DNA from: Dehalococcoidia bacterium
Lineage (GTDB): Bacteria > Chloroflexota > Dehalococcoidia > DSTF01 > JACRBR01
NCBI GenBank assembly: GCA_040902535.1
Contig: JBBDXD010000001.1
Location: 145,161 to 209,160 of the forward strand
Length of the DNA stretch: 64,000 nucleotides
Reading direction: 5' to 3'
In this document: piece after piece, positions 1 through 64,000 of the stretch
How positions within the stretch are numbered: position 1 is the first letter of the stretch
Layout of the letters: the number at the start of each line of letters is the position of its first letter
Program-made: the position numbers and the translations under genes
The notes under the pieces: model-generated
Told to the model about the DNA's origin: nothing
Seen by the model: only the letters and a program-made list of their open reading frames with translations
Databases searched by the model: none

Positions 1-350
1 TTGCCTTCGATGAGCGTGCCCGGCGTCACCACGCGCACGACCTTGCGCTCGACGAGGCCCTTCGACGTCGCCGGATCGCCAATCTGCTCGCACAGCGCCA
101 CCTTGTAGCCCTTCGCGATGAGCTTCGCGAGATAGCCGTCGACGGCGTGGTACGGGATGCCGGCGAGCGGCACCCGCAGCCCCTTCCCCATCGGCTTCGA
201 TGTCAGCGTCAGGTCGAGTTCGCGCGAACACAGTTCGGCGTCGTCGTCGAAGGTCTCGTAGAAGTCCCCGAGGCGGAAGAAGACGATCGCGTGCGGGTAG
301 CGTCGCTTCACGTCCAGGTACTGCCGCCGGATCGGCGTCACCTCGTCCAT
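1..350 (-). CDS. mutS: DNA mismatch repair protein MutS, N-terminal fragment (gene continues past the window start)
   Basis: Reverse-strand translation from ATG (plus-strand CAT at 348-350) gives [93 protein letters not shown]..., a typical MutS mismatch-binding domain. It is absent from the ORF track because there is no in-window stop. Confidence 0.8.
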
Positions 351-499
351 AGACCGCGATCCTAGATCAGCCGGCCCGCGAAAAGTAGCGGGCGCCGCTC
401 ACTCCGGTTCCCAGCCATCGCATTACGTCAACCGGATGAGCCTGTGCGATAATCGCTGGACGACGAACTCCGCGAACGCCGGCGGTTGAGAGCTGAACA

Positions 500-766
500 G
501 TGTCGCGACGCATGATCGACCAATCCGCAGAGATGACGGAATACACCGCCCGCCGCCTGATCGACGCGCTCGACCGCACCGGCGCATCGCGCCCCCTGCG
601 GCACATCCGCGCCAACCAGTTGCTGTCGGCGTTCCTTGGGGCGATCGGCCTCGCGTTGTTCATCGTGGGGTCGAGCGGGCGGCCCAGGACATCCCGCTCA
701 TCTCGAACGCCTACGGGTCGATCTTCGTCGGCGTGCTGCTGCTCGCGACGACCGGCGCGCTCCTGA
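500..766 (+). CDS. hypothetical small protein; may be a frameshifted small membrane protein
   Basis: The ORF reads MSRRMIDQSAEMTEYTARRLIDALDRTGASRPLRHIRANQLLSAFLGAIGLALFIVG, then low-complexity sequence. A protein-like hydrophobic continuation (AQDIPLISNAYGSIFVGVLLLATTGALLTRLGG..., stop about 846) lies in a different frame after a G-run near 670-680. Confidence 0.2.
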   Translation: MSRRMIDQSAEMTEYTARRLIDALDRTGASRPLRHIRANQLLSAFLGAIGLALFIVGSSGRPRTSRSSRTPTGRSSSACCCSRRPARS

Positions 767-881
767 CGCGACTCGGCGGCCGTAACGACGGCGCGAACCA
801 TCGCCGCGACCCGGGCGACGCCGCCAACGACGACGGCGAAGGCTGAGTATCGAGTCCTGAACCGCCGGATGCAGACCCCGT

Positions 882-887
882 TATAAT
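882..887 (+). promoter_or_regulatory. candidate -10 hexamer (perfect TATAAT) about 170 nt upstream of ppdK
   Basis: TATAAT at 882-887 in an otherwise roughly 69% GC region, with a weak -35-like TGAACC 17-18 nt upstream; oriented toward ppdK. Confidence 0.3.
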
Positions 888-1054
888 TCCAGTCTGACCA
901 GGCGAACGAGTCCTCGAGGAGCGGCCCGCTCTTGGCTCGGTCCCGAACGTCCCCTGGTTACACGCATCGCGTACGCCCATCGCGCCCGATCACCACATCG
1001 CAGCACGTCGATCGAGTCACGATCCTCGGACGAGGAACGCCGGATGAGGAAATC

Positions 1055-4006
1055 ATGAGCAAGAAGTACGTCTACCTGTTCCACGAAGGCGACAAGGACC
1101 AGAAGGATCTGCTCGGCGGCAAGGGCGCAAACCTCGCCGAGATGACGAATCTCGGACTGCCGGTGCCGCCCGGCTTCACCATCACCACCGAAGCCTGCAA
1201 CGAGTACACCAGGCTCGGCATGCAGTTCCCCGAAGGCCTGATGGACCAGGTCCGCGAGCGCCTCGCTCGGGTCGAAGCGGCGTCCGGCAAGAAGCTCGGC
1301 GATCCGCAGACGCCGCTGCTCGTGTCGGTGCGCTCCGGCGCCAAGTTCTCGATGCCCGGCATGATGGACACCGTCCTCAACCTCGGCCTCAACGAGACGA
1401 CGCTGCTCGGGCTCGTCGACCAGACCGGCGACGAGCGCTTCGCCTTCGACGCCTATCGCCGCTTCATCATGATGTTCTCCGACATCGTGCTCGACCTCGA
1501 ACGCCGCAGCTTTGACCGCATCTTCGACGAAGCCAAGAAATCCGCCGGTGTTGAAGAAGACTCGCACCTCCAGCCCGAAGCGCTGAAGGACGTCGTCCAG
1601 CGCTTCAAGGCGCACGTGAAGCGCGAGACCGGCAACGACTTCCCGGACGAGCCGATGGCCCAGCTCGAGCTGGCGATCCGCGCCGTCTTCAACTCCTGGA
1701 ATAACGAGCGTGCCTTTCGCTACCGCGAGATCGAGAAGATCCCGCACGACCTCGGCACGGCCGTCAACGTCCAGACGATGGTCTTCGGCAACATGGGCGA
1801 CGACTCCGGCACCGGCGTCGCCTTCACACGCGACCCCGGCTCAGGTGAACGCCTGATCTGGGGCGAGTACCTGCTGAACGCGCAGGGCGAAGACGTCGTC
1901 GCGGGCATCCGCACGCCCACGCCGATCGCGCAGCTCGCGCGGGACAATCCGTCCCTGTACAAGCAGTTCGCCGACATCTGCGAGACGCTCGAGAAGCATT
2001 TTCGTGACACGATGGACGTCGAGTTCACGTTCGAGAAGGGACGCCTCTATTTCCTGCAGTGCCGCGTCGGCAAGCGCACGACGCGCGCCGCCGTGAAGAT
2101 CGCCCACGACATGGTGCAAGAAGGGCTGATCGACAAGCGCGAGGCGCTGCAGCGCGTGCAGCCGCAGCGGCTCGACGATCTGCTCCACCCGCACGTCGAC
2201 CCGCGTGTCCAGACCGTGCCGCTCGGCGTGGTGGCGAACGACGTCGCCGCGATCATCGCCGACAAGCCTGCCGTGATCTATTTCGACAACGGCCTGCAGA
2301 CGATGGATCTCGCCGCGTGGGACGCCATGTCGCCGGCGGATCGCGACGGACTGATCGCTCGCGCGAAGTTCATCGATGTCGCGCACGGGCTGCCGGCATC
2401 GCCGGGCGCCGCCGTCGGCCAGGCGACGTTTGATCCTGACACCGCGGCCGAAATCGGCATCGGCGGCCGCGGCGAGCCCGTGATCCTCGTGCGGGAAGAG
2501 ACCTCGCCCGACGACATTCACGGCATGCAGGCCGCACAGGGCATTCTCACCGAGCGCGGCGGCATGAGCAGCCACGCCGCGCTCGTCGCGCGCGGCTTCG
2601 GCAAGCCCTGCGTCTCAGGCTGCGAAGCGATCTCCGTGAATGAGGAGTCGCGCAGCTTCTCGCTCAACGGCGTCACGCTCAACCAGGGCCAGGTGCTGAC
2701 GATCGACGGCTCGGCGGGCGTCGTCCTGCTCGGCATGATCCCGGCAGCCGAAGCCGAGCTGTTCGACGAGCTGGACGAGTTCCTGCGCTGGGCCGACGGG
2801 GCACGGCGCCTCAAGGTACGGGCGAACGCCGACAACCCGCCCGATGCCGCGAAGGCCATCGAACTGGGCGCCGAGGGCATTGGGCTCTGCCGCACCGAGC
2901 ACATGTTCCTCGACAAGGAGCGCCTGTCCGTCGCGCGCGCCATGATCCTGGGCGCGCACCAGGCGAAAATCCTGCAACTCGATGCCGAGTCCATCGAAAA
3001 GGAACTGGAGAACGCCACCGGCGAGAAGAAGCGGCGTCTCGATGAGCGCCTGCATGAGATCCAGGGGCGCATGGAGGGCCCGATGGGCCAGTACCTCGGC
3101 GCGCTTGAGAAGATCTTGCCCATGCAGCAGGGCGACTTCGAGGCGATCTTCCGCGTCATGGCCGGCAAGCCCGTCACCATCCGCCTCATCGATCCGCCGA
3201 TGCACGAGTTCCTGCCCGACCACGACGCGCTGCTCGAAGACGTCACGCGCCTGCGCATCGAGGCGAAGTTCGCAGAACAGATCCAGGAGCTGGGCGAAAA
3301 AGAGGCGCTGCTCGCCAGCGTCAACGCCGTACGCGAGCAGAACCCCATGCTCGGGCTGCGCGGCGTGCGGCTCGGCATCCTCTACCCGGAAATCAACGAG
3401 ATGCAGGTGAAGGCGATCTTCCGCGCCGCGATCAAGCTCTCGCAGGAAGGCGTCGAGGTGTTCCCCGAGATCATGATCCCGCTCGTCGGCTTCGACACGG
3501 AGTTGCGTTACCTGCGCGAACTGCTCGAGACGACGGCGCGCAAGGAGATGGACGCCGCCGGCAAGCAGATCGACTACCAGTTCGGCACGATGATCGAGTT
3601 GCCGCGCGCCGCCGTCACCGCGGGACAGATCGCGGAGACGGCCGAGTTCTTCTCGTTCGGCACCAACGACCTCACGCAGACCGCGCTCGGCTGCTCGCGC
3701 GACGACGCCGAGGGCAAGTTCCTCGCGCGCTACCTCGACATGGGCATCCTCAAGGACAACCCGTTCGAGACGATCGACCAGGTAGGCGTCGGCGCGATCA
3801 TGCGGCAGGCGATCGCCGCCGGACGGCAGACGCGCCCCAACATCAAGCTCGGCATCTGCGGCGAGCACGGCGGCGAGCCCCGTTCGGTCGAATTCTTCCA
3901 CCAGATCGGCCTCGACTACGTGTCATGCTCACCCTTCCGCGTGCCGATCGCCCGCCTCGCCGCCGCGCAGGCAGCATTGGGTGAGGGCGCGGAGCGGGAT
4001 CGGTGA
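1055..4006 (+). CDS. ppdK: pyruvate, phosphate dikinase
   Basis: 983-aa product starting MSKKYVYLFHEGDKDQKDLLGGKGANLAEMTNLGLPVPPGFTITTEAC. It has a PEP-utilising/ATP-grasp N-terminus, the phosphohistidine segment GGMSSHAALVARGFGKPCV and a C-terminal TIM-barrel PEP-binding domain (NDLTQ...CGEHGGEP). The ORF-track start at 932 is upstream in the same frame; ATG 1055 is the likely start. Confidence 0.95.
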   Translation: MSKKYVYLFHEGDKDQKDLLGGKGANLAEMTNLGLPVPPGFTITTEACNEYTRLGMQFPEGLMDQVRERLARVEAASGKKLGDPQTPLLVSVRSGAKFSMPGMMDTVLNLGLNETTLLGLVDQTGDERFAFDAYRRFIMMFSDIVLDLERRSFDRIFDEAKKSAGVEEDSHLQPEALKDVVQRFKAHVKRETGNDFPDEPMAQLELAIRAVFNSWNNERAFRYREIEKIPHDLGTAVNVQTMVFGNMGDDSGTGVAFTRDPGSGERLIWGEYLLNAQGEDVVAGIRTPTPIAQLARDNPSLYKQFADICETLEKHFRDTMDVEFTFEKGRLYFLQCRVGKRTTRAAVKIAHDMVQEGLIDKREALQRVQPQRLDDLLHPHVDPRVQTVPLGVVANDVAAIIADKPAVIYFDNGLQTMDLAAWDAMSPADRDGLIARAKFIDVAHGLPASPGAAVGQATFDPDTAAEIGIGGRGEPVILVREETSPDDIHGMQAAQGILTERGGMSSHAALVARGFGKPCVSGCEAISVNEESRSFSLNGVTLNQGQVLTIDGSAGVVLLGMIPAAEAELFDELDEFLRWADGARRLKVRANADNPPDAAKAIELGAEGIGLCRTEHMFLDKERLSVARAMILGAHQAKILQLDAESIEKELENATGEKKRRLDERLHEIQGRMEGPMGQYLGALEKILPMQQGDFEAIFRVMAGKPVTIRLIDPPMHEFLPDHDALLEDVTRLRIEAKFAEQIQELGEKEALLASVNAVREQNPMLGLRGVRLGILYPEINEMQVKAIFRAAIKLSQEGVEVFPEIMIPLVGFDTELRYLRELLETTARKEMDAAGKQIDYQFGTMIELPRAAVTAGQIAETAEFFSFGTNDLTQTALGCSRDDAEGKFLARYLDMGILKDNPFETIDQVGVGAIMRQAIAAGRQTRPNIKLGICGEHGGEPRSVEFFHQIGLDYVSCSPFRVPIARLAAAQAALGEGAERDR

Positions 4007-4062
4007 GCGATCCGAGCGGAAACCGAGGGATCGACGCAACGAAGGGCGAAGTAGGAATTGAA

Positions 4063-4090
4063 AGTAGGGACGAACCTTCAGGTCCGTCCC
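4063..4090 (+). repeat. REP-like palindromic element, copy 1 (GTAG + imperfect hairpin)
   Basis: AGTAGGGACGAACCTTCAGGTCCGTCCC has a 5' GTAG tetranucleotide followed by the imperfect palindrome GGGACGAACCT/AGGTCCGTCCC. The exact reverse complement recurs at 4589-4616. Confidence 0.65.
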
Positions 4091-4122
4091 CCTCACTGGA
4101 TGTTTCCGACGATGGCCGCGGG

Positions 4123-4629
4123 GTGAGTCGCCGTCGCCCCCGCCTACCGGAATTCGATTATCTCGGGCATCAGGCCTATCACGTCACGGTCGTGACGCAT
4201 CGACGCATGCCAATCCTCAGCGAGAACCTCGCCGAATCCGTATGCACCCGCATCGTCCAGAGCGCCGCAGCGACCAATTTCGATCCATTGGCGTATTGCG
4301 TAATGCCCGATCACTGCCACCTGCTCCTGCAGGGGTGCGCCGACGACTCGAGCCTGCTGAAGTTCATGAAGCTGTTCAAGCAGACAACGAGCTTCATCGC
4401 TCAACGCGACTTTGGTCATCACCTCTGGCAGCAGAGCTTTCACGATCGCGTCCTTCGCAAGGACGACGACGCTCTTCATGTCGCCCGCTATATCATCGAG
4501 AATCCCGTAGCCGCAGGTCTAACGTCCGACTCCAGCACGTGGCCACATACCGGAGGAACGATTGTGGCTCAGTCTCAACGCATCGAGTGGGACGGACCTG
4601 AAGGTTCGTCCCTACTTTTCGAGCCGTGA
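4123..4629 (+). CDS. REP-associated tyrosine transposase (IS200/IS605-like Y1 HUH transposase)
   Basis: RRRPRLPEFDYLGHQAYHVTVVTHRRMPILSE matches the N-terminus of IS200-family TnpA/RAYT. It has the HUH-type motif CVMPDHCHLLLQG and the tyrosine motif ARYIIENPVAAGL. The ORF track starts at 4003, but that frame reads through REP copy 1; GTG at 4123 is the more plausible start. The C-terminus overlaps REP copy 2. Confidence 0.75.
   Translation: MSRRRPRLPEFDYLGHQAYHVTVVTHRRMPILSENLAESVCTRIVQSAAATNFDPLAYCVMPDHCHLLLQGCADDSSLLKFMKLFKQTTSFIAQRDFGHHLWQQSFHDRVLRKDDDALHVARYIIENPVAAGLTSDSSTWPHTGGTIVAQSQRIEWDGPEGSSLLFEP
4589..4616 (-). repeat. REP-like palindromic element, copy 2 (inverted orientation)
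   Basis: GGGACGGACCTGAAGGTTCGTCCCTACT is the exact reverse complement of the 28-mer at 4063-4090. Confidence 0.65.
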
Positions 4630-5417
4630 TGCGGCCTCGGGCTCAGATCACCACCGCCGCCACCACCCTCACCAACGCCACCCACATGATCGCGCTCACG
4701 GGCGCTGGCATGAGCGTCGAGAGCGGCATCCCGCCGTTCCGCGGCGCAGGCGGGCTCTGGACGAAGCACGGCGAGCCACCGATGGACGGCTATCAGCGCT
4801 TCATGGCCGACCCGGCGGCCCACTGGCGGAACATGCTCGCACGCCGCGATAGCGACGACGAGTTCACGCGCGCCCTCAACGCTGCGAAGCCCAACGCCGG
4901 GCACCTGGCGATGGCCGAACTCGAACGCATGGGCGTCCTCAAGCACACGATCTGCCAGAACATCGATAACCTGCACTTCGAAGCCGGCAGCATGTCCGTC
5001 ACCGAGATCCACGGCAACCGCACGAAGCTGCGTTGCGTAGAGTGCACCGCGCGGTGGCCGTGGGCCGAGTTCACGATGACGGACATCCCGCCCGCGTGCC
5101 CGCACTGTGGCGGAATGGTGAAGTCCGACACGGTCATGTTCGGCGAACCGATCCCGCGCCAATTTCTCGCTGAGTGCCAGGCGCAGGCCGAGCGCGCTGA
5201 CTGCATCATGATCGTTGGCACGTCCGCGAGCGTCACGCCCGCCGCGTGGTTCCCGGAGATCGTCCTCGAACGCGGCGGCACGCTGATCGAGATCAACACG
5301 GAGCCGACGCCGTTCTCGTCCCATTGCGCGGCGTCGATACGGGCGCCCTCGGGCGAAGCCTTGCCGCTGATCGTCGACGAGATTCACCGGATGCAACGGC
5401 TGGAACCTGGAGACTAG
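4629..5417 (+). CDS. cobB: NAD-dependent protein deacylase (Sir2/CobB family sirtuin)
   Basis: IALTGAGMSVESGIPPFRGAGGLW is the sirtuin NAD-binding motif, followed by a CxxC...CxxC zinc ribbon (CVECTARW...CPHCGG) and GTSASVTPAAWFP. The start is uncertain (GTG 4626, ATG 4629, or the internal Met before IALTG). Confidence 0.85.
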   Translation: MRPRAQITTAATTLTNATHMIALTGAGMSVESGIPPFRGAGGLWTKHGEPPMDGYQRFMADPAAHWRNMLARRDSDDEFTRALNAAKPNAGHLAMAELERMGVLKHTICQNIDNLHFEAGSMSVTEIHGNRTKLRCVECTARWPWAEFTMTDIPPACPHCGGMVKSDTVMFGEPIPRQFLAECQAQAERADCIMIVGTSASVTPAAWFPEIVLERGGTLIEINTEPTPFSSHCAASIRAPSGEALPLIVDEIHRMQRLEPGD

Positions 5418-5473
5418 AAGTTGGAGCGCCGCGCCGTCTGTCGGCAGGCGCGGCGGCCGTGTAATCTCTGCCC

Positions 5474-6871
5474 ATGATCGCAGACCAATTGGCCCTCGCG
5501 TCGATCGAGACCGTCGCAGAGAAGATCGCCGCGAAGGAAATCAGCCCGGTCGAGCTGACGCAGGCGATGCTCGAACGCATCGAGCGGCTGAACCCTCAGC
5601 TCAACGCGTACATGACGGTCACCGCCGACATCGCGCTCGAACAAGCACGCGCCGCGGAACGCGAGATCGTCGCCGGCAATCATCGCGGCCTGCTGCACGG
5701 CGTGCCCATCGCGCACAAGGACCTCTACGCGACGAAAGGCGTGCGCACCACCGCCGGCTCGAAGATCCTGACCGACTGGATCCCCGACCATGAGGCCACT
5801 GTCGTGACAAAGCTGCGCGACGCCGGCGCGGTGATGCTCGGCAAGCTTGGCATGCACGAGTGGGCGTTCGGCACGACGTCCGCCAACGTGCACTTTGGCT
5901 ACGTGTGCAATCCCTGGAGGGTTGACTGCGTGCCGGGAGGCTCGTCCGGCGGCTCAGGAGCGGCGGTCGCCGCCGGTCTTGCGTTCGCGGCGCTCGGCAG
6001 CGACACCGGCGGCAGCATCCGCATTCCGGCGTCCTTCTGCGGCGTCGTCGGCCTCATGCCGACGTACGGACGCGCGAGCCTGCATGGCGCCGTCCCTCTC
6101 TCACGGTCGCTCGACCATCCCGGCCCGCTTACGCGCACGGTCCGCGATGCGGCCATCGTCACGCAGGCGATCAGCGGCCACGACCCGCTTGACCCTGCCA
6201 CCGAGTTGCGCCCGGTCGACGACATGCTCGCGGACGCCGAGCAAGGACCAGAGGGCTTGCGCATCGGCGTGCCGAAGCAACTGTTCTGGGACAATCTGGA
6301 GCCCGAAGTCGAGCGCCTCGTGCGCAAAGCCATCGCCGACCTGGCCGCTGCCGGCGCTGACGTCCAGGAGGTCGATTGGCCCGAGGCATCCGTGTACTCA
6401 TCCGCGGTCGGGCCGATCATCCTCGCGGAGGCGGCGGCCTACCACGCGCAGTACCTGCCAGCGCGACGCGCCGAGTACAGCGATGTTGTCGGCGGCATGC
6501 TCGAAGCCGGCGCCCAGATTAAGGCGACGCAATACATCGACGCGATGCGCATCATGGAACGCGCACGCAGCGGCGAAGCCGACCGCGCGCTCGATGACGT
6601 CGACGTGCTGATGACGCCGCAGGTGCAGCAGGTCGCACCGAAAATGGCGGACGTCCTCACAGACCGCGACGTGGTCCGGCGCACCGCGCTCACGAGCCTC
6701 ATCGACCTCACCGGCCAGCCGGCCATGTCGGTGCCATGCGGCGTTTCCAGCCAGGCCATGCCCGTCGGACTGCAGATCATCGGCCGCCGCTGGGATGAAG
6801 CCGCGGTCGTACGCGCCGGCCGCGCGTACGAGATGGTGCGCGGCCCCTTCCCCGCCCCGCCGATCTCCTGA
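5474..6871 (+). CDS. amidase-signature family amidase (GatA-like)
   Basis: Carries the amidase signature GGSSGGSGAAVAAGLAFAALGSDTGGSIRIPASFCGVVGLMPTYGR and the Ser-cisSer-Lys context (HGVPIAHKDLYATKG). Confidence 0.85.
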   Translation: MIADQLALASIETVAEKIAAKEISPVELTQAMLERIERLNPQLNAYMTVTADIALEQARAAEREIVAGNHRGLLHGVPIAHKDLYATKGVRTTAGSKILTDWIPDHEATVVTKLRDAGAVMLGKLGMHEWAFGTTSANVHFGYVCNPWRVDCVPGGSSGGSGAAVAAGLAFAALGSDTGGSIRIPASFCGVVGLMPTYGRASLHGAVPLSRSLDHPGPLTRTVRDAAIVTQAISGHDPLDPATELRPVDDMLADAEQGPEGLRIGVPKQLFWDNLEPEVERLVRKAIADLAAAGADVQEVDWPEASVYSSAVGPIILAEAAAYHAQYLPARRAEYSDVVGGMLEAGAQIKATQYIDAMRIMERARSGEADRALDDVDVLMTPQVQQVAPKMADVLTDRDVVRRTALTSLIDLTGQPAMSVPCGVSSQAMPVGLQIIGRRWDEAAVVRAGRAYEMVRGPFPAPPIS

Positions 6872-6974
6872 TCTTCACCCCCCCGACGCAGGGTTTCGCC
6901 TCATTGTTGGCCGCTCGCTCCGGCTCCATCCTTGTCTCTGCGCGGATTGCGCATAGCTACGGCCGGAGGCACGG

Positions 6975-7886
6975 ATGCCACTTCACCCTCTCGCGCGACG
7001 GATCACCTTCGGCGCGGCCCTGGCTGCCGCGGGCCTCACCATGCTGTTCGCCCGCCCCGACGCGGCGCTCGCGCACCACATCGAGACCGATGAAGACTAC
7101 GCCTGCGATGGCTGGACCGTGCGCGCCGAGTACATCGGCGGCAATGGCGACCGCATGGTCGTCGTCGACGTCACCGTCAACGGCGAACACATCGACGAGA
7201 CGTTCATCTTCGACGACGACCATCTCGGACATCAGGACTACTACCTGCTCTACGAACGCAGCGGCACCGGATCGCTGCAGACCTCCGGCACGATCACGAT
7301 GTACGAGCGGGGACGCCGCGGCTACACGATCGAGGCCGGCACCGACGGCACCGACATCGATCTCGTCTGTGCGGCGCCCACGTCGACAGCGACGAAGACC
7401 GCCACTGCGACTCCCAGCACGACGAACACGCCCGTGCCGACGGCTACGAGCACGCCAGAGCCCGAAGACACGCCGGAGACCGAAGGCAGCGTAACGCCGC
7501 TACCGGCGGAGACGGCGACGCCCGACATCACCGTGAACTCGACGATCACGCCGCTGCCGACGGAGCCGCCGACCGAAGCTACGCAGACGCCCGTGGGTAC
7601 GTCGTCGCGGAATCGCACGACAAGCACGGCGACCGCGACTGCGGCAATCGCCACGCCGACCTTTACCGACGAAGTTCAGGGCGGCACGCCGCCGGCGCAG
7701 CCATCCGCGCCCGACGCCCCCTCCGGCGGCGAAGGCGACACGCCGGAAACGGGCACGAGCTTCCCGGACGCCGGCGAGGGCGGCATGGACGGCGTCTCGT
7801 TCATCGTCGCGATGCTCGGATTCGGTCTCGTGATCGTCGGCATCGCGACGGTCGTCGGCGGCCGCTCACTGCGGCCGAGGAAGTAG
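6975..7886 (+). CDS. secreted hypothetical protein: signal peptide, about 100-aa Cys-containing domain, Thr/Pro-rich linker, C-terminal TM anchor with basic tail
   Basis: Signal-peptide-like N-terminus MPLHPLARRITFGAALAAAGLTMLFARPDAALA and a long TATKTATATPSTTNTPVPTATSTPEPEDTPETE low-complexity region. The C-terminus is GEGGMDGVSFIVAMLGFGLVIVGIATVVGGRSLRPRK. Confidence 0.6.
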   Translation: MPLHPLARRITFGAALAAAGLTMLFARPDAALAHHIETDEDYACDGWTVRAEYIGGNGDRMVVVDVTVNGEHIDETFIFDDDHLGHQDYYLLYERSGTGSLQTSGTITMYERGRRGYTIEAGTDGTDIDLVCAAPTSTATKTATATPSTTNTPVPTATSTPEPEDTPETEGSVTPLPAETATPDITVNSTITPLPTEPPTEATQTPVGTSSRNRTTSTATATAAIATPTFTDEVQGGTPPAQPSAPDAPSGGEGDTPETGTSFPDAGEGGMDGVSFIVAMLGFGLVIVGIATVVGGRSLRPRK

Positions 7887-7952
7887 ATTTTCGCCTCGCG
7901 AATTACTATGCCCCCGTTTGTCCGTCTGCCGCACTTCCGGTAGCGTTCGCGC

Positions 7953-8492
7953 ATGGATCTGCGCTACCGGCGAGCAATCCATCACGACCTCGAAGCGATC
8001 GCCGCGCTGCACGCGGATAGCTGGCGTCGGACCTATCGCGGCATGTACAGCGACGCCTACCTGGACGGCGACCTGGTTGCCGACCGCCGCACGGTCTGGG
8101 AGGAGCGGCTGCTCGACGGCGATCCGCGACGCGTGCTGCTCGTCGCCGAGACCGACGGCGCATTCGCGGGTTTCGTCTGCGCGTACGGCGCCGCAGACGA
8201 GACCTGGGGCTCGCTCATCGACAACCTGCACGTCGCGCGCGCGTATCAGCGCCTCGGTTTAGGCCGCGCCTTAATGCACAGCGCCGCCTCGGAACTGAAT
8301 GAACGGCATGCAGAGAGCCCCGTCCATCTCTGGGCGCTCGAAGGAAACACGAACGCCAGGACGTTCTACGAAGCGCTCGGGGGCCGCAACGAAAGCGTCG
8401 CACCGCACGAGCGGCCAGGCGGCGGCATGATTCAAGTGTGCCGGTATGTCTGGGAACGTCCCGCATCGCTCATAGCGGCATGCCGGCCCTGA
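7953..8492 (+). CDS. GNAT family N-acetyltransferase
   Basis: LHVARAYQRLGLGRALMHSAASEL (acetyl-CoA-binding motif A) followed by RTFYEALGG (motif B). Confidence 0.8.
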   Translation: MDLRYRRAIHHDLEAIAALHADSWRRTYRGMYSDAYLDGDLVADRRTVWEERLLDGDPRRVLLVAETDGAFAGFVCAYGAADETWGSLIDNLHVARAYQRLGLGRALMHSAASELNERHAESPVHLWALEGNTNARTFYEALGGRNESVAPHERPGGGMIQVCRYVWERPASLIAACRP

Positions 8493-8504
8493 ACAGCGTC
8501 GCGA

Positions 8505-10586
8505 TCAGCGCCGCCCCCGCACGGGCGCCCGCCGCTGGTATCGTCCCGGCCGCGGACGTGGCTTCGCTCCGAGCGACCCGTACGACGATTGCGCAAACTC
8601 GTGCAGCGCCGATTCGTCGTCGAGCATGGCCTTCCGCAGTTCGATGATCTGGTCGCGCACCAACGCCGCACGCTCGAACTCGAGCGACTTCGCCGCGGTC
8701 TTCATCTGCGATTCCAGATCCTTGACCATGCGCGCCATCTCGTCCTTCGGCATGGACTTGACGGTGTACTCCGCCTTCTCCTCGGCGACCTTCTTGATCT
8801 GGTCGGTGATGTCGCGGATCGCCTTCGTGATACCCTCCGGCGAAATGCCGCGCTCTTCGTTGTGCGAACGCTGGATCGCGCGACGGCGCTCTGTCTCGCT
8901 GATCGCGAACTTCATCGAGGCGGTCATGTTGTCGGCGTACATGATCACAGTGCCCTCGACGTGGCGTGACGCGCGACCGATCGTCTGCACCAGCGATCCG
9001 CCTGACCGGAGATAGCCCTCCTTGTCGGCGTCGATGATGCAGACGAGGCTCACTTCCGGCAAATCCAGACCTTCCCGCAACAGGTTGATCCCCACGACCA
9101 CGTCGTACACGCCGAGGCGCAGGTCGCGGAGGATCTCCACGCGTTCGAGCGTGTCGATCTCGCTGTGCAGGTAATGCGTGCGGACGCCCATCTCCTGGAG
9201 ATAGTCGGCCAGATCCTCCGCCATGCGCTTCGTCAGCGTCGTGACAAGCACGCGCTGTTGCTTCTCGATGCGCTTCCTCACCTCATCGAGCAGATCGTCG
9301 ATCTGCCCGCGCGTCGGCTTCACCTGGATCACCGGATCGAGCAGACCCGTCGGACGAATCACCTGCTCGACGACCTGGCTGCTATTGCCGAGTTCGTACG
9401 GCCCCGGCGTCGCCGAGACGAACACCACCTGGTTGAGGTGGTTCTCTAACTCCTCAAAGTTCAGCGGCCGGTTGTCGAGCGCCGACGGCAGCCGGAACCC
9501 GAAGTCGACGAGCGTCTGCTTCCGCGCGTAGTCGCCGTGGAACATGCCCCGCGCCTGCGGAATCGCGATGTGCGACTCGTCCACGAACATCAGGAAGTCG
9601 TCCGGGAAGTAATCGAGCAGTGTCCACGGCGTGCTCCCCGCGGCGCGTCGCGCCAAATGCCGGCTGTAGTTCTCGATACCGGAGCAGTAGCCCGCCTCGC
9701 GCATCGTCTCCAGGTCGTAGTTCGTGCGCTCTTCGAGCCTCGCCGCCTCCAGGACCTTGCCCTGACCGCGCAGATCCTGCAGCCGCTCACGTAGCTCGAG
9801 CTCGATGTCCTGGATCGCTTCGTCGAGCTTGTCCTTCGACGTCACGAAGTGCTTCGCCGGATAGATATCGATCTCCTCCCGGTCGGCGAGCAGTTCGCCC
9901 GTCAGCGGGTCGATCTCGATGATCCGCTCCACTTCGTCGCCGAAGAAGTCGATGCGTACCGCCAGCTCTTCGTACGAGGGCTGGATCGTGATGCTGTCGC
10001 CGCGCAGCCGGAACTTCCCGCGCACCAGGTTCATGTCGTTGCGCTCGTACTGCATGTCGACGAACCGCCGCATGATGCGAGAACGGTCGAACTTCTCACC
10101 TTTGCGCAGCTTGACGACGAAGCTCTGGTACTCCTCCGGCTCGCCGAGACCGTAGATGCACGACACCGACGCCACGATAAGCACGTCGCGCCGCTCAAAG
10201 AGCGCACGCGTCGCCGCATGCCGCAGCTTGTCGATCTCCTGGTTGATATCGGCGTCCTTGGCGATGTAGGTGTCGGTGCGCGGTATGTACGCCTCTGGCT
10301 GGTAATAGTCGTAGTACGACACGAAATACTCGACGGCGTTCTCCGGGAAGTGCTCCTTGAACTCCGAGCAGAGCTGCGCCGCCAGCGTCCGGTTCGGCGC
10401 CAGCACGAGCGTCGGGCGCTGATACTGCGCTACGATGTTTGCCATGGTGAACGTCTTGCCCGAGCCCGTGACACCCATGAGCGTCTGGGAGCGGTCGCCC
10501 CGCCCCAGGCCGGACACGAGCTGTTCGATGGCCTGCGGCTGGTCGCCGGTGGGCAGGAAGTCGGATACGAGTTTGAAGTCAGGCAT
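8505..10586 (-). CDS. uvrB: excinuclease ABC subunit B
   Basis: [27 protein letters not shown]...[15 protein letters not shown], helicase motifs, beta-hairpin region and C-terminal UVR domain ([17 protein letters not shown]). The track ORF extends 12 codons upstream; ATG at 10586 fits UvrB N-termini. Confidence 0.95.
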
Positions 10587-10708
10587 GGACGGTCCCGGAA
10601 ATCTCAGGCGGAATCTGATCAAGTCTAACAGAGCACCGACGAGGCCCGGCTGTGCGTCCGGGCCTCATCTTGTCGCGCTACTGTCAGCGTGATGTCAGCA
10701 GTCGACCG

Positions 10709-11278
10709 CTAGACGCTCCGCCGGATCACAAAAGCACCCGCAGCCGCGAAGATTGCACCGAGGCCGAGCGCCGCGGCGAACAGGACGACGCTGCCCGAAC
10801 CACCGTCACTTCCCGTGCCTGTCCCGGTGCTTGGCGCCGCCACAGGTGGACCGGGCGTGCCCGCCACCGCCGGCGTCGCCGCCGCGGCCGTCGTCGGAGT
10901 CGCGACGCCCGCTCCCGCGGTCGGTTCGCCGCCCGCTGCGGCGTTCACGGTCACCGTGCCGCTCATCACTTGTCCGTGGACCTCGCAGGAATAATTGAAG
11001 GTGCCCGCTGTATTGAACGTCTGGCTGAACGATCCGGTCGCCTGTTGCGGACTTTCAAATGAGCCGTCGCTGGCCGTGACCGTGTGTGGGTTCACGCCTG
11101 ACCAGTTCCAGGTCACTGTGCCGCCGACGTCGATCGTGACCGCCGCGGGACTAAAGACGTTATCGCCCACGCTGACCGTCGCCGATTCCTGTGCCCTCGC
11201 CGCCGGTGGCCCGGACAGCAAGATCGTGCCCGCCAGCGCTAGCGCGATTACCGTGATGATGAGCCGCATCATGTACAT
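10709..11278 (-). CDS. membrane-anchored cupredoxin (plastocyanin/azurin-like blue copper protein)
   Basis: Signal peptide and cupredoxin fold with Cu ligands (TWNWSGVNPHTV ... FNYSCEVHGQVMSG). Followed by an Ala/Pro/Thr/Gly linker and C-terminal [26 protein letters not shown]. Confidence 0.8.
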   Translation of the reverse strand: MYMMRLIITVIALALAGTILLSGPPAARAQESATVSVGDNVFSPAAVTIDVGGTVTWNWSGVNPHTVTASDGSFESPQQATGSFSQTFNTAGTFNYSCEVHGQVMSGTVTVNAAAGGEPTAGAGVATPTTAAAATPAVAGTPGPPVAAPSTGTGTGSDGGSGSVVLFAAALGLGAIFAAAGAFVIRRSV

Positions 11279-11295
11279 GATCCCTTCCCTGGGTA

Positions 11296-11315
11296 GCTTC
11301 GCGTATTGGCGAAGC
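11296..11315 (-). promoter_or_regulatory. 7-bp stem hairpin/palindrome in the 5' leader of the cupredoxin gene
   Basis: GCTTCGC-gtattg-GCGAAGC lies immediately upstream of the RBS-like GGGAAGGGA and the ATG at 11278 on the reverse strand. Confidence 0.25.
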
Positions 11316-11493
11316 GCCTATCCTCGCAGCAAGGCCGCCGCACGACGCAGGTCGCGCGACGGTCATCGCCTCCATGATCTACGTTTGCCCGGCTCGTTCC
11401 GATGCAAAGGATGCATTGCGTTCGCGTCCCGGGGCATAACGTTTCGCGGGCGTGCCGTTGCGCTGATTCGCGCATTTGTTCGACAATGGTGGC

Positions 11494-12765
11494 ATGCAGG
11501 TCTACGCCGTCCACGAGCTGACGACCTACCTCCGTGAGCTGTTCGAGACCGATCCGCACCTCAGCGACATCTGGATCTCGGGCGAGGTCTCGAACGTCAG
11601 CCGTCCTGCGTCCGGGCACGTCTACTTCACCCTGAAGGACGGCGATGCGCAGGTCCGGGCCGTCTTCTTCGCCCGTCGCGGACAGCCGTCCAACGCGACG
11701 TCCCGCATGGTCGAGAACGGACACGCGGTCGTCGCGCATGGCCGCGTTTCGCTCTACGAACAGCGGGGCGATTTGCAGCTGTACGTTGATTTCGTCCAGC
11801 CCGAAGGGGTCGGCGCGCTCCAAATGGAGTTCGAGCGCCTCAAGGCGCAGCTCGCGGAGCAGGGCTTGTTCGACGAATCCCGGAAGCGACCCCTGCCGCG
11901 CTTCCCGCGCAAGATCGGCGTCGTCACGTCGCCTTCGGGCGCCGTGTTTCATGACATCTGCCATGTCCTCGAACGGCGCTGGCCGCTGGCGGAAGTCGTG
12001 CTGGCCCCCACGCCCGTACAGGGCCCCGACGCGGCGGCAGGCATCATCGGCGGTATCCAGCAACTCAACGCGCGCGGCGACATCGACGTCATCATCGCGG
12101 GCCGCGGCGGCGGCTCGTACGAGGAACTGTGGGCGTTCAACGAGGAGCCGGTCGTGCGCGCCGTCTTCGCGACCGGCGTTCCCATCGTATCGGCGGTCGG
12201 GCATGAGACAGATACGACGATCAGCGACTTCGTCGCCGACCGGCGTGCGCCGACGCCGTCGGCCGCCGCTGAGATCGTCGCGCCGGACCGCATCGACGTG
12301 TCAGTACGGATCGGCATCGCCGCGGGGACCATGGAGTCGATCCTGAGTCAGCAGATCCGCATCAAGCAGGAGAGCGTGCGCACAGCGGCGCAGTCGATGG
12401 ACCGTCGCGTGCCGGATGTCTACACGCAACGTCAGCACATCGACGAACTGGCGCGGCGCGGACAACAGGCGATGGAGCATGCGCATCGCGGCGCAGTCAG
12501 CAACGTCGGCGGCTGTGTCTGGCGGCTCCGCGCGCTCGACCCTTTCGCCACGCTCGAACGCGGCTACGCGATCGTGCAGCGTGGCGGGGCGATCGTCGCG
12601 AGCGTGGCGGGCGTCAAAGCCGGCGACGCGCTCGATATTCGCGTGAAGGACGGTGGCATCGGCGCGCATGTCGATGGCGGCGCTCCGGCGGCGCGCAGAC
12701 GGCCCCGCCGCTCTGTGCCGGAGGCGCAGGCGCCGCTCTTCAGCATGCCGGAAGAGCGCGCTTAG
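11494..12765 (+). CDS. xseA: exodeoxyribonuclease VII large subunit
   Basis: MQVYAVHELTTYLRELFETDPHLSDIWISGEVSNVSRPASGHVYFTLKD (OB-fold N-terminus) and GRGGGSYEELWAFNEEPVVRAVFATGVPIVSAVGHETDTTISDFVAD. An alternative TTG start lies at 11476. Confidence 0.9.
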   Translation: MQVYAVHELTTYLRELFETDPHLSDIWISGEVSNVSRPASGHVYFTLKDGDAQVRAVFFARRGQPSNATSRMVENGHAVVAHGRVSLYEQRGDLQLYVDFVQPEGVGALQMEFERLKAQLAEQGLFDESRKRPLPRFPRKIGVVTSPSGAVFHDICHVLERRWPLAEVVLAPTPVQGPDAAAGIIGGIQQLNARGDIDVIIAGRGGGSYEELWAFNEEPVVRAVFATGVPIVSAVGHETDTTISDFVADRRAPTPSAAAEIVAPDRIDVSVRIGIAAGTMESILSQQIRIKQESVRTAAQSMDRRVPDVYTQRQHIDELARRGQQAMEHAHRGAVSNVGGCVWRLRALDPFATLERGYAIVQRGGAIVASVAGVKAGDALDIRVKDGGIGAHVDGGAPAARRRPRRSVPEAQAPLFSMPEERA

Positions 12766-12773
12766 GAGGACCG

Positions 12774-13082
12774 ATGGCAAAGGAACCAAAGGCCGAGACG
12801 TTCGAGCACTTGTACGCGCGGCTGGAAGAGTCGGTCGGCAAGCTCGAGCAAGGCGGCCTCACACTCGAGCAGGCGATCGCCCTGTACGAGGAGGGCATGA
12901 CGCTCGCGCGCAGATGCCAGGACATGCTCGACGCGGCGGAACAGAAGATCACCAAATTAAAAGAGTCATTCGCACCTGTGCCGGAGCGCCTGAACGGCCG
13001 CACAATAGGCGACGAGGTCGCCGGATACGAGTACGTTCCCGAGGAAGACGCCGAACCGCCGGCCGACGGGCCTTCCGAATAA
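12774..13082 (+). CDS. xseB: exodeoxyribonuclease VII small subunit
   Basis: FEHLYARLEESVGKLEQGGLTLEQAIALYEEGMTLARRCQDMLDAAEQKI, immediately downstream of xseA. Confidence 0.85.
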   Translation: MAKEPKAETFEHLYARLEESVGKLEQGGLTLEQAIALYEEGMTLARRCQDMLDAAEQKITKLKESFAPVPERLNGRTIGDEVAGYEYVPEEDAEPPADGPSE

Positions 13083-13141
13083 TCCGGTTGCGTGCCACGG
13101 CGGCCTCGGGCTAGGGTGAACCGGCAGAAAGGGAGATCGTC

Positions 13142-13972
13142 GTGCTGCGCATCGGCTGGTTCTCAACGGGACGCGGCGAGGGATCGCAAAAGCTCCTGCG
13201 CGCCGCCGTCGAGGCGATCACAGAGGGCCGGCTCGACGCCGAGATCGCGTTCGTCTTCTCGAATCGCGAACCCGGTCAATTCGAGGCCACCGACACCTTC
13301 TTCAGCCAGGTCAACGCGTGCGGCATCCCGCTCATCACGCTCTCCGACGCGCGCTTCCGCCGCGAGAACGGCGGCGAAGTGGCCCGCGTGGGCCAGCCGC
13401 TCCCTGCTTGGCGCACGGACTACGACCGCCGCGTCGCAGAACTGCTGGATCCGCACGGCTGCGACCTCGGCATGCTCGCCGGCTACATGCGGATCACGAC
13501 CGAGCCTCTCTTCTCGTGGCGGCCGCTGCTCAATATGCATCCCGCCGCACCCGGCCAACCTGCGGGCACGTGGCAGGATGTGACGTGGAAGTTGATCGAG
13601 CAGCGTGTGGACCACGGTGGCGTGCGCATCCACCTCACGACGGAAGCGCTCGACGAAGGCACGATCGCCACCTACTGCACGTACCCCTTGCGGGGCGCGA
13701 CGATCGACCTGCTCTGGCGCGGGATCGAGCACCGCAGCGTCGACGAGATACGCGCGTCGGACGGCGAGGCGAATCCGCTCTTCCAGGAGATCCGCCGCCG
13801 CGGTTCGTCGCGCGAACTGCCGCTCGTCGTCGAAACGCTGCGCGCATTCGCCGATGGCCGCCTCCGCATCGAAGGGGATCGCGTCATGATGGCCGATGAC
13901 ACCAAAGTTGTCGGCGGCTACGATCTGACGCCGGAGATCGAAGGTTCGCTCGCAAAGGCCGCTCTCGCCTGA
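13142..13972 (+). CDS. formyl-transferase-domain protein (PurN/Fmt-like fold)
   Basis: GTG start. LRIGWFSTGRGEGSQKLLRAAVEAITEGRLDAEIAFVFSNRE plus the LNMHPAAPGQPAG segment resemble the formyltransferase N-domain (NIHPSLLP region); there is a C-terminal extension. Confidence 0.6.
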   Translation: MLRIGWFSTGRGEGSQKLLRAAVEAITEGRLDAEIAFVFSNREPGQFEATDTFFSQVNACGIPLITLSDARFRRENGGEVARVGQPLPAWRTDYDRRVAELLDPHGCDLGMLAGYMRITTEPLFSWRPLLNMHPAAPGQPAGTWQDVTWKLIEQRVDHGGVRIHLTTEALDEGTIATYCTYPLRGATIDLLWRGIEHRSVDEIRASDGEANPLFQEIRRRGSSRELPLVVETLRAFADGRLRIEGDRVMMADDTKVVGGYDLTPEIEGSLAKAALA

Positions 13973-13973
13973 T

Positions 13974-14387
13974 TTGTTGCTTTCCGTAATTGACGGCCTT
14001 ATGGCCACCGGTTACGATGTCGCGGCCATGAGCAATCCCGTGTGCGCATCTTGCGACGCCATCGTCGACACCAGCGACAACTTCTGCCGCCGTTGCGGCG
14101 TTGCCGTCGAGCAGACGCTGCCGGCGGTGCGGTCGAATATGTCGACGACGATCTGGCAGCCGGCGGTCTCGCCGGTCGTCAAGGGTGCGGCCGTGATGGC
14201 GGCGGGCACCGTCGGGCAGTTCCTGTTCCGGCGTGCCGTTAGCACGTTGCTCAGTGGCGGCAGATCGCGCAAGGCGGGCGCGATTCGAGTCGGACGGGGA
14301 CGCGGCGACGACGGGATGGTCGACGAAGCGCAGATCATCACCGAAACGATCATGATGCGGCGCGTGCGGGTGCGCCGCCAGGCCTGA
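13974..14387 (+). CDS. hypothetical zinc-ribbon protein
   Basis: CASCDAIVDTSDNFCRRCG (CxxC-x9-CxxC) followed by a hydrophobic and then Arg-rich tail; TTG start, start uncertain. Confidence 0.3.
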   Translation: MLLSVIDGLMATGYDVAAMSNPVCASCDAIVDTSDNFCRRCGVAVEQTLPAVRSNMSTTIWQPAVSPVVKGAAVMAAGTVGQFLFRRAVSTLLSGGRSRKAGAIRVGRGRGDDGMVDEAQIITETIMMRRVRVRRQA

Positions 14388-14454
14388 CGCCGCAGCTCTT
14401 CGCTACGCACATCAGTCGATCCCGGGGCGGGCAGGACACCAGGACCGGTCGCCG

Positions 14455-16377
14455 ATGCGAGCGCGGCTCCTCGCGGTTGTTGCATCTATCATAGTCGGCA
14501 TTGCGGCGTTCGCTGCCCTCGCGACGCCCGACGCATCCGCATACGAGCACGTCCGCAACGGCGGCTTCGAACTCGGCACTGAAGGATGGTCGGCCGGATA
14601 TGGCGCCACGATCACGTCAGCGCAGCATCCCGAAGTGGCGCCCGCCGACGGCACATCGAGCGGCAAAGTCATGCTCGGGGGAACCCGCTTCGAGCTCCGG
14701 CCAGCGATGAGCGGTCCTGTCGACGCCGGTACGTACGAATTCTCCGCTCAGGTGCTGACGTCCTACGCCGGGAGTGTTCGGGCACAGGTGCACGGTTCAG
14801 GCTTCGAGGGCTCAACGATGGCGAACGCCCAGCCCGGCGTGTGGACGCCCCTCCGCATGGCCGTCAATGCCACCGCGGCTGGCGAACTGTCCATTTCGAT
14901 CAGCGGCTCCGGCGCGCCCGGCGATGTTCTGTACGTCGACGCCGTGCGACTGATCGGCGCACCGCCTGTCACGCTCACGCCGACGGCGGCGCCTGCTCTC
15001 GCGGCCACGACGCCGGTCCCAAGTGCGACAGGACTTGCCTCTCCGACGGCGACGCCCACGACGGCACGGGCCGATGCGATAGCAGCGCATCTTCGGAACG
15101 CATCGTTCGAGGAGATTGGCGACGACGGACTTCCGTTCGCCTGGGCCAAGTTCGGCGGGACGCTCTCCGTCGCGCCGGACCGCGCGCGGTCGGGACGGCA
15201 CGCCGCGCGGGTCGACAGCAACACCGCCTCGACGAAGTGGCTGTATCAGACCGTGCTCGTCGAACCCGGAGCGACGTACGCGTTTGAGGCGTGGATCTGG
15301 CACGACGATCCAGCCGTCGCGGCCGCGTTTCTGCGCGTCTCCTGGTACGCGAGCGCCGACGGCGGCGGTGAGTCGATCACCAGCGTCGATTCCACCACGC
15401 GGCTTGATACGCCCATCTCCGGCTATCGCCATCTGACCACCGGCGCAATCAACGCGCCCGCAAACGCACGGACCGCAAGACTGCGCGTCATGCTCGCGCC
15501 TTCATCGGGGGCACCGGCGGCCATCTTCGTCGACGATGCGGCATTCTCGTCGGCAACACCACTGGCGCCGGTTGTAGCAGCGCCCGTGCCGGACGACGAC
15601 GCCGGTGCTGAATCACTGAGCGCCGGCAGTGCCCGTCCGTCACGCAGCACCGGCAGCGCGGCGTCCGGCGCGGGCGTCTTCGCTTCAGCCCATTCGTCCG
15701 GCGCCGATGCTCCGACACTCGTCATCAACGAAGTGCTGTTCGATGCGGACACCGCCGGCGCCGACGCGGAGGGCGAGTGGGTCGAGATCTACAACCCCGG
15801 CGGCCACGACGTTTCGCTCGCCGGTTGGACGCTCAGGGACAACGCCCGCGCCTCATCGGTCCCCGACATCATCATCCCTGCAGGTGATTTCGCCGTCGTG
15901 GCCGCTTCCGATAGCTTTCTGGCGACGTACCCCGACTTCCTAGGCGTCGTCGCGTGGCTGGACGGTCGCCTGGGCAACGGCCTGGGTAACGACGGTGACA
16001 GCCTCGAACTGATCTCCCCGACTGGCACAGTCGTCGACGCGATCTCCTGGGGCGACGAGTCGTCGATCCTCGAACCGCCGATCGACGCCGTGCCGGCCGG
16101 CCATTCGATCGAGCGCCGCATGGCCGGCGTCGATACGAATGCCGCCGAAGACTTCGTCGACAACAACGATCCGTCACCGGGACGTCCGTTTGACGCTGAT
16201 GCGACCAATCCGAAGCCGCTAAGTCGCACGACGACGGTCGAGGTGCTGGAGGCAACGGGTGCGCAGGACTTCGACTGGGTGCCGTGGGCGCTCGTCGCCG
16301 TGTCCGGCGTCGCGCTGGCCGGCGCCGTCGCGTGGCGCGCGATCGAGGCTGTCCGCGCGCGGTCGCGGCCCGCGTGA
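14455..16377 (+). CDS. secreted protein with two CBM_4_9-like jelly-roll modules, a lamin-tail domain (LTD) and a C-terminal TM anchor
   Basis: Signal peptide. NGGFELGTEGW and ASFEEIGDDGLPFAW module starts. LTD signature LVINEVLFDADTAGADAEGEWVEIYNPGGHDVSLAGWTLRD...IIIPAGDFAVVAAS...GLGNDGDSLELISPTGTVVDAISWG. C-terminal WVPWALVAVSGVALAGAVAWRAIEAVRARSRPA. Confidence 0.75.
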   Translation: MRARLLAVVASIIVGIAAFAALATPDASAYEHVRNGGFELGTEGWSAGYGATITSAQHPEVAPADGTSSGKVMLGGTRFELRPAMSGPVDAGTYEFSAQVLTSYAGSVRAQVHGSGFEGSTMANAQPGVWTPLRMAVNATAAGELSISISGSGAPGDVLYVDAVRLIGAPPVTLTPTAAPALAATTPVPSATGLASPTATPTTARADAIAAHLRNASFEEIGDDGLPFAWAKFGGTLSVAPDRARSGRHAARVDSNTASTKWLYQTVLVEPGATYAFEAWIWHDDPAVAAAFLRVSWYASADGGGESITSVDSTTRLDTPISGYRHLTTGAINAPANARTARLRVMLAPSSGAPAAIFVDDAAFSSATPLAPVVAAPVPDDDAGAESLSAGSARPSRSTGSAASGAGVFASAHSSGADAPTLVINEVLFDADTAGADAEGEWVEIYNPGGHDVSLAGWTLRDNARASSVPDIIIPAGDFAVVAASDSFLATYPDFLGVVAWLDGRLGNGLGNDGDSLELISPTGTVVDAISWGDESSILEPPIDAVPAGHSIERRMAGVDTNAAEDFVDNNDPSPGRPFDADATNPKPLSRTTTVEVLEATGAQDFDWVPWALVAVSGVALAGAVAWRAIEAVRARSRPA

Positions 16378-17126
16378 AGGAGCGTCTGCAGAAGGTCCTC
16401 GCACGCGCCGGCCACGGCTCGCGGCGCTCCGCCGAGACGCTGATCGCGTCCGGACGCGTGCGCGTCAACGGTGAGACCGTCACCGAACTCGGCACGCAGG
16501 CCGATCCCGACGTTGACCGCATCGAGGTCGATGGTCGTCCCGTGACGGTGGCGACCGAGCGCGTCTACCTGGCCATGAACAAGCCGTTCGGTTTCGTCAC
16601 CACGGCGAGCGACCCGCAACGGCGCAAGACGGTGATGGACTTGCTGCCGCCGGGCCTGCCGCCCCACGTATTCCCCGTCGGACGCCTGGACCGGGACACC
16701 GAAGGACTGCTGTTCTTCACCAATGACGGCGAGTTTGCGCATCGCATGGCGCACCCGCGGTTCCAGATCGAGAAGGAGTACGTCGCGCTCGTCGAGGGTC
16801 GCCCGGACGACCCCACGCTACGACAGTTGGGCAGCGGGATCGTCATCGACGGTGAGGAGACCGCACCCGCGCGTGCCGAACTGGCACCCGCACCCGAGGG
16901 CTTCGAGGGACGCCCGCAGCATAGCTGGGTGCGCCTCACGATCCATCAAGGACGCAAGCGCCAGGTCCGGCGCATGTTCGGCGCCGTCGGGCATCAGGTG
17001 CGCACCCTGGTCCGCACACGCATCGGCGATGTGGAGATCGGCCGCCTGGCGAAGGGGAAAACGCGCCGCCTCACCAGCTCCGAGGTCGATGCGCTGCGCA
17101 AGATCGTCGGACTGGGAGAGACGTAG
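16374..17126 (+). CDS. rluB: pseudouridine synthase (RsuA/RluB family)
   Basis: S4 domain LQKVLARAGHGSRRSAETLIASGRVRVNG and catalytic PVGRLDRDTEGLLFFTNDGEFAHRMAHPRF. GTG start overlaps the upstream stop (GTGA). Confidence 0.85.
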   Translation: MKERLQKVLARAGHGSRRSAETLIASGRVRVNGETVTELGTQADPDVDRIEVDGRPVTVATERVYLAMNKPFGFVTTASDPQRRKTVMDLLPPGLPPHVFPVGRLDRDTEGLLFFTNDGEFAHRMAHPRFQIEKEYVALVEGRPDDPTLRQLGSGIVIDGEETAPARAELAPAPEGFEGRPQHSWVRLTIHQGRKRQVRRMFGAVGHQVRTLVRTRIGDVEIGRLAKGKTRRLTSSEVDALRKIVGLGET

Positions 17127-17155
17127 GCTGCTTTCTCGCATCGCGACTTCGCGCC

Positions 17156-17161
17156 TATAAT
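17156..17161 (+). promoter_or_regulatory. candidate -10 box (TATAAT) upstream of cmk
   Basis: Perfect TATAAT embedded in CGCGCC-TATAAT-CGCGCG, about 60 nt upstream of the cmk GTG start. Confidence 0.3.
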
Positions 17162-17223
17162 CGCGCGATCCCGGGAGGCCCACCGTCACGACCTCAGACC
17201 AGTCACAACGCCGAAATGCGGGC

Positions 17224-17883
17224 GTGATCGCGATCGACGGGCCGGCGGCGTCGGGCAAGAGCGCCGTCGGTGTGGCCGTGGCGACTCGACTCGGCTTCCG
17301 GTTCTTCGATACGGGCGCCATGTACCGCGCAGTGACGTGGTACGCGCTGCGGCGCAACATCGACGTACACGATCCGCATGCGCTCGCGACGCTCGTCGAA
17401 CATGCGAGCGTGACCGTACGCGAAGCCCCGCGTGGCTCCGCCGACGCAACCTCCGTGCGGGTCGATGGCGAAGACGCCACCCCGCATCTTCGCGACTCAC
17501 CGGTAGAAGCCCATGTGTCGGTGGTTTCACGCGTTCCCGGCGTACGCCGGGCGCTGGTGCGGATCCAGCGTGAACTGGCGAGCGACGGGGCCGTCGTCAT
17601 GGCTGGACGCGATATCGGCACCGTCGTGCTCCCCGATGCCGACTGCAAGATCTACCTCGATGCATCCCGAGAGGTGCGCGCACAGCGCCGGCGCAAGCAG
17701 ATCCTCGATGCGGGCGGTGAGGCTGATTATGATGACCTGCTGGCGGATCTGGAGCGCCGCGACGGCATCGATTCCTCGCGCCCGGCGTCTCCGTTGACGG
17801 CGGCACCCGACGCGGTGATCATCAATACCGATAACCTTTCGGTCGATGAGGTCGTCGAGCGCATCGTGGAGATGGCAACGTGA
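17224..17883 (+). CDS. cmk: cytidylate kinase
   Basis: IAIDGPAASGKSAVGVAVATRLGFRFFDTGAMYRAVTW (P-loop and CMP-binding), GTG start. Confidence 0.9.
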   Translation: MIAIDGPAASGKSAVGVAVATRLGFRFFDTGAMYRAVTWYALRRNIDVHDPHALATLVEHASVTVREAPRGSADATSVRVDGEDATPHLRDSPVEAHVSVVSRVPGVRRALVRIQRELASDGAVVMAGRDIGTVVLPDADCKIYLDASREVRAQRRRKQILDAGGEADYDDLLADLERRDGIDSSRPASPLTAAPDAVIINTDNLSVDEVVERIVEMAT

Positions 17884-18581
17884 TCAAGCGCATCGTGCCG
17901 TTCTCGTACTGGGCTATCGTCTGGTTCATCCGGCTGTGCATGTTCCTCTACATCCGCAGCACGAAGACCACCGGGCTCGAGAACATCCCGCGAGAAGGCG
18001 GCGCCATCCTCGTCTCGAACCATCTCAACAATGCCGACCCGTGCATCATCCCCGGCGTCACCAGCCGGCGCATCGTCACGATGGCGAAGAAGGAGATGTT
18101 CCGCTGGCCCGTGATTAGCTGGCTCTTCAAGTTCATCGGCGCTTTTCCGGTCGATCGGCAGGGCGCCGATCTTGGCGCGCTGCGCGAGGCTCAGCGCCTC
18201 GTCAACGACGGCTTGCTGCTCCTGATGTTCCCTGAGGGCACGCGATCGAAGGATCGCCAGTTGCACCGCGGCTTTCCCGGGACGGCGCTCGTCGCGTACC
18301 GCACCGGCGCCCCGATCATCCCGATCGCGATTACCGGCACCGAAGGATTACCGTGGCCCTGGGTGTTCTTTCGGCCATTCATCGGCCCGCGCGTGACCGT
18401 CACGATCGGCGAGCCGTTCTACCCACCGGCGACCGGGCGCATCACGACGCAGGCAGCGAAAGACGCCACCGACCAGATCATGCTCCGCGTCGCGGAGTTG
18501 TTGCCCGAGTCGTACCAGGGGGAGTTCCGCGAGGCCGTCGCCAGCGGTCGTGTCGGCTCAGCTATTTCGACGGAAGCCTAG
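17880..18581 (+). CDS. plsC: 1-acyl-sn-glycerol-3-phosphate acyltransferase
   Basis: Acyltransferase motifs LVSNHLNNADP (HxxxxD) and FPEGTRS. The GTG start overlaps the cmk stop. Confidence 0.85.
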   Translation: MIKRIVPFSYWAIVWFIRLCMFLYIRSTKTTGLENIPREGGAILVSNHLNNADPCIIPGVTSRRIVTMAKKEMFRWPVISWLFKFIGAFPVDRQGADLGALREAQRLVNDGLLLLMFPEGTRSKDRQLHRGFPGTALVAYRTGAPIIPIAITGTEGLPWPWVFFRPFIGPRVTVTIGEPFYPPATGRITTQAAKDATDQIMLRVAELLPESYQGEFREAVASGRVGSAISTEA

Positions 18582-19060
18582 GCCGCGAGGCTTCCGACGG
18601 GCTCCTCTACGATGTTCTCAGACGGCCGCCGCACCCACGCGAGCGCGCTGAACTCGAGCACAATGAGGCACGACGCCAGCAGGCTCAACAGGATCGCACC
18701 GTCGGTCGCGAGACCGAGCGGGTCGCCGTAGCGATCGGCCGCTTGCGACGCACTCGTCACCGCAAGCCATGCGATCGTGAAGGTGACCGAGAACGCAATC
18801 TGCACGACGCGAATGTTGCCGACGAGTCGATGCCACGCGAGACCAAACAACCACAGCAAGATCGCCAATGCCCACCCGACGATGAGGTACGCGCTGATCA
18901 GGAACGTCGGGGCGGCGGCGGCGCCCAGCACCACGCCCAGGGGTATCGCCACGCGTGGGCGCCAGCCTCCGTGGCGCGCCACCAGGATGCCGCCCAGGAT
19001 CGCCAGCGGCGCCGCGACCAGCAGCCCGACGAGCCACAAGAGCGCAAAGATGAATTGCAT
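18578..19060 (-). CDS. hypothetical 4-TM membrane protein (paralog 1 of a tandem pair)
   Basis: Hydrophobic 160-aa product. It shares AAPTFL...LGW...AWHR.V...Q...IA...F.WL...LIVLEFSA..W with the adjacent ORF. Confidence 0.55.
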   Translation of the reverse strand: MQFIFALLWLVGLLVAAPLAILGGILVARHGGWRPRVAIPLGVVLGAAAAPTFLISAYLIVGWALAILLWLFGLAWHRLVGNIRVVQIAFSVTFTIAWLAVTSASQAADRYGDPLGLATDGAILLSLLASCLIVLEFSALAWVRRPSENIVEEPVGSLAA

Positions 19061-19095
19061 GACGCCTCCCCAATAAGGGTCGGCGGGAGACCGAC

Positions 19096-19617
19096 CTACT
19101 TGCGCCCCGGTCGGGCCGGAATCGCCGCGAACCCGCCATCCGGCTGGGTCATGTCACGGCTGGCAGAGCGACGGCGCGGGAAGAGCCAATCCCAGGACGC
19201 GGCGCTGAATTCCAGCACGATGAGGGTCGCCACGAGCGGACTCGTGAGGAACGCGCCATCGGCCGCGACCTTTCGCGCCCCTTCGCCCGATTGGAAGAGT
19301 TCACCGACGCTGCCCGCCATCAGCCAGCCGAAGGCGAACACGATGACCACAGCAATCTCCAGGAACTGCACGTCCGTGACGTACCGATGCCATGCGCCGG
19401 CTACCGCCCAGATGAACGCGGCGGCGATCCACCCGAGCAGGAAGATGTAGGACCCGAGAAGGAACGTCGGAGCGGCGATCATGCCGATGGCCACGCCCGC
19501 TGGCACCGCCACTAGCGGTCGCAAGTGATGCCGAAGCATCGCGAGCACGCCGCCGCCGACCGCCACGGGCACGGAGGCGAACAGCAGGACGCTCCACACG
19601 AGCCAGAATCCCTCCAT
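19096..19617 (-). CDS. hypothetical 4-TM membrane protein (paralog 2 of a tandem pair)
   Basis: Same conserved blocks as 18578-19060. The likely start is MEGFWLVW (ATG 19617); the ORF track extends to 19677. Confidence 0.55.
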   Translation of the reverse strand: MEGFWLVWSVLLFASVPVAVGGGVLAMLRHHLRPLVAVPAGVAIGMIAAPTFLLGSYIFLLGWIAAAFIWAVAGAWHRYVTDVQFLEIAVVIVFAFGWLMAGSVGELFQSGEGARKVAADGAFLTSPLVATLIVLEFSAASWDWLFPRRRSASRDMTQPDGGFAAIPARPGRK

Positions 19618-19730
19618 CGCGCACTCCACTTCCAGCTTCGTGCAGCGCATCACAATGACGCTATACTGACTGCGCATATCGTGCGATCAGCGTGCTGGCC
19701 GCGGCCGTGCTCGCGTGTCAGGTTGAGGAC

Positions 19731-20591
19731 ATGCAGGTCATCAAAGCCAAAGAACTCGGGTTCTGCATGGGCGTGCGACGCGCCGTCGACATGATGGAGC
19801 ACGCCGCGGGCGAACTCGGGCCCATTACGAGCCTCGGCTCGACCGTGCATAACCCGCAGGTCGTCGGCAAGCTGCGCGAGCGTGGCGTCGACGTCATCGC
19901 CACGATCGACGAGATCGACGCGCGTCCAGTCGCCATCACGGCGCACGGCGTCGGCCCCACGGTCCTCAGCGCGCTCGAGGCGCGCGGAGCGCAGATTGTC
20001 GATACCACCTGCCCGATCGTCACGCGCGCTCAGCAGTGGGCGAAGAAGCTCACCGACGAGGGCTTCGGCGTCATCGTCTTCGGCGACCCGAACCATAAGG
20101 AAGTGCGCGGCATCCTCGGCTGGGCGAACGGCAAGGTCGTCACGATGCGCAGCGCCGACGAACTGGACGCACCCCTGCCCGCGTGGATGCCGTCCCGCGT
20201 CGGAGTGCTCTCACAGACCACGGAGACGGAAGCGCACTTCGCCGCGTTCGTGCACAAGTTGCTGACGGCGCATATCGACCATATCAGCGAACTGCGCGTC
20301 ATCAACACGCTCTGCAACGCGACGACGAGTCAGCAAGCCGCCACGGAAGAGTTGACCGGTCAGGTCGACCTGATGATCGTAGTCGGCGGCAGGGAGAGCG
20401 CGAACACGCGCCATCTCGCGGAAGTCGCCCGCGAACGCGGGATCGAGACGTACCACGTCGAATCCGCAGACGAGATCGACCGTGCATGGCTCGCCGGTCA
20501 CGAGAACGTCGGCGTTGCGGCGGGAGCATCGACCCCCGACGTGGTGATCGATGAGGTCGTAGAGCGCCTCCACGCCCTGGCCCCGAACTGA
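19731..20591 (+). CDS. ispH: 4-hydroxy-3-methylbut-2-enyl diphosphate reductase
   Basis: MQVIKAKELGFCMGVRRAVDMMEHA...TVHNPQVV...TCPIVTRAQQWAKK...VVGGRESANTRHL (LytB/IspH conserved Cys and His positions). Confidence 0.92.
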   Translation: MQVIKAKELGFCMGVRRAVDMMEHAAGELGPITSLGSTVHNPQVVGKLRERGVDVIATIDEIDARPVAITAHGVGPTVLSALEARGAQIVDTTCPIVTRAQQWAKKLTDEGFGVIVFGDPNHKEVRGILGWANGKVVTMRSADELDAPLPAWMPSRVGVLSQTTETEAHFAAFVHKLLTAHIDHISELRVINTLCNATTSQQAATEELTGQVDLMIVVGGRESANTRHLAEVARERGIETYHVESADEIDRAWLAGHENVGVAAGASTPDVVIDEVVERLHALAPN

Positions 20592-20637
20592 TCTCTATGT
20601 CTCCTGACGTACCAATCTTGAACCTGGCGCGCGGCCG

Positions 20638-22113
20638 ATGACCGAAGTACGACGCAGGCCGAGCAGCCGCCGCCCCAACGAAGGTGGCGTGATCGACGCG
20701 GTGCGCGTGGGCAGCCTCGCCGACGAAATAGGCCTGCAGCGAGGCGACCGCATCACGGCGATCGACGGACGCGCGCTGCGCGACGCCGTCGACTTCCAGT
20801 TCTATGCCGCGGAAGACACCATCGAGCTGGAAGTCGTCCGCGCCGGCGAGCCCGAGGTCATAGAAGTCGAGAAGTTCATCGATGAAGATCTCGGCATCGA
20901 GTTCCAGGACGCCGCGTTCGATGGTGTCCGCACGTGCAACAACAGTTGCTTCTTCTGCTTCCTCAAGGGCAATCCGAAGGGGTTGCGCAAGACGCTCTAC
21001 GTCAAGGACGACGACTACCGGCTGAGCTTCTTCCACGGCAACTTCGTCACGCTGACGAACCTCAGCGAGCAAGACTGGGCGCGCCTCGAAGAGCAACGGC
21101 TGTCACCGATCAACGTCTCGGTGCACGCCACCGAGCCGGAGCTTCGACGCTACATGCTGGGCAACAAGACCGCGCCAGATATTTGCGAGCAGTTGCGCCG
21201 CCTCGACGCGATCGGCATTCAGGCCAACACGCAGGTCGTGCTCTGCCCCGGCGTCAACGACGGCGACGCACTCGACCGCACGATCAACGACCTGACATCG
21301 CTGCATCCGGCCGTGCAGAACGTCTCGATCGTGCCTGTCGGCGCGACGACGTACGCCGAGGAACGCATCGAGCGCCAACACCACGCCGATGAAGTCGAAG
21401 AAGTGAACGTGGAGCACGCACGGCGCGTAAAGGCGCAGGTCGAACCCTGTCAGCGCCGGTTCCGCAAGGAACTGGGCAAGACGCTCGTGTATCTCGCCGA
21501 CGAATACTACCTGCTCGACGGCGGCGAGCCTCCCGGCGTCGCGCACTACGACGGCTTCCCACAGTTCGAAAATGGCATCGGCATGGCGCGCTCTCTGATC
21601 GAAGACTGGAGGAAGACGCGCCGATCGATCGGCGCTGGGGCTAAGCAGCGCTATGCGGTCGATCGCGTCAGCCTCGTCTGCGCGACGCTCATCGCACCCA
21701 CGCTCCGCCGGATCGCGCGCGAATTCGCCGCCGCCACCGGCATCGAAGTCACGGTACACGCGCTTGAGAACACGTTCTTTGGTCCGCGCGTGAACGTGTC
21801 CGGGCTGCTCGTCGCGGAGGACATTGAGCGCCAGTTGCGCGGCCGCGACCTCGGCGACCTCGTCGTGATGCCGCGCTACGCGCTGGACTACACCGCGAAC
21901 CGATTCCTCGACGACGGCACGCCTGACCAACTGCAGCGCAGCCTCGGCCTGCCGATCGGGTTCGCGTCGTCTCTGCGCGCGGTCTTGCAAATCGTGTCAG
22001 AACCGTTAGAATCGCCCGTGTCGGGCGCCGAAACCGCGGCGGCCACGAACGGTAAGGCCTGGGTCGACTATGCGGCCCTGAACGAAGGAGGTGCGCCGGC
22101 AGCGGCGAGGTAG
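20638..22113 (+). CDS. PDZ domain plus DUF512-type radical-SAM-like Fe-S protein
   Basis: N-terminal PDZ-like GSLADEIGLQRGDRITAIDGRAL. CxxxCxxC motif TCNNSCFFCF with the LSFFHGNFVTLTNL and PINVSVHAT blocks typical of DUF512 proteins. Confidence 0.7.
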   Translation: MTEVRRRPSSRRPNEGGVIDAVRVGSLADEIGLQRGDRITAIDGRALRDAVDFQFYAAEDTIELEVVRAGEPEVIEVEKFIDEDLGIEFQDAAFDGVRTCNNSCFFCFLKGNPKGLRKTLYVKDDDYRLSFFHGNFVTLTNLSEQDWARLEEQRLSPINVSVHATEPELRRYMLGNKTAPDICEQLRRLDAIGIQANTQVVLCPGVNDGDALDRTINDLTSLHPAVQNVSIVPVGATTYAEERIERQHHADEVEEVNVEHARRVKAQVEPCQRRFRKELGKTLVYLADEYYLLDGGEPPGVAHYDGFPQFENGIGMARSLIEDWRKTRRSIGAGAKQRYAVDRVSLVCATLIAPTLRRIAREFAAATGIEVTVHALENTFFGPRVNVSGLLVAEDIERQLRGRDLGDLVVMPRYALDYTANRFLDDGTPDQLQRSLGLPIGFASSLRAVLQIVSEPLESPVSGAETAAATNGKAWVDYAALNEGGAPAAAR

Positions 22114-22128
22114 GAGCGTAATCAACAC

Positions 22129-22330
22129 AGCGCCAGGTCCGCTTCGCAGGATCGCCCGGCACGGCCGGATTAGAGACGCGAGCGCGGACGACGAGGCAGA
22201 GGCTCATCGAAAGACTCGGCGGATGGCCTCTCGGCAGCACAGTCGTCATGGACGGAGCAAAACGCGGCGCGCGAGCGCCCGACAAAGACCGGCCAGCGTG
22301 CAAGCCTCCGTCGAGGCTTCGCTCCCCCTC
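22129..22330 (+). ncRNA. glmS ribozyme (GlcN6P-dependent self-cleaving riboswitch) in the glmS leader
   Basis: AGCGCCAGG...GCCCGGC...GGAUUAGAGACG...GACGACGAGGCAGAGGCUCAUCGAAAGACUCGGCGGAUGGCCUCUCGGCAG reproduces the conserved glmS ribozyme core blocks (AGCGCC cleavage-site context, GACGAGG, AUCGAA, CGGCGGAUGCCUCC-like). The 3' boundary is approximate. Confidence 0.75.
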
Positions 22331-22510
22331 CGCAGACCGTGATACCCGCTCGATGCCTCGCCTCGCGAGCACAGGCGCGATCGTGCCGATCGCGACCCAA
22401 GCAAGGAGTCTGCATTGCCACACGAACGGAATCGTTACGCCACGCCGCACTCGCTCGATGCCTGGGCAATCCCTTCACGCCTATGGTTGACCTGCTCGGA
22501 GGTGGCCTAG

Positions 22511-24346
22511 ATGTGCGGGATCATCGGATATACCGGCGAACGGGACGCCGCGCCGCTGCTGCTCGATGGGCTGCAACGCCTCGAGTACCGCGGCTACGAT
22601 AGCGCGGGCATCGCCCTGCTTGACGGCGGTGAGATCCACGTCGCAAAGGGCGCCGGCAAGCTTTCGACGCTCCGTGCCGCCCTCGAGGGCGCGTATCCCG
22701 CCGGCGCCGCCGGCATCGGTCACACCCGCTGGGCGACGCACGGAAAGCCGACGACGGACAACGCGCACCCCCACCTCGATTGCGCCGGAGACGTCGTCGT
22801 CATTCACAACGGCATCGTCGAAAATTACCTCGCGCTGCGCAACGAACTGAGCGCGCATCATCTGCGCTCGGAGACTGACACGGAAGTGTTGCCGCACCTC
22901 ATCGAACGCTATCTCGACGAAGGAGACGATCTCCTAACGGCGCTACGGCGCACCATCGCGCGCATCGATGGCGCGCACGCGATCGTCGTCATGTCGCGGC
23001 GCGAGCCGGGCACACTGTTCGCGGCCCGCTGTGGCAACGCGGGTGGCGTGGTCGTGGGTTACGGCGAGGGTGAGATGTTCGTCTCCAGCGACCTCACCGC
23101 GCTTTTGCCCGAAACCCAGCGCGTCGCATTTCTGTCAGACGGAGAGATCGCGTGCGTCGCGGCTTCCGGCGTACGGTACGTCTCGTTCGACGGCGCGCCG
23201 ATCGAGAAGCAGCCGCAAGTCGTGCCGTTTGACGCCGTCTCGGCCGCAAAGGGCGCATTCAAGCACTTCATGCTCAAGGAGATCATGGAGCAGCCGCAGT
23301 GCATCATGGATACGCTTCGCGGGCGCGCCATCTTTGATCCGCCGGGCGTCGACCTCGAAGACGTGGCCATCAGCGACGACGTGCTGCGCTCGGTCGAGCG
23401 CGTGATGCTCATCGGCATGGGCACGAGCATGCACGCGGCGATGGTCGGCCGCACGTACTTCGAGCGGATCGCCTGCATCCCGTCGGAAGTCGACAACTCC
23501 TCGGAGTTCCGCTATCGCGACGCGCTCGTCGACGGGCGCACGCTCGTCGTGTCAGTCGCGCAGTCCGGTGAGACGGTGGACACGCTGGAGGCGATGTCCG
23601 ACGCCGGCCGTCATGGCGCTCCTCAGCTTACGGTCTGCAATACTCCGGGCGCCCAGACGACACGCGTCGCCGACGGCTTCGTCCTGACGCGCTGCGGCCC
23701 CGAAGTTGCCGTCGCCAGCACCAAGACGCTCGTGGCGTCCATCACCGCGCTCTACCTGCTGGCGATTCGCGTCGGCATGGCCCGTGGCGCGCTCGATGCC
23801 GAACGCGCCGGCGAGCTGATCAACGACCTGGCGACGATCCCGAACCTCGTCGGTGACGTCCTCAAGCTGGACCCCGAGATCGAGAAGATCGCGCACCGGC
23901 TGTTCCGCCACGATGACTTCCTGTTCCTCGCCCGCGGACTCCAGTACCCGATGGCGATGGAGGGCGCGCTGAAGCTCAAGGAAGTCAGCTACATCCACGC
24001 CGAGGGCTATCCGGCAGGGGAGATGAAGCATGGCCCGATCGCGCTCATCGACCGCAACATGCCCATCGTCGCGATTGCTGTTGATGATGGCACGCGCGAG
24101 AAGATGCTCTCGAATATCGAGCAGGTGCGCGCCCGCGACGGCATCGTCGTCGGCATCGTCAGCAAAGGTGATACCGAAATTGCCTCGAAGTGCGAATACG
24201 CGCTCGAGATGCCGCGCACGACGCCGCTGCTCTACCCGCTGCTCACCGCCATCCCGATGCAGTTGCTGTCGTACCACATCGCCCTGCGTCGCGGCTGCGA
24301 CGTCGACCAGCCACGCAACCTGGCGAAAACAGTGACGGTGGAGTGA
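22511..24346 (+). CDS. glmS: glutamine--fructose-6-phosphate aminotransferase
   Basis: MCGIIGYTG (Ntn Cys1), RLEYRGYDSAGIAL, two SIS domains and a C-terminal ...CDVDQPRNLAKTVTVE. Confidence 0.95.
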   Translation: MCGIIGYTGERDAAPLLLDGLQRLEYRGYDSAGIALLDGGEIHVAKGAGKLSTLRAALEGAYPAGAAGIGHTRWATHGKPTTDNAHPHLDCAGDVVVIHNGIVENYLALRNELSAHHLRSETDTEVLPHLIERYLDEGDDLLTALRRTIARIDGAHAIVVMSRREPGTLFAARCGNAGGVVVGYGEGEMFVSSDLTALLPETQRVAFLSDGEIACVAASGVRYVSFDGAPIEKQPQVVPFDAVSAAKGAFKHFMLKEIMEQPQCIMDTLRGRAIFDPPGVDLEDVAISDDVLRSVERVMLIGMGTSMHAAMVGRTYFERIACIPSEVDNSSEFRYRDALVDGRTLVVSVAQSGETVDTLEAMSDAGRHGAPQLTVCNTPGAQTTRVADGFVLTRCGPEVAVASTKTLVASITALYLLAIRVGMARGALDAERAGELINDLATIPNLVGDVLKLDPEIEKIAHRLFRHDDFLFLARGLQYPMAMEGALKLKEVSYIHAEGYPAGEMKHGPIALIDRNMPIVAIAVDDGTREKMLSNIEQVRARDGIVVGIVSKGDTEIASKCEYALEMPRTTPLLYPLLTAIPMQLLSYHIALRRGCDVDQPRNLAKTVTVE

Positions 24347-24403
24347 GCGCTGACCAGCGGCGCTGGGGCAACATATCGCATAGCGGCGTCCGCCCTGCCG
24401 GCG

Positions 24404-24451
24404 TTGACCACATCCGGCGTCTGAGTTAGTGTAAGAGTGACACTAACTCAG
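24404..24451 (+). promoter_or_regulatory. promoter-like TTGACC-17-TAGTGT overlapping an AT-rich 12-bp perfect inverted repeat (candidate NAD-regulon operator) upstream of nadB
   Basis: CTGAGTTAGTGT-aagagtg-ACACTAACTCAG (24421-24451) is a perfect 12-bp inverted repeat. It lies about 20 nt upstream of the nadB ATG (24470) and overlaps the -10-like hexamer. Confidence 0.4.
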
Positions 24452-24469
24452 GCGCATTCGGGGTCATCC

Positions 24470-26005
24470 ATGCTGCAGCGGTTCGATTACATCGTCGTCG
24501 GGTCAGGGATCGCGGGACTCTATGCCGCCCTGCTCGCGCGGCAGCACGGCAGCGTCTGCGTGCTCACCAAGGGCAGCATCGACGAGTGCAATACGAAGTA
24601 CGCGCAGGGTGGCATCGCCGCCGCCGTCGGCACCGACGACAACGCCGGCCTTCACCTGCGCGACACCATCGAAGCCGGTGCCGGACTGGTGGACGAAGAG
24701 GCGGCGCGCATCCTCGTCGAAGCCGCCGCAGACCGCATCAGCGACCTCGTGACCTTCGGCGTCCCCTTCGACAGCACCGACGGCGAAGTCGCACTCGGCC
24801 GCGAAGCGGCGCATAGCCGCCGCCGCATCCTGCACGCAGGCGGCGACTCCACCGGCGCCCACATCGAGATCTCGCTCAGCGGCCTCGCGAAGATGTCGCA
24901 CATCACGATCAAGGAGTACGTCCAGGTCGAAGAGATCGTCGTCGAGAACGGCCGCGCGAGCGGTGTGCTCGCACTCGACACGCGGACGAACGCCAACGAG
25001 CGCTTCGATGCCGGCGCGATCGTTCTTGCGACGGGCGGTATCGGCCAGTTATTCCGCGTCAGCACCAACCCGGAGATCGCCACGGGTGACGGCGTCGCGC
25101 TCGCCTATCGCGCCGGCGCCGAGGTGCAGGACATGGAGTTCATCCAGTTCCACCCCACCGCGCTGCGCCTGCCAGGCGTGCCCATCTTCCTCATCACAGA
25201 GGCGGTGCGTGGCGAGGGTGGCGTGCTCGCGAACGCCGTCGGCGAGCGATTTATGCCGCGCTATCACGCAGACGCTGAACTCGCTCCTCGCGACGTCGTC
25301 GCGCGAGCGATCGTGAGCGAAATGACGCACACGGCATCGGATCGCGTGTACCTCGACATCACGCACCTGCCGGCGGAACGGATTACGGCGCGTTTTCCCC
25401 AGATCTACAAGTACTGTCTCGACCACGGCCTGGACATGACCCGGGAGCCGATCCCGGTGTCGCCGGCCGCGCACTACATCATGGGCGGCGTCCGCACGAA
25501 CACCTGGGGCGAAACGACGCTCCCGGGCCTCTACGCCTGCGGCGAGGTCGCCTGCACCGGCGTGCACGGCGCCAACCGTCTCGCCAGCAACTCGCTCCTC
25601 GAAACCGTCGTCTTTGCCAAGCGCATCGTGCAGCGCACGCTCGATACAACCGGCGCTGCCGCTGAGCTGACCGCCGACGCGCGCGAGTTGCCCCGCTTCG
25701 CGAACGAAAGCGGGTCGCATCCGGATCGCCCATCACTGCAGGCACTGATGTGGGACAACGTAGGGATCGTGCGCGACGGCGAAGGATTGCGTCACGCGAC
25801 ACGACAGCTTGCGGCGTGGCGCGCGGCGCTTCCGCAGCCCCTCGATCGCCTGTCGCACGAGCTGGCAAACATGCTGCTCGCCGGGCGGCTCATGGCCGAA
25901 GCCTCCCTGCTGCGCGAAGAGAGCCGCGGCGCCCACTGCCGCACGGACTACCCCGAGCCCGTCGATGCATGGCGCCGCCACATCGCCTTCCGGCGCAGGA
26001 TCTGA
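24470..26005 (+). CDS. nadB: L-aspartate oxidase
   Basis: FDYIVVGSGIAGLYAAL (FAD GxGxxG), YAQGGIAAA, RSLGTT-like succinate-dehydrogenase-flavoprotein fold and a C-terminal EESRGAHCRTDYPE. The track ORF starts at an in-frame GTG (24437) inside the palindrome; ATG 24470 is preferred. Confidence 0.92.
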   Translation: MLQRFDYIVVGSGIAGLYAALLARQHGSVCVLTKGSIDECNTKYAQGGIAAAVGTDDNAGLHLRDTIEAGAGLVDEEAARILVEAAADRISDLVTFGVPFDSTDGEVALGREAAHSRRRILHAGGDSTGAHIEISLSGLAKMSHITIKEYVQVEEIVVENGRASGVLALDTRTNANERFDAGAIVLATGGIGQLFRVSTNPEIATGDGVALAYRAGAEVQDMEFIQFHPTALRLPGVPIFLITEAVRGEGGVLANAVGERFMPRYHADAELAPRDVVARAIVSEMTHTASDRVYLDITHLPAERITARFPQIYKYCLDHGLDMTREPIPVSPAAHYIMGGVRTNTWGETTLPGLYACGEVACTGVHGANRLASNSLLETVVFAKRIVQRTLDTTGAAAELTADARELPRFANESGSHPDRPSLQALMWDNVGIVRDGEGLRHATRQLAAWRAALPQPLDRLSHELANMLLAGRLMAEASLLREESRGAHCRTDYPEPVDAWRRHIAFRRRI

Positions 26006-26008
26006 CGG

Positions 26009-26878
26009 ATGATCCAGGGAGCACCGCTGCCGCCGCACGTCATCGATGAAGCCGTCCTCGCCGCGCTCGAAGAGGATGCCGCGCACAACGACGTCACGAC
26101 CGCCGCGGTCCTTGCGCCCGGCCAGTGGGGGCGAGGCGCGTTCATCGCCAAGACCGCGGGCGTGATCGCCGGCCTGCCCGTCGCGGCCGCTGCCATGACC
26201 GCGCTCGACGAGGATGTCTCCTTCGACACGCTCGTCGCAGAAGGCCACCAGGTGATTGCCGGGACGACTATCGCCGAGGTTGAAGGCCAGCTTGCGGCGA
26301 TCCTGGCGTGCGAGCGCGTCGCCTTGAACTTTCTGCAGCGGCTTTCGGGCATCGCCACGCTGACACGCGACTTCGTCGATGCCGTGCAAGACACGAACGC
26401 TGTGATTCTCGACACCCGCAAGACGACGCCCGGGTTGCGCGTGCTCGAACGCTACGCCGTGCGCGCCGGCGGGGGCCGCAACCACCGCTTCGCGCTCGCC
26501 GACGGCATCCTGATCAAGGACAACCACATCGAAGCGTCGAAGCAGGACGGCACCCCGCACCTCGGCGACATCGTGCGGCAAGTCCGCAAGTCGGCGCCCC
26601 ACACCCTGCGCATCGAGATCGAATGCACCGACGACGAGCAGGTCGCACAGGCTTTGGAGGGCGGCGCAGACGTCATCCTGCTCGACAACATGGACGTCGA
26701 AGCGATCCGTGCCGCCCTCCGCGTTATCGACGGCCGCGCGCAGGTCGAGGCATCGGGCGGTATCACCCTCGCGAACGTCGCGGAGATCGCGCGCACGGGT
26801 GTCGACTTTATCTCGATCGGACGCCTCACGCACTCCGCACCCGCACTCGACATCAGCCTCGATATCTCGACGGTCTGA
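26009..26878 (+). CDS. nadC: nicotinate-nucleotide pyrophosphorylase (carboxylating)
   Basis: QPRTase fold ...DTRKTTPGLRVLERYAVRAGGGRNHRFALADGILIKDNHI...LLDNM... Immediately follows nadB. Confidence 0.9.
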   Translation: MIQGAPLPPHVIDEAVLAALEEDAAHNDVTTAAVLAPGQWGRGAFIAKTAGVIAGLPVAAAAMTALDEDVSFDTLVAEGHQVIAGTTIAEVEGQLAAILACERVALNFLQRLSGIATLTRDFVDAVQDTNAVILDTRKTTPGLRVLERYAVRAGGGRNHRFALADGILIKDNHIEASKQDGTPHLGDIVRQVRKSAPHTLRIEIECTDDEQVAQALEGGADVILLDNMDVEAIRAALRVIDGRAQVEASGGITLANVAEIARTGVDFISIGRLTHSAPALDISLDISTV

Positions 26879-27420
26879 TGGCACAGATTGTGATTGTGTC
26901 CGGCCCGCCGGCCAGCGGCAAGAGCACCGTCTGCGAAGCACTGTGCGAGCGCTATGACCGCACCGTACATCTGGAGACCGACGACGCCTACGGTTGGATC
27001 CGCATGGGCTTTGTGCGGCCATGGCACACGGATTCATCGCGCCAGAATATGATGGTGAGCCGGGCAGCGGCGCGAGCGGCCACTGCATTCGCCCAGGAGG
27101 GCTATGCCGTCTTCATCGACGGCGTGATCGGGCCCGCTCACCTCCCCGTGTATTTGGAAGAACTGGAGAAGGCGGGCGTCCCCGTCCATTTCGCCCTGCT
27201 GCTGCCCGCGCTCGATGTGGCAGTGCGGCGAGCCGCCCAGCGCGAAAAGCGCATCACAGGCGCAGAGGAGATGTTCCGGCGTGTCTACCCGATGTTCAGC
27301 GACGCGCCGAACTTCGCGGGTTGCACGATCGATACCAGCGACATGACGCCGATGCAAACGGCCGACCGCGTGATGGACGCATGCGGCGCCGGTTCGTGCC
27401 TGGTGCTGCCGAAGCCCTAG
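26878..27420 (+). CDS. P-loop NTPase/kinase-like protein (AAA_33/zeta-toxin-like small kinase fold)
   Basis: MAQIVIVSGPPASGKSTVCEAL Walker A at the N-terminus. The ATG overlaps the nadC stop (TGATG). Only the last 180 codons of the 370-aa track ORF are the real gene. Confidence 0.6.
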   Translation: MAQIVIVSGPPASGKSTVCEALCERYDRTVHLETDDAYGWIRMGFVRPWHTDSSRQNMMVSRAAARAATAFAQEGYAVFIDGVIGPAHLPVYLEELEKAGVPVHFALLLPALDVAVRRAAQREKRITGAEEMFRRVYPMFSDAPNFAGCTIDTSDMTPMQTADRVMDACGAGSCLVLPKP

Positions 27421-27881
27421 CTCCGACGCGGTCGATCCAGCTCCGCGCTGTCCACGACGATTGTCACCGGGCCATCGTTGACCAGCTCAACGTCCATCAT
27501 GGCGCCGAAGCTGCCCGTCGCGACGCGCAGGCCCAGCGCTTCGAGTTCATTCACGAACGCTGCGATCAGCGCCTCGGCGACTCCCGACGGCGCCGCGCCC
27601 GTGAAGCTCGGCCTCCGTCCCTTCCGCGTATCGGCGAGGAGTGTGAACTGGGACACGACCAACGCCTCGCCGCTTATGTCCAGCAGCGACGCGGCGAAGC
27701 GGCCCTCCTGGTTCCCGAAGATGCGCATCTCCGCACACTTTTTCGCCAGACGGCGCGCCGTCGCCTCATCGTCGCCGGCCGCCGCCCCCACGAGTATCAG
27801 CAGCCCGACGCCGATCTCGCCCGCGGTCTCACCGTCGAACCGGACGCTGGCGCGCCGCACGCGCTGCAGGACGATGCGCAA
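27417..27881 (-). CDS. dtd: D-aminoacyl-tRNA deacylase
   Basis: MRIVLQRV...GLLILVG...SQFTLLADTRKGRRPSF...GAMMDVELVNDGPVTIV. Its stop overlaps the convergent kinase stop (CTAG). Confidence 0.85.
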   Translation of the reverse strand: MRIVLQRVRRASVRFDGETAGEIGVGLLILVGAAAGDDEATARRLAKKCAEMRIFGNQEGRFAASLLDISGEALVVSQFTLLADTRKGRRPSFTGAAPSGVAEALIAAFVNELEALGLRVATGSFGAMMDVELVNDGPVTIVVDSAELDRPRRS

Positions 27882-28235
27882 TCAGCCCGCCGCGGCGCCT
27901 TCTGTCGCGGTGTCGGTAGATGTGGACTCCGTCGAAGCGGGGGTTGCAGGGGCGGCGGGGGCGGCGTCGTGGCTATGGCCGCCGGCGCCATGCTTGTGTC
28001 CGTGGCCATCAGCGGCTGCGGGCGTCGGTGCCGGCGTGGACGTGTCGTCTGAGCCGGAGCCGCGGCTGTCCGTCTTGTAGAAGCCGCTCCCCTTGAACAC
28101 GATGGGCGGCGCAAAAAGCACGCGCTGCGCCGCCTTGCCGCACTTGGGGCACTTCTGGCGCGCCGGGGCGCTGAACGTCTCGCGCTTTTCGTACTGGTCG
28201 CCGCAGCTTTCGCAGAGATACGCGTACGTGGGCAA
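27882..28235 (-). CDS. FmdB-family zinc-ribbon protein with Pro/Ala/Thr/His-rich tail
   Basis: LPTYAYLCESCGDQYEKRETFSAPARQKCPKCGK (CxxC...CxxC). TTG start at 28235, 9 nt after a GGAGGA Shine-Dalgarno. The ORF-track ATG at 28313 is probably too far upstream. Confidence 0.6.
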   Translation of the reverse strand: MPTYAYLCESCGDQYEKRETFSAPARQKCPKCGKAAQRVLFAPPIVFKGSGFYKTDSRGSGSDDTSTPAPTPAAADGHGHKHGAGGHSHDAAPAAPATPASTESTSTDTATEGAAAG

Positions 28236-28309
28236 TGTCGTCGATCCTCCAACGAGCCTAATATATGCGAAAAGTTTAGCTATCGGGTCAGGAATTCGGC
28301 AAGCGCCCG

Positions 28310-29059
28310 TCAATCATCTTCGGGCCTATTCGGATTGAAGAGCTGCGGACCCAGGTACAGGTCATCGAAATAGACATCGGCTACCGCCGCACCGTCCGCG
28401 GCGCCCTCCCGATCCCGCACTGCCAGCGAAAGCTCGAGGTACTCCCAGCCGATGGGATCCCAACCCAGCCGCGACCGGATCGCCTCCGGCACGGGATAGG
28501 AGAAGTACGTCCATTGCCCCGTCGAAGGTTCATCTCGGCTCAGGAAGACGAACGCCTCCGTCGGCGACGTGAACGGCTCCCGTGCCGCGCCTCCGAGCAT
28601 GAAATGCACTTCGTGGAGTTCACTGCCGTCCGGATGCCCGCCGCCGCGGATCGATACGACGAACTCTACGTACGGCGACATCCCCGGCGACTCCCAGCTA
28701 TCGACGTAGTAATAGCCCGAGACGAACTCCGGGAACGTATCACTGACGATGCGCTGCGTCGCGCCGGCGATCCTCGGCCCGGGCGCCGCATCGCCAGCCG
28801 GCAGTTCCAGCCGCAGGCTCAGCGTCCCCGTCCCGGGTTTGAGATTGGTGACGCGAAACTGCCGGTCCGGCGATGCGGCGAACCACGGATCGGCGCCTTG
28901 CTCGAAGCCGGCGTTCTGCAGGACGTTCGGCTGGACCGCCGGCGTCGGCGCCGCGATGACGGGCTGCTCAGCGAAGACGCCGCACGCCGCACAAGCGAAT
29001 GCCCCCAGTCCCGCAATCGCGAGCGCACCACGCTGTCCGAGCCGCCACCTACGCCGCAT
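28310..29059 (-). CDS. secreted hypothetical protein with CBM_4_9-like module
   Basis: Signal/lipobox-like MRRRWRLGQRGALAIAGLGAFACAACG. NAGFEQGADPW jelly-roll module start and a Trp/Tyr-rich C-terminal half. The track ORF starts 50 codons upstream in a low-complexity Arg-rich frame. Confidence 0.55.
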   Translation of the reverse strand: MRRRWRLGQRGALAIAGLGAFACAACGVFAEQPVIAAPTPAVQPNVLQNAGFEQGADPWFAASPDRQFRVTNLKPGTGTLSLRLELPAGDAAPGPRIAGATQRIVSDTFPEFVSGYYYVDSWESPGMSPYVEFVVSIRGGGHPDGSELHEVHFMLGGAAREPFTSPTEAFVFLSRDEPSTGQWTYFSYPVPEAIRSRLGWDPIGWEYLELSLAVRDREGAADGAAVADVYFDDLYLGPQLFNPNRPEDD

Positions 29060-29060
29060 T

Positions 29061-30014
29061 CTAGATCGGCGCCCCGCGTGCGGCGCCTCGCAGCGCGACG
29101 GTCCGAGGTTTCCCTGTCTTGCGGCGCGCGCCCCCGCTCGCGGCCGCGTTCGCGAGCTTCGTTGCACGGCGCGCCCTCGGCGCGCGCTGGCAGTTCGGAC
29201 AATACACACTGCTGCGACCGCCGACCTTGAGGCGCCGCATCACGCCGCCGCACTCGTTCAGGCACGGCTCGCCCTCGCGGCCGTACGCCTTCACGGTCTC
29301 CTGGTTGCGTCCCGGGTCGCCATCGAGGTTCACGTGGTCGCGCAGCGTCGTACCGAGCGAACTGCCGCGCCCTTCGATGCCCATGCGCAGCGCATCGATG
29401 ATGCCGGCGTGGAGGCGCGCGTAGTCGCCGGCGCTGAGCCGATTGGCCGGACGCAAAGGATGGATCTTCGCGTAGTGCAACGCTTCGTCTGTATAGAGAT
29501 TGCCCATGCCGGCGAGTACCGTCTGGTCGAGGATGACCGACTTGATCGGCGCTTTCCGCCTTCCCGCGCGCTGGCGCAGCACCGCCGGCGTAAACTCCGC
29601 CTCGAGCGGCTCCGGCCCGAGCGTCTCCATCACCATCGTCGCATCTTCGACGAGCCACATCGTGCCGAACTTCCGCAGGTCGGTCCACCGCAGCTCGTGT
29701 CCGTCGTCTAGTCCGAAGACGGCGCGTACGTAGTCGTCGGGCGGATCGACGGGGCGGCGATACAGGATGTTGCCGGACATGCGACGGTGGATCACCCAGG
29801 CGCGCCCGTCATCGAGATCGACGATCAGGTACTTGCCGCGCCGCCGCAACCCGGCGATCCGCCGCCCCGTGAGCTGCCTGCAGAACTCCAATGCCGGCAC
29901 GAGCTGCACAAGTTGCGGCGTGTCGGGCGCCACAAAACACGACGTGACGCTGCGCCCGATCACGCGCTGTTCCAGATCACGCCGGACAGTTTCGACTTCG
30001 GGAAGTTCAGGCAT
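29061..30014 (-). CDS. mutM: formamidopyrimidine-DNA glycosylase
   Basis: MPELPEVETVRRDLEQ (catalytic Pro2/Glu3), H2TH, zinc finger CPNCQR, plus a basic C-terminal extension. The 610-aa track ORF is an upstream in-frame shadow; ATG at 30014. Confidence 0.9.
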   Translation of the reverse strand: MPELPEVETVRRDLEQRVIGRSVTSCFVAPDTPQLVQLVPALEFCRQLTGRRIAGLRRRGKYLIVDLDDGRAWVIHRRMSGNILYRRPVDPPDDYVRAVFGLDDGHELRWTDLRKFGTMWLVEDATMVMETLGPEPLEAEFTPAVLRQRAGRRKAPIKSVILDQTVLAGMGNLYTDEALHYAKIHPLRPANRLSAGDYARLHAGIIDALRMGIEGRGSSLGTTLRDHVNLDGDPGRNQETVKAYGREGEPCLNECGGVMRRLKVGGRSSVYCPNCQRAPRARRATKLANAAASGGARRKTGKPRTVALRGAARGAPI

Positions 30015-30207
30015 GCGATGCAGGATAGCGCGAAGTTCGTATCCGGCGGCTGCATATGCCGCGCATCTGATCGTTCTCCTAAGCGCGGACGTCATCCACA
30101 ATAGAGTGGGATTCTGCGGACGGCGGGACACTTGTTCTGAGACGGATCGCGCCCAGATCAGCGCTGCTCGCCCCACGCCTGCGAGCGCGCCGGCTCGGAG
30201 GAAACGC

Positions 30208-30687
30208 ATGGATTGGCTCCCGGTCGAGGTCAAGGATCTGCTGCGCAGCGCGCTCGTCTGCGAGTTCACCGTCGTCGGCAAGCACGGCGAGCCGGTGACG
30301 CACCCGCTGTTGCCGCTGTGGGATGGCGACCGCGTGTACATGACCTCGAGCGTGTCGTTTTCGCGCAAGCTCGACCACATCAAGCGCGACGCTCGCGTCA
30401 GCCTGGCGATCAGCGATCCCGTGTCAGCGGGTGGCCTCGCATCGCGGTGCTGCGTGCAGGGCGACGCCCGGATCATCGAAGATGATCCGCACACGACGTG
30501 GGAGCAGGTGCTGCCGCTCTGGCGCGCCAAGGAGCCTGCCATCGACTTCTTCCTGAGCAAGCGATTCGCCCTGCCGCTCTTCTTCGAACGCTCGATCATC
30601 GAAATCACTCCGGTGCGCGCACTCTGGTGGCCCGACGGAGACGTCACGCACGTCCCGCTCGCCGCCGCCGCGAGGGAGGCCGCCTGA
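30208..30687 (+). CDS. pyridoxamine 5'-phosphate oxidase-like (split-barrel FMN/F420-binding) protein
   Basis: MDWLPVEVKDLLRSALVCEFTVVGKHGEPVTHPLLPLWDGDRVYMTSS... has typical PNPOx-like length and pattern. The stop overlaps the next start (ATGA). Confidence 0.65.
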   Translation: MDWLPVEVKDLLRSALVCEFTVVGKHGEPVTHPLLPLWDGDRVYMTSSVSFSRKLDHIKRDARVSLAISDPVSAGGLASRCCVQGDARIIEDDPHTTWEQVLPLWRAKEPAIDFFLSKRFALPLFFERSIIEITPVRALWWPDGDVTHVPLAAAAREAA

Positions 30688-32051
30688 TGAAGATCGACCG
30701 TGCGCTCTTCGACAAGCTCGCAACATATCCCCACGTCGTCGTGTCGTGGGTCGGCGACGATGGCTACCCGACGCAAACGGCAGCTTCGTTTGAGGCCGAC
30801 GCCGACGCATTGGAAGTGCGCATCGCGCGCACAGGCTTGCCGCTGCCGACCGACCGCCAGGTCAACGTCACCGTCAGCCACGTCCGCCCGCAACCCGGCA
30901 CCGGCTACGACCAGCGCCGCTACATCTGCCTCTGGGGCACGCTTGCCGAAGGTGACAAGGGCTTCACGCTCAAGCCCGAGCGGGCGTGGGGTTGGGACGA
31001 GCAGGAGACGCCGTTCTTCGAATACGTCGAGCGCTCAAACCCCGTCGCGATGGAGTACATGAGCAAGCTGTCGCTCGAGCGCGGCGCGCCGGTGAAGCCG
31101 CAACTCTCGCGGTTCTGGACGTTCCTCGTGGCGACGCGGTTGCCGTTCCTGACCGCGACGATCGTGCCCATCCTGCTCGGCATCGCCGTCGCGGCATACC
31201 ACGGGCACTTCAGCTGGTGGCTCGCCGCGCTCACGCTCATCGGCGGCATGGCCGTACACATCGGACTGAACGTCGCCAACGACGTCTTCGACGCCATGTC
31301 CGGCGCCGACGAAGCAAACGTCTCGCCGACGCAGTTCAGCGGCGGCTCGCGCGTGATCCAGCGCGGCCTCGTCACGCTGCGGCAGATGAGCACGATCTCG
31401 CTCGTCGCGTACGCGGTCGCCATAAGCATCGGCATCTTCCTGGTGATCAACCGCGCGTCGGTCGAACTGTTCGTCATCGGCGTAGCGGGCGTATTCCTGA
31501 GCGTCTTCTACACGGCGCCGCCCTTCCGGCTCGTGCATCATGGCCTCGGCGAACTCACCACGGCGCTCGGCTTCGGGCCGGTCATGGTGCTCGGCGCCTA
31601 CGTCGTGCAGGCGCAGCATCTATCGGGTGAGGCGTTCGTCGCGTCGGTCCCGGTCGCGATCCTGATCGCGCTGATCCTGTACGTGAACGAGATCCCGGAC
31701 CGCCACAGCGATGCGAAGGTGGGGAAGCGGACGTTGCCCGTGCGCATGGGACAGGCGCTCGTCACGCAGGGCTTCCTCGTGGCGGCGCTTTCGGCATTTG
31801 CGGTCGTCGCGATCGGGGCGGCGACGGGCTATCTGCCGCGCCCGACGCTCATCGCGTTGCTGGCGCTGCCGCTCGCCTTCAAGGTCTACGACGGCATCCG
31901 CGCCCACTACAACCGCCCGTACGACCTCATGGCAACCATGGGGCACAACGTGCAGTTGCACCTGCTCACCGGCGTGCTGCTCTTCACGGGCTACATGGTG
32001 GCCGTCATCGCCGACAAGGTGATGGATTCGCCGCCGGGGATCTTGAGTTAG
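30687..32051 (+). CDS. fusion protein: PNPOx-like domain plus UbiA/MenA-family polyprenyltransferase
   Basis: About 170-aa N-terminal PNPOx-like region (HVVVSWVGDDGYPTQTAASF...). Then about 8 TM helices with NDVFDAMSGAD (NDxxDxxxD motif 1) and YVNEIPDRHSDAKVGKRTLPV (motif 2), characteristic of MenA/UbiA prenyltransferases. Confidence 0.8.
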   Translation: MKIDRALFDKLATYPHVVVSWVGDDGYPTQTAASFEADADALEVRIARTGLPLPTDRQVNVTVSHVRPQPGTGYDQRRYICLWGTLAEGDKGFTLKPERAWGWDEQETPFFEYVERSNPVAMEYMSKLSLERGAPVKPQLSRFWTFLVATRLPFLTATIVPILLGIAVAAYHGHFSWWLAALTLIGGMAVHIGLNVANDVFDAMSGADEANVSPTQFSGGSRVIQRGLVTLRQMSTISLVAYAVAISIGIFLVINRASVELFVIGVAGVFLSVFYTAPPFRLVHHGLGELTTALGFGPVMVLGAYVVQAQHLSGEAFVASVPVAILIALILYVNEIPDRHSDAKVGKRTLPVRMGQALVTQGFLVAALSAFAVVAIGAATGYLPRPTLIALLALPLAFKVYDGIRAHYNRPYDLMATMGHNVQLHLLTGVLLFTGYMVAVIADKVMDSPPGILS

Positions 32052-32079
32052 ATTCCGGTCGCGACATCGACGCCGATCG

Positions 32080-32964
32080 TCATACGTCCGGCGGCTGAAG
32101 TCGCGGCAGATCCCTGCAGTCAAGCGACACGAACGACCCGCTGAAGAACGGCTCCCATTGATCCGCGGCGCCAATGAGCGGCGGCCCGCCATGGAGCAGG
32201 TTCACGCGGTAGAAGTGCCGTCGCGCCGGCACGATGCCGCGCCATTCGAAGACGGTGCCTGACGGCGGGAATGGACCGGCGCCGATGAACGTGCCCGGTG
32301 GAAATCCGTTGTCGAGCAACGGGTTGCGCGGGCTCGCGAATAGCGTCAGATCGATCCACTGCTGCTGCACAGGCCGATCGGGCGTAAGAAACGCGGGTGC
32401 CAGGCGGAAGGTGACCTGCGACGTGCCGTCACCGAAGCAGGCGTACTCACCGATGAACTGGCAGTTCGGCGTCTCGAAGCTGCCGCGTCCCACTTCGCGC
32501 CATTCGTTGCCGAAGCGCGCGTTCAGCCGAAAGTAGTGCGTCTCTGCCGGGATCAGGTTCCACCATCGCGGCACCTGCGTCGTGAGTCCGACCTCCGGCA
32601 CGAACGGCCCCATGCCCAGGAATGTGCCCGGCGCGAAGTTGTTGTTGAAGAGCGAAATATCGATCCAGATCGCGTCCGGCACCGCCCCGAACTTCAGCCG
32701 AAGATCGTCGGTCCCGGGTATTCGGAAGCGTGCCTGTGCGCCGGTGTCTCCGGGGCAGTCGATGCCCGAGACGAAATTATCCGGTGGCGCGCTCTGCGCC
32801 CACGCGCGATCCGCGCCAGCCGGCCCCATGACGGCGGCGCCCAGAAGTACAATGATGGCTGCCAGCGAGGATTGCACCGATACCCTCCCATCGCCCGTTG
32901 CGACACTATCAGTGTGAAGCTGCTCAATTGCGCGTACCTTGGATTCCGCGGCGAGGCGTTGCAA
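32080..32964 (-). CDS. secreted hypothetical protein with an internal tandem duplication
   Basis: Signal-peptide-like SSLAAIIVLLGAAVMGPAGADRAWAQS. Two about 90-aa repeats begin WIDISLFNNNFAPGTFLGMGPF... and WIDLTLFASPRNPLLDNGFPPGTFIGAGPF...; the true start is uncertain. Confidence 0.5.
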   Translation of the reverse strand: MQRLAAESKVRAIEQLHTDSVATGDGRVSVQSSLAAIIVLLGAAVMGPAGADRAWAQSAPPDNFVSGIDCPGDTGAQARFRIPGTDDLRLKFGAVPDAIWIDISLFNNNFAPGTFLGMGPFVPEVGLTTQVPRWWNLIPAETHYFRLNARFGNEWREVGRGSFETPNCQFIGEYACFGDGTSQVTFRLAPAFLTPDRPVQQQWIDLTLFASPRNPLLDNGFPPGTFIGAGPFPPSGTVFEWRGIVPARRHFYRVNLLHGGPPLIGAADQWEPFFSGSFVSLDCRDLPRLQPPDV

Positions 32965-33024
32965 TCCTCATCCATCCGGTGAGGAGAGCACAAACCGTCA
33001 AGCACAGGTGGGTTTAGGGGAGCA

Positions 33025-35847
33025 TCAGCCGCCGGCTTCGGCGAACTCCAGTGCGGCCTCTTCGTCCGAGACGAGCGGACCCTTCGCGACTTCCAGTTCG
33101 CCCCAGTTCTTGCCCGTCTTGATGTCGATCTTCAGCGGCACCACGAGGTCGAGCGACTTCGGCATGACGCGCAGCGCGATGTCTCTCACCGCGTCCAGTT
33201 CGGCGCGCGGACCTTCGAAGATCAACTCGTCGTGGACCTGCAGGGTCATCCGCGACTGCAAGTCACGCTCCATTAGCTCCTCGTCGATGCGGTTCATGGC
33301 GACCTTGATGATGTCGCTCGCCGTGCCCTGCACGGGCATGTTGATCGCCATTCGTTCGCCCGAAGACCTGATCTGGTAGTTCGGCGATTTGATCTCCGGT
33401 ATATACCGGCGGCGCCCCATCATCGTCTCGGCGTAACCCAGCGTGCGGCAACTTTCGATCGCGCCGTCGCGCCACGCACGCACCTTCTCGTACTTCTCGA
33501 AGTAGCGGCGGATGAACGTCGCCGCCTCTTCGCGGGGAATGCGCTCCTTCGTCGAGAGGCCATATTCGCTCAATCCGTACAGCACGCCGAAGTTGAATAC
33601 CTTCGCGCGGCGCCGCATCTCCGATGTCACCTCGTCGAGCGGCACGTCGAACACGCTCGACGCCGTGGCAGCGTGAATGTCTTCGTCCTGGACGAACGCT
33701 TCGATCAGCGCCGGATCCTGGCTCAGATGCGCCATGATGCGCAGTTCGATCTGCGAGTAGTCCGCGGCGAGCAGCATCGGCTCCTTGCCGATATCCCGGG
33801 CGATGAACGCGCGCCGGATCTTGTTGCCGTAGCCCGTGCGTACGGGGATGTTCTGCAAATTCGGGTCGTTCGACGACAGGCGCCCTGTGGCGGCGGTCAC
33901 CTGGTTGAACGTGCTGTGGATGCGGTTCGTCTTCGGATGAATGAGGCCCGGCAGCGCGTCCACGTACGTCGATTTGAGCTTCGAGACGCCGCGATAGCGC
34001 ATAATCAGGTCGACCACCGGGTGCAGCCCGCGCAGCGTATCCATCGCCGTCGCGTCGGTCGTGTAGCCGAGCTTCGTGCGGCGCGTCTTCGGCAGCGCCA
34101 GCTCCTCGAACAGGATCTGCGAGAGCTGCTGCGGCGATCCGATGTTGAACTCGTGCCCGACGACGGCGTAGATCTCACGCTCGATGCCCTGCAGCTCGGC
34201 CTGCATCTCGCGCGACATGTCGACGAGCTGATTCGGCTCGACGGCGACGCCCAACAACTCCATCCGCGCCAGCACCGCCATCAACGGCATCTCCACGTCA
34301 TCGAAGAGCGGCCAGAGGTTACGCGCCCGGAGTTCGCCATCGAGGATCTCCGACGCACGGATCTGCGCGTCGGCCTGCACGCAGCAGAATTCGCACGCCG
34401 CGTCGATCGCCACGCCGGACATCGTGATCTGGTTCTTCCCGTTCTTGCCGATCAGCTCGATCAGCGCGGAAATGCGCATGTCGAGACGCTCCGCGGCCAG
34501 CGACTGGATCGACATGTTCGCGTACCCCAGCAGGTACGACGCGATCCTCGTGTCGAAGCGCATGCCGCGCATCGTGACGCCGTGGTTCGCGAGCACCAGG
34601 AAGTCGAAATGACCGTTGTGCGTGATCTTCTGGATGGCCGCGTCTTCAAGCACAGGCCGCAGCGCGTCGAGCACCGTCGCTTCAACGAGTTGCGGCGCAT
34701 CTCCCAGCCCGAGGTTATGACCGATGGGAATGTACGACGCCTTGCCGGGCGCCGTTGCCACGGAGATGCCGACGAGCACGCCGCGCATGCCGTTCGTGTC
34801 GGTGTTCTCGACATGGACGGCTATCCGCCCCGACGCCTGGATCTCCTTGACGAGCGCCTTCAGGTCCTTCTCCGACGCTACCGTGCGAAAGTCGCGCTCG
34901 CCTTCGAACGCCGGCGGCGGCGGCGTCTTGGTGGCGCCGAGCCCCGCCGGGATACGCTCGATGAGCGAGCGAAACTCGAGTTCGGCGAACAGCTTCTCGA
35001 CCTCCGTCCGGTCGAAGACCTGCAGCCGCGCTGCGTCGAGCTCGAGCGTCACCGGCACTTCGCGGTCGATCGTCGCGAGGTCCTTGCTCAGGCGCGCTGC
35101 GCCTTCGTTCTCGCGCAATTTCTGTCGCATCTTCTCGGGCATGACTTCGTCGATGCGGTCGTAGATGCCTTCGACGGTTTCGAACTGCTGGAGAAGCTTC
35201 GTCGCCGTCTTGTCGCCGACACCGGGCACGCCGGGAATGTTGTCTGACGGGTCGCCCTTGAGCCCCTTGTAGTCGGGAATCTGCTCCGGCCCCAGCCCGT
35301 AGCGCTCGCGGACGGCTTCGACGCCGTACGTAATCGCCGCCTGCCCCTTCACGTACGGCCGGTACAGGTACACGTCGACCCCGGGCTCGACGAGCTGGAG
35401 CAAGTCCGTGTCCAGCGTGACGATCGTCACGGGGATGCCGCCAGCCTTCGCCTGGCGCGCCAGCGTGCCGACGAGATCGTCGGCCTCGTAGCCCGGCGCT
35501 TCGAACACCGGCATCTCGAACGCATCGATGACCTGACGGATCCGCGTAATCTGCTGGCGCAACTCATCGGGCATTGCGGCGCGCGTCGCTTTGTAGCTGG
35601 CGTCCTTCTCGGCGCGCTTCGTCTTCCCTGGCGCATCGAGGCACATCAGCACGTGCGAAGGCTCGAGGTCGTTGAGGATGCTCAGGAACGTGCTCGTGAA
35701 GCCGTAGACCGCCGTCGTGATCTCGCCCGTGCGGCGCACGGAGAACTCCACAGCCCTCGATGACTGGCTCCCCTGGAAGACCATGAAGGAGCGATAGATG
35801 AGGCTGTGACCATCGACGAGAATGAGCCGGGGCTTCTGTTCGGGCAC
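33025..35847 (-). CDS. polA: DNA polymerase I
   Basis: MPEQKPRLILVDGHSLIYRSF (5'-3' exonuclease), 3'-5' exonuclease-like middle, and polymerase motifs RRRAKVFNFGVLYG and VHDELIFE. Confidence 0.95.
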   Translation of the reverse strand: MPEQKPRLILVDGHSLIYRSFMVFQGSQSSRAVEFSVRRTGEITTAVYGFTSTFLSILNDLEPSHVLMCLDAPGKTKRAEKDASYKATRAAMPDELRQQITRIRQVIDAFEMPVFEAPGYEADDLVGTLARQAKAGGIPVTIVTLDTDLLQLVEPGVDVYLYRPYVKGQAAITYGVEAVRERYGLGPEQIPDYKGLKGDPSDNIPGVPGVGDKTATKLLQQFETVEGIYDRIDEVMPEKMRQKLRENEGAARLSKDLATIDREVPVTLELDAARLQVFDRTEVEKLFAELEFRSLIERIPAGLGATKTPPPPAFEGERDFRTVASEKDLKALVKEIQASGRIAVHVENTDTNGMRGVLVGISVATAPGKASYIPIGHNLGLGDAPQLVEATVLDALRPVLEDAAIQKITHNGHFDFLVLANHGVTMRGMRFDTRIASYLLGYANMSIQSLAAERLDMRISALIELIGKNGKNQITMSGVAIDAACEFCCVQADAQIRASEILDGELRARNLWPLFDDVEMPLMAVLARMELLGVAVEPNQLVDMSREMQAELQGIEREIYAVVGHEFNIGSPQQLSQILFEELALPKTRRTKLGYTTDATAMDTLRGLHPVVDLIMRYRGVSKLKSTYVDALPGLIHPKTNRIHSTFNQVTAATGRLSSNDPNLQNIPVRTGYGNKIRRAFIARDIGKEPMLLAADYSQIELRIMAHLSQDPALIEAFVQDEDIHAATASSVFDVPLDEVTSEMRRRAKVFNFGVLYGLSEYGLSTKERIPREEAATFIRRYFEKYEKVRAWRDGAIESCRTLGYAETMMGRRRYIPEIKSPNYQIRSSGERMAINMPVQGTASDIIKVAMNRIDEELMERDLQSRMTLQVHDELIFEGPRAELDAVRDIALRVMPKSLDLVVPLKIDIKTGKNWGELEVAKGPLVSDEEAALEFAEAGG

Positions 35848-35901
35848 GGTTGATTATACGCCCCGGGCTGCCGTTGTACTCCGCCCGCTCCGCTTCGCTT
35901 C

Positions 35902-37011
35902 CTAGATGGCGAAGTTCTCGACGAGCATATCCAACGCCAGCGCGAGCGGCGGCCGCAGCGCCGTGCCGGCGAACGAATCGGCGAGCGCGCGCGCGACCGG
36001 CGAGGTGCGGCTGTAGTTGCGTCCACCGCTCAACGCAAACAGCTCCGCGCAAAGCTTCGTCGATTCCTGCGTGACATACGTCTTCGCGCGGATCACGCGC
36101 ATGCTCAGCGAGCGCGGCTCCAGCGTCTCGCCGCGCAGCACCGCCGTCTCGTGCAGGTACGCCGTCAGCGCTTCGAGGCGCATCTGCGCGTCGGCGAGGC
36201 GCAGCCGCAGCGCTGGTGACTGCGGCACGGGATTCGCGACCTGCGCCAGGATCGACGCGGCGCAACCCAGCGGGACCGCCGCAAACAGGCAGTACCACGC
36301 GGTTGACGGCGCCGCGTGTTCGAGGAAGTCGGGATAACCGAGCATGCCGTCGGCCGGCGCATCGTCGTACCGCACGCTCTGGCTTTCCGTCGAGCGCATG
36401 CCGAAGCCGTCCCAGTCGGCGGCGATCGCGACGCCGGGCGCGTCCGTCTTCACGTAGAACATCTCGACGACGCCGCCGCCGGGCAGGTCGTCCTGCGTCA
36501 CTTTTGCCGATGAAAAGAAGTAATCCGCGTACTTCCCCGTCGTCGCGAGGATCTTGTCACCGCTGACGCGCCACGTTCCACCGACCAGCCGCGCGGTCGT
36601 CTTCGTCGCGGCAAGCGACCCGCCCGCGCCCTTCTCGGAGTTGCAGGCGGCGTACCACTTGCCGGCGCGGTACTCGGCGGCAATCGCCTCGGACTGCTCG
36701 TTCCACAGGCCTCGATGCTGCTCCGGAATCGCTTCAAGAGGCGCCCCGTAGACGCTCGCAAGCCCCAGCGGCATCGAGAGCATCAGCGCCGTCGATGGCG
36801 ACTGCTTTGCGACGGTCTCCGTCATCCGCACAGCATCGAGCAGCGAAGCGCCTGCGCCTCCGAGATGCTCCGGAAACGGCGCGATCAGCACGCCCGACCG
36901 CTTGATGTCAGCGATGTTCTCGGCGGGGTAGACGTCCGGCGCGGCGGCGTCGCGGGCGGCGAAGCCCGCAGCGATCTCCGCAAGGTCGCTCACTGAGGCG
37001 GTGTTCGTCAT
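35902..37011 (-). CDS. acyl-CoA dehydrogenase family protein
   Basis: About 370 aa with ACAD-like middle and C-terminal domains (GGGVVEMFYVKT..., ...GGRNYSRTSPVARALADS...). The start MTNTASV at 37011 is preceded by a track-ORF shadow extension. Confidence 0.7.
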   Translation of the reverse strand: MTNTASVSDLAEIAAGFAARDAAAPDVYPAENIADIKRSGVLIAPFPEHLGGAGASLLDAVRMTETVAKQSPSTALMLSMPLGLASVYGAPLEAIPEQHRGLWNEQSEAIAAEYRAGKWYAACNSEKGAGGSLAATKTTARLVGGTWRVSGDKILATTGKYADYFFSSAKVTQDDLPGGGVVEMFYVKTDAPGVAIAADWDGFGMRSTESQSVRYDDAPADGMLGYPDFLEHAAPSTAWYCLFAAVPLGCAASILAQVANPVPQSPALRLRLADAQMRLEALTAYLHETAVLRGETLEPRSLSMRVIRAKTYVTQESTKLCAELFALSGGRNYSRTSPVARALADSFAGTALRPPLALALDMLVENFAI

Positions 37012-37154
37012 GGTAGTCACCCCTGCTGCGCAGATTCTAAAGACGGTGTCGGTGGGCCGTACCGGCCACAGGCCACATAATGGTGTCCGATTCCACGCGC
37101 TGTTGCATCCGTCCGCGGAGTGCGGGGCACCCCGGACGCACACGAGGAGCCATT

Positions 37155-37952
37155 ATGCCTGACTACCAGCACATCCTCTACGAACCGCGCGGCGGCGTCC
37201 TGCTCATCACGCTGAACCGCCCCGAAAAGCTCAACGCCTGGACGCAGATCATGGAGAACGAAGTGATCGACGCGACGCGCCAGGCGGCGGCTGATCCGGC
37301 CATCGGCTGCGTCGTCATCACCGGTGCCGGTCGCGGGTTCTGCGCCGGCGCCGACATCGGCGGCTGGGACCGCGGACTGCGCGGGGAAGCGCCGAAGCGC
37401 CCCTCGAAGATGCTGCTGGAAGGTGGCAGCCCCGAGGTGCCGATCGCGCTGACGCACGGCAAGCCCGTGATCGCCGCGATCAACGGCGTGTCCGTGGGCG
37501 TCGGGCTGACCATGACGATGGCGTGCGACATCCGCATCGCGTCGACGGAGGCGCGGTTCTCGGCGCGGTTCGTGAAGGTCGGCCTCACGCCGGAGTGCGG
37601 CAGTTCGCGCTACCTGCCCCTCGTCGCCGGATTGCCGAACGCGCTGTACCTCACCCTCACTGGTCGCATCATCGATGCGGACGAAGCGCTGCAGCGGCGG
37701 CTCGTCGACCGCATCGTGCCGCCCGACCAGCTGATGCCCGAAGTGATGAAGCTCGCCGAAGAGATCGCCGCCAATCCGCACGAGGCGATCTGGGCGGCGA
37801 AGCGCTTGCTACACTCGAACGTGAATGAGACAGATCTGCGCAAGGTCGTGTCGCTCGAAAGCTATTCGATCCGCGAACGGCAAACAGAGCCCGACCACCG
37901 CGAGGCCGTGACGGCGTTCATGGAGAAGAGGCAGCCGGTCTTTAACCAATGA
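37155..37952 (+). CDS. enoyl-CoA hydratase/isomerase (crotonase family)
   Basis: LLITLNRPEKLNAW...VVITGAGRGFCAGADIGGW...AAINGVSVGVGLTMTMACDIRIAS crotonase signature; GAGGAG RBS before ATG 37155. Confidence 0.85.
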   Translation: MPDYQHILYEPRGGVLLITLNRPEKLNAWTQIMENEVIDATRQAAADPAIGCVVITGAGRGFCAGADIGGWDRGLRGEAPKRPSKMLLEGGSPEVPIALTHGKPVIAAINGVSVGVGLTMTMACDIRIASTEARFSARFVKVGLTPECGSSRYLPLVAGLPNALYLTLTGRIIDADEALQRRLVDRIVPPDQLMPEVMKLAEEIAANPHEAIWAAKRLLHSNVNETDLRKVVSLESYSIRERQTEPDHREAVTAFMEKRQPVFNQ

Positions 37953-38815
37953 CCACGACCAGGGAAGAACAGACGCCGCAGGAGACCGTCGCGGACTTCG
38001 TGCGCATGCTAGACGTGCGTCCGTCGGGGAACGACGTCTTCACCAGCGAGAGCAAACGCGAGCACGAAGACCAGCACCGGCTCTTCGGAGGCATCGTGCT
38101 CGCGCAGGCGACGATCGCAGCCGGGCGCACGGTCGAAGACGCGTCGATGCACTCGCTGCACGCCTACTTCCTGCGCGGCGGCCGCTTCGACGTGCCGGTG
38201 GAGTATCACGTCGAGCGCGTGCGCGATGGCCGCACGTTCAAGGCGCGACGCGTGCTCGTGCGCCAGGGCGGCGACGCGATCTGCGATGTGACGACGAGCT
38301 TCGCCCACCAGGAAGAGGGCATCGCGCATCAGGATCCGATGCCGGACGCGCCCGACCCGGAGACGCTCGTCGATGCCCGCGAGCAGTTTCCGATGGAAGA
38401 CGGCACCATGTGGCCGTACGGCCCGATCGAGTGGCGGCTGTGCGAGCCTCCGGACTACATCGCGAAGCCGGGCGAGCGGCCGCTCGTGCGAGAATGGGCG
38501 CGCATGCGACATCCCTTGCCGGCGGACCCGGTGTTGCACGCCGCTGCGCTCGTCTTCGCTAGCGACGCAGGATCGTTCTCGGCGATCGAGCGCCGCTACG
38601 GCGACGAGGGCATGGAGTGGCGCGCCTCGGCGAGCCTGGACCACGCGTTCTGGCTCCACCACCCGATCTTCTGGGACGGCTGGATCCTCATGACCACAGA
38701 GAGCCCCGTCGCATACTCGGCACGCGCGCTGTCGTATCGCGCGTTCTACACCCACGGCGGCCTGCAGGTCGCATCCATGGCGCAGGAGGCGGTCGTGCGG
38801 CGGAAGCGCGAGTGA
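37949..38815 (+). CDS. tesB: acyl-CoA thioesterase II
   Basis: Double hot-dog TesB pattern (...LFGGIVLAQATIAAG...SLHAYFLRGG...DGRTFKARRVLVRQGG...). The start overlaps the upstream stop. Confidence 0.8.
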   Translation: MTTTREEQTPQETVADFVRMLDVRPSGNDVFTSESKREHEDQHRLFGGIVLAQATIAAGRTVEDASMHSLHAYFLRGGRFDVPVEYHVERVRDGRTFKARRVLVRQGGDAICDVTTSFAHQEEGIAHQDPMPDAPDPETLVDAREQFPMEDGTMWPYGPIEWRLCEPPDYIAKPGERPLVREWARMRHPLPADPVLHAAALVFASDAGSFSAIERRYGDEGMEWRASASLDHAFWLHHPIFWDGWILMTTESPVAYSARALSYRAFYTHGGLQVASMAQEAVVRRKRE

Positions 38816-38879
38816 TCGCCGTCGACTGCCACGTATCGACCGTCACTTACCACGAGCGCTGGCGGCCGCTTGACCACGA

Positions 38880-38900
38880 GCGCGGGCTGAAAGCCCGCGC
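38880..38900. terminator. candidate bidirectional stem-loop between the convergent tesB and glycosyltransferase genes
   Basis: GCGCGGGCT-GAA-AGCCCGCGC is a perfect 9-bp GC-rich stem centred between stops at 38815 (+) and 38975 (-); there is no strong U-tract. Confidence 0.4.
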
Positions 38901-38974
38901 GTAATACCAGCACAAGCGCTCGATATTCGATGAGTGTATTCAATGATCGCACTCACCGCATCCGGTAGCCCCGT

Positions 38975-40120
38975 CTACTTTCCCGCGACCTTGTAATACA
39001 ACGCCTCGTGCGCGTCCGCGACGTGCTCCCACGAGTACTCGCGCTTCGCGTACGCCAGCGACGCAGCGCGCCGCTCCTCGACGAGCGCCGGCGACGCAAT
39101 GAGTTCGCACAGGCGCTCACGCAGCGACTCCACCGGGCGCCCGATCTCGAAGCTCAGGCCCGCTTCGCCGACCGTCTCGAGATTCTCCGCGATGTTGCTG
39201 ACGAGCACGCAGTTCCCGTAGCCCATCGCTTCGACGAGCGACAGCGCGGTGCCTTCGATCTCCGACGGCTGCACGTAGGCGTACGCGTGCGCGAACAGCT
39301 CGCGCGTGGCCTCGCCGTAGACCGGGCCGAGCAGTCGCACGCGTGCGTCCTTCGCTGCGCGCCCTTCCAGCGAGCGCCAGTACGAAGCGTCGCCGGAGCC
39401 ATCGCCCACGATGACGCACTGCATGTCTGCCTCCACTCCGGCGAAGGCGTCGATCAGGTGATGCACGCCCTTCTCCGGCGTGATCCGCCCGACGAACAAC
39501 ACGTAGCCGCCGCCGCGCAGCCCATAGGTGTCGAGTGCGGCGCGTCCATCAACCTCGCGCGTGTCGACGCCGTGCGCGATGTAGACCGGCTCGCGGCCGA
39601 ACTTCTCTCGATAGTAGCGCGCGACCTCGCGCGAGTCGGTGATACAGGCGCCCGATGCACGGATCGCGAACAGCGACGACCGCTCAAGAAGCGACTTCGC
39701 GATGCGGCCCCACTTGCGGCGTCGCCAGTCCATGCCGTCGACGGAGATGACGGTGCCTTTGCCAGCCAGGCGCAGCAGCGGCAGCCACGGTGCGTTGCCG
39801 ACGCCAAAGACGTGCACAACGTCGGAGCGGTGAAACAGCGCGTGTACGCCGGACAGCGCTGTGTGGCTCGGCGTATCGACGTGCTTTTCGCGGATCGACG
39901 GGAGCAGCACGCGCCGCATGCCCCGGTGTACGACGGCGCCGGTCGCGGAGTTGTGCGCGCGGCAGTACGCTGTCACGCGGTGTCCGCGCTCGACCATGCG
40001 CGCGCCGACCTCCTCAGCGACGGTCTCGAGACCGCCGTAGTTCGCGGGGACGCCGCGCATGCCGAGCATGGCGATGCGCAACGGCCGCACCGCCGCCTGC
40101 GCGTCTGTGCTGTGAGTCAT
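38975..40120 (-). CDS. glycosyltransferase family 4 (GT-B)
   Basis: LRIAMLGMRGVPANYGGLETVAEEVGARMVERGH N-domain. C-terminal EX7E-like region (GEAGLSFE, ...SEIEGTALSLVEAMGYGNCVLVSN). Confidence 0.8.
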   Translation of the reverse strand: MTHSTDAQAAVRPLRIAMLGMRGVPANYGGLETVAEEVGARMVERGHRVTAYCRAHNSATGAVVHRGMRRVLLPSIREKHVDTPSHTALSGVHALFHRSDVVHVFGVGNAPWLPLLRLAGKGTVISVDGMDWRRRKWGRIAKSLLERSSLFAIRASGACITDSREVARYYREKFGREPVYIAHGVDTREVDGRAALDTYGLRGGGYVLFVGRITPEKGVHHLIDAFAGVEADMQCVIVGDGSGDASYWRSLEGRAAKDARVRLLGPVYGEATRELFAHAYAYVQPSEIEGTALSLVEAMGYGNCVLVSNIAENLETVGEAGLSFEIGRPVESLRERLCELIASPALVEERRAASLAYAKREYSWEHVADAHEALYYKVAGK

Positions 40121-40123
40121 GGA

Positions 40124-41149
40124 TCAGAACACCCGGGGATATGGTTTGAGGGACTCGTGTACTTCCGTCAAGAGCTGCATCCAGCGCAGGTTGTAGTAAC
40201 GCGGGTGCAAAAGTTCCTGGCTGTCGATCTCACCCAGATGCTCGAGAATGCTGTCCACCGAATCCTTCACCGTGCGCTGCGGCGTGAAGCCCGTAGCCTC
40301 CGTCAGCCGCGCGTTCGACGTGCGATAGTTGCGGATGCGCCCGGTCGCCGGCGTCGGCGTCAATTCGATCGCGCCGACGATCGGCTCGACTGCTTCCGCG
40401 ACGACTTCGGCGAGTTCCTTGATCTGATAGTTCTCCTGCACGACGTTGAACACGCGCCCCGCGACGTGCTCGGCGGGCGCATCGAGCGCGGCGATGTGCG
40501 CCGCGGCGACGTCCTGCACATCGACCAACGGCCGCCACATGAATCCGCCTTCGTGCAGGAAAAGCTGGCGTTTGAGCAGCGCATCCTTCAAGAACGTGTT
40601 CACGACCAGGTCGTAGCGCATGCGCCGGCTGTACCCGCCGACCGTGCCCTGCCGGAGTAACACGACTTCGAGACCGCGCTTGCCCGCTTCGATGAGGCGC
40701 CGCTCCGCTTCGTACTTCGACTCCGAGTACGGGCCGATCGGCTGCACCGGCGCGTCCTCATCGAGGACGTCATCGCCGGCGAGACCGTCGTAGATCGAGC
40801 CGCTGGAGCCGAAGCTCAGGCGCTGTACGCCGGTGCGGATGCAGGCGTTCGCCAACTCTTCCGTGGCGATCGTGTTCATCTGCCAGTTGGCATTGGGATC
40901 GAGGTCCGCGGTCGGGTCGTTCGACAACCCGGCAAGGTGCACGACGGCATCCACGCCGTGGAGGTCTTCGTCGCGCATCTCGCGCACGTCGCGGGAGAGC
41001 AGATCGACGTTCGGCAGTGCATCGAGCCCGCAGGTGCCCCAGAAGAACCGGTCGAGCACGCGCACGCGGTCGCCGCGGTCGACAAGCTGCGCGACCAGCT
41101 CAACGCCCACGTAGCCAGCGCCGCCCGTCACGCAGATCAACTTGCTCAC
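40124..41149 (-). CDS. NAD-dependent sugar epimerase/dehydratase (SDR extended family)
   Basis: LICVTGGAGYVGVELVAQLV (Rossmann TGGAGxxG), YSESKYEAE (YxxxK). Confidence 0.85.
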   Translation of the reverse strand: MSKLICVTGGAGYVGVELVAQLVDRGDRVRVLDRFFWGTCGLDALPNVDLLSRDVREMRDEDLHGVDAVVHLAGLSNDPTADLDPNANWQMNTIATEELANACIRTGVQRLSFGSSGSIYDGLAGDDVLDEDAPVQPIGPYSESKYEAERRLIEAGKRGLEVVLLRQGTVGGYSRRMRYDLVVNTFLKDALLKRQLFLHEGGFMWRPLVDVQDVAAAHIAALDAPAEHVAGRVFNVVQENYQIKELAEVVAEAVEPIVGAIELTPTPATGRIRNYRTSNARLTEATGFTPQRTVKDSVDSILEHLGEIDSQELLHPRYYNLRWMQLLTEVHESLKPYPRVF

Positions 41150-42417
41150 GTCGCGACCCCCTGGTTCGATGTCACCAACTGCGGTTCCCGGCTCAGCGCT
41201 CGCTGGTAGATGGCAATGAGCTGGTCGTAGTGCCTTTGCGCACTGAATCTCTCTTCGATGAACGAACGTGCGTTGACGCCCATTGCACGTGCGCGGGGCG
41301 GATCGCCGGCCAATTCGTCGATGGCGCCTGCGAGTGCGGGGGTATCCCCGGCGCGGAAGACCAGGCCGGTCTCGCCGTGCTTCACGAGTTCCGGCAGACC
41401 ACCCAGGTCCGAGACGATGACCGCCCTCCCTCGCGCGGCCGCTTCCATGACACTGAGCGGTGCGTTCTCATACCACTCCGAAGGCGTGACCGTAAAGAGC
41501 GATTCGTCAAGAAGCGCCATTAGCCCCGCCTGCGGCAGGTGTCCTGTGAACCGCACGTTCGGCGCTCCGGCCTCCTGAGCGTATCGCTCGAGAGCGGCGC
41601 GGTCCTCGCCATCGCCCGCGATCACCAGTTCGCATGACTCGGCCGCCGAGCTTCGGGCAAACGCGTCGATTAGCGTGCGGATGCCCTTCACGCGCTCCAA
41701 CCGCCCGACGTACATGATGCGTCGTTTCGGCTCGATGTCCGGCATGTCGCGGGGTTCGATGAAGTTCGGCAGGTAGGTGATCTTCGCCGCATCCATCCCG
41801 AACTCCGCCGCCTTGCCCGCCAGAAACCTGCTCGGCGCGATGAAGCAGGCGACGTTTCGCCGGTACAGCCCGAGCGCCGAGTGCAGATATGCCTCCACGG
41901 TGCACAGGACGCTCTTGGCGCGCGAATCTTTCACGCATCCTTGCAGCGTGGCGTTGAAGAACGCGCCGCCTTTGCATCGCTCGCAGGGAGCGCCGTTCGC
42001 ATACAGCGTGTACGCGGGGCAAATCAACTTGTAGTCGTGCATCGTCAGCACGGCGGGAATGCGGTGCTTCGCGAGCACCCGCAGGACCGAAGGTGAAAGC
42101 TGATGGTAGATGTTGTGCAGATGCGCGACGTCCGGCCTCGTGGCGCGGATCAAGGCGTCGAGCTTCCGCGCCGCCTCTCGCGAGTACAGCATGCGGCCGG
42201 CCGCTGCGATGTTGGCAGAGATACCGGCGTCTTCGTCGCGCAGCTCGATGTTCGAGACGAAGTATCGCGCGTACGGCGTCGCCTCGTTCTCCGGATGCTG
42301 CATCGAGAACGGGATCACGTCGTGGCCGTGGCGCGCGAGCAACTCCGTCTGTGCGAAGTAGACGGTCTCGGCGCCGCCGCGACGGTAGTGGAACTTGTTG
42401 ACGTTCAGTACTCTCAT
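41146..42417 (-). CDS. glycosyltransferase family 4 (GT-B)
   Basis: MRVLNVNKFHYRRGGAETVYF..., C-terminal ...PSEWYENAPLSVMEAAARGRAVIVSDLGGLPELV. Confidence 0.8.
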   Translation of the reverse strand: MRVLNVNKFHYRRGGAETVYFAQTELLARHGHDVIPFSMQHPENEATPYARYFVSNIELRDEDAGISANIAAAGRMLYSREAARKLDALIRATRPDVAHLHNIYHQLSPSVLRVLAKHRIPAVLTMHDYKLICPAYTLYANGAPCERCKGGAFFNATLQGCVKDSRAKSVLCTVEAYLHSALGLYRRNVACFIAPSRFLAGKAAEFGMDAAKITYLPNFIEPRDMPDIEPKRRIMYVGRLERVKGIRTLIDAFARSSAAESCELVIAGDGEDRAALERYAQEAGAPNVRFTGHLPQAGLMALLDESLFTVTPSEWYENAPLSVMEAAARGRAVIVSDLGGLPELVKHGETGLVFRAGDTPALAGAIDELAGDPPRARAMGVNARSFIEERFSAQRHYDQLIAIYQRALSREPQLVTSNQGVAT

Positions 42418-43817
42418 GCGGCGGTCTTCACCTCCGCGTCGGACGGCGCCGCGTCGAGTAACGCCGGTCGCCGCTGGTAGGCGCCGCTCATCACGACGAT
42501 GACGCCGGCGAAGGCCCAGAAGTACCACTCGAGCACCGGGAAGATCAGGATGTTGTCGGCGAGCGCGGTCACCATGCGCGCCGCAAGCACCATGATGAAC
42601 GCGAGCATGAGATCGCGTCTGAACGGCGATTCGGCTTCGCGATGCCCCTTGAGCGCAATACCCAGCAATCCCTTGTACAGCATCAGGACGGCGAGCAGTC
42701 CCCAGATGCCGGTCTCGGCGAGCAGGCGGATGTACTCGTTGTGCGACAACGCACCGAGTTGGACATCGACGGCGCGCAACCCGGCGCCCGTGGTGACCAG
42801 TTCAAGCGGCGACGCCACCTCCAACGAATCACCCCACGTCTTCTGGCGCCAGAAGACCGACCCGGTGTCGCTCGTCGCTTCATCGATGCGCGTCTGTACA
42901 CCGGGTAGCGCGAAGAACAGCGCGCCGGCCGCCAGCGGCACGAGCAGCACCGCCCAGCGCGCCTTTGTAGCGAGGAAGATCGTGGACAGCACCGCGAGCC
43001 CGATCCAGGCGCCACGCGTCTGCGACCCGTAGATGCACAAAACCGTCGCAGGAATGAACAAGAACAGCCCTACGCGCACAAGCGGCGATTTGTTGTGCAT
43101 GAAGTACACGACGGAGAGCGGCAGCAGCCCGACCAGGAAAAACGCGTAAGGCGCGGGGTGCGTGAACGTGCCTACGAGCCTCGGCAGACCTTCGGTTTCC
43201 GGCGCCGTACCGCTGAAGAACTGATACAGGCCGACGGTGACCGGGATCACCGCCGCAAGGATCATCACGCCCAACATCATGCGCCAGTCCCGCTCCTCCT
43301 CCATCAGGTCGACGACCAGCACGTACACCATGAACGCGCTGAAGGCGCGCAGCCAGTCCTCGAGCGCCAGACCGACGTCCGGAGCGAGCGCAAGACCGAT
43401 AGCGGCAATGAGCAGATAGATCGCGAAGGGCTTCGTCAGCGGGATACGCCACAGATTCATGCGCCTGAGCCCGATATGCGCGACACCGATGCCGATGATG
43501 AGGAATGTCATCACCGCGGCGGCGTTCGCGTCGACGGAGCGCTCCCCGCCCAGCAGCGGCACCGTCGCGGCGACGTCGATGACGGCGCGGATCAGCAACA
43601 GCGTCAGCAGCGCAACGCGCGTATCCACGAGCGCGACGATGATGAACGCGCACACGACGGATGACGCAAGCGCTGCCTCCATAGGCAACTGCAGTAGGAG
43701 CAACGCGACGAGGCCCCCCATGACGAGCCCGAGCCACACGTCGTTGCGCCGCCGGATCCAGCGGGCCGTGCTGTGGCGTCGTGGGCGGGGCGATGCCGCT
43801 GTTGCGGTGACTGCCAT
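42414..43817 (-). CDS. O-antigen ligase/polymerase-like (Wzy_C family) membrane protein
   Basis: About 10 TM helices, a large periplasmic loop with GSQTRGAWIG and HNEYIRLLAETGIWGL (Wzy_C/O-antigen-ligase hallmark). Confidence 0.75.
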   Translation of the reverse strand: MAVTATAASPRPRRHSTARWIRRRNDVWLGLVMGGLVALLLLQLPMEAALASSVVCAFIIVALVDTRVALLTLLLIRAVIDVAATVPLLGGERSVDANAAAVMTFLIIGIGVAHIGLRRMNLWRIPLTKPFAIYLLIAAIGLALAPDVGLALEDWLRAFSAFMVYVLVVDLMEEERDWRMMLGVMILAAVIPVTVGLYQFFSGTAPETEGLPRLVGTFTHPAPYAFFLVGLLPLSVVYFMHNKSPLVRVGLFLFIPATVLCIYGSQTRGAWIGLAVLSTIFLATKARWAVLLVPLAAGALFFALPGVQTRIDEATSDTGSVFWRQKTWGDSLEVASPLELVTTGAGLRAVDVQLGALSHNEYIRLLAETGIWGLLAVLMLYKGLLGIALKGHREAESPFRRDLMLAFIMVLAARMVTALADNILIFPVLEWYFWAFAGVIVVMSGAYQRRPALLDAAPSDAEVKTAA

Positions 43818-45043
43818 CAGCTTCCTGCCGCCTCCGCACCTATCGTCTGGCGTACGGGAACACGCTCGTGCTCGTTCAGCAATGGTTCCAGGATCGCCGA
43901 GAGCTGCTCGACGCGATTGTCCCAGGACTCGTTTCGCGCGGCATGCTGCCTCGCCATCGCGCGTTCCGGCGAGTCATGCGCCATCGCGTCTTCGACCGCG
44001 GCCAGGAACTCTTCGCTACTGCGTGCGAGCGTCATCTCGTCGCCGGCGTAGGGCCGCATCTCCGCCATGTCGGTCGCGACGATAGGCTTGCCCGCCGCCA
44101 TGTACTCGTACAGCTTCAGCGGGAAGACGTGATGCACGTAATCGTTCAGGACGTAGGGGATCAGGCACACGTCCATCGCCTTGATGTACGCAGGCAATTC
44201 TTCGATCTTGCGGTTGCCGAAGAAATGCACGTTGGGCAGCGCTTGCAGGCTCCCGAGATCCGTGTCCTTCTTGACCGGCCCCACCAGCGCGAACCACCAC
44301 TCCGGCCGCGCCTTCGCCAGGTACGTCAGCAGTTCGACGTCGAGCCGGAAGTCGATGACGCCGATGTACCCGATCACCTTGCCCGGGAGCCTCGCGATGT
44401 CATCAGGGATCTTCGTGTCAGGCGACGCTGCCGTCGCGAACAGACTGGTGTCCGCCCCTTCCGGCACGAAGTGCACATTCGGGTTCAGGTGCCGGCGCGA
44501 CTCCACCAGGTTACGCCCCGTGCAGACAATGAGGTCCGACTCCTTGCAGCATTCGATCTCGCGCGCGCGCACGCTAGCCGCCGGATGCCACCAGTAGGGC
44601 ACCGATGCGAAATCGTCGACGCAGTGGTACACGGTCAGCGACGGCTCCGTCGCTCGCCCGAGGTGCGGAAAAGATGGCTGGAAGTTCCAGTACACCGGAT
44701 CCCTGAAGCCGAGTCGCTTCGTCTGTCGCGCGAGCCATCGCCGCATGATGAATGCGTTGACGGCGTTCGCAACCTTGGTGTAGCGCAAGGGCAGGATGGG
44801 CGGCGGCGCGCCCGCGTAGACGTTCTTCGCCACCTTGCGATAGCCACGCCGCCATCGTCGAAACTGCTCCATCACCGCGCCGCGACGGCGGACGCCGGTA
44901 AACAACGACAGCGGCGAGATCGGCTGATCGACGAAGAAGATGCGATTGTGCTCCGCCAGCCTGCTCATGAACTGCTGCGGCGTGCCCCAGTGGTCGTCCC
45001 ACGTGACGAACGAAATGCAAACGATGTCGCGCCCTTTGATCAT
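43817..45043 (-). CDS. glycosyltransferase family 4 (GT-B)
   Basis: MIKGRDIVCISFVTWDDHWGTPQQ..., C-terminal ...RKIEELPAYIKAMDVCLIPY...YMAAGKPIVATDMAE. Confidence 0.75.
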   Translation of the reverse strand: MIKGRDIVCISFVTWDDHWGTPQQFMSRLAEHNRIFFVDQPISPLSLFTGVRRRGAVMEQFRRWRRGYRKVAKNVYAGAPPPILPLRYTKVANAVNAFIMRRWLARQTKRLGFRDPVYWNFQPSFPHLGRATEPSLTVYHCVDDFASVPYWWHPAASVRAREIECCKESDLIVCTGRNLVESRRHLNPNVHFVPEGADTSLFATAASPDTKIPDDIARLPGKVIGYIGVIDFRLDVELLTYLAKARPEWWFALVGPVKKDTDLGSLQALPNVHFFGNRKIEELPAYIKAMDVCLIPYVLNDYVHHVFPLKLYEYMAAGKPIVATDMAEMRPYAGDEMTLARSSEEFLAAVEDAMAHDSPERAMARQHAARNESWDNRVEQLSAILEPLLNEHERVPVRQTIGAEAAGS

Positions 45044-45063
45044 GCGGGATATTGCTCCACGTC

Positions 45064-46224
45064 CTACGACGCGACGGTGCTCGCCTCTGCGGCGAGGTGT
45101 TTGCGAGCGTGCTTCGGGAACGACCGTACGCCATCGATGACCTGCTGGATCTCCTGCTCCGTCAGGCCGGGGAACATCGGCAAGGACACGATGCGGCGCC
45201 AGAATTGCTCCGTCTCCGGCAACAGCTCCGTGCGGTAATCCTTGTAGACCGGGTGCAGGTGACTCGGCACGAAATGCACGTGACTGCCGACGCCGCGATC
45301 CCGCAGGTGGAGGATCAACGCGTCGCGGTCTTCCGCGGCCACCTGGATGACGTACTTGTGCTGCGACGTGAAGGCGTACTCCTTCGTCACGGGTGTCCGC
45401 AGCCAGTCCACGCCTGCCAACTCACGGTCGTAGATCGCGGCGATGTCGCGCCGGCGCTGGTTGTGCTTCTCCAGCTTGCGAAGCTGGACAATGCCGATCG
45501 CGGCCGACAGGTCGTTCATGTGGTGCCGGAACCCCAGCTCTTCCGTCTCGTGGTAGTAATCCATCTGGCCCGGCTCGGCCGGCGTTCCCGGCGGGCGCGA
45601 ATGCCCGAGCCAGCGCAGCTTGCGCATGCGGCGGTCCGTCGCGTCGTCGCTAAACGTGATCATGCCGCCCGCGCCCGTGGCGAGGTTCTTCACGGGGTCG
45701 AAGCTGAACGCGTTGATCCCGCCGAACGATCCGACCATGCGGCCCTTGTACTTCGAACCGCACGCGTGCGCGCTGTCCTGCAGCACTGGCAGATCGTGAC
45801 GAGCGGCAAGTTCGAGTATCGGGTCCATGTCGCAGGCGTGCCCGGCATAGTGCACGACGCAGACCGCCTTCGTCCGAGACGTGATGCAGCGCTCGATCTC
45901 GTCGAGGCGGATGTTGCCAGTATCTGGCTCGATGTCCGCGAATACGGGAATGCCGCCGCAGTACAGGATCGCGTGGTTCGTCGCGACGTAGGTCAGCGAC
46001 GTCGTGATGACCTCGCCGGCGGCGATATCGAGCACCGCGAAGCCCAGCTGCAGGGCTGAGGTGCCTGAGTTCACGCCGACCGCATGCTTCACCCCGATGT
46101 ACTCGGCGAATTTCTCTTCGAATTCTTTCGTCTTCGGTCCCAGGCCCAGGAAACCCTTCTCCATGGGCTCGCGCAGCGCCTCGTACTCCTCGTGGTCGAG
46201 CGAGGGTTTGAATACCGGAATCAT
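45064..46224 (-). CDS. DegT/DnrJ/EryC1/StrS-family PLP-dependent sugar aminotransferase
   Basis: ...GVNSGTSALQLG...AFSFDPVKNLATGAGGMITFSD has the active-site Lys in FDPVKN and is typical of nucleotide-sugar 3- or 4-aminotransferases. Confidence 0.85.
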   Translation of the reverse strand: MIPVFKPSLDHEEYEALREPMEKGFLGLGPKTKEFEEKFAEYIGVKHAVGVNSGTSALQLGFAVLDIAAGEVITTSLTYVATNHAILYCGGIPVFADIEPDTGNIRLDEIERCITSRTKAVCVVHYAGHACDMDPILELAARHDLPVLQDSAHACGSKYKGRMVGSFGGINAFSFDPVKNLATGAGGMITFSDDATDRRMRKLRWLGHSRPPGTPAEPGQMDYYHETEELGFRHHMNDLSAAIGIVQLRKLEKHNQRRRDIAAIYDRELAGVDWLRTPVTKEYAFTSQHKYVIQVAAEDRDALILHLRDRGVGSHVHFVPSHLHPVYKDYRTELLPETEQFWRRIVSLPMFPGLTEQEIQQVIDGVRSFPKHARKHLAAEASTVAS

Positions 46225-46308
46225 GTGTGAACTCCCCTTCTGTGCGCGTCGCTCGCCCTCAGCCGTCCTTGCCCGCGTCCCCGACGGCCAGCTTCGCCAT
46301 GGCCTTCT

Positions 46309-47358
46309 TTAGTCCTTAACGGCCTTGTCAAGTTTTTGTTTCGGGCACGGAGCGAGCCGCCCGCCCCCTAACGTTATGTCATCTTCCACGGCCGCGCGCC
46401 TCCCTGCAACCAAGCGGCGCACCATGCCCGCCGCCCGCCGCGCCGCCGCTACGTGCGCCGGCGCCAGCCCAAACGTCGTTCGGCTCCCCACCTCATCCCC
46501 CCACCGCGACTTGTAGCCCTCGCCGCAGCCAAGATCGATGACCTCATACGGCGACGTCGCCGACCAGCGGAAGATCCGCTCATCCAGGTGCACGCCGATG
46601 CCCGCCCGGTCATACCGCGGATCGCGGTAACTCTGCGCCATCACCAGCGTCGTGCCTTGGGCAAACATATTCACGCCTGCCACCGGCGCCCCATCGATGA
46701 GCAGTCTGAACGCGTGATACCTGCCACGCGCCGCCAGGTGCGCCGCGGCCGCGAGGATATCCGGCGTCGCGTCCGTCTCCCCCATAGGGTCGCCCGTCCA
46801 TTTGCGCCGCCACTGGTCGATCGTCCAGCGCGCTGCGTCTCCGCCGCCGACTTCGAACTCGATCGCGCCGAGCGCCTCCGTACGGCGCCGCGCTTTCCGC
46901 AGCCAGTCGCGGTTCCCCTTCATGGCCCAGTACGCGTCGAAATCAAGGCGCGTCGAGACGGTGTAGTGCGGCGACCGCTCGACGAAGCGCATGAGACGTC
47001 GGTCGGGCGTCGGACCGTCCCATTCGAACACGCGTACGTACACGCCCAGCGCGGACACGGCATCCCACAGTCTTCCCGGCGCGGCAGGCGCCCCGGCAAA
47101 CGGCACAACACCGTCGCACATGAACTGCCAGTGATGGTGCCGACGGCGCAGCGCGATGGCAGCTATAGGCGTGCCTTCGTCTCGCACGAGCGCGAACTTC
47201 TTCTGCGTACTCGATGCGGTCCTCGCGAGCATGCGGTAGAGGTCATGCGAGCACGTTTCCATCTCCGGCAGCTGCCCGAGCGCGGCATCCAACTCTCGTG
47301 ACCACGCGTCCGACCACGCCACGTGCAATCTCAGGCACCGTCCCGCCATCACATCCAC
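46309..47358 (-). CDS. CelD/FemAB-like GNAT acyltransferase (paralog B)
   Basis: About 345 aa. Shares ETCSHDL...LIALRRR..HW...GVV...ALG.FV.V.EW...Y.VSTR.DLDAYW...RDLRKARR...A.W.TIDRW...YHSFRLLIDG.PVAGMN with the adjacent ORF; the fold looks like Acetyltransf_6/CelD. Confidence 0.55.
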   Translation of the reverse strand: MDVMAGRCLRLHVAWSDAWSRELDAALGQLPEMETCSHDLYRMLARTASSTQKKFALVRDEGTPIAAIALRRRHHHWQFMCDGVVPFAGAPAAPGRLWDAVSALGVYVRVFEWDGPTPDRRLMRFVERSPHYTVSTRLDFDAYWAMKGNRDWLRKARRRTEALGAIEFEVGGGDAARWTIDQWRRKWTGDPMGETDATPDILAAAAHLAARGRYHAFRLLIDGAPVAGVNMFAQGTTLVMAQSYRDPRYDRAGIGVHLDERIFRWSATSPYEVIDLGCGEGYKSRWGDEVGSRTTFGLAPAHVAAARRAAGMVRRLVAGRRAAVEDDITLGGGRLAPCPKQKLDKAVKD

Positions 47359-48386
47359 CGCGTCGATTCAAATTCCCCGTGATCATCGACCACGCGGCTC
47401 TTCGGCGAGACGAAGTCCTTCATCCGCCGCGCTACGATCAGACCCTGCCGCGCCATCACCAGGTGCGGGGGCGCAACGCTGAATCGGGCTCGCACTCCAT
47501 CCGTCTCAGCCCAGCGCGCCTTGTATTCGAACCCGCCGCCCAGGTCAACGCGTTCATATGGCGACTGAGCACACCAGCGATAGAACAGCTCGTCCCGCCG
47601 CACGCCCGTGCCGGCTTTATCGAACTCCGGTTCACGCCCGCTGTTGGCGATCACCAGCGCCTTGCCGCGGACGGAAGCATTCATTCCCGCGACCGGGCGT
47701 CCATCGATCAGCAGCCGGAAGCTGTGATACTGGCCGCGACTCATGAGGTAGCTCGCGGCCACGCGGATATCAGGCGCCGCGACCGTCTCGGACCAGGGGT
47801 GGTCCGCCCACGTTTCTTCCCAGCGATCGATCGTCCATTCGGCGGCGCCGGGCTGATCCACCTCGAACGACACTTCTCCCAGTCGCGCGCAGCGGTTTCG
47901 CGCCTTGCGCAGGTCGCGCGCATGGTGACGCTCGCGCCAATACGCGTCCAGGTCGATACGCGTGGAGACGCGATACACCGCCTCGTACTGCACGAAGTGC
48001 ACGCGCTTCGACGCGGGGACAGGCGCCTCCCACTCGTTGACCCACACGAACAGGCCCAGCGCTGACAGCGCTTCGATTTCGCGGCCGGGCAGACACGGCG
48101 GAAGCGCGGCCGACACCACGCCCTCGGTGATCAGGTCCCAGTGGAGGTTCCGCCGCCGCAGCGCGATCAGGGCGACCGGGTCGTCACCGTCGGTGACCAG
48201 CGCCACGCGCTTCTGTGCCGGCGAAGGAGTATTGACCAGGAGCCGGAAGAGGTCGTGCGAACACGTTTCACCTTCTGGCAGCGCAAGCAGCGCATCGTCC
48301 AGCGCGCACTCCCACCGGTCGAACCAGTGCGCCTTCAACGTCCGCTCGGGTGCCATCCTTCTTTCGCGCAGCTTGAACATCGGCAT
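47349..48386 (-). CDS. CelD/FemAB-like GNAT acyltransferase (paralog A)
   Basis: Paralogous to 46309-47358 (about 45% identity by eye), with a 10-nt overlap. Confidence 0.55.
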   Translation of the reverse strand: MPMFKLRERRMAPERTLKAHWFDRWECALDDALLALPEGETCSHDLFRLLVNTPSPAQKRVALVTDGDDPVALIALRRRNLHWDLITEGVVSAALPPCLPGREIEALSALGLFVWVNEWEAPVPASKRVHFVQYEAVYRVSTRIDLDAYWRERHHARDLRKARNRCARLGEVSFEVDQPGAAEWTIDRWEETWADHPWSETVAAPDIRVAASYLMSRGQYHSFRLLIDGRPVAGMNASVRGKALVIANSGREPEFDKAGTGVRRDELFYRWCAQSPYERVDLGGGFEYKARWAETDGVRARFSVAPPHLVMARQGLIVARRMKDFVSPKSRVVDDHGEFESTRWM

Positions 48387-49846
48387 CAGTTCCCCATCCT
48401 GACTTCGACGGCCACCTGCTCAGGCGGCCCTGCGCGCTTCAGCAGCCCGCGCACGTCTTCGATCCGCACGATGCGTAGAGCCGCAACCGCAATGCCGAAC
48501 AGCGCCCCGACGAGCAGTGCTTCGGGCACCCACCATAACGGAAGCGCGTAGGTGATCAACGCTAGGACGCCGGCCACGGGCAACAGCCGTCCCGCCACCC
48601 AGAACGAGGGCACCTCGCCGACGGCCCGTCCCAGGATGTAGAGCGCAGCAACCAGGATCGCCACCTCGGTGACCACCATCGATGCCGCCGCGCCTTCCTT
48701 ACCGTACACCGGGATCAGCACGGCGTTTGCACTGAGATTGACAACAACGCTTGATCCGGCGAGAAAGAACAGCACGTTCTGACGGCCCGCTGCCAGCAGC
48801 CCGTATTCGGCGAGCACGCCCAGCCACAGGAACGGCACGGCCATCGCCAGCACCCGCACGCAGGTCACCGCCTGGTGATATTCGTCGCCGCCGAGCAGTT
48901 GCACCAGCGGTTCGGCGAAGAGCACCGCCGCGGTGACCAGCGCCATACCTCCGAGCGACAAGAGATCGTGGCAGCGCTGGTACATCGCCTTGAATTCGTC
49001 GGTGTGTCCGGACGCGAAGTATCTGCTCATGACCGGGAACGCCGACCCCACGAACAGCACGCTCAGCGGCACAGCCAGGTCGATCGAGCGAAAAGCGAAA
49101 CCATAGAACCCGACCGATTCGTTGTCGGTAAACCACTTGAGCAGCAACACGCCCAGGCGGTCGTAGCTCACCGTGAGCAACGCCGATCCGGCGATCGGCG
49201 CCACCTGTCGCACGAGCGTCCCGATGAACCCCCGGTCGAAGAGGAACCGCGGCTTCACGAACTGCCGCACAAAGATGAACGCGACGACGCTGCTCGCGAG
49301 CGCACCGACGTTGTAGGCGACCAACATCAGGATCAGGCCACCACCGGACATCGCGACGAGCACCATGCCGGCCAGCGAAACCCAACCCTGCGTGATACTC
49401 GAGAGCGCGATGAACTCCATCCGCATGTTCGCCTGGAAGGTCGCGGCGTACGTGCCCGCGATGATGGTCAGCGGAAACGACAGCGACGCAACCAGGATCG
49501 CCATCACCGTCTGCCCTGTGTCGCGGCCACCGAGGATCAGAGCGCCGCTGGCCGCGACGGCCGTGGAGAAGACCGCCATCCCCGTCCTGAGCGTCAGCAG
49601 GTTGCCCATGATCTCGTCGGGAGAGCGCTCGCCGGCGGTCAGATGACGCACCGCAATGACGTTGACGCCGAGATCGCTGAGGTTGGTGATGACGAGGAAC
49701 GCGAGGACAACCTGGTACTGTCCGTAGACATCTGGGCCCAGGTAGCGCGAAAGCAGCATGAGGGTAAGCAGCGATGCAGCGATGCTGACGCCGCGTCCGC
49801 CGAGTTGCACAATGCTATTACGCGCCACCTGCTGCGCTACCGTCAC
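48386..49846 (-). CDS. Wzx-type polysaccharide flippase (MOP superfamily), copy 2
   Basis: MTVAQQVARNSIVQLGGRGVSIAASLLTLMLLSRYLGPDVYGQYQVVLAF..., 12-14 TM helices; paralog of 51118-52581. Confidence 0.8.
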   Translation of the reverse strand: MTVAQQVARNSIVQLGGRGVSIAASLLTLMLLSRYLGPDVYGQYQVVLAFLVITNLSDLGVNVIAVRHLTAGERSPDEIMGNLLTLRTGMAVFSTAVAASGALILGGRDTGQTVMAILVASLSFPLTIIAGTYAATFQANMRMEFIALSSITQGWVSLAGMVLVAMSGGGLILMLVAYNVGALASSVVAFIFVRQFVKPRFLFDRGFIGTLVRQVAPIAGSALLTVSYDRLGVLLLKWFTDNESVGFYGFAFRSIDLAVPLSVLFVGSAFPVMSRYFASGHTDEFKAMYQRCHDLLSLGGMALVTAAVLFAEPLVQLLGGDEYHQAVTCVRVLAMAVPFLWLGVLAEYGLLAAGRQNVLFFLAGSSVVVNLSANAVLIPVYGKEGAAASMVVTEVAILVAALYILGRAVGEVPSFWVAGRLLPVAGVLALITYALPLWWVPEALLVGALFGIAVAALRIVRIEDVRGLLKRAGPPEQVAVEVRMGN

Positions 49847-49849
49847 GAA

Positions 49850-51121
49850 CTATCCTCCGGCGGCTATGCCGCCTATCCCCTCCTTAGCGGACATTCCCGG
49901 ATCCGCGCGATGGCGCTCGACGAGCGCCCTCAACAACCCATCGAGCCGTTCGACCGAGCGCTCCCACGTCCAGTGCGCCATGACGTGCTCGCGGCCCGCT
50001 TTGCTCATGCGCGCTCGCAGCAACTCGTCGTCCATCAGGCGAAGCACGGCATCGCCAAGTTGCTGTGGGTCGCGCTCGCAGAGGAAGCCCGTTTCGCCGT
50101 CGACGACCGTCTCGATCGGGCCGGCTTCGCGCACGGCGACGACGGGAGTGCCGCTGGCCATGGCCTCGAGCGCAACGAGGCCGAATGGCTCGAGATGAGG
50201 CGTGTACAGCATCGCCGAGGCGGTCTGGAATAAGCGCTTCACCTCCGCGTCCGGAACGCGTTCGCGGATGATCAACTCCACGCCGCAGTCTTTCGCGATG
50301 GTCTCAACATAGTGACGCTCTGGCGCGTACACGCGGTTGCAGACAAGCACGATCGGCGGCCGGTGGCCGGCCGGAATCGTCGCGATGGCGCGCACCGCCC
50401 AATCCACGCCCTTCGATGAAACCAGTTCGCCGACCATCAGCACGAAACGCTCGCGCGGACGCTCAGCGGGACGGAACGCTTCGACGTCCACGCCCGGATA
50501 GTTCACCTCGGGCGAGACTGCATACGCGCGGTTCGCATAGTCCGCTGTGTACTTCGAGTTGGCAATGACCAGCGACGCGCCGCGCGTGCCCTGGCGGTCC
50601 CAGCGCCGGATCAGTCCGCCCCAGTACGCGCGATTCCAGAGGCGGCGAGGCAGCGTCGTCAGGGAGTTCGAATTGTACGGGCGCCGCACCTTCGGCTCGT
50701 ACACATTGCGCATCGGCTCGTGACAGTAGTACGCGCTGAGAGTCTTCGTATGGCGCAGCACCATCGGCGCTTCCGTGTAGCCGCCAATGCTTGCGAACAA
50801 CACATCATACTTGCGCGCATCGATCCGGTCCGCAACGACTCGCGAAGCCTGCGCGAACCGCCACAGGTCGATCCAGACGAGCGGCACGTTGAGCGGCCGC
50901 AGCACACCCGGAAAGCGCGGAAGATCACTGAATGTCACGATCTCCGCGTGCTGGCCGAGTTCGTTGACATCCGGGTGCTGTACGCCGATCGAGTTGCGGT
51001 CGATGCTGTACAGGTCGACATCGTGAAGCTTCGCGAGGCGCGAGACGCATTCATACAGCCACCGTCGTCCGCCGCCCCAACCCACGTTGTAGTACACCGC
51101 AATCCGCAAACGGTCGCTCAA
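49850..51121 (-). CDS. glycosyltransferase family 4 (GT-B)
   Basis: C-terminal ...LYTPHLEPFGLVALEAMASGTPVVAVREAGPIETVVDGETGFLCE (classic GT1/GT4 EX7E region). Confidence 0.8.
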   Translation of the reverse strand: MSDRLRIAVYYNVGWGGGRRWLYECVSRLAKLHDVDLYSIDRNSIGVQHPDVNELGQHAEIVTFSDLPRFPGVLRPLNVPLVWIDLWRFAQASRVVADRIDARKYDVLFASIGGYTEAPMVLRHTKTLSAYYCHEPMRNVYEPKVRRPYNSNSLTTLPRRLWNRAYWGGLIRRWDRQGTRGASLVIANSKYTADYANRAYAVSPEVNYPGVDVEAFRPAERPRERFVLMVGELVSSKGVDWAVRAIATIPAGHRPPIVLVCNRVYAPERHYVETIAKDCGVELIIRERVPDAEVKRLFQTASAMLYTPHLEPFGLVALEAMASGTPVVAVREAGPIETVVDGETGFLCERDPQQLGDAVLRLMDDELLRARMSKAGREHVMAHWTWERSVERLDGLLRALVERHRADPGMSAKEGIGGIAAGG

Positions 51122-52581
51122 TGCCCGGCTCCCACCTCTACGCGCGTGCGGACGTTCACGGACTCTGACGTGGCGCGGCCCAGCAACGCTCGCACTTCGG
51201 AGAGAGAGATGACGCGCAGAAGGAGCACCCCCGCCCCGAACAGCAGCGCCACGATCGGCACCTCGACAGCCCAGTGCAAAGGCAGCGCATACACGACCGC
51301 CGCCGACAACAACGCGACCGGTACAAGCCTGGCGGCCAGCACAAACGACGGCACGTCCAGGGTGTAGCGCGCAACAATGACCATCGCCGGAATCAACACT
51401 GCGATCTCGGTCATCACCGTCGCGATCGCCGCGCCCTCCGCCCCGTAGAGCGGAATCAGCACGAGATTCGAGCCGACGTTCACCACCAGACCGCCGAGCG
51501 CGATCCAGAGCAGCGCTCCCTGCCGCCCGATGGCAATCAAGCCGTGGTCTGCCAGGTTCGAGAGCCAGATCAGCGCTACGGCGCCGACAAGCACCTGCAT
51601 GCTGACGACGGCTGGCGCATACTCCGCGCCGCCAATCACGTGCACGATCGGCGAGGCGAAGAGCACAATCATCGTCACAACGCCCACGGCGGCAATCGAC
51701 AGCACGTCGCAGGCACGCGCGTAGAGGCTGCGAAACTCGGCGTGGCGGCCTTCCGCAAAGTACCCGGACAGAAGGGGGAACACCGACCCGACAAAGAAGA
51801 AGCTCAACGGGAATGCCAGGTCGACGATCCGGTAGGCGAACCCGTAGTACCCGACCACCTCGTCGTCCGTGAACGCGCGCAGCAGCAGGACATCGAGGCG
51901 GCCGTACGCCGTAATGATCAGCACAGCCAGACCAAGCGGCGCCGCCTCGCGGAGCAGTCGCAGGCTATACGCCTGGTCGAAGGTGAATCTCGGCCGCACG
52001 TAGCGGCGCGCGAAGTAGACGCAGATCACGCTATTGACGAGTACGCCGGCGTTGTACGCGAAGAGCAGCCCGATCAGCCAGCTGCCGTTGGCGACGACCA
52101 GGAGCATGCAGACCAGCGTCACGACCGCTTGCGCGACATTGCCGATCGTCGCGAACTCCATGCGCAGGTTGGCGGCAAACGTCGCGTTGTAGGCGCCCGC
52201 GGCGATCATGAGCGGGAACGAAAGCGCCGCAACGGCAATTGCCGCCTTGATCTCGGCCGGATAGCCCACCAGGAAAGCGATCCCGATCGCGATGCCCGTC
52301 GAGCACGCCGCCAGCACCGACCGCACGACGACCACGTTGCCCATCAGGTCATCGGCGTCGCGCTCCGACGTCGCCAGGTGGCGGACAGCTAGCGTCGCGA
52401 CGCCGAAGTCGCTGACGTTCACGAGCAACAGGAACGCGATGACGAACTGATACTTGCCGAAGTCCTCAGGACCGAGATAGCGCGCGAGAAGGCTCAGCGT
52501 GCCGAGCGACACCGCCATGGTGATGCCCCGCCCGGCGAGCTGCACGATGCTGTTTCGTGCAACCGTCCGCGCTACCGTCAT
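51118..52581 (-). CDS. Wzx-type polysaccharide flippase (MOP superfamily), copy 1
   Basis: MTVARTVARNSIVQLAGRGITMAVSLGTLSLLARYLGPEDFGKYQFVIAF...; about 55% identical over the N-terminal 100 aa to copy 2. Confidence 0.8.
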   Translation of the reverse strand: MTVARTVARNSIVQLAGRGITMAVSLGTLSLLARYLGPEDFGKYQFVIAFLLLVNVSDFGVATLAVRHLATSERDADDLMGNVVVVRSVLAACSTGIAIGIAFLVGYPAEIKAAIAVAALSFPLMIAAGAYNATFAANLRMEFATIGNVAQAVVTLVCMLLVVANGSWLIGLLFAYNAGVLVNSVICVYFARRYVRPRFTFDQAYSLRLLREAAPLGLAVLIITAYGRLDVLLLRAFTDDEVVGYYGFAYRIVDLAFPLSFFFVGSVFPLLSGYFAEGRHAEFRSLYARACDVLSIAAVGVVTMIVLFASPIVHVIGGAEYAPAVVSMQVLVGAVALIWLSNLADHGLIAIGRQGALLWIALGGLVVNVGSNLVLIPLYGAEGAAIATVMTEIAVLIPAMVIVARYTLDVPSFVLAARLVPVALLSAAVVYALPLHWAVEVPIVALLFGAGVLLLRVISLSEVRALLGRATSESVNVRTRVEVGAGH

Positions 52582-52608
52582 GAGCTGCCTTCCTCACGCT
52601 GAGCGGGT

Positions 52609-54117
52609 CTAGGCTTCCGTCGCCTTGCAGTACACCAACCCCATGGCGTGAGCCCCCAGGCTGGTCAACTCATCGACGGTCTCTTCAACGCTTCGGCTGC
52701 TGGCCTGCCCTTCCGCCGCCACCACGACCACACCATCGACCACCGGCGCGATCACGGCCGAACCCGCCGATACCTCCATCGCCGGGCCGTCTACGACCAC
52801 CACGTCGAATTGGGTCTCCAGGTAACGCAGGAACTCGCGCGTCTCGGCAGAGGCGAGCAGTTCTGATGGATCGTTCATCTTCGTTCCCGCAGTCAACACG
52901 CTGAGCCGCGGGATCGGCGAAGACTGGATCGCGTCGAGTGCCGCTTCCGGCATGGGCTGCGTCGGACGCGCGCCGTTCTGCGAGATGAAGTTGTACAGAC
53001 CCGGCGACATGGGCAGGTTGAACAGCTTGTGCATGTCTGGCCGGTTGAGATTTGCATCCAGCAGCAGCACCCGCATCCCCGCCTGCGCCATTGCCATCGC
53101 CGTGTACGTGGCCACCGTCGTGTTTCCTTCCTCGGGGCGCGCGCTCGTGAACAGCACGCTCTTCCGCTGTTCTTCCAGCAGCCCCGTCTGAAGCTTGGTG
53201 GCTAGCAGACGGTAATCGGGCGAGATGGGCGGCGGCGGGTACTTCCAGCGGATCCCAAACGGGATCGAAGCCAGCACAGGAAGGCGTGTGACGCCTTCCA
53301 GATCCTTTACGTCGCGCAGCGTCGGGTCGATGTATTCGAGCACGAGCGCCAGCGCCGCGCCGACCAGCAGCCCCGCGAGCAGTCCGGCGGCCAGGTTGAA
53401 CCGCCAGCGCGGGCTCGATGGCCCGGCGGGCGCATCCGCCGGCTCGACGAGCGTGACACTCTGCGCGGCGCGCGCCTGCTCGAGGCGGGCTTCCTGGAGC
53501 TGCGTGATAAGCGTTTCGTACGTCCCTTGCGACGCTTCAACAATCGCCCGTTGGCTCTCCACCTGGGCGGCGCTGGCACCCGTGTCCTCGAGCTCCGTGA
53601 GGCGCGCCTGCTCGTCGATGAGCGTCTGGCGCGCGCCTTCGACCTGCTGGTTGAGGACGGCGGTGATGTTCGGAATCGTCACTTCGAGCGCTGCCGGATC
53701 CCCGAGCAGCGTCACCAACTCGTTGGCGATCGCGGCGGCCTCGTCCGCGTCGCCCGCCGTCGCCGTGATCTCGATCAGTTCGGTGCCGAACACGGCTCGC
53801 GTGCTGACGCGGCCCTTCAGCCCGGCGCCAGACGTATCAAGATCAAGGTTCTCCGCCACGACATCCAGGAAGGGCGTCGAACGGACCGTGAACGCAAAGT
53901 TATTGAGCGTGCGCTCCGCATCCCCTTCGCTCGATGCGCCACCGAGCGATCCGATGTCGATGCGGGCAGTCGCGGTCGATTCGTACGTCGGCGGCGTCCG
54001 GTAGCTCAGCATCGCCGCGCCGAATACGGCGAGCACAACTGGAATGATCAGCACCCACTTGCGCCGGTTCACCAGTTGCAGATAGCGCTCTAGTTGAAGG
54101 CGGCTCTCGTCGTTCAT
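52609..54117 (-). CDS. polysaccharide co-polymerase (Wzz domain) fused to BY-type tyrosine kinase (Wzc-like)
   Basis: N-terminal TM and Wzz-like periplasmic coiled-coil region, second TM. C-terminal P-loop VLFTSARPEEGNTTVATYTAMAMAQAG (Walker A'), VVVDGP (Walker B) and VVVVAAEGQAS. Confidence 0.8.
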   Translation of the reverse strand: MNDESRLQLERYLQLVNRRKWVLIIPVVLAVFGAAMLSYRTPPTYESTATARIDIGSLGGASSEGDAERTLNNFAFTVRSTPFLDVVAENLDLDTSGAGLKGRVSTRAVFGTELIEITATAGDADEAAAIANELVTLLGDPAALEVTIPNITAVLNQQVEGARQTLIDEQARLTELEDTGASAAQVESQRAIVEASQGTYETLITQLQEARLEQARAAQSVTLVEPADAPAGPSSPRWRFNLAAGLLAGLLVGAALALVLEYIDPTLRDVKDLEGVTRLPVLASIPFGIRWKYPPPPISPDYRLLATKLQTGLLEEQRKSVLFTSARPEEGNTTVATYTAMAMAQAGMRVLLLDANLNRPDMHKLFNLPMSPGLYNFISQNGARPTQPMPEAALDAIQSSPIPRLSVLTAGTKMNDPSELLASAETREFLRYLETQFDVVVVDGPAMEVSAGSAVIAPVVDGVVVVAAEGQASSRSVEETVDELTSLGAHAMGLVYCKATEA

Positions 54118-54181
54118 CTACGACCCGCCCCACGCGAATACAGTGCCCTCAATGGTGGTCGCTCCTTGTTCTGCGGCCTCC

Positions 54182-54886
54182 CTACCAGGCGCCGCGGCCC
54201 CCGAACACGGCGCTGGGGGTCTTGAGAACGATGTACAGATCGAGCCACAGCGACCAGCGCTCGATGTACTCGAGGTCGATCTCCACCATGTTCTCGAACG
54301 GGATCTCACTGCGGCCGCGCACCTGCCACAGGCCCGTCATGCCCGGCATCGCGGCGAGGCGGCGCATGTGCCGCTGCTGGTAATGGGCAACCTCACGCGG
54401 GAGGGGTGGACGCGGGCCGATCAGGCTCATGTCGCCCCTGACCACGTTAAAGAGATTCGGCAGTTCATCCAGGCTCGTGCGGCGCATGAACCGGCCGATG
54501 GGCGTCACGCGCGGGTCGCGGCGCATCTTGAACACCATGGGCGCTTCGTGGAAATTGTCGTCTTCCAGTCCATCGCGAAGCAACTCGGCGTCCTTGAGCA
54601 TGGAACGGAATTTGTAGAACGCGAACGGCTTGCCGAAGCGGCCGACGCGCATCTGCTTCACGAACACCGGCCCCGGCGACGTCACCTTGATGAGCACGGC
54701 GATGACTGCGATCGGTATCGCCAGCACCACCAGGAAGACCGCCGCGAAAACCCGATCGAGGATGCCCTTGATCGCGTAGGCTCTGCCGCGGAGTTCTGTG
54801 AAGACGACGGTCTCGACGGATAAGGTCGCCGCGGTCGTCAGAACTTCCTGTCCCGATTCGACGTTTGAACTCATGACGCTGCGCAT
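54182..54886 (-). CDS. small monotopic phosphoglycosyl transferase (Bac_transf/PglC-like priming sugar-1-phosphate transferase)
   Basis: Single N-terminal TM (VFAAVFLVVLAIPIAVIAVLIKV), then PGPVFVKQMRVGRFGKPFAFYKFRSM...DELPNLFNVVRGDMSLIGPRP...YIERWSLWLDLYIVLKT. Start at ATG 54886 (alternative 54874). Confidence 0.8.
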   Translation of the reverse strand: MRSVMSSNVESGQEVLTTAATLSVETVVFTELRGRAYAIKGILDRVFAAVFLVVLAIPIAVIAVLIKVTSPGPVFVKQMRVGRFGKPFAFYKFRSMLKDAELLRDGLEDDNFHEAPMVFKMRRDPRVTPIGRFMRRTSLDELPNLFNVVRGDMSLIGPRPPLPREVAHYQQRHMRRLAAMPGMTGLWQVRGRSEIPFENMVEIDLEYIERWSLWLDLYIVLKTPSAVFGGRGAW

Positions 54887-55320
54887 AGACACCCACCCAA
54901 ACGCCTGGCGTCCCGTCCTGGGCTGCCGGCAGCACTCAACGCGCAATGAGGATCTACCCGGGGCGGAGTATGGTTGATAAACATAACAGCCTTGACAAGG
55001 CCAATCAATAGAACTCCAACCACCGTGTGAACTCCAATGTCAAGGCGCCCACGGGCTGTTGGTCCCGGACGCCTCTTCCCTGCTAGTAACGCCTTCGGAG
55101 GGTGCTCGTTACGGGCGGGCATGCAATTCCCCGGTCAGCCTCCGAAGGACGCGGCGGAAGCTCGCCGCCACGCTTCCCGTTGTACTCGGTATGCGTGCCT
55201 GCCAACAGGGGTGGCGGGGTTAATAACACGCAAACAACACGTTACGGAGGCGCGTTCTTGACGTTTGAGCGCCGCAAGGTCTAAGACGCCGTCATCCCGA
55301 TCCCGTGCGCACGCGGACAG

Positions 55321-55354
55321 GAAGAAGGCCCGCTCGCCGCGGGCCCTCTTCTTC
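55321..55354 (-). terminator. GC-rich hairpin downstream of the 636-aa secreted-protein gene
   Basis: GAAGAAGGCCCGC-tcgcc-GCGGGCC(C)TCTTCTTC lies about 20 nt past the stop at 55375 (reverse strand). Confidence 0.35.
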
Positions 55355-55374
55355 AGACCGTCCTGTGACCGGCC

Positions 55375-57285
55375 TTAGTTGCCGATCGGTGGCGCCAGCG
55401 GGGCGCGTGGCGTACCGCCACCGCCCAGGTTGCTGGCGCTGTTGTTGTTCACCACCTGGAGGATCTGGAACAGATCCTGCATGTCATCGTGGAAACTTCC
55501 GCCATCGCCGAACTCGGCGTCGGCGTCCATCGCGAAGGCGTGCACATCCCAATACGTGTCATCGACGACGTACGCACCATAATCCTGGAACGCATGACAC
55601 AGCTTCTTCGCGTGCCTCGAACTGACCGCCGTTTCGCAGTTCACGCTCGGGTGAATCGCGAGCAGCGCGCCCATCCGCAAGGCCGGGTTATCGCCACCAT
55701 ACGACTGGCAGTCCATGTAGGCATCCGCCCGGTACGCGGGCCAGCGGAACCCGTCCTGCTGGCAGGAAATGAATCGCTGCGCCCACAGGTTGACCTTCAT
55801 CACGTGACGGATGGGGTCGGGCCCGTTCAGTTCGCCCGGCCGCAGGCTTCCGCCCACGCCCGAGAGACCGGAGCCACCATGGCAGCCCCCGCGGCCCTCT
55901 CCGCGCAGATCGAGATAGTCATCGCTCCCGAAGAACGAGTAGTCGTAGTCCCACGAAGGGTTGCCGCCCGGTGACAGATCCAGCGGTTGACCCTGCACGA
56001 TCGTATTGTTGTCGTCGCGCAGGAACACCGCACAGCCGTTCCAGCTGCCGTCGTGCTCCATGTCCGAAGGCACGTGTACCCATTCCTCGTCATTCAGGCG
56101 TTTCACGGGGTCGTTCGGGCTCAGCCCGATCAACTCCTCGTCGACCGTGATCTGGCCGCTCCAGCCGCCGGCGTACTGGATGCCTGCCGGAACGTACTGC
56201 GCGTTCGACCCGATGGGCATGTTCCAGAGCGAGTTGCTCGCGAACGGCCACAGGTACTTGTTGCGCGTGCCGCCGCTCGCTTGAGGGGTCGGCGTACGTG
56301 TCGGCGTCGGCGGCGCCACCGTGGGCGTGTTCGTCCGCGTCGGCGTCCGGGTCGGCGTGTTGGTCCGCGTCGGCGTCCGGGTGGGCGTCGCGGTTGCGGC
56401 CGCCGTCGTCGGCGTCGGCGTCGAGGACGCGACCTTCGTCGCCGTCGGCGTCGGCGTTCGCGTCGACGTCGCGGTCGGCGCCGGCGTATTGGTCGCAGCG
56501 CCCGTCGTCGGCGTCGCCGTTGCTACCGGCGTGTTCGTCCGGGTGGCCGTCGCTGGCGGCGTATTCGTCTGCGTCGGCGTCGCTGTCGCAACGGCCGTAT
56601 TCGTCGGCGCCGGCGTACTCGTCCGCGTCGGCGTCCGCGTTGGCGTATTCGTACGCGTCGGCGAAGCCGTAGGCGTGTCGAGCGGGTCGATCGATGTGTT
56701 ACGCGGCACGCTCACCTCGCCGGCGCGCGTCGCCGTCGGCGTTGGGCTGCGGCGGTGATCCGCCGTGCCCGTATCGTCGTCCCCTTCTACAGGGCTGTCC
56801 GTGTCTCCGATGTCACGCGCGTCGCGGTCGCGGCCGTTGCCGTCACCGCCCGGGCGGGTCGTACCCGTGCGGACTCGCCACCACGCGAGCCATTCCTCGA
56901 CGCGGCCGCGGGCGCCCCGCGACTCGTCCAGGACCGTGGTGTAGTAGTAACGCTCATCGGCGGTGGCGGCCGCGTTGAGCACCGTCACAGGCGCATCGCC
57001 CGTTGCGGCGACGTCCCCCGACGGCATGATCGGATAGGCGACCGCGGCATCGTAGTCGATGGCACGCGGGTCGCCCGGCAAGTCGTCTGTGCTGTTCGCC
57101 GCGGCGCTGGGCGCCACCGGCACTGGCTGTGATGCGATGTTGTCCTCTTCCACCCCTTTCATTCGCTGCCCATCGTCCGTCTTCCCTCGAACTTCTGGCG
57201 ACGAGGGAGCGAGGCCGGTGGCCTTTGTCGCCACCGATGTGACGAGCGAAAGCGTCGCCAGACCTGCGATCAGGCCCAGCGGCAA
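55375..57285 (-). CDS. large cell-surface protein: N-terminal anchor, TPTRTNTP-type Thr/Pro repeats, uncharacterised about 330-aa Cys/Trp-rich C-terminal domain
   Basis: [23 protein letters not shown]-terminus; about 130 aa of [31 protein letters not shown] repeats (56280-56700 at DNA level). C-terminal domain has [18 protein letters not shown]...[27 protein letters not shown]...; no family recognised by eye. Confidence 0.6.
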
Positions 57286-57470
57286 CCAGCGTACTTCCAG
57301 TCCACGCAGCAGTGATTGAAGTCGTTCCTTCAGCAGAATGCACCCCCAAACAGACGCCGGCTGGCTTCGCCGGCGTATCCCTTGACCCCAAGGGCATAAT
57401 CGGCCGCCTCCTCCGATCCTGACCGTTCCGGTAGGCCCGTTTGGACGTGGAAAGCCCTTGCTACAGGTTC

Positions 57471-57507
57471 AAAAAACCCTCATATGGGGGCGATCGGAAG
57501 GGTTTTT
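57471..57507 (-). terminator. rho-independent-terminator-like hairpin with T-tract after the GGDEF/HD-GYP gene
   Basis: Reverse-strand reading is AAAAACCCTTCCGATCGCCCCCATATGAGGGTTTTTT: the CCCCCATATGAGGG stem followed by U6, 40-70 nt downstream of the stop at 57546. Confidence 0.45.
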
Positions 57508-57545
57508 ACACTTTGTTCTACGCGTCCGAACAGACGTGCGGAGGA

Positions 57546-59924
57546 TTACGCTGCTTCGCGTTCGAGGCTGCTGCGATGCGCCTGCTCGTGGTCTTCCGCC
57601 GCATCGAAGATCGTCGCAAGACGCCCGCTCGAAGAGAGCACGGCAAGCGCGCCGACCACCCGTGGGCAGAACAGCTTCCCCTTCTTGCGCTCGATCTCGT
57701 CGTAGGCCTCTTGCAGCGACCAGGCGCGCTTGTACGGGCGCTCGGTCGTCAGCGCATCGAACGCGTCGGCGACCGCGACGATGCGCGCCGGCAGCGGTAT
57801 TTGCTCGCCGCGCAGCCCATCCGGGTAGCCGGAGCCGTCCCAACGCTCGTGGTGCCACCGCGCGACGACGCGCTCCGTCTCGAACATCGGCGAGTCGCCG
57901 ATGAGCCGCTCACCATGCTCCGGGTGCAATCGGATCAACTCCCAATCGTCTTCAGTGAGCTTGCCCGGATTCATGAGCACCGCATCGGGCAACCGCAACT
58001 TGCCCAGGTCGTGAATCGTCGATGCAGCGCCAATCGCTTCCGCTTCTTCGTCGGGAAGCCCGACTTCCCTCGCAAGCTCGACGCTATAAAAGCGAATGCG
58101 CCGCAGGTGCCCGCCCGTGTGCGGATCACGCGCTTCCGCCGCATCCGCGAGGCGCGCGAGCGAATCGCGGCTCGCCCGCTCGAGCTGCTGGTACGACGCC
58201 TCCAACTCGTCCCGAAGCAGCGCGACCTTGATGGCCGGCGCCAGGTGGTCGGCAATCGTCGTCAGCACGGCGAGGTTCCCTTCGTCGAAAAACCCCGCGG
58301 TCGTGCTCATGCCGGCGAGCACCGCCAGCGGCTGGCCGTCGAAGCGTATCGGGCAGACCGCCAACGACTGCATGCCGGCGAGCACCATCAACTCGCGCTG
58401 CACGGCAGGCATCCGTGGGTCGCTCGCCGGATCGACGATGATACAAGGCGATTCCTCGGCCGTGCGCCTCAAGAACATCTGCGCCTCCGGCGTCAGGCGC
58501 GCCTCCTCCCAGCGTCTGCGGATCTCGCCGCCTTTGCCGGACGACACGTGAAATGGCGAACTCGCCCACTCGTTGGTCAGCCCTTCGATGAGCACACTCG
58601 TGCAACCCACGAAGTCCCCGATCATGTGCGTCACGGTCTCGAGTCCATCGTGCAGCGAGTCAGCCGTCGCCAGCGCACGTGCCAGGTCGATGTGGATGTC
58701 GCGCTCGCGGCCCGCCCGGATCGCGTCGATGTGCGCGCGGCCGTTCGCAACGACCGCCTGTACCAGGTCGGCGAGCGCGAGCACGATCATCGTATCTGGC
58801 CGAAACGATGCGGACCGCTGGCCCGCGAGCACCAGCACGCCGCTTGATCCCCCTTCATCGGGGATCGGCGCGTCGAGGACCCACGTTTCTCCCGGCAATT
58901 GCTCCGCGACCAGCGAAGCCGTCACCGGACCGCCCGCCGCCGCCGGCGTACAAGCATCCTCGTACTGGGGAAGCGACCCCGCGGAAGCGACCAACGCTGA
59001 ATGACGATCGCGCGCGTCGATCGAGATCGTGCAAAGGCTGAGAGCGAACTCGTCGCGCGCTGCTACGGCGATCTCCTGCAGGATCTGCGCGGTCGTGCGG
59101 TCCGGCTTCATCGCCCGTCCGACGCGCACGAACAACTTGCGCGTGGCGCCCGTGAGCGTCGACACGGATTCGGCCTTGCGGCGATGCTTCTCGCTGTACA
59201 TGCGGCTGTCGGCCGCGGCGAACAGGTCACGAACGCCGTCGCCGTCGTCCGGGTACGTGCCGATCCCGAAGCTCCCCAGCGTCGCCGGCATCTCCGCCTT
59301 GAGCCGCAGATCGCGCAGCGCCATGTCGATGCGGCAGCCGACGTCGAGCGCATCTTTCCGCGTGCGGTCCGGAAGGATCACGGCGAACTCGTCGCCGCCG
59401 AGACGCGCCGCGCAGGCCATCGGTCCGCCCACCGATGCAAATACCTTCGCCGTCTCGGTAAGCACCTGGTCGCCGAACTGGTGACCGTACGTGTCGTTCA
59501 GAAGTTTGAAGTTGTCGAGGTCGGCGATGATCAGACTGACCGGACGGTTGTCCCGCCCGGCGTAACTGATCTCAGCCTCGAGCCGCGACTGAAAGGCGCG
59601 CAGGTTCCAAAGCCCCGTGAGCCCGTCGGTGTCGGCCATCTCGCGCAGTTGCTCCGTCAGCCGCTGCACCTCGCTCAGGCTCTTTTCAATCACCCGCGTG
59701 TGCCCGACGCGCGCCAGCGTCGAGAGCGCGAAGAACGCCAATCCGCCGACGCCCACCGTCAGCATGCCGGCGACGCCCTGGATCGTGTAGACGTTCCCCC
59801 AGTTAATGACGAGCACCATCATGCCCAGCGCGAGCACGACGATCACGCCCGCGATACGGGAGATGAGCACGATGCGCCGCACCTGCTGGCGCGACTCTTC
59901 TGGAAGCGTTGGCGCCGATTTCAC
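57546..59924 (-). CDS. membrane-anchored GGDEF-GAF-HD-GYP protein (c-di-GMP synthesis/hydrolysis enzyme)
   Basis: Two N-terminal TM helices. GGDEF domain GLTGLWNLRAF...LIIADLDNFKLLNDTYGHQFGDQVL...RLGGDEFAV. GAF-like middle. C-terminal HD-GYP with HDLGKLRLPDAVL...HPEHGERLI...HHERWDGSGYPDGL. Confidence 0.85.
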   Translation of the reverse strand: MKSAPTLPEESRQQVRRIVLISRIAGVIVVLALGMMVLVINWGNVYTIQGVAGMLTVGVGGLAFFALSTLARVGHTRVIEKSLSEVQRLTEQLREMADTDGLTGLWNLRAFQSRLEAEISYAGRDNRPVSLIIADLDNFKLLNDTYGHQFGDQVLTETAKVFASVGGPMACAARLGGDEFAVILPDRTRKDALDVGCRIDMALRDLRLKAEMPATLGSFGIGTYPDDGDGVRDLFAAADSRMYSEKHRRKAESVSTLTGATRKLFVRVGRAMKPDRTTAQILQEIAVAARDEFALSLCTISIDARDRHSALVASAGSLPQYEDACTPAAAGGPVTASLVAEQLPGETWVLDAPIPDEGGSSGVLVLAGQRSASFRPDTMIVLALADLVQAVVANGRAHIDAIRAGRERDIHIDLARALATADSLHDGLETVTHMIGDFVGCTSVLIEGLTNEWASSPFHVSSGKGGEIRRRWEEARLTPEAQMFLRRTAEESPCIIVDPASDPRMPAVQRELMVLAGMQSLAVCPIRFDGQPLAVLAGMSTTAGFFDEGNLAVLTTIADHLAPAIKVALLRDELEASYQQLERASRDSLARLADAAEARDPHTGGHLRRIRFYSVELAREVGLPDEEAEAIGAASTIHDLGKLRLPDAVLMNPGKLTEDDWELIRLHPEHGERLIGDSPMFETERVVARWHHERWDGSGYPDGLRGEQIPLPARIVAVADAFDALTTERPYKRAWSLQEAYDEIERKKGKLFCPRVVGALAVLSSSGRLATIFDAAEDHEQAHRSSLEREAA

Positions 59925-59956
59925 ATGGAAATCATCGGCACTTCCCGGAGGCCGGG

Positions 59957-60577
59957 TTATTGGTCGGTTCGGAGTTTTTTGAGAAACGTGCGGACGGCCT
60001 CGGCCAACCGGTCGGCGCCCGGAAACCAGAAGTGGTCGACGCCTTCGAGGACCATCACTTCCCGGCCCGGAGCCTCGAGGCGGGAGAGCGCGGCCGCCGG
60101 CGCGAACGCATCCCGGTCGCCGGTCACAACCAGGGTCGGAATCCCGTCTGGTAGCTGGAGATCGGCTGCCGCGGCGGGCGGCGAAGCGAGCACGAGCGCC
60201 CGCGCACCGATGTCCCCCGCCACGGCCGCGGCGATGACCGCGCCGTACGAATAGCCCGCTAGCACTAGCGAAGCATCCCGGCTCCGCTCGCGTACGTAGG
60301 CGACGGCCGCCTGCGCATCGGCGGCGCCGCCACGCCCTGCATCGAAGTCGCCTTCGCTGGCGCCCGTGCCGCGGAAGTTGAACCGCAGCGTGGTAGCACC
60401 TTCGTCCGCCAAAACATCGAAGAGCGTCATCACGACATGGCTGTCCATGTCGCCGCCGTACTGCGGGTGGGGATGCAATACGACCGCCGCGAGCTTCCCC
60501 TCACCCGCGCGAAGCCGGCCATCGATGCTCAGTCCTTCGGACGCAAACGTGACGGCCCTCTCGCCGCGGCTGCTCAC
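59957..60577 (-). CDS. alpha/beta hydrolase fold protein
   Basis: AAVVLHPHPQYGGDMDSHVV...LAGYSYGAVIAAAVA (GxSxG nucleophile elbow) ...VVTGDRDAFAP. Confidence 0.7.
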   Translation of the reverse strand: MSSRGERAVTFASEGLSIDGRLRAGEGKLAAVVLHPHPQYGGDMDSHVVMTLFDVLADEGATTLRFNFRGTGASEGDFDAGRGGAADAQAAVAYVRERSRDASLVLAGYSYGAVIAAAVAGDIGARALVLASPPAAAADLQLPDGIPTLVVTGDRDAFAPAAALSRLEAPGREVMVLEGVDHFWFPGADRLAEAVRTFLKKLRTDQ

Positions 60578-60933
60578 GTGAGGTCCCGTGGCGACACTTC
60601 GTCGCGGACGCGGCCGCCGAACAGCCGTCGCCAGAACGACAGCCGCACCTCATTCGCCGGACGCTCGGCATCGATGGCTTTCCACACGCCTTCGCGCTTC
60701 TCCCAGCGCTGGCGCAACACGTAGCTGCCGCGCCCGGCATAGCGCACGGCGCTCTCGCCAACGCCATCGCCCTGGCTCAACGCAATGATCTCGAACCGGC
60801 GCGGCGTGACGTGGCCGTTGCCGCGAAGCTGCAGCAGCGCCCGCGGAGTCATGTACGACGCGAACGCCGCATCATCGCCGCGCACGTGCGCGCGCGCCTG
60901 CGCCTCGACGCTCTCCCGGAGTGACTCACCCAA
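60574..60933 (-). CDS. hypothetical protein (NTF2/SnoaL-like size and pattern)
   Basis: 119-aa ORF with a 4-nt overlap to both neighbours; no diagnostic motif. Confidence 0.4.
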   Translation of the reverse strand: MGESLRESVEAQARAHVRGDDAAFASYMTPRALLQLRGNGHVTPRRFEIIALSQGDGVGESAVRYAGRGSYVLRQRWEKREGVWKAIDAERPANEVRLSFWRRLFGGRVRDEVSPRDLT

Positions 60934-61789
60934 TCCCTTCCTCCTCCCTGCGAATGACGAGGACGCGGTCCTTGCCCGCGTAGTCCTTCATAACGTACGC
61001 GTACCCGTCGGGGAAGAAACGACGCGCGACGGTGAGCAATCGCTCTCCCTGCGTCTCGCCGATCTCGGCAGCGAGCACCCCGCCCTCAGCGAGGTGCTGC
61101 GGCGCCTCCGCGATCAGCCGTTCGATGATCTCCGTGCCGTGCACGCCCCCGACGAGCGCGGAGCGAGGCTCATATTCTTGTATCTCGGGTTCGAGCGTCT
61201 GCCACTCACCCTCGGACACGTAAGGAAGATTGGCGAGAATGAGGTCGAATTCGCCCGTGCTCGCAAGAAGATCGCCCGGTCGAAGCATGACCCTGGATCC
61301 GACGCCATATGCCCGCACGTTCTTCGTCGCTACGTCCAGTGCGGCAGCGGATGCATCGGTCGCGATGATCCGCACTTGCGGCGCGTTCTCCGCGATCGCG
61401 ATAGCCACCGCACCGGCTCCGGTGCCAACGTCGATGATTCTCAGGTCGTCACCCCGTCGCGTGATCTCTTCCAGCGCCAGGTCGACGAGCATCTCGGTCT
61501 CCGGCCGCGGAATCAGCGCATCATCCCAACATGTGATCTCGATCCCATAGAACTCGCGGTAGCCGATGATGTACGCAAGCGGCTCATGCTGAATGAGACG
61601 CGCGAGAAGTTCGTCGAACTCCCTCAGTGGAAGTTCGTCGATCGGATCCTGCAGGCGCGCGAGGAGCTGTGAGCGCGTCACCTGCAGGACGTGCGCCAAC
61701 AGCACTTCGATCTCGAGGCGCAGATCGCGCTGCAGCACGTTCTTGAGAAGTGCCGACGTGCCGTGGATAACCTCAGCCGGTGTCGTCAC
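60926..61789 (-). CDS. prmC: release factor glutamine N5-methyltransferase
   Basis: SAM-binding IIDVGTGAGAVAIAIA and catalytic NLPYVS (NPPY-type) motif. GTG start at 61789; the track ORF extends upstream across the rdx gene in a shadow frame. Confidence 0.85.
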   Translation of the reverse strand: MTTPAEVIHGTSALLKNVLQRDLRLEIEVLLAHVLQVTRSQLLARLQDPIDELPLREFDELLARLIQHEPLAYIIGYREFYGIEITCWDDALIPRPETEMLVDLALEEITRRGDDLRIIDVGTGAGAVAIAIAENAPQVRIIATDASAAALDVATKNVRAYGVGSRVMLRPGDLLASTGEFDLILANLPYVSEGEWQTLEPEIQEYEPRSALVGGVHGTEIIERLIAEAPQHLAEGGVLAAEIGETQGERLLTVARRFFPDGYAYVMKDYAGKDRVLVIRREEEGIG

Positions 61790-61791
61790 CG

Positions 61792-62060
61792 TCAGTGCCG
61801 CGGCGGTGTCGCAGGCTTCCCGCTCGCCGCGAGCACCGCCTCGCGCACGTCCTTGGGATCGGGGAAACGGCCTTCCTTCTTGTAATCGAAGACGACCTGC
61901 CCATCGAAGCGCACCGTGAACGCGCCGCCACTCGAAGGCACCAGCACCCACTCGTCGGCCAGGTCGGGGCGTTGGTCGTACAGTTCGCGCGCGAGCCAGA
62001 ACGCCCGGCCGTGGAACTTGCACACCTGGCAGAACTCGATCTCCAGACGGTGCTTCGCGC

Positions 62061-62064
<4 letters not shown>
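61792..62064 (-). CDS. Rdx/SelW-like CxxC redox-fold protein
   Basis: MSAKHRLEIEFCQVCKFHGRAFWLARELYDQRPDLADEWVLVPSSGGAFTVRFDGQVVFDYKKEGRFPDPKDVREAVL has the SelW/SelT/Rdx pattern with CxxC near the N-terminus. The ATG overlaps the prfA stop (ATGA). Confidence 0.6.
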
Positions 62065-63122
<1,058 letters not shown>

Positions 63123-63190
63123 CGTCATACGTGCGAAAACCCCCTCCCCGTGGGCCACAGCCGCGCAACGGTGGGGGTTCTGCCCTCTCA

Positions 63191-63714
63191 TCACATCTTA
63201 ACAGCCCACCAGCAGTGGGTTAGCTCTCGCGTTGCGCCGCGTGCGGCTTGCTCGCCATACAACGCCCCGTACACCCCGGGATCGCTGTTTTCGATGACGG
63301 TCGCGCCGCAGACCTTCGCGTAGAACTCCGCCGGCCCGACGCCGCCGATGATGGCGTATGCGTATCCCAACTCCCACATGCCCTCGAGGCACGGAACAGC
63401 AACGAGGTCCCGGCGCCATGGCCGCACAGGTCTTCGCGCATGCCGGTCGGGCCAAAGTAGCCGCGTCGCACGCACTCGTACACCGCGAAGTCCGCAATCG
63501 CGCCGTCCTTCATCGCGACGAAACCCGTGGTCGGATGTCCGTTCGCGAACGCGAGATCCGCTTCGGATGCCCACGCCTCGCCGAAGTGCTTGAGGATGAA
63601 GCGTTGCAGCGGCGCTCGGTCCCACGCTTCCATCCGACGCACCGCGATGCCGGCCTCGGCCGTGCGCGCATCGTACGCCGAGCTATCGGGCGGCGCGTAG
63701 AGCCGTACGAGCAT
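63191..63714 (-). pseudogene. GNAT-like acetyltransferase with an apparent frameshift
   Basis: The frame of 63220-63714 gives ...FAVYECVRRGYFGPTGMREDLCGHGAGTSLLF (motif A-like GHGAG..LL) and then degenerates. A second frame (63191-63625) continues protein-like: ...CLEGMWELGYAYAIIGGVGPAEFYAKVCGATVIENS (motif B-like FYAK.G). The junction is near 63385-63400. Confidence 0.3.
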
Positions 63715-63724
63715 GTTAGGGATA

Positions 63725-63999
63725 CTACGCGCCGATCAGCCCGGCGACGTCGCCGGCCGGCACGCGCCGCTCGCTGTGGTCTCGCAGGTCCCGCAACGTC
63801 ACTTCGCCCCGGCCAACTTCCGCCGCGCCAATGATCGCGGCAAAGTCGGCATGCTTCGCGTTGGCGTGGCGCAACTGCGCCTTCAGGCTGCGGCCGCTGC
63901 TCCCCATCATCGTCTGGCAGCCCGCCGCCCGTGTCTGCTCGGCGAGTTGGAGGGCGAGGATCGCCGCTTCCGGTGTGAGGTGCGCGATGTACACGCGCG
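63725..63999 (-). CDS. hisS: histidine--tRNA ligase, C-terminal anticodon-binding fragment (gene continues beyond the window end)
   Basis: ...YIAHLTPEAAILALQLAEQTRAAGCQTMMGSSGRSLKAQLRHANAKHADFAAIIGAAEVGRGEVTLRDLRD matches the HisRS C-terminal domain; the frame is open to the window edge. Confidence 0.7.
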   Translation of the reverse strand, partial: RVYIAHLTPEAAILALQLAEQTRAAGCQTMMGSSGRSLKAQLRHANAKHADFAAIIGAAEVGRGEVTLRDLRDHSERRVPAGDVAGLIGA

Positions 64000-64000
64000 G

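Follow-up and report, generated by a model that had tools for sequence, protein, structure and literature searches.

A RAYT gene (4123-4629) flanked on each side by one inward-pointing REP forms what is, with a probability of roughly 0.85, a minimal REPtron. RAYTs are domesticated single-strand-DNA transposases that sit between inverted copies of the REP that they are thought to spread. The unit lies in a 64-kb stretch of DNA, referred to here as the window, from an uncultured bacterium that probably belongs to the Chloroflexota, and its arrangement is of an ordinary kind already known from bacteria. A REPtron-like unit had been proposed from the sequence-only reading of this DNA, and the proposal is upheld by the identity of the protein, by the inverted GTAG REPs and by a dispersed family of the same repeat elsewhere.

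The REP pair

A window search recovered the 28-mer AGTAGGGACGAACCTTCAGGTCCGTCCC and its exact reverse complement, both of which had been picked out earlier, as the sole matches at three or fewer mismatches (Table 1), with a chance expectation of 0 (100 shuffles). The inverted repeat formed by the pair runs for 34 nt (4061-4094 / 4585-4618) at 97% complementarity. In each copy a GTAG head precedes a hairpin whose 10-bp stem contains one A.C mismatch and is closed by a TTCA loop, in agreement with the earlier description of GTAG followed by an imperfect palindrome with a single mismatch; in the 5' REP the loop is enclosed by the arms GGGACGAACC and GGTCCGTCCC. Folding of the REPs as single-stranded DNA gives -7 to -8 kcal/mol (z = -2.4 to -3.4). 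The 5' REP is located in the ppdK-RAYT spacer, 56 nt past the ppdK stop and 32 nt 5' of the RAYT start. Two other labels for the pair were rejected: a REPIN, because the two inverted REPs are 498 nt apart with the gene in between and no short spacer, and a TIRtron or TIRYT (Di Nocera 2013), because the flanks are GTAG-headed hairpins of a dispersed GTAG REP family.

Table 1. Features of the unit and its neighbours (window coordinates).
Feature	Position	Strand	Basis and remarks
Pyruvate phosphate dikinase gene (PpdK)	932..4006	+	Pfam PPDK_N, PEP-utilizers, PEP-utilizers_C; start codon uncertain
Upstream part of 208-aa ORF	4003..4122	+	Most likely spacer, with 5' REP; ppdK-RAYT spacer proper is 4007-4122
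5' REP	4063..4090	+	28-mer AGTAGGGACGAACCTTCAGGTCCGTCCC; exact match, fold, inverted-repeat extent
RAYT (TnpA-REP) gene	4123..4629	+	168 aa plus stop, GTG start; NF047646, Y1_Tnp and 4ER8 match
3' REP	4589..4616	-	Exact reverse complement of 5' REP; inside 3' end of RAYT ORF
Sir2-family deacylase gene	4629..5417	+	Pfam SIR2, 2.2e-41; ATG 4629 overlaps RAYT stop

The RAYT gene and its ends

An ORF of 208 aa spans 4003-4629. The true start is supported as GTG 4123, which the sequence-only reading had already preferred and which gives a protein of 168 aa, because the N-termini of homologues align there, coding GC3 periodicity is absent from 4003-4122 and pLDDT is low over residues 1-50 (about 44-56 in the upstream part, compared with >90 at residues 51-190 of the 208-aa ORF). 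In 4003-4122 GC3 is only 0.55, lower than in the RAYT core (0.70) and the neighbouring genes (0.86-0.89); sequence, frame and length of this part vary among relatives, and an orthologous locus, L002, has the TAG from its GTAG head in frame. It is most likely a non-coding spacer, and the 208-aa call should be shortened so that the product begins with GTG 4123 and has 168 aa.

The 3' REP encodes the last 13 RAYT codons and is translated as ...DGPEGSSL..., within a C-terminal tail that is predicted to be disordered. The reading frame through it is identical in L002, L124, L164 and several database relatives, and the tail xDG[PA]x[GA][SA]SL stays in frame despite indels in the spacer. Both termini of the 208-aa product had been suspected of being REP-encoded. 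The N-terminal extension is most likely an artefact, whereas the C-terminus overlaps the REP without being mis-annotated, since the ORF continues through the 3' REP with no earlier stop. The TGA stop overlaps the start of the sirtuin gene, which gene calls in the matching contigs L001 and L205 place at ATG 4629 (4626 is an alternative in the window), and Pfam matches agree with the earlier placement of the unit between ppdK and a sirtuin gene. RAYT is atypical in composition, with 58.7% GC against 66-68% in its neighbours; GC across the window is 66.0% and not the roughly 69% first given. Two further assemblies from this population contain the unit as well, with 100% identity in Logan contig L001 and 99.95% in NCBI MAG contig JBBDPD010000030.1 (L205).

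Identity of the protein

The IS200/IS605 Y1 hallmarks that had been read from the ORF could be located as HUH residues H104/H106 (nt 4312-4320) and a catalytic Tyr163 (nt 4489-4491), and Pfam Y1_Tnp matches at 1.1e-12. The comparison of RAYT and IS200 profiles that had been suggested came out for RAYT: NCBIfam model NF047646 is passed at 97.7 bits (cutoff 80), while the IS200 model NF033573 fails at 36.9 bits (cutoff 55), and RAYT is the top-scoring model for all 17 of the 17 close relatives tested. The best PDB sequence match is 4ER8, the structure of E. coli TnpA-REP in complex with a REP hairpin (1.7e-6, versus about 1e-3 for ISDra2 TnpA). The AF2 model likewise has 4ER8 as its best fold match, over 160 columns versus about 120 for IS200-type transposases. 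Curated HMM, sequence match and predicted fold together support the protein as a RAYT.

In E. coli TnpA-REP the GTAG guide is read by W94, Q95, E100 and R104, and replacement of this Glu by Asp has been reported from one subclass (PMC6006769). The predicted equivalents (W/Q/D/R) are located in LWQQSFHDRVLR, and in the 4ER8 alignment WQPRFWEHAIR lies opposite WQQSFHDRVLR. H104/H106 and Y163 are invariant in homologue alignments, as are W142 and D148 in alignment A2, in which the conservation of Q143 and R152 is 90% or more.

An undescribed RAYT group had also been suggested. This did not hold, as the protein passes an existing RAYT model, the clade is large (at E<=1e-10 it comprises 1,324 cluster representatives, besides at least 344 relatives from metagenomes) and neither the REP type nor its position is new: long canonical hairpins with a GTAG head and a G-C foot, and REPs that overlap the ends of genes, are on record (PMC6006769, PMC3733652). 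GTAG/GTGG hairpins occur within 350 nt of the gene in 69 of 80 metagenomic relatives, and where both flanks could be read (62 loci), 43 have them on the plus strand upstream and the minus strand downstream. Close to the gene there are 2.9 hairpins per kb, versus 0.21 per kb farther off. Of 244 hairpins around relatives, 181 have a TTCA or TTTA loop, and the stems are lineage-specific, with a compensatory G:C to A:T change in L154/L164.

A dispersed REP family in other genomes

In other genomes the repeat forms a genuine GTAG-REP family whose members are dispersed and extragenic. A genome scan with a chance level of about 1 match for 20 fixed bases in 596 Gb returned at least 126 copies (126-127) in at least 120 8-kb blocks of at least 48 assemblies, mostly Chloroflexota and Acidobacteriota MAGs among the matches listed, and this REP type occurs in at least three phyla (Chloroflexota, Acidobacteriota and Stahlbacteria/WOR-3). 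The consensus is GTAGGGACG-N-ACC-TT[C/T]A-GGT-N-CGTCC, with two stem subtypes among the dispersed copies. Flanks of the copies are mutually unrelated, and 87 of the 105 listed copies in high-GC loci lie wholly outside called genes, with 73% of bases called coding. An inverted partner hairpin lies within 120 nt of 42 of the 127 listed copies, as in REPIN-like doublets, and a clear RAYT relative is present in only 1 of the 120 listed blocks, the other 119 holding the hairpin alone. The possibility that the 28-mer is a private terminal repeat was rejected on the number of dispersed copies, their unrelated flanks and their mostly extragenic position.

Copy numbers elsewhere are at least 5-14 per MAG by the strict pattern (up to 14 among the matches listed), far below E. 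coli or Pseudomonas levels, and each MAG whose REPs match the window variant exactly, down to the A.C mismatch and the TTCA loop, has at least 4-6 dispersed copies. We infer that the REP is dispersed within this particular genome as well. The alternative is an orphan or quiescent REPtron, in which the gene and two REPs were kept while the dispersed population never expanded or went extinct here; the inverted pair would then be purely local, for example as RAYT binding sites or transcript-insulating hairpins. The low copy numbers of related MAGs would suit this alternative, as would the lack of a further 28-mer in the other 63 kb or so of the window at up to six edits, and of any related REP type beyond the two flanking REPs in a generic GTAG-hairpin search of the 64 kb. 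However, at about one copy per several hundred kb, zero extra copies are expected in 64 kb and the window is uninformative, and the MAGs with the identical variant do contain dispersed copies. The 3' REP together with the TACTTTTCGA that follows it scores as terminator-like on the plus strand, which is compatible with a local role, but this tail is not kept in L002. An orphan unit is considered unlikely.

Conservation at an orthologous locus

L002 has the same RAYT-then-sirtuin adjacency as the window. Its RAYT is 51% identical at the protein level and its sirtuin fragment 85%, with 63% identity at third codon positions; RAYT evolves much faster than the adjoining sirtuin gene. Both L002 REPs are 100% identical islands amid diverged flanks, and the neutral expectation for 54 identical REP sites between window and L002 is about 1e-11. 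REPs that are perfectly kept where neutral sites have diverged imply ongoing constraint or homogenisation.

The fast evolution and atypical composition of RAYT make it a poorer fit to a housekeeping-like domesticated gene, and could also point to a decaying remnant, that is, a RAYT pseudogene with inactive relic REPs. No canonical start codon marks the conserved N-terminus in the L002 orthologue; the next in-frame start is GTG 205, and its use would cost the conserved N-terminal motif. Furthermore, RAYT was missed in a sister MAG at NCBI, where a 111-aa antisense ORF is annotated instead. Against decay, the window ORF is intact, with a conserved start position, all catalytic and recognition residues, a confident fold and coding periodicity (GC2 0.43, GC3 0.70), and the preservation of the REPs is equally at odds with relics, so a remnant appears very improbable. 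The least probable reading is an IS200/IS605-type insertion sequence that transposes as a whole with the 28-mers as terminal repeats: a Y1_Tnp fold, the weak IS200-model match and a unit of lower GC squeezed between two genes would be in keeping with it, but the protein falls on the RAYT side of both model cutoffs, IS200/IS605 ends are two differing subterminal hairpins in the same orientation and not terminal inverted repeats, whereas the window ends are symmetric, exact reverse complements, the 26-nt hairpin stands without the gene in 119 of 120 listed blocks, the gene has stayed at the same site 5' of the sirtuin gene in L002 though synonymous sites diverged by about 37%, and neither a second RAYT copy nor tnpB is found in the 64-kb window.

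Proposed function and significance

For the favoured minimal REPtron, a mechanism can be proposed by analogy with E. coli TnpA-REP. The RAYT, an enzyme of the HUH/Y1 single-strand DNA endonuclease-ligase type whose activity we infer from that system, would bind as a monomer to the hairpin that a REP extrudes when its DNA is single-stranded, as at a replication fork, and would read the 5' GTAG head via the conserved Trp, Gln, Asp and Arg. The strand may then be cut and rejoined through an HUH-bound metal and the catalytic tyrosine. Such activity would spread and maintain REPs in extragenic DNA, whether as single copies or inverted doublets, and the RAYT gene itself would be immobile and vertically inherited.

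A more specific proposal is that the REP with its GTAG-GGACG foot and the RAYT are one module that has moved between, or is nearly invariant across, at least three phyla, the 3' REP perhaps being a translated, frame-locked part of the RAYT. This is doubtful. If it were true, the end of the RAYT gene would double as the DNA substrate of the enzyme, and RAYT expression or stability could be coupled to REP processing.

To our knowledge, work on REP/RAYT systems has been almost wholly confined to the Proteobacteria. The data add a system from uncultured Chloroflexota and Acidobacteriota for which a REP consensus can be given, and leave the current picture of how such systems work unchanged. Identical REPs beside a 51%-identical enzyme, and the same REP in several phyla, would suit the study of RAYT-REP co-evolution and possible horizontal spread.

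Comparison with known systems

The E. coli K-12 REPtron (tnpA-REP / yafM with its REPs and BIMEs) shares with the window unit an HUH/Y1 protein of about 165 aa with a common fold, the conserved Trp, Gln and Arg of GTAG recognition, a REP made of a GTAG head and an imperfect hairpin with a stem mismatch, and inverted REPs that bracket the gene. As in E. coli, REPs elsewhere are extragenic and occur singly or as inverted doublets, and the two stem subtypes can be compared with E. coli Y and Z. The differences are a protein identity of about 22%, Asp in place of Glu100, one REP per side where E. coli has several REPINs, a 3' REP inside the ORF, at least 5-14 REP copies per MAG in related genomes as opposed to hundreds, and a host that is probably a member of the Chloroflexota.

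IS200/IS605 TnpA proteins (IS608, ISDra2) have the same HUH/Y1 core and recognise single-stranded DNA hairpins via a short guide sequence. Unlike them, the window protein is below the IS200 cutoff and has an extra RAYT-type C-terminal region (160 versus about 120 columns); the flanks are symmetric and inverted, and the hairpin alone is dispersed while the gene is unrepeated, in the window and in the listed blocks.

Canonical long GT[AG]G REPs accompany TnpAY1 subclasses 2.4, 2.7 and 2.8 (Quentin et al. 2018, PMC6006769), of which 2.4 corresponds to group 4 of Bertels 2017. These class 2 subclasses resemble the window unit in their REPtron-like arrangement, GTAG head and G-C foot, in a conserved motif upstream of the core (RRRPRLPxFDY), in a patchy distribution across phyla, and in having few flanking repeats, with about 14 16-mer occurrences for Bertels group 4 (PMC5581495). 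In contrast, the HUH-to-Tyr spacing is 57 aa in the window protein and a median of 88 in subclass 2.4, and the window protein has no REP between its HUH and Tyr motifs.

In the text and supplements of PMC3733652, where consensus sequences are given in figures only, the motif GGGACG/CGTCCC is absent. The same study describes GTAG-tagged stem-loops in the same phylum, namely the Chloroflexi GTAG REPs of Thermomicrobium roseum (GTAG-23) and Chloroflexus aggregans, which the window REPs resemble in being GTAG-tagged stem-loops, and it notes that REPs can overlap either end, 5' or 3', of genes for tyrosine transposases (Di Nocera et al. 2013, PMC3733652).

Results

The RAYT, a TnpA-REP tyrosine transposase gene, lies between ppdK and a Sir2-family gene and forms a REPtron with the two GTAG-headed hairpins (REPs) that enclose it (see table). 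The 28-mer AGTAGGGACGAACCTTCAGGTCCGTCCC and its exact reverse complement were found where the sequence-only reading had placed a perfect inverted pair, within an inverted repeat that spans 34 nt and is 97% complementary. In each copy the GTAG head is followed by a 10-bp stem, interrupted by a single A.C mismatch, around a TTCA loop; the predicted single-stranded DNA fold is -7 to -8 kcal/mol (z = -2.4 to -3.4), and perfectly paired variants elsewhere fold at -11 to -12 kcal/mol. AGTAGGGACGAACCTTCAGGTCCGTCCC occurred 0 times in 100 dinucleotide-preserving shuffles. Window GC was measured at 66.0%, below the roughly 69% first estimated. The identical unit is present in two other assemblies of the same population, on contigs that both fall within the window span: a 901-bp Logan contig (L001) and an NCBI MAG contig (L205, JBBDPD010000030.1, 7,985 bp, 99.95% identical over 7,979 nt). 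In the NCBI annotation of this sister MAG (GCA_040876665.1) the RAYT is not called and a 111-aa antisense ORF without a Pfam hit is given instead (L205 1243-1578, minus strand).

Coordinates of the RAYT unit and neighbouring features in the window
Feature	Position	Strand	Remarks
ppdK	932-4006		
5' REP, AGTAGGGACGAACCTTCAGGTCCGTCCC	4063-4090	+	
Inverted repeat, 5' arm	4061-4094		
Terminator-like, 5' REP	4066-4091	-	outward from gene
RAYT	4123-4629	+	168 aa; 5' REP 32 nt upstream of start, within 116-nt spacer
Equivalent of antisense ORF of L205	4144-4479	-	
3' REP	4589-4616	-	exact reverse complement of 5' REP
Inverted repeat, 3' arm	4585-4618		
Terminator-like, 3' REP	4589-4622	+	outward from gene
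Sir2-family gene	4629-5417		
uvrB	8505-10622	-	~4 kb from RAYT

A known RNA family was ruled out by an Rfam scan of 3800-4900, which returned nothing at the REPs and two sub-threshold snoRNA matches inside the gene. Both REPs score as intrinsic-terminator-like (2 found, 0.5 expected) and are followed, in outward reading, by a T-rich tail (CTACTTT...), the plus-strand site directly preceding the sirtuin start. Termination was not adopted as their function, the T-rich tail being absent in L002, the orthologous locus from another sample.

Several lines of evidence favour GTG 4123 as the start, as the sequence-only reading had proposed. Homologues start one or two residues ahead of a conserved RRRPRLPxFDY motif, which corresponds to this codon; 4003-4122 has no coding periodicity (GC3 is 0.55, whereas the RAYT core reaches 0.70 and the genes alongside 0.86-0.89), the residues that it encodes model as disordered, and neither its sequence nor its length is conserved in relatives. 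The gene is therefore 4123-4629 rather than the 208-aa ORF 4003-4629. In L002, moreover, the TAG of GTAG is in frame upstream of the RAYT. A translated N-terminal extension was considered, since the gene calls of several relatives add 30-45 residues, and rejected because these stretches share neither sequence nor length, show no coding periodicity and are disordered in the model; the recurrent RDE... peptides within them are simply REPs translated in an open frame.

At the other end the ORF does read through the REP (...EWDGPEGSSLLFEP), likewise as first proposed, because there is no earlier stop; the TGA overlaps the sirtuin start codon, and the REP-encoded tail has a pLDDT below 50. Di Nocera et al. 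(PMC3733652) have already recorded overlap of REPs with the 5' or the 3' end of genes of this kind. A GGGAC-foot REP after a RAYT is always read in the same frame, xDG[PA]x[GA][SA]SL, both at loci (window 4585-4629; L002 537-591; L124, a genome block matching the REP, 7560-7660, minus strand; L164, a metagenomic locus of a relative, 1139-1197) and in relative proteins P0014, P0015, P0026, P0028 and P0034. The spacer from the conserved GG motif to the 3' REP varies from 8 to 15 residues, yet the frame is kept, which could reflect either selection or ascertainment bias. In 17 of 61 clade loci the RAYT ends on a stop codon (TGA/TAA) that lies in the REP loop.

The REP is dispersed in other genomes. 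One genome per species (596 Gb) was scanned with the pattern GTAGGGACGNACCNNNNGGTNCGTCC, for which chance alone, at uniform base composition, would give about one match. At least 126-127 copies turned up in at least 120 8-kb blocks from at least 48 assemblies, bearing out the view that the 28-mer belongs to a REP family and is not a private terminal repeat. Among the matches listed, most copies are in Chloroflexota MAGs (at least 14, 11, 9, 8, 7, 7 and 6 per MAG), where the loops are mostly TTCA/TTTA and the window's exact variant is the dominant type in several MAGs. Acidobacteriota copies among these matches include a CATT-loop subtype, on contigs of 0.4-1.8 Mb, plus TTCA types, and a few copies occur in Stahlbacteria/WOR-3, with an orthologous site in three MAGs. 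Isolated hits with atypical loops, seen in Nitrospira, Kitasatospora, Bacteroides and Pseudoflavonifractor, were left out of the taxonomic spread as possible chance matches. The flanks of the copies are unrelated, therefore the repeat unit is the hairpin itself, and 87 of the 105 listed copies in high-GC loci lie wholly outside gene calls based on GC3 periodicity, with 73% of bases called coding. Of 126 listed copies, 76 have a mismatch at the mid-stem position. A clear RAYT relative was found in only one of the at least 120 listed blocks, L124. Downstream of that gene is a tandem duplication (7400-7660, minus strand) of a ~115-nt segment comprising a REP, the ribosome-binding region and the first ~15 trpB codons, which therefore places a REP between truncated and complete trpB starts.

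Among the matches listed, 69 copies are singletons, and for 42 a GTAG hairpin in inverted orientation lies no more than 120 nt away, the partner often having an AGC..GCT rather than ACC..GGT stem. This second subtype, GTAGGGACG-A-AGC-TTTC-GCT-C-CGTCC, combines the same foot with another inner stem and lies inverted, 30-60 nt off (L011 291-373, L015, L019, L020 and other blocks); the pairs resemble the Y/Z REP pairs of E. coli BIMEs. REP sequences are usually taken as lineage-specific. The foot and inner stem GTAGGGACG-N-ACC...GGT-N-CGTCC are common to MAGs of at least three phyla (L005-L124), through either horizontal transfer or deep conservation. A literature search for GTAGGGACG gave unrelated primer and oligonucleotide hits only.

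Similar hairpins accompany the RAYT across its clade. A metagenome scan returned at least 344 relatives, and at 69 of the 80 loci examined GTAG/GTGG hairpins lie within 350 nt of the gene, with upstream (plus) and downstream (minus) copies in 43 of the 62 loci that have both flanks; hairpins number 2.9 per kb close to the relatives and 0.21 per kb further off. Stems vary by lineage, while 181 of 244 hairpins have TTCA or TTTA as their loop. At two of these loci, L154 and L164, the REP is that of the window except for a G:C pair replaced by A:T, a compensatory change.

Dispersal within the window's own genome is probable, although the unit may instead be an orphan REPtron in a genome without dispersed REPs. 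The window's own assembly does not appear among the matches listed in the genome scan. The 64-kb window has no further match to AGTAGGGACGAACCTTCAGGTCCGTCCC with up to three mismatches, and neither a six-edit search nor a generic GTAG-plus-hairpin search of it found other such elements; at a density of about one copy per several hundred kb, this is uninformative.

In L002 the RAYT, 51% identical in protein, directly precedes a sirtuin fragment with 85% protein identity, the RAYT diverging much faster than the adjoining gene. Third codon positions of the sirtuin gene are only 63% identical between window and L002, and both REPs are 100% identical, forming 27-28-nt islands amid diverged, indel-rich flanks; the neutral probability of 54 identical REP sites is ~1e-11. 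That the RAYT occupies one and the same site in both lineages speaks for its vertical inheritance. Its composition is atypical in both lineages: 57-59% GC and GC3 of 0.64-0.70 (window 4123-4626; L002 121-588), against 66-68% GC and GC3 of 0.86-0.89 in the genes beside it (window 932-4003 and 4629-6868; L002 593-910). L115, the only fetched locus with ppdK DNA similarity, was uninformative as an empty site because its PpdK is 48% identical and no sirtuin gene follows. The L002 RAYT has no in-frame ATG, GTG or TTG between the stop at 28-30 and GTG 205, and the conserved N-terminal motif (RRRPRLPDFDY, encoded by 121-153) lies ahead of the latter, so that this gene may have a non-canonical start or be a decaying copy in that lineage. 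The missing start codon at a conserved position would suit a reading of the window RAYT as a pseudogene, but the window copy is intact and such decay is unlikely there.

The ORF 4003-4629 matches Pfam Y1_Tnp, passes the NCBI curated equivalog model for REP-associated tyrosine transposases (NF047646, 97.7 bits, cutoff 80) and fails the IS200/IS605 model (36.9 bits, cutoff 55), as do all 17 members of the close-relative alignment; the profile comparison thus assigns it to the RAYTs. E. coli TnpA-REP bound to a REP hairpin (4ER8) is its best match among solved structures (E = 1.7e-6), with ISDra2 TnpA second (~1e-3). Residues 51-190 of the 208-aa ORF are modelled by AlphaFold with pLDDT above 90, and Foldseek again ranks 4ER8 first (E = 2.1e-10; 160 aligned columns, against ~120 for the IS608, ISDra2 and IS200 transposases). 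Relatives show little or no variation at the HUH histidines H104 and H106, at the catalytic Tyr163 or at W142, Q143, D148 and R152, which correspond to the residues that read GTAG in E. coli (roles as summarised in PMC6006769). An IS200/IS605 insertion sequence is rejected on these model scores, the symmetric, inverted ends, the occurrence of dispersed hairpins that lack the gene, and the locus shared with L002. A uvrB gene near the RAYT is also found ~3 kb from the closest JGI relative (P0002, 46% identical) on its contig, probably by coincidence because the intervening genes differ.

Discussion

By analogy with E. coli TnpA-REP (PMC6006769), the enzyme would bind the REP hairpin in single-stranded DNA, read its GTAG head, and cut and rejoin the strand by HUH/Tyr chemistry, and REPs would spread while the RAYT gene remains in place; on the same analogy the RAYT is presumably active.

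The suggestion of an undescribed RAYT group was not supported: the protein passes the curated RAYT model, its family is large and the features of the unit are published. Cluster representatives number 8,479 at E<=1e-3, 1,324 at E<=1e-10 and 33 at E<=1e-30, the closest non-self representative being 52% identical. REPtrons, GTAG REPs in Chloroflexi, low-copy REP groups, the patchy cross-phylum spread of some subclasses and the overlap of REPs with RAYT ends have all been described (PMC6006769, PMC3733652, PMC5581495). Two points are mildly unusual: MAGs of different phyla share an identical REP foot, and the ORF keeps its frame where it runs through the 3' REP.

Follow-up and report, generated by a model that had tools for sequence, protein, structure and literature searches.

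The C-terminal tails of two unrelated exported proteins encoded in a MAG of the class Dehalococcoidia (Chloroflexota) look like off-consensus variants of the known LPXTG signal, and together with a third protein encoded close by they do not represent a new shared sorting system. The reading we favor, with a probability of roughly 0.6, is that a 303-aa exported protein (P1) and a cupredoxin (P2) carry sortase-type signals with off-consensus pentapeptides, that the third protein (P3, with CBM_4_9-type domains and a lamin-tail domain) is held by a permanent membrane anchor, and that the three tails are not one module. The analysis covered a 64-kb stretch of DNA, referred to below as the window, and orthologues of each protein in related genomes.

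Architecture and genomic setting of the three proteins

The three open reading frames and their C-termini matched a preliminary description of this DNA exactly, and its domain calls for P2 and P3 were reproduced with Pfam (Table 1). A Pfam search with P1 gave no match. P1 is a small protein with a beta-sandwich fold, in which an N-terminal His is invariant, and the AlphaFold model of P1 places a helix at residues 273-295. P2 is identical to an NCBI protein of a Dehalococcoidia MAG, for which NCBI sets the start at Met4, giving a product of 186 aa. N-terminal signal peptides, also described earlier for all three proteins, were recognized by inspection from their AxA sites; they were judged by eye to be of the Sec type, and the hydrophobic N-termini were confirmed by a hydrophobicity scan. 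At the other end, the reported tripartite architecture is real in P1, P2, and P3, each of which combines its signal peptide with a hydrophobic helix near the C-terminus and basic residues after it. The Thr/Pro/Ala-rich spacers of the preliminary description were borne out to the extent that each protein has a Thr/Pro linker, but that of P3 is internal, and no low-complexity linker lies immediately upstream of the P3 helix.

When the whole window was scanned for products that have an N-terminal hydrophobic leader and, at the C-terminus, a helix followed by basic residues, P1, P2, and P3 were the only real genes recovered. With about 50 genes in the window, three such proteins amount to a mild enrichment, and the repeated appearance of such tails on unrelated cargo within a span of 10 kb had been taken as a hint of a common system. 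This recurrence is explained by gene order. The genes lie on different strands, with uvrB, xseAB, and a formyltransferase gene between them, and each is embedded in housekeeping synteny kept in relatives: P1 and P2 flank uvrB in a conserved arrangement, and the order xseA-P3-rluB is conserved as well. The proximity of the three genes is therefore positional and does not reflect a functional cluster; they form no island or dedicated locus.

Table 1. Genes and protein parts in the window, with coordinates counted from its first nucleotide
Feature	Coordinates	Strand	Description or basis
P1, exported protein, 303 aa	6975..7886	+	open reading frame
P1 signal peptide, residues 1-33	6975-7073	+	by inspection, AxA site ALA/HH (...AALA/HH)
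P1 Ig-like beta-sandwich, residues 34-133		+	
P1 Thr/Pro linker, about residues 134-262		+	followed by C-terminal sorting-signal-like tail
P1 pentapeptide FPDAG, residues 263-267	7761..7775	+	LPXTG-like; conservation in orthologues
P1 spacer EGGMDGVS, 8 residues	7776-7799	+	hydrophilic
P1 hydrophobic helix FIVAMLGFGLVIVGIATVVGG, 21 residues	7800-7862	+	hydrophobicity scan
P1 basic tail RSLRPRK	7863-7883	+	sequence
P2, cupredoxin, 189 aa	10709..11278	-	PF00127 and PF13473 matches
P2 signal peptide, residues 1-29	11192-11278	-	by inspection, AxA site ARA/QE (...AARA/QE)
P2 copper-binding domain, about residues 33-112		-	followed by Ala/Thr/Pro/Gly linker and C-terminal tail
P2 pentapeptide APSTG, residues 148-152	10823..10837	-	LPXTG-like, Ala at position 1
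P2 Gly-rich spacer TGTGSDGGSGS, 11 residues	10790-10822	-	hydrophilic
P2 hydrophobic helix, 22 residues	10724-10789	-	sequence
P2 Arg-rich tail RRSV	10712-10723	-	sequence
P3, exported protein, 640 aa	14455..16377	+	CBM_4_9-type domains and lamin-tail domain (LTD); PF00932, PF02018
P3 signal peptide	14455-14541	+	by inspection, AxA site ASA/YE
P3 Trp-flanked helix WVPWALVAVSGVALAGAVAW	16276-16335	+	predicted C-terminal membrane anchor
P3 cytoplasmic basic tail RAIEAVRARSRPA, 13 residues	16336-16374	+	predicted C-terminal membrane anchor

LPXTG-like pentapeptides of P1 and P2

The earlier statement that none of the proteins has LPXTG is literally correct, but it overlooked the LPXTG-like FPDAG of P1 and APSTG of P2, both conserved in orthologues. 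In the P1 family, P264 and G267 are invariant (21/21 orthologue tails, 18 full-length orthologues) and stand at a constant distance from the helix in all 21, while the Thr/Pro linker around the motif varies in length and sequence to the point that it cannot be aligned. The consensus for the family is [LF]Px[TAS]GxG, in shorter form [LF]Px[TA]GxG, and several orthologues have a canonical LPNTG, LPSTG, or LPDTG. A frameshifted P1 homologue in L084 ends in FPDTG, a spacer, a helix, and REKR. The helix of the P1 family is partly conserved too, with the pattern G..GL..V.A.GLR in orthologue tails.

Comparison of six P2 orthologues showed that V, A, P, T, G, and the G at +2 are invariant in the motif region; a seventh orthologue, which shares only 37% identity and whose linker is unrelated, retains VIAPRTGSG, and APxTGxG is thus present in 7/7. 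At the equivalent site distant cupredoxins have LPHTG, LPSTG, LPRTG, or LAATG, and three of them match the LPXTG_anchor model TIGR01167 at 13-18 bits, one above its cut-off of 15.9 bits. The window encodes two unrelated cargo proteins with an LPXTG-like motif within 64 kb, and the relative L085 has the same pair, a P1-type protein with LPSAG and a P2-type protein with APRTG.

P1 and P2 resemble substrates of the LPXTG/sortase system (classes A, E, and F; TIGR01167) in having an N-terminal signal peptide, a pentapeptide near the C-terminus with invariant Pro at position 2, invariant Gly at position 5, and Thr or Ala at position 4, a spacer of 8-11 hydrophilic residues, a helix about 21 residues long, an Arg-rich tail, and orthologues with canonical LPxTG, some of them recognized by TIGR01167. 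LPXTG signals typically have a spacer that separates the motif from the helix, in contrast to the signals of intramembrane enzymes, which are without one (Haft 2023, bioRxiv 10.1101/2023.06.07.544157). The differences are that the Leu of position 1 is replaced by Phe in P1 and by Ala in the whole P2 family, that P1 has Ala at position 4, that the tails of P1 and P2 fall below the TIGR01167 cut-off, and that P1 and P2 come from a Chloroflexota MAG and not from the Firmicutes or Actinobacteria. Ala at position 1 of P2, and Phe at position 1 and Ala at position 4 of P1, also deviate from the specificities of the characterized sortase classes A-E (PMC5148588). In S. aureus, LPxAG is found on two cell-wall-anchored proteins that are listed beside LPxTG proteins (PMC3436756). 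The unnamed motif class proposed in the preliminary description gives way to a known one: the [LF]Px[TA]G of the P1 family and the APxTG of the P2 family, each with the typical hydrophilic spacer, are probably of the LPXTG/sortase type.

By analogy with that system, P1 and P2 would be exported by the Sec machinery via their signal peptides and retained in the membrane by the helix and the positively charged tail. A sortase, that is, a membrane-bound cysteine transpeptidase, would then cleave the motif after position 4 (T or A), in front of the G, and transfer the protein to a cell-wall precursor or another nucleophile of the envelope, so that the folded domain would be exposed on an extended Thr/Pro stalk, which is probably glycosylated. 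Some members of the Dehalococcoidia are without peptidoglycan, and the acceptor for P1 and P2 is therefore uncertain.

The Trp-flanked helix of P3

The tail of P3 differs in kind from those of P1 and P2, contrary to the single shared C-terminal module suggested earlier. More than 40 full-length P3 orthologues were found. Among the 37 compared, W608, W611, W627, R628, and R636 are nearly invariant, the tail consensus is WLPWA..A.....L.....WR..........R.R, and no xPxTG is conserved upstream of the helix. A motif in front of the helix is thus conserved in the P1 and P2 families but has no counterpart in that of P3. The sequence of P3 suggests a type I membrane protein whose anchor is permanent and unprocessed. 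Like C-terminally anchored type I proteins, which are a topology class and not a defined family, P3 consists of an exported ectodomain of several domains, a single helix flanked by Trp, and a basic cytoplasmic tail longer than the tails of P1 and P2, and its orthologues conserve all of these; P1 and P2 differ from this class in their conserved pentapeptides, which argue for more than a simple anchor.

The conserved WLPW, located directly at the helix start, recalls signals that abut the helix and are cut within the membrane, from which P1 and P2 differ by the presence of a spacer. However, WLPW is not one of the named motifs of such signals, all of which are absent from P1, P2, and P3, and in the available sequence it is confined to its own orthologous family, with no other cargo. 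No open reading frame besides P3 has W[LV]PW together with a helix and basic tail at its C-terminus in the window, in L004-L007, or in L084 and L085; the sole other W[LV]PW match in the window, at 35765, is without a helix.

Profile scores, the sortase search, and alternative readings

None of P1, P2, and P3 reached the cut-off of any curated CTERM or LPXTG model. PEP-CTERM/exosortase, PGF-CTERM/archaeosortase, GlyGly-CTERM/rhombosortase, and MYXO-CTERM/myxosortase signals are similar to the tails studied here in their succession of motif, helix, and Arg cluster and in their Thr/Pro-rich upstream regions. Sub-threshold matches to CTERM models were seen on P2 only, with GVDTG_CTERM (18.5 bits) and GPS-CTERM (13.6 bits). 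The reported absence of PEP-CTERM and GlyGly-CTERM motifs was thus confirmed at the level of both motifs and models. TIGR01167 gave no match to the P1 and P2 tails themselves. Within the P1 family it matched 5/21 tails at E<=1, the LPXTG_double model matched 1/21, and the L084 homologue gave a weak TIGR01167 alignment of 10.5 bits. When, as a control, the P1 tail was rewritten with a perfect LPDTG, it scored only 9.2 bits. TIGR01167 is therefore insensitive to tails of the P1 lineage, and the sub-cut-off scores of P1 and P2 are accordingly weaker as counter-evidence.

An open reading frame with the sortase TLxTC signature was found neither within the 64-kb window nor in the roughly 20-kb neighborhoods of orthologues. 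The positive control for the motif and sortase scan was a pair from a member of the Patescibacteria (L022), where a frame ending in LAATG, a helix, and KK adjoins one with the TLxTC signature.

These negative results are what would be expected if all three proteins were plain, unprocessed type I C-terminal anchors, the P1 and P2 pentapeptides serving as a hinge or in glycosylation or recognition. Tails below every curated sorting-domain cut-off are consistent with this possibility, as is the conserved helix pattern of the P1 family, which a retained helix could explain. A conserved motif in front of the helix, however, is predicted for a sorting signal and not for a plain anchor. Pro and Gly keep a fixed distance to the helix (21/21) in P1, and APxTGxG is kept (7/7) in P2, next to linkers that cannot be aligned; textbook LPXTG occurs at the same site in P1 orthologues and P2 homologues; and spacer, helix, and Arg tail fit the layout of a sortase signal. 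Plain anchoring, which the preliminary description had held as its fallback, suits P3, but the conserved pentapeptides of P1 and P2 point to a sorting signal, and we regard plain anchoring of all three proteins as a serious but unlikely alternative.

More speculative, and distinctly unlikely in our judgment, is a departure from known specificities: either a sortase or sortase-like enzyme of this lineage with an unusually relaxed or shifted preference for [L/F/A]-P-x-[T/A]-G-x-G, including a fixed APxTG subclass of the signal on a family of cupredoxins, or an intramembrane sorting enzyme for which the W-L-P-W...W-R of P3 would be the signal.

We also considered that the P2 tail might be a member or sister of the recently curated NF058571 GVDTG-CTERM, handled by the enzyme of that system and apart from P1. 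GVDTG_CTERM is the top NCBIfam match for P2 (18.5 bits) and four orthologues (18.4-24.8 bits with P2 included), the alignment covers profile positions 7-44 of 44, and in P2 as in this family a motif whose last residues are (D)TG precedes a spacer rich in Gly, after which come the helix and the RR tail; the P1 and P3 tails gave no match. Yet every score is below the cut-off of 29 bits, and P2 has Ala-Pro in place of the signature Gly-Val. With its pentapeptide destroyed, the P2 tail still scored 16.6 bits (16.6-17.5 across the family), and scores rose to 29.6-30.6 bits when GVDTG was written into P2-family tails. Since the score survives loss of the motif, the match mostly reflects the composition of the Gly-rich spacer, helix, and RR, not the signature. 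GVDTG was not described as a sorting signal anywhere in the literature searched, and we consider this assignment very improbable.

That one uncharacterized system, with a shared motif outside the named classes, sorts all three tails is hardly credible: the gross architecture is common to them and in P3 a LEATG lies about as far from the helix (LEASG, IQASG, LAGSG, or LSGSG in its nearest relatives), but for P3 the idea is largely refuted by the comparison of 37 P3-family tails. Only about 9/37 have an [LI]xx[TSA]G-like sequence at that site, position 2 is Glu, Gln, or Ser where characterized sortases require Pro or Ala (PMC5148588), the conserved part is the helix itself, no NCBIfam CTERM model matches the P3 tail, and P1 and P2 have a motif that falls under the known LPXTG type.

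This takes a candidate "new sorting system" off the list. Degenerate LPXTG signals of the P1 and P2 type are missed both by a motif-literal reading and by current curated HMMs, and the [LF]Px[TA]G and APxTG variants documented here in high-GC Chloroflexota can help both to broaden LPXTG models and to annotate the surface proteins of uncultured monoderm-like lineages. Should a sortase of relaxed specificity exist, it would tether redox proteins, some of which may bind metals, through their long Thr/Pro stalks to an envelope that is chemically poorly known in this class and may be devoid of classical peptidoglycan. Confirmation of a cognate sortase would make the surface-tethered P2 cupredoxin and P1 candidates for extracytoplasmic redox/copper chemistry in this group.

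C-terminal tails of the exported proteins

The preliminary description proposed that three exported proteins, P1, the cupredoxin P2 and P3, share one C-terminal module that might act as a sorting or anchoring signal. Their C-terminal ends as quoted there match the ORF sequences exactly, and by inspection all three carry Sec-type leaders with AxA sites. When we scanned every ORF of the window with coding-like GC3, no further real gene had both a hydrophobic leader and a C-terminal helix with basic tail; three others have apparent signal-peptide-like leaders but lack the helix-basic tail (Table). P1, P2 and P3 share leader, helix and basic tail, but the three tails do not form one module, that of P3 lacking a conserved LPXTG-like motif.

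Table. Features in the window or, where a locus number is given, in loci of other genomes or contigs
Feature	Position	Strand	Description
P1	6975-7886	+	303 aa; no family
Second pentapeptide in P1	7740-7775		TPETG-TS-FPDAG; TG-ending, directly upstream of the P1 motif
P2	10709-11278	-	189 aa; cupredoxin
P3	14455-16377	+	640 aa; CBM_4_9 and lamin-tail domains
P3 stop/called rluB start	16374-16377		4-base overlap
P3 and rluB, L002	4088-6010; 6007-6759		Same overlap
ORF	28310-29209		Leader without helix-basic tail
ORF	32080-32964		Leader without helix-basic tail
Polysaccharide cluster	38975-54946	-	Long same-strand gene cluster for Wzx/Wzy-type surface polysaccharide: several GT4 glycosyltransferases, epimerase, Wzy_C polymerase/ligase, Polysacc_synt flippases, FemAB-like Acetyltransf_6, GNVR chain-length/tyrosine-kinase-type protein, Bac_transf priming transferase
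ORF	55375-57285	-	636 aa; leader; no Pfam family; ~200-residue Thr/Pro/Arg-rich repeat linker; Cys-rich C-terminal domain; no C-terminal helix, unlike P1-P3
Signalling protein	57546-59924	-	GGDEF-GAF-HD (HD-GYP-like); hydrophobic N-terminus; adjoins polysaccharide cluster
Function-unknown protein, L084	10270-11115	-	Ends ...LPATGAATPPDDTGLSYRRFLLLALAAAIGLPSAAWLAKTTLARRSR; adjoins reprolysin-like metalloprotease gene
ORF pair, L022	~11012-13350		Patescibacteria MAG; ORF ending LAATG-helix-KK directly upstream of ORF with sortase TLYTC signature

Conserved pentapeptides in the P1 and P2 families

A word-indexed search with P1 returned a single homologue, whose frameshifted gene, read in the correct frame, ends FPDTGNG-spacer-helix-REKR. 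An exhaustive HMMER search with the N-terminal domain of P1 gave ~22 orthologues; every one of their tails has [LF]Px[TAS]G, mostly with xG after it (LPSAG, LPNTG, LPSTG, LPDTG, FPATG, FPSTG and FPDTG are examples). Pro and Gly of the pentapeptide are shared by all 21 tails compared, and P264 and G267 of P1 are likewise invariant in the full-length alignment, in which the linker offers merely scattered invariant Thr/Val positions and is otherwise unalignable. Scanning metagenomes with a P1 alignment (A5) added seven loci, all in agreement; one of these, an orthologue 75% identical to P1, has the same FPDAGEGG. The LPXTG_anchor model TIGR01167 matches 5 of the 21 tails, and the tail of P1 itself, rewritten with LPDTG, scored just 9.2 bits against it. 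This model is insensitive to tails of this lineage.

Pentapeptide doubling, as seen in P1, is common among its orthologues (PPRTG-NA-FPSTG, PQPTG-RA-FPATG, GDTG-TL-FPDTG), and the NCBIfam model LPXTG_double matches one tail of the family. In L084, the relative with the frameshifted P1 homologue, a function-unknown protein may be a further, third type of cargo bearing such an LPXTG-like tail, although its spacer is long and includes RR.

Five close orthologues of P2 keep V-x-A-P-x-T-G-x-G and the terminal RR, with variable Ala/Thr/Pro linkers. A seventh orthologue, on L085 (GCA_046715925.1), is 37% identical and has a completely different linker; its tail reads VIAPRTGSG, spacer, helix, RRVRR. 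Distant cupredoxins of other phyla have LPHTG, LPSTG, LPRTG or LAATG at the position of the P2 motif, and TIGR01167 matches three of them at 13-18 bits. Metagenome contigs searched with a 10-residue pattern from the P2-family tail alignment (A2) gave 190 stretches, about the rough chance estimate, and none was confirmed by tblastn.

The top NCBIfam model on P2-family tails was NF058571 (GVDTG_CTERM), a recent curated "GVDTG sorting domain" model present in release 20, at 18.4-24.8 bits (cut-off 29). Destroying the pentapeptide lowered the score to 16.6-17.5 bits, and writing in GVDTG raised it to 29.6-30.6 bits. Since most of the score survives loss of the motif, the resemblance lies mostly in the Gly-rich spacer, helix and RR. 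Scores below cut-off and this control together lead us to reject GVDTG-CTERM membership of P2. In the papers searched there was nothing on GVDTG as a sorting signal.

Sortase-type reading of P1 and P2

In LPXTG signals a spacer separates the motif from the helix, and PEP-, PGF- and GlyGly-CTERM signals, which are cut by intramembrane enzymes, have none (Haft 2023, bioRxiv 10.1101/2023.06.07.544157). P1 and P2 fit the sortase layout because both have such a spacer, of 8 and 11 residues, respectively. Characterised sortase classes recognise LPXTG, NPXTN, LPXTA and LAXTG (PMC5148588), and LPxAG is present on two cell-wall-anchored proteins of S. aureus (PMC3436756). FPDAG of P1 and APSTG of P2 differ from these in being off-consensus. 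Judged by spacer layout and known motif range, P1 and P2 would thus be off-consensus members of the LPXTG type, for which we infer cleavage, an enzyme and an acceptor; the earlier suggestion of a recognition motif outside the named classes is not borne out. Position 1 differs between P1 and P2 within one organism (F/A in the window, L/A in L085), hence a single enzyme would need to tolerate L, F and A.

The sortase TLxTC signature was found in no ORF of the window and nowhere in ~1.4 Mb of Chloroflexota loci. As a positive control, the same scan detected sortases beside a LAATG substrate in the Patescibacteria locus L022. Beside P1 and P2 orthologues there was no sortase on the contigs examined, which are short or syntenic. 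No useful paper was found on sortases in Chloroflexota or Dehalococcoidia.

The probable P3 anchor and the gene neighbourhoods

We aligned 37 full-length P3 orthologues, 38-61% identical. Near the C terminus W608, W611, W627, R628 and R636 are near-invariant, and the tail consensus is WLPWA..A.....L.....WR..........R.R. LEATG of P3 corresponds to LEASG, IQASG, LAGSG or LSGSG in the nearest relatives and is lost in most other orthologues, so that [LI]xx[TSA]G occurs at this site in only ~9 of the 37; position 2 is never consistently Pro or Ala. We reject a class-E-like sortase motif, LEATG being unconserved and having Glu at the Pro/Ala position. CTERM models gave no match to the P3 tail, and no other ORF of the window or of close relatives' loci has W[LV]PW, helix and basic tail. 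With its interfacial Trp and positive-inside tail, the P3 C terminus looks like a retained transmembrane anchor. The fallback of plain anchors suits P3, with its conserved Trp-flanked helix, and is less likely for P1 and P2, with their conserved pentapeptide and spacer.

The window has 65-68% G+C. Short contigs (6 kb, 9.7 kb) of the same organism occur in Logan SRR27977660 and GCA_040876665.1, and P2 and P3 are identical to NCBI proteins of a Dehalococcoidia MAG, encoded on a contig of 220,100 bp. The gene order is amidase, P1, GNAT, uvrB, P2, xseA, xseB, formyltransferase, zinc-ribbon protein, P3, rluB, cmk, plsC. Amidase-P1-uvrB is kept in L085, L086, L088 and L090, P1-uvrB-P2 in L085, P2-xseA-xseB-formyltransferase in the contig carrying P0006, and xseA...P3-rluB in L004-L007 and L087. 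Scanning genome contigs with the P3 alignment yielded only four true orthologous loci (L004-L007), with neither P1 nor P2 near P3. From these conserved neighbourhoods we conclude that P1, P2 and P3 are single-copy, lineage-wide genes within housekeeping synteny and form no sorting locus; their clustering within 10 kb, earlier taken to hint at a shared system, loses that meaning.

P3-rluB adjacency is kept in relatives, and the stop/start overlap suggests that this surface protein is co-transcribed with a housekeeping pseudouridine synthase.

Taken together, the original observation is confirmed in part and its interpretation supported in part: the outcome is motif variants of probable LPXTG type on P1 and P2, and what looks like one ordinary anchor on P3.

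Follow-up and report, generated by a model that had tools for sequence, protein, structure and literature searches.

The nadB-nadC operon and its upstream palindrome

What acts at the AT-rich palindrome that precedes the NAD biosynthesis genes nadB and nadC in this Dehalococcoidia bacterium: a repressor, a structure in the transcript, or nothing beyond RNA polymerase itself? The original prediction took the palindrome for the operator of an NAD-regulon repressor of the NiaR, NrtR or NadR type placed over the -10 element. Our analysis of the window (the whole stretch of 64,000 nucleotides) and of related loci keeps the repressor and narrows the choice of family: judging from sequence comparison, the 21-bp palindrome at 24426-24446 is very probably an operator for an NrtR-family repressor, whereas the NiaR and NadR motifs mismatch it. 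The genes of the locus are:

22511-24346, same strand as nadB: glmS, the upstream neighbour
24470-26005, plus strand: nadB, L-aspartate oxidase (Pfam FAD_binding_2 and Succ_DH_flav_C; TIGR00551)
26009-26878, plus strand: nadC, quinolinate phosphoribosyltransferase (Pfam QRPTase_N and QRPTase_C; TIGR00078)
26878-27420, plus strand: P-loop kinase-like gene (AAA_33/CPT, Atu3015-like; 180 aa), the last gene of the operon

Downstream of the kinase-like gene lies dtd, in convergent orientation. Both biosynthetic enzymes exceed the cut-offs of their NCBIfam equivalog models, with scores of 540 for NadB against TIGR00551 (cut-off 452.75) and 312 for NadC against TIGR00078 (cut-off 198.4). The longest open reading frame of nadB begins with a GTG at 24437, which falls inside the palindrome and had been suspected to be a wrong start. 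The suspicion was justified: a public NadB from a Dehalococcoidia MAG that is 100% identical to the protein encoded here has 511 aa, matching an ATG at 24470, and NadB orthologues begin at the same M-x-Q-R-F-D. Because the identical 511-aa protein is annotated from there, we place the start of nadB at ATG 24470. Pfam scans of the major open reading frames and the search with the NrtR model detected no NAD-metabolism regulator and no further NAD gene in the 64-kb window, in agreement with the earlier statement that no regulator gene adjoins the operon and that nadA is absent here.

Co-translation of the P-loop kinase with nadC, which had also been proposed, agrees with the overlap of the nadC stop with the kinase start as TGATG. 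This overlap is kept in four related loci (L001, L002, L003 and L007), and translational coupling between the end of nadC and the beginning of the kinase gene is seen in five genomes. In L001, NadC and the kinase look fused, which we attribute to a frameshift artefact. The kinase-like protein is without an HTH domain and has only a weak Pfam match to AAA_28, and its homologues are confined to the clade of the window and to one further locus (L004). The product of the gene at 26878-27420 may be a new NAD-metabolic enzyme, perhaps a kinase for a pyridine nucleoside or some other NAD precursor, which this clade has brought under NrtR control; we offer this tentatively and regard it as rather unlikely.

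The conserved element is a 21-bp box

The palindrome itself, CTGAGTTAGTGT-aagagtg-ACACTAACTCAG at 24421-24451, was confirmed from the sequence of the window as an inverted repeat whose arms match at 12 of 12 positions around a 7-nt spacer. Its complementarity extends to 15 of 16 positions over 24417-24455. The distance of 18 nt between its end and the nadB ATG was likewise confirmed, with the ATG at 24470, and the region between the end of glmS and the palindrome measures only 75 nt. The GC content of the palindrome (41.9%) agrees with the 42% given earlier, whereas the background of about 69% GC given with it is replaced by 66.0% as measured over the window. No other perfect inverted repeat with 12-nt arms and a short loop occurs in the 64-kb window; in a random window of the same first-order composition, 0.25 perfect 12-nt repeats with a loop of 3-10 nt are expected. 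The palindrome by itself is therefore only mildly unlikely, and its significance comes from conservation. Two elements are distinguished in what follows:

24421-24451, no strand assigned: extended perfect palindrome with 12-nt arms, of which the outer 5 bp per side are genome-specific and lie outside the conserved element
24426-24446, no strand assigned: predicted 21-bp NrtR box TTAGTGT-AAGAGTG-ACACTAA, named for its GT-N7-AC core, its conservation, its score against a position weight matrix (PWM) and its association with nrtR and NAD genes

To define the conserved part, we compared the window with six further independent nadB loci, whose NadB proteins are 71-83% identical and whose neighbouring genes are partly different. 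A perfect TTAGTGT-N7-ACACTAA lies just 5' of nadB in 7 of 7 Dehalococcoidia loci (NadB 71-100% identical), and the remaining intergenic DNA around it is unalignable across the seven; the motif is thus conserved upstream of nadB in relatives, where its absence had been named as evidence against an operator. We also aligned 27 sites that precede nadB or nadA in genomes of Dehalococcoidia type. Both 7-base arms are essentially without variation, A occupies position 8 in nearly every site, and T occupies position 14 except in the clade of the window, which has G there (right half-site GACACTAA vs. consensus TACACTAA); spacer positions 9-13 are free to vary. The consensus among relatives is (A/G)TTAGTGTA-N5-(T/G)ACACTAA(T/C). 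More than one base beyond the arms, pairing is no more frequent than expected by chance, and the outer arm pairs are unpaired in 55-63% of the related sites; conservation covers only the inner 7-9 bp per arm, and the outer CTGAG/CTCAG pairs belong to the genome of the window alone. Because conservation in the 27 sites stops near the inner arms, the 12-bp arms of the window are a local accident; we rejected the full arms as the functional unit, which on this comparison is the 21-bp box at 24426-24446 rather than the 31-bp palindrome. The box ends 23 nt 5' of the nadB-nadC operon.

The palindrome might be part of a promoter and nothing more, or have arisen by chance, with no regulator acting on it; the expected 0.25 repeats per random window and the presence of a -10-like TAGTGT inside the left arm lend this view some colour. 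Against it stands the contrast within the 27-site alignment, in which both arms hold and spacer and flanks vary. Furthermore, the PWM built from related sites gives the box 32.9 bits vs. at most 7.7 in shuffled windows, and a scan of the window with it found no second site besides 24426-24446. The box also occurs in two registers relative to the -10 element in different clades (see below), so it is not itself a -10 element, and it is strongly associated with nrtR in both directions of search. Taken together, these observations make an element without a regulator extremely improbable.

Association of the box with nrtR and NAD genes

Most NrtR motifs have 21-bp palindromic symmetry and a GT-N7-AC core (PMC2330246), and the box in the window matches this published signature exactly in both its length of 21 bp and its core. 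We scanned 185,579 GTDB species genomes with the symmetric consensus RTTAGTGTA-N5-TACACTAAY, which returned at least 120 loci, and identified downstream genes by clustering the open reading frames that start at most 160 nt from each match and running Pfam on representatives. Among the matches listed, the genes directly downstream of the box were:

NrtR (NUDIX plus NrtR_WHD, PF21906): 16 loci
NadB: 12 loci
NadA: 11 loci, plus one (L245) found by inspection
PncB: 9 loci
QRPTase-like phosphoribosyltransferase: 6 loci
PncA-type isochorismatase: 2 loci
NadE: 2 loci
Cytidylyltransferase (NMNAT-like): 2 loci

A homologue of NrtR is present in 33 of 120 box loci among the matches listed, which place the identical box directly 5' of nrtR in other Chloroflexota (Anaerolineae, Ktedonobacteria and Chloroflexia) and in many further phyla. 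In the reverse test, 80 metagenome loci were picked solely by the similarity of their NrtR protein and searched for the box with at most 2 mismatches. The box was found in 24 of the 80 (vs. 0.05 in shuffles), and 19 of these 24 boxes lie within 250 nt 5' of nrtR. The winged-helix recognition segment D-K-R-N-F-R is invariant in box-linked NrtR proteins from several phyla, and this invariant helix would fit the invariant box. All co-occurrences of box and nrtR come from lineages other than the clade of the window.

Promoter and position of the box

The original prediction had placed the palindrome over a promoter-like element, whose two hexamers are:

24404-24409, plus strand: -35-like hexamer TTGACC, with TTGAC or TTGAA conserved in relatives
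24427-24432, plus strand: predicted -10-like hexamer TAGTGT, inside the left arm of the box, with conserved spacing

The hexamers and the 17-nt spacer between them are present in the window, and TTGAC or TTGAA is kept 17-18 nt from TAGTGT in L001, L002, L003 and L007. A consensus scan of the region 24200-24600 for sigma-70 promoters did not call TTGACC-17-TAGTGT, because TAGTGT matches TATAAT at 3 of 6 positions only. The promoter claim thus stands on its hexamers, their spacing and their conservation, and not on the consensus scan; we consider the promoter to be supported by the conserved TTGAC and its spacing in relatives. The predicted transcription start would fall at about 24439-24441, which would leave the left arm outside the transcript. 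In other clades, a separate -10 element (TAGGAT, TAGCAT, TAGAGT or TATAGT) runs up to the box and ends on its first base, and in both registers the box lies over the -10/+1 region. Repressors that act by promoter occlusion classically have their operators here, and the position of the box over -10/+1 accordingly implies repression by occlusion.

An element acting in the RNA (a hairpin in the 5' UTR, an attenuator, a riboswitch-like element or the terminator of glmS) could account for the ability of the region to fold, at -39.2 kcal/mol (z = -5.5), and for the proximity of glmS, which is encoded on the same strand and ends just 75 nt 5' of the palindrome. NAD+ riboswitches (the nadA and pnuC motifs) likewise lie 5' of NAD biosynthesis genes, where a hairpin is conceivable; they differ from the element described here in that the latter has neither an Rfam match nor covariation and contains the predicted transcription start. 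At a permissive E-value, the best Rfam score over 23800-25000 was 19.5 bits, for an unrelated plant miRNA model with a gathering score of 98. The region 24200-24600 contains no terminator-like site and no U-tract, the AT-rich stem being followed by GCGCATTCGGGG, and covariation was no better than in shuffles (69/500). In relatives, all seven inner pairs are constant, and most of the outer positions lack a partner. The conserved -35 and -10 elements would put the start of transcription near the right arm, giving a transcript without the left arm. In L001-L003 the upstream gene is divergent, which precludes read-through, and the box is still conserved; moreover, the same box precedes many unrelated NAD genes and nrtR itself. 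The attenuator or terminator that had been named as the alternative to an operator finds no support in Rfam match, U-tract, terminator call or covariation, and we give an RNA-level element almost no credence.

Search for the regulator gene and extent of the regulon in Dehalococcoidia

A search with the NrtR HMM of six-frame translations of the window and of 28 related Dehalococcoidia loci (348 kb) returned no match at E ≤ 10. In the window, neither a regular expression for the Nudix box nor Pfam scans of all major open reading frames yielded an nrtR candidate; tblastn and HMM searches of the related Dehalococcoidia loci found no nrtR, and among the matches listed, no box locus labelled Dehalococcoidia carries one. 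One locus (L252) was picked by tetranucleotide similarity as a possible Dehalococcoidia NrtR locus and was rejected, as a protein search returned only Anaerolineae relatives. The regulator gene is unlinked to the box in the window and in 348 kb of related DNA. The earlier expectation of a regulator acting in trans agrees with the lack of a linked regulator gene, but the gene itself did not turn up in the window or in the 348 kb; likewise, the suggestion to look for homologues of niaR, nrtR or nadR led to nrtR at box loci of other lineages and to none in the window.

These results bear on whether another transcription factor, of the NiaR or NadR type or undescribed, binds the box in this clade. 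Such a factor would account for nrtR being unseen in the window and in 348 kb of related Dehalococcoidia DNA, and for the lack of an adjoining nrtR at any Dehalococcoidia box locus among the matches listed. However, the identical box lies directly 5' of nrtR in other Chloroflexota and in many phyla, and no protein of the window is annotated by Pfam as an NAD regulator. The enterobacterial NadR operator is the 18-bp TGTTTA-N6-TAAACA (PMC2330246), which differs from the box in sequence and spacing, and the NiaR motifs, a 22-bp type I with a TGTCTTGTCA-like core and a type II TTTACAGCAGGTGTAAA (PMC2330245), both mismatch it. We regard a different factor as very unlikely. As a lesser reading, the clade may use an unlinked, non-canonical regulator to read the NrtR box.

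The prediction that further copies of the motif should mark nadA agrees with what is found in related Dehalococcoidia, as distinct from the window's own genome. Four MAGs of Dehalococcoidia type (CAYOSF01, CAYQLM01, JBAROU01 and JACZYW01) have the box in front of nadB and again in front of nadA, the two genes being on different contigs of the same assembly in each MAG. At two more nadA loci, obtained from a search with NadA, the box lies immediately 3' of a TTGAC-17-TA...T promoter and abuts its -10 element. In the related genomes, the same box would control nadA, and the regulon would span the whole de novo pathway.

Proposed mechanism and comparison with known systems

Within de novo NAD synthesis, the nadB-nadC operon supplies the enzymes of steps one and three. 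Under the NrtR reading, the repressor would combine a Nudix-like effector domain with the NrtR winged-helix domain; its gene would lie elsewhere in the genome, and its dimer would bind the half-sites TTAGTGT and ACACTAA. The box lies over the predicted -10 hexamer of TTGACC-17-TAGTGT and probably over its transcription start, and bound NrtR would keep RNA polymerase off the promoter and thereby shut down the nadB-nadC-kinase operon. By analogy with characterised NrtR proteins, a metabolite derived from NAD would shift DNA binding and tune expression to NAD status. Four points are inferred: that a protein binds at this site in this organism, which way it regulates, what its effector is, and that the genome encodes NrtR. 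Characterised NrtR proteins are repressors (PMC4666351), ADP-ribose abolishes DNA binding of Synechocystis and Shewanella NrtR (PMC2330246), and NAD acts on Corynebacterium NdnR (PMC4666351).

The closest known systems are the NrtR operators described by Rodionov et al. 2008 (PMC2330246), which share with the box the 21-bp palindrome, the GT-N7-AC core, the location at a promoter of de novo NAD genes and a nadA/nadB/nadC regulon, and which in other lineages lie next to nrtR, pncA, pncB and nadE. Within Chloroflexi, nadC-nadA-nadB of Roseiflexus sp. is under NrtR control (PMC2330246). The locus in the window differs from these systems in that nrtR is unlinked to its targets and escaped detection in the window and 348 kb of related sequence, in its host, an uncultured Dehalococcoidia clade outside the 2008 study, in the additional P-loop kinase gene of the operon, and in the G in place of T at box position 14. 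NrtR of Mycobacterium smegmatis (MSMEG_3198, PMC6800001) is likewise a Nudix-related repressor of nadABC that acts through a palindrome with a 7-nt spacer. Its 23-bp operator, GTTTTCGA-N7-TCGAAAAC, located between nrtR and nadA/B/C, differs in sequence from the box in the window, and its gene is adjacent and autoregulated, unlike the unlinked regulator here (PMC6800001). NiaR (YrxA) and enterobacterial NadR also act as repressors at palindromic sites over promoters of NAD biosynthesis genes; these families differ from NrtR in taxonomic range.

A full-text literature search that combined NrtR with Dehalococcoid* gave no relevant paper, and the box is apparently an ordinary NrtR operator in a lineage where such operators have apparently gone undescribed. 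The NrtR family is already known, and the box leaves the existing picture of the regulation of NAD synthesis unchanged. The analysis fixes the start codon of nadB at 24470, draws attention to an uncharacterised P-loop kinase that would be regulated together with the NAD genes of its operon, and provides a motif that can be used in full assemblies to find the remainder of the regulon and the unlinked regulator. For uncultured, GC-rich Dehalococcoidia, it supplies a predicted regulatory annotation of de novo NAD synthesis, which would comprise nadB-nadC in this genome and nadA in its relatives.

The kinase-like gene of the NAD operon

The third gene of the predicted NrtR-controlled operon, after nadB and nadC, encodes a 180-aa P-loop kinase-like protein (AAA_33/CPT) and has counterparts in related Dehalococcoidia:

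Window 26878-27420, + strand: P-loop kinase-like gene
L002 10410-10952: P-loop kinase-like gene
L003 10507-11049: P-loop kinase-like gene
L007 10405-10953: P-loop kinase-like gene
L004 11078-11590: P-loop kinase-like gene

In five genomes of the clade the ATG of this gene overlaps the nadC stop codon (TGATG), so the gene is predicted to be co-expressed with the NAD operon. The closest solved structure to the protein is that of the uncharacterised Atu3015 (PDB 1zp6, E = 8e-20), and none of the NCBIfam models compared with it scored above cut-off. In the related locus L001, which lies on a 3.6-Mb contig, an apparent fusion of NadC to AAA_33 (9557-10972, 471 aa) was rejected as a frameshift artefact, since the NadC portion is Arg-rich, out-of-frame sequence past approximately residue 215, nadC falls into two frames by tblastn, and the TGATG junction is unbroken.

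Elsewhere in the window, a PWM scan found no NrtR box upstream of a gene pair that includes a SIR2-family deacylase:

4602-5417, + strand: SIR2-family NAD-dependent deacylase gene
5465-6871, + strand: amidase gene, next after it

Arrangement of the box at NAD biosynthesis promoters

Three relatives have an additional gene (about 470-484 aa, faint TPR match) inserted between glmS and nadB and oriented divergently from nadB, which places the NrtR box in a divergent intergenic region; neither the window nor L007 has this gene.

L001 6471-7883, minus strand: TPR-like gene
L002 6417-7871, minus strand: TPR-like gene
L003 6515-7924, minus strand: TPR-like gene

At the nadA promoters of three further loci (L133, L236 and L144), the main box is preceded by a second, weaker box (e.g., TTAGTGTTCGATTGACACTTA) that overlaps the -35 element TTGACA approximately 24 nt further upstream, so that these promoters carry two putative operators. 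At two nadB loci (L004 7981-8003 and L216 1374-1396), the start codon begins inside the final bases of the box (ACACTAATG...), and the nadB mRNA would therefore have a very short leader or none, without a Shine-Dalgarno sequence.

The box in other gene contexts and lineages

Some IMG/VR contigs, among the matches listed, contain two or three close-set copies of TTAGTGT-N7-ACACTAA (L044 1633-1676, L073 2318-2361 and L058 5567-5705), which may be operators either of an unrelated phage repressor or of a phage-borne NrtR-like system.

Also among the matches listed, the same box lies upstream of central carbon metabolism genes in Flavobacteriia, other Bacteroidota and one Pirellulaceae MAG (L183):

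Pyruvate dehydrogenase (PDH) E1-beta: L140, L156, L169, L171, L203, L224, L225, L243
Phosphofructokinase (pfkA), nrtR divergent: L155, L173, L223
GAPDH (gapdh): L177, L183, L246

Taken together with the NrtR-family gene that is divergently adjacent in several of these loci, these positions suggest an NrtR paralogue controlling glycolysis in these genomes.

An identical box was found, among the matches listed, in MAGs whose labels place them among DPANN-type archaea (Woesearchaeota, Nanoarchaeia and one unclassified archaeon; L143, L164, L181 and L208) and among Candidate Phyla Radiation (CPR) bacteria (L136, L163, L165, L188, L202 and L214), with an NrtR homologue near the box in most of these loci. 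The NrtR family is usually stated to have "highly variable motifs", whereas the predicted box-regulator pair appears, from these sequences, to be far more widespread and uniform than that description implies.

Follow-up and report, generated by a model that had tools for sequence, protein, structure and literature searches.

A free PNPOx-like gene paired with a split-barrel::MenA-type prenyltransferase fusion in Chloroflexota, Actinomycetota and Caldarchaeales

MenA performs the committed membrane step of menaquinone (vitamin-K2) synthesis and is regarded as a free-standing enzyme. In a 64,000-nucleotide stretch from a Dehalococcoidia bacterium (hereafter, the window), a MenA-like prenyltransferase has an additional N-terminal domain, and its gene overlaps the end of a gene for a free PNPOx-like protein. 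The question raised by this locus is what two such additional units are doing at a prenyltransferase. A previous sequence-only reading proposed that they constitute a flavin- or deazaflavin-linked step attached to prenylquinone synthesis. We examined the integrity of the two genes, the identity of the domains, and the occurrence and neighbourhood of related loci, and we then weighed the candidate functions.

Two overlapping genes and an intact fusion frame

The upstream gene, ORF1 (30208..30687, + strand), is preceded by a Shine-Dalgarno sequence, GGAGGA (30197..30202, +), read directly from the sequence 5 nt 5' of the ATG, and encodes a free PNPOx/FDOR-like split-barrel protein of 159 amino acids. 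Its previous description as a PNPOx-like gene was confirmed by the match to the Pfam family PNPOx_N (PF01243), which is marginal but above the gathering cutoff (29.2 bits, cutoff 28.1). Precomputed matches record PF01243 for all 120 listed homologues of ORF1, and an NCBI protein annotated as 'pyridoxamine 5'-phosphate oxidase family protein [Dehalococcoidia bacterium]' has 100% identity to ORF1. The NCBIfam matches of the ORF1 family (24 of 24 members) are solely to the F420-dependent PPOX classes TIGR03618 and TIGR03667, with every score below the cutoff; the scores of ORF1 itself are 38.3 bits (cutoff, 79.05) and 34.6 bits (cutoff, 125.3), respectively. The top match among PDB sequences is the F420 reductase MSMEG_3380 (3f7e, E = 2.8e-4), and ORF1 keeps the cofactor-phosphate helix motif T-S-S-x-x-F-S-x-K-x-x-H-I-K. 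Note that an F420-PPOX score so far below its cutoff (38 bits vs 79) counts against a redox reading of this protein.

The stop codon of ORF1 (30685-30687) and the start codon of ORF2 (30687-30689) share one base in a TGATG junction (30685..30689, +), and a Shine-Dalgarno sequence for ORF2, GGGAGG (30674..30679, +), can be read inside the 3' end of ORF1. The overlap described previously is real, although it was taken for an ATGA overlap, a type which is found not in the window but in 39 of 84 related loci. Counting the 1-nt overlaps (35 of 84) as well, 74 of the 84 loci offer a start codon that overlaps the ORF1 stop codon in one of these two ways. The one-base overlap in the window couples the two genes in translation, and the architecture is a free PNPOx-like gene joined in this way to a split-barrel::MenA-type fusion. 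Promoter and terminator scans of positions 29900-32300 were uninformative.

ORF2 (30687-32051, +) encodes 454 amino acids in one unbroken frame. The explanation of the fusion as an assembly or frameshift artefact, or as a chance adjacency, is refuted and its probability is practically nil. The starts of both genes and their junction were called identically by an independent gene caller on an identical metagenomic contig (L090), and more than 100 full-length homologues with 62-90% identity are all about 452-454 amino acids long, with a strongly conserved N-terminal domain. In 84 of 84 related loci, one continuous frame runs through this domain and the UbiA domain, and an ORF1 homologue is located directly upstream on the same strand. 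No support was found for the artefact, although indel errors do occur in the data from Nanopore-derived metagenome-assembled genomes, where ORF1 is read into the fusion frame at two loci (L063 and L065). We rejected these two as true triple fusions and regard them as probable long-read indels, because in both the C-terminal end of ORF1 is scrambled, at a different point in each.

A MenA-type prenyltransferase with a divergent split barrel

The C-terminal part of ORF2 (residues about 139-454; 31101..32051, +) is a polytopic membrane prenyltransferase domain of the UbiA family (PF01040; 115.8 bits vs the Pfam cutoff of 34.2, residues 159-405). Both Asp-rich motifs were located exactly as they had been quoted. 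The first, NDVFDAMSGAD (residues 198-208; 31278..31310, +), is followed by a subfamily-specific cap loop, PTQFSGGSRV, and the second is YVNEIPDRHSDAKVGKRTLPV (residues 332-352; 31680..31742, +). Residues N198, D199, D202, G206 and D208 at the first motif and N334, D338, D342, G346, K347 and R353 at the second are invariant across the family, Escherichia coli MenA included. The top NCBIfam matches of ORF2 are all MenA models, although ORF2 scores below every MenA cutoff (TIGR00751, 97.5 vs 102.15; NF004751, 173.3 vs 264); the menA cutoff of TIGR00751 is exceeded by two relatives, P0217 (104.0) and P0260 (119.0). The MqnP model (NF041584), which was in the library and matched another UbiA protein, gave no match to ORF2 at E <= 1. 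Residues 3-304 of E. coli MenA (b3930, 308 amino acids) were aligned with residues 137-439 of ORF2 (27% identity, E = 7e-22). Since the alignment spans only this part of ORF2, the N-terminal domain is absent from canonical MenA, as the sequence-only reading had expected. An AlphaFold2 model of ORF2 contains about nine long helices past residue 142 and gave TM-scores, normalised to the target, of about 0.6-0.73 against UBIAD1, DGGGPS, AfUbiA and ApUbiA, the closest solved structure being UBIAD1 (8djk, 0.73).

The N-terminal domain (N-domain; residues 1-135; 30687..31091, +) is a divergent cytoplasmic split beta-barrel, consisting of a barrel (residues 1-105) and a helix (residues 119-132) followed by the first transmembrane helix from about residue 142. 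The model of this domain superposes on FDOR-B structures. The previous description of the first 170 or so residues as a second PNPOx-like domain therefore holds for the fold but not for the length, which is about 135 residues, nor for the implied simple second copy, as the domain is highly divergent. By BLASTP, the N-domain showed no significant similarity to ORF1. No match was found at E <= 10 in Pfam and NCBIfam (with the single sequence and 21 members) or, using a profile of the domain, among PDB sequences. Comparison with the ORF1 family by hhalign was non-significant with both narrow and broad profiles (probability 0.6-2.4%); the broad comparison (290 and 196 sequences) was colinear over 108 columns, but with E = 0.019 and a probability of 2.4% it was not accepted as evidence of paralogy between the N-domain and ORF1.

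The motifs DGYP, G-x-G-Y-x-x-R-R-Y and W-D-E are invariant in the N-domain across the family, and a Pro-rich loop, TGLPLPTDR, stands where ORF1 and its relatives have the S-x-K phosphate-binding helix. As far as the sequence can indicate, this replacement suggests that the canonical cofactor site has been lost from the N-domain. Because the domain is highly divergent and carries the loop instead of the helix, the fused barrel may act as a docking partner or a pseudo-enzyme and not as a further catalytic unit. By analogy with the canonical UbiA topology, the N-domain and the Asp-rich active site are expected to face the same side of the membrane. The RxxxR and (D/N)xSxxG motifs of PilZ/YcgR-N domains, which bind c-di-GMP, are absent from the N-domain on reading of its sequence. 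The N-domain also has no detectable sequence homology to flavoproteins and no phosphate-binding helix, both of which count against a redox reading.

Distribution, variants and menaquinone gene context

Relatives of the fusion were found in at least 572 species genomes of Chloroflexota, Actinomycetota and Caldarchaeales, the last of these being the archaeal members of the family, so that the survey of its phyletic distribution returned both bacteria and archaea. The best 80 of the at least 572 belong to Dehalococcoidia, Limnocylindria, Chloroflexia, Gaiellales, Thermoleophilia and other Actinomycetota. The partnership of ORF1 with the N-domain is the constant element of the module, and a few variants illustrate this association. 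At one locus (L093), ORF1, a free N-domain and MenA are encoded by three separate genes in this order, and at another (L094), ORF1 and a free N-domain occur with no UbiA gene adjoining. P0260 is a single chain of 594 amino acids, in which an N-domain, a canonical PNPOx_N domain (35.5 bits) and a UbiA domain are joined. On comparison with the ORF1 family, the middle domain of P0260 was rejected as a member of that family, and therefore this triple fusion backs a functional association but not orthology.

We also surveyed the genes within about 10 kb around each match. In approximately 11-13 actinobacterial loci (Gaiellales/Thermoleophilia-type), genes for a Rieske protein, cytochrome b, subunit IV/cytochrome c, MenG/UbiE (TIGR01934; 208 bits vs the cutoff of 158), a HepT-like polyprenyl-diphosphate synthase, the PNPOx-like protein and the fusion follow one another on one strand. 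As the pair ends an operon which includes MenG/UbiE and the polyprenyl synthase, it is tied to late menaquinone biosynthesis, and the operon context of the relatives supports the link to prenylquinone synthesis proposed for the window. No men, mqn or F420 genes were found within the 64-kb window, and at L001, L002, L087 and L089, which are Dehalococcoidia and archaeal loci, no menaquinone genes were found beside the pair. A gene pair for an enoyl-CoA hydratase-like protein and a thioesterase in the window (37080-38815) was considered as MenB and DHNA-CoA thioesterase, and was rejected because NCBIfam assigned them to a generic enoyl-CoA hydratase and TesB beside an acyl-CoA dehydrogenase.

Candidate functions of the split-barrel pair

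ORF2 resembles MenA (E. coli b3930; TIGR00751/NF004751) and its human homologue UBIAD1 in its end-to-end alignment, its matches to MenA models, the UBIAD1 structure, and the operon with MenG and polyprenyl synthase in its relatives, and it has the Asp-rich spacing N-D-x-x-D-x-x-x-G-x-D and N-x-x-x-D-x-x-x-D-x-x-x-G-K-x-T-L-x-x-R in common with MenA. It differs from MenA in the added N-domain of about 135 amino acids, in its constant coupling to the free gene of a PNPOx-like protein, in a cap loop that is longer and invariant, in the YTAPP/GFGP motifs and in the MenA scores below the cutoffs. The second group to be compared is the FDORs of the PNPOx-like superfamily (FDOR-A, Ddn/Fqr; FDOR-B, Rv1155, Rv2074 and MSMEG_3380). 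The likeness to these consists of the PNPOx_N and F420-PPOX matches of ORF1, with MSMEG_3380 as its best PDB match, the superposition of the N-domain model on FDOR-B structures, and a similar phyletic range (Actinomycetota, Chloroflexota and some archaea). However, ORF1 scores below the cutoff of every curated family, and the N-domain is without the cofactor-phosphate helix. To our knowledge, no FDOR has a membrane prenyltransferase as fusion partner or obligate companion. Literature searches found no published account of a fusion between a PNPOx or split-barrel domain and UbiA/MenA, nor any published characterisation of such a pathway variant, in line with the novelty that had been claimed for it.

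The reading that we tentatively favour, though at rather less than even chances for the whole of it, is that ORF1 is a cofactor-carrying protein docked on the fused barrel, which provides a MenA-type enzyme with a tethered quinone reductase. ORF1 and ORF2 form a conserved two-gene module with a MenA-type aromatic polyprenyltransferase as its core, which would act in late menaquinone-type naphthoquinone biosynthesis. ORF1, as a canonical PNPOx/FDOR-B-like protein, would bind a redox cofactor, most likely F420 and otherwise FMN or FAD, and would dock as a pseudo-homodimer onto the degenerate fused barrel. Such a heterodimer would hold a two-electron quinone reductase at the prenyltransferase, and the putative reductase would provide the head group as a hydroquinone or keep it so, acting on DHNA before prenylation and/or yielding demethylmenaquinol before methylation by MenG. 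DHNA as released by MenB and the thioesterase is already a hydroquinone, and therefore a reductase before prenylation is not strictly required, which counts against this reading, as do the TIGR00751 score of ORF2, slightly under the cutoff, and the lack of men, mqn and F420 genes in the window. Split-barrel FDORs are present in Actinobacteria and Chloroflexi, and FDOR-A enzymes such as Ddn/Fqr reduce menaquinone (PMC8498797, PMC3567243). In cyanobacteria and plants, according to the passage of PMC5299476 which cites Fatihi et al. 2015, NdbB/NDC1 reduces the demethyl-naphthoquinone ahead of methylation by MenG. With this demethylphylloquinone reductase, which acts between MenA-type prenylation and methylation as that passage describes it (PMC5299476), the parallel is one of function alone. 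NdbB/NDC1 belong to the type-II NAD(P)H dehydrogenases and have a Rossmann fold; they show no relationship to ORF1 or the N-domain in either sequence or fold, and they are neither fused to MenA nor operon-coupled to it.

The replacement of the phosphate-binding helix in the N-domain and its lack of sequence similarity to flavoenzymes would also fit a non-redox accessory. In that case, the split-barrel pair would serve as a chaperone, as a regulator or simply as a binder of ligands, which takes up DHNA, DHNA-CoA, heme or another small molecule and hands over substrate, gates MenA, or scaffolds MenG and the polyprenyl synthase at the membrane; the conserved Arg, Tyr, Trp and acidic residues of the N-domain (RRY, WDE) could form a ligand site. 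However, ORF1 retains the PNPOx/FDOR-type motif and matches F420-dependent oxidoreductase families only, P0260 has a canonical PNPOx_N domain within the same chain, and the PilZ signatures are missing from the N-domain, so that we consider a non-redox accessory unlikely. Another explanation retains the reduction but changes the acceptor, which would be not DHNA but a new quinone of Chloroflexota or Actinomycetota, or an imported oxidised naphthoquinone salvaged in a UBIAD1-like manner by reduction to the quinol and subsequent prenylation. A reductase acting before prenylation chemically fits an oxidised quinone substrate best, and the closest structure is that of UBIAD1, a menadiol prenylator. 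The subfamily is under almost all MenA equivalog cutoffs (173 vs 264 and 97.5 vs 102.15), and it differs from E. coli MenA in its YTAPP/GFGP motifs and in a distinctive cap loop, PTxFSGGSRV, that does not vary. In addition, a survey published in 2026 recognised no quinone pathway in many Chloroflexota and suggested undiscovered quinones (PMC13386864). On the other hand, the operon that links the pair to MenG/UbiE, to a polyprenyl synthase for long chains and to a bc-type complex oxidising menaquinol is in keeping with ordinary menaquinone, MK-7(H4) is known from Thermoleophilia (PMC13386864), and two relatives do pass a menA equivalog cutoff; an acceptor other than DHNA thus appears quite improbable to us.

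Returning to the tethered quinone reductase, a stronger form of this reading can be stated, which we think doubtful. A widespread and so far unrecognised variant of the final steps in naphthoquinone synthesis may exist in which an F420H2- or flavin-dependent quinone reductase, composed of ORF1 and the MenA-fused pseudo-enzyme barrel, is an obligate membrane-tethered subunit of the prenyltransferase. Head groups in the oxidised state, from naphthoquinones that are exogenous or have been oxidised by air, could then be prenylated. Such a variant could explain quinones in Chloroflexota which have been scored as being without the pathways. Should the two partners prove to be a quinone reductase that depends on F420 or a flavin, they would directly and physically link deazaflavin or flavin redox metabolism to quinone biosynthesis, and bacteria and archaea would have in the module an equivalent of the NdbB/NDC1 step of phototrophs.

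The mostly uncultured and abundant soil and subsurface lineages concerned (Dehalococcoidia, Limnocylindria, Gaiellales/Thermoleophilia and Caldarchaeales) carry a three-part MenA with the two split-barrel units always attached. Because the window protein and several tested relatives score under the NCBIfam MenA equivalog cutoffs (two pass TIGR00751) and the N-domain is without any family model, genome-based quinone surveys may mis-score such lineages, and the N-domain merits a family definition of its own.

Organisation and distribution of the gene pair

The free split-barrel gene (ORF1) and the fusion gene (ORF2) lie on the + strand of the window, of which the G+C content is 66%. ORF1 starts at ATG 30208, preceded by the Shine-Dalgarno sequence GGAGGA (30197-30202), and stops at TGA 30685-30687 (159 aa), and ORF2 starts at ATG 30687-30689, preceded by GGGAGG (30674-30679), and continues in an uninterrupted frame to TAG 32049-32051 (454 aa). 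Both lengths are as given in an earlier sequence-only reading, which had also described a 4-nt ATGA overlap; the junction is instead TGATG, so that one base is common to both genes. The locus L090 (Logan SRR27977660), from an independent assembly with its own gene calls and the same neighbours, has identical starts and the same 1-nt overlap. Among 84 related loci, a 4-nt overlap of the start with the ORF1 stop is available in 39 and a 1-nt overlap in 35. The ORF1 product is 100% identical to the NCBI entry 'pyridoxamine 5'-phosphate oxidase family protein [Dehalococcoidia bacterium]'.

Over 100 ORF2 homologues (62-90% identity) all have lengths of about 452-454 aa and align over the full query. 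At all 84 loci examined, the N-terminal domain of ORF2 (N-domain) and the UbiA domain are in a single frame, and an ORF1 homologue is directly upstream on the same strand; three apparent frame exceptions were tblastn alignments extending beyond the C-terminal stop. The single frame, the equal lengths of the homologues and the identical calls in L090 refute the idea that the fusion is an artefact. An exact-protein look-up found the same pair among unrelated neighbours at five further loci (L001, L004, L087, L089 and L091).

The survey of phyletic distribution that the sequence-only reading had proposed found relatives in Chloroflexota, Actinomycetota and archaea, in at least 572 genomes when one genome per species was scanned. 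The best 80 of these came from Dehalococcoidia, Limnocylindria, Chloroflexia, Gaiellales, Thermoleophilia and other Actinomycetota, and nearly all are MAGs. Among the more distant members, of which the N-domains are 29-45% identical, are a cluster that takes its name from Candidatus Caldarchaeales and an archaeal-type locus of low G+C content that has NurA/HerA genes nearby. With 142 clusters (50% identity) in a set of 1.84 billion representatives, the N-domain family is small. The module is conserved in hundreds of species, which belong to two bacterial phyla and to one or more archaeal orders.

Domains of the two proteins

Pfam UbiA matched residues 159-405 of ORF2 (115.8 bits), and the strong NCBIfam matches were all MenA models (NF004751, 173 bits against a cutoff of 264; TIGR00751, 97.5 against 102.15), with no match to the MqnP model in the same search. 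Across the family, the UbiA domain matches MenA models only, and two relatives exceed the TIGR00751 cutoff. The database names for ORF2 are only 'prenyltransferase' or 'DHNA octaprenyltransferase'. Residues 3-304 of E. coli MenA (308 aa, from MG1655) align with residues 137-439 of ORF2 (27% identity, E 7e-22), and therefore canonical MenA lacks the first approximately 136 residues, as the sequence-only reading had expected of the extension. Both Asp-rich motifs quoted in that reading are present in ORF2, and they are invariant among the aligned relatives, with E. coli MenA sharing the conserved residues of both. Note that an actinobacterial sub-clade (P0184, P0192, P0195, P0199 and P0218; e.g. 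L004 8001-9596) has an Ala/Pro/Glu-rich low-complexity leader of 80-140 aa before the N-domain; in P0184, P0195, P0199 and P0218 the first Asp-rich motif is degenerate and the Pfam UbiA score falls to 21-39 bits, and these four may be inactive or neofunctionalised paralogues.

Residues 1-138 of ORF2, searched as a single sequence and as a profile, had no Pfam, NCBIfam or PDB sequence match, none of the family models covers the N-domain, and comparison with ORF1 by BLASTP or hhalign showed no significant similarity. The AlphaFold2 models (pLDDT 78.7 for full-length ORF2 and 85.1 for the N-domain alone) place in this region an N-terminal helix, eight strands and a C-terminal helix (residues 119-132) running into the first transmembrane helix. 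In a Foldseek search with the full-length model, the best match of the membrane part was UBIAD1 and the N-domain matched F420-bound Rv2074, Rv1155 and MSMEG_6526; none of the solved structures searched combines a split barrel with a prenyltransferase membrane part. Thus the 'second PNPOx-like domain' of the sequence-only reading holds as a fold assignment from predicted structure, but is unsupported by sequence, and its extent is about 135 aa instead of about 170 aa.

In canonical UbiA proteins, the N-terminus and the Asp-rich loops are cytoplasmic, and no signal peptide or membrane segment was found upstream of the first transmembrane helix of ORF2. These results show that a MenA-type prenyltransferase has a cytoplasmic split barrel attached to it and is translated together with a PNPOx/FDOR-like protein, and we regard this overall architecture as nearly certain.

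ORF1, which the sequence-only reading had called PNPOx-like, passes the Pfam PNPOx_N model marginally (29.2 bits against a cutoff of 28.1). Its only NCBIfam matches are the F420-dependent PPOX-class models TIGR03618, TIGR03667 and TIGR03666, all sub-threshold, and models of this class are likewise the sole, sub-threshold matches of all 24 family members searched. The best PDB sequence match of the family profile was the F420 reductase MSMEG_3380 (3f7e, E 2.8e-4), followed by Rv2991. In ORF1 and its relatives, the helix between strands 3 and 4 carries an S-x-K motif (TSSVSFSRKLDHIKRD) and aligns with the corresponding helix of MSMEG_3380. The N-domain appears to be a degenerate barrel, because this segment is replaced there by a Pro-rich loop (TGLPLPTDR) and the domain has invariant motifs of its own (DGYP, G-x-G-Y-x-x-R-R-Y and W-D-E). 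It is not a plain duplicate of ORF1.

Architectural variants, gene context and possible role

The locus L093 has three consecutive genes: the first is for a 164-aa ORF1 homologue, the second (4-nt overlap) for the N-domain as a separate protein of 136 aa, and the third for a MenA-type protein starting just ahead of its first transmembrane helix. At L094, an ORF1 homologue and a free N-domain are also present, and the gene after them is convergent and unrelated. Depending on the variant, the N-domain is thus linked to MenA covalently or non-covalently. The adjacency of ORF1 and the N-domain is kept whether the latter is fused to MenA (84 loci) or free (L093 and L094), except in the type of P0260 (594 aa), a single chain of N-domain, canonical PNPOx_N (35.5 bits) and UbiA; its middle domain is outside the ORF1 family, and nothing is upstream on its 1.8-kb contig. 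Mainly because of this adjacency, we propose a complex of ORF1 and the N-domain. As a rule, PNPOx-like proteins are dimers that bind the cofactor at their interface. In two actinobacterial MAGs from long reads (L063 5695-7338 and L065 5461-7323), ORF1 continues in frame into the N-domain::MenA gene, with products of more than 600 aa. The read-through is probably due to indel errors, because the two loci differ in where the C-terminus of ORF1 becomes garbled; genuine triple fusions are possible.

The ORFs around the pair at the 84 loci were clustered, and the clusters were named from NCBIfam matches. About 11-13 Gaiellales/Thermoleophilia-type loci have, on one strand and in this order, genes for Rieske, cytochrome b6-like and subunit IV/cytochrome c proteins, MenG/UbiE (TIGR01934, 208 bits against a cutoff of 158), a HepT-like polyprenyl-diphosphate synthase, the ORF1 homologue (PNPOx) and the fusion. 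This operon combines late menaquinone biosynthesis with a menaquinol-oxidising complex, and MK-7(H4) has been reported in Thermoleophilia (PMC13386864). At the Caldarchaeales locus, a nearby separate UbiA gene is of the DGGGP-synthase type, and the fusion is therefore the only MenA-type gene in the approximately 20 kb examined there. A menaquinone-type role of the module is likely. Divergent electron-transfer flavoprotein alpha/beta genes adjoin the pair in Caldarchaeales (L087 7676-9426), and an F420H2-dependent quinone reductase gene (PF04075, weak match) is about 5 kb from the pair in a Chloroflexota locus (L091 12274-12483); as redox partners these are suggestive, each coming from a single kind of locus.

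In the mechanism that we propose, ORF1 would bind F420 or flavin, pair with the N-domain and reduce the naphthoquinone head group at the prenyltransferase. The prenyl acceptor of UBIAD1, the closest solved structure, is the reduced quinol. Split-barrel FDORs of Actinobacteria and Chloroflexi include F420H2-dependent menaquinone reductases (PMC8498797), and Ddn, Rv1261c and Rv1558 are Fqr enzymes (PMC3567243). In phylloquinone synthesis, demethylphylloquinone needs a dedicated reduction before methylation by MenG (NdbB/NDC1; Fatihi et al. 2015, as cited in PMC5299476). We hold the full mechanism only tentatively, since the chemistry is inferred, all scores against F420 families fall below threshold, DHNA has the hydroquinone form already, and non-redox split barrels match the N-domain structurally equally well. 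A first alternative is a non-redox binding, regulatory or scaffolding module, which we consider unlikely.

It also seems quite unlikely that the prenyl acceptor differs, being a new quinone or, in a UBIAD1-like salvage, oxidised naphthoquinones. The sub-threshold MenA scores of ORF2, the distinctive invariant cap loop of its subfamily (PTxFSGGSRV) and the report of many Chloroflexota without recognised quinone pathways (PMC13386864) point in this direction, and such an acceptor would be partly compatible with head-group reduction by ORF1 and the N-domain. Our literature search found no paper on a split-barrel/PNPOx-MenA (UbiA) fusion or on the ORF1/ORF2 pair, in agreement with the earlier remark that the pathway variant is uncharacterised. 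What is new is a MenA with an obligate two-part split-barrel accessory, the core enzyme being of a familiar type; the finding is relevant to quinone and F420 biology, with a chemistry that we infer.

Other genes in the window

No men, mqn or F420 genes were found within the 64-kb window, which gives no pathway clue for the pair; housekeeping genes and a polysaccharide cluster surround it. The one isoprenoid-related gene of the window, located about 10 kb away from the prenyltransferase, encodes IspH/LytB, the final enzyme of the MEP pathway; together with the gene after it, for a Radical_SAM_2/DUF512/PDZ protein, it occupies 19692-22113 (+). Upstream, fpg (Fpg/MutM, formamidopyrimidine-DNA glycosylase; 29061-30014, -) is divergent from ORF1 across a 193-bp intergenic region (30015-30207), and beyond the zinc finger its product continues into a basic C-terminal tail of about 45 aa, which is unusual. 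Downstream, a 294-aa ORF (32080-32964, -) without Pfam or NCBIfam match converges on ORF2, the two stops being 28 bp apart; its N-terminus resembles a signal peptide, and its two halves are similar to each other and both end in a 'WIDxxLF...PGTFxGxGPF'-like sequence. Between an FmdB-type zinc-ribbon gene and fpg is a 299-aa ORF (249 aa as called in L090; 28310-29209, -) without family match, of which the product is probably secreted, given its hydrophobic N-terminal segment.

The polysaccharide-biosynthesis cluster (38975-54946, -; about 16 kb) encodes several GT4 glycosyltransferases, a Wzy-type polymerase, a DegT aminotransferase, two FemAB-like Acetyltransf_6 proteins, two flippases, a GNVR chain-length protein and a Bac_transf initiating transferase. 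A 636-aa ORF without family match (55375-57285) adjoins the gene for a 792-aa GGDEF-GAF-HD(HD_5) protein, a c-di-GMP signalling enzyme (57546-59924, -). The gene at 14455-16377 (+) encodes a protein of 640 aa in which a lamin-tail domain (LTD) and a carbohydrate-binding domain (CBM_4_9) are present. Limnocylindria loci repeatedly have, close to the pair, a gene for a larger, nuclease-like protein that contains an LTD (cluster C29, e.g. L077 1524-4412).
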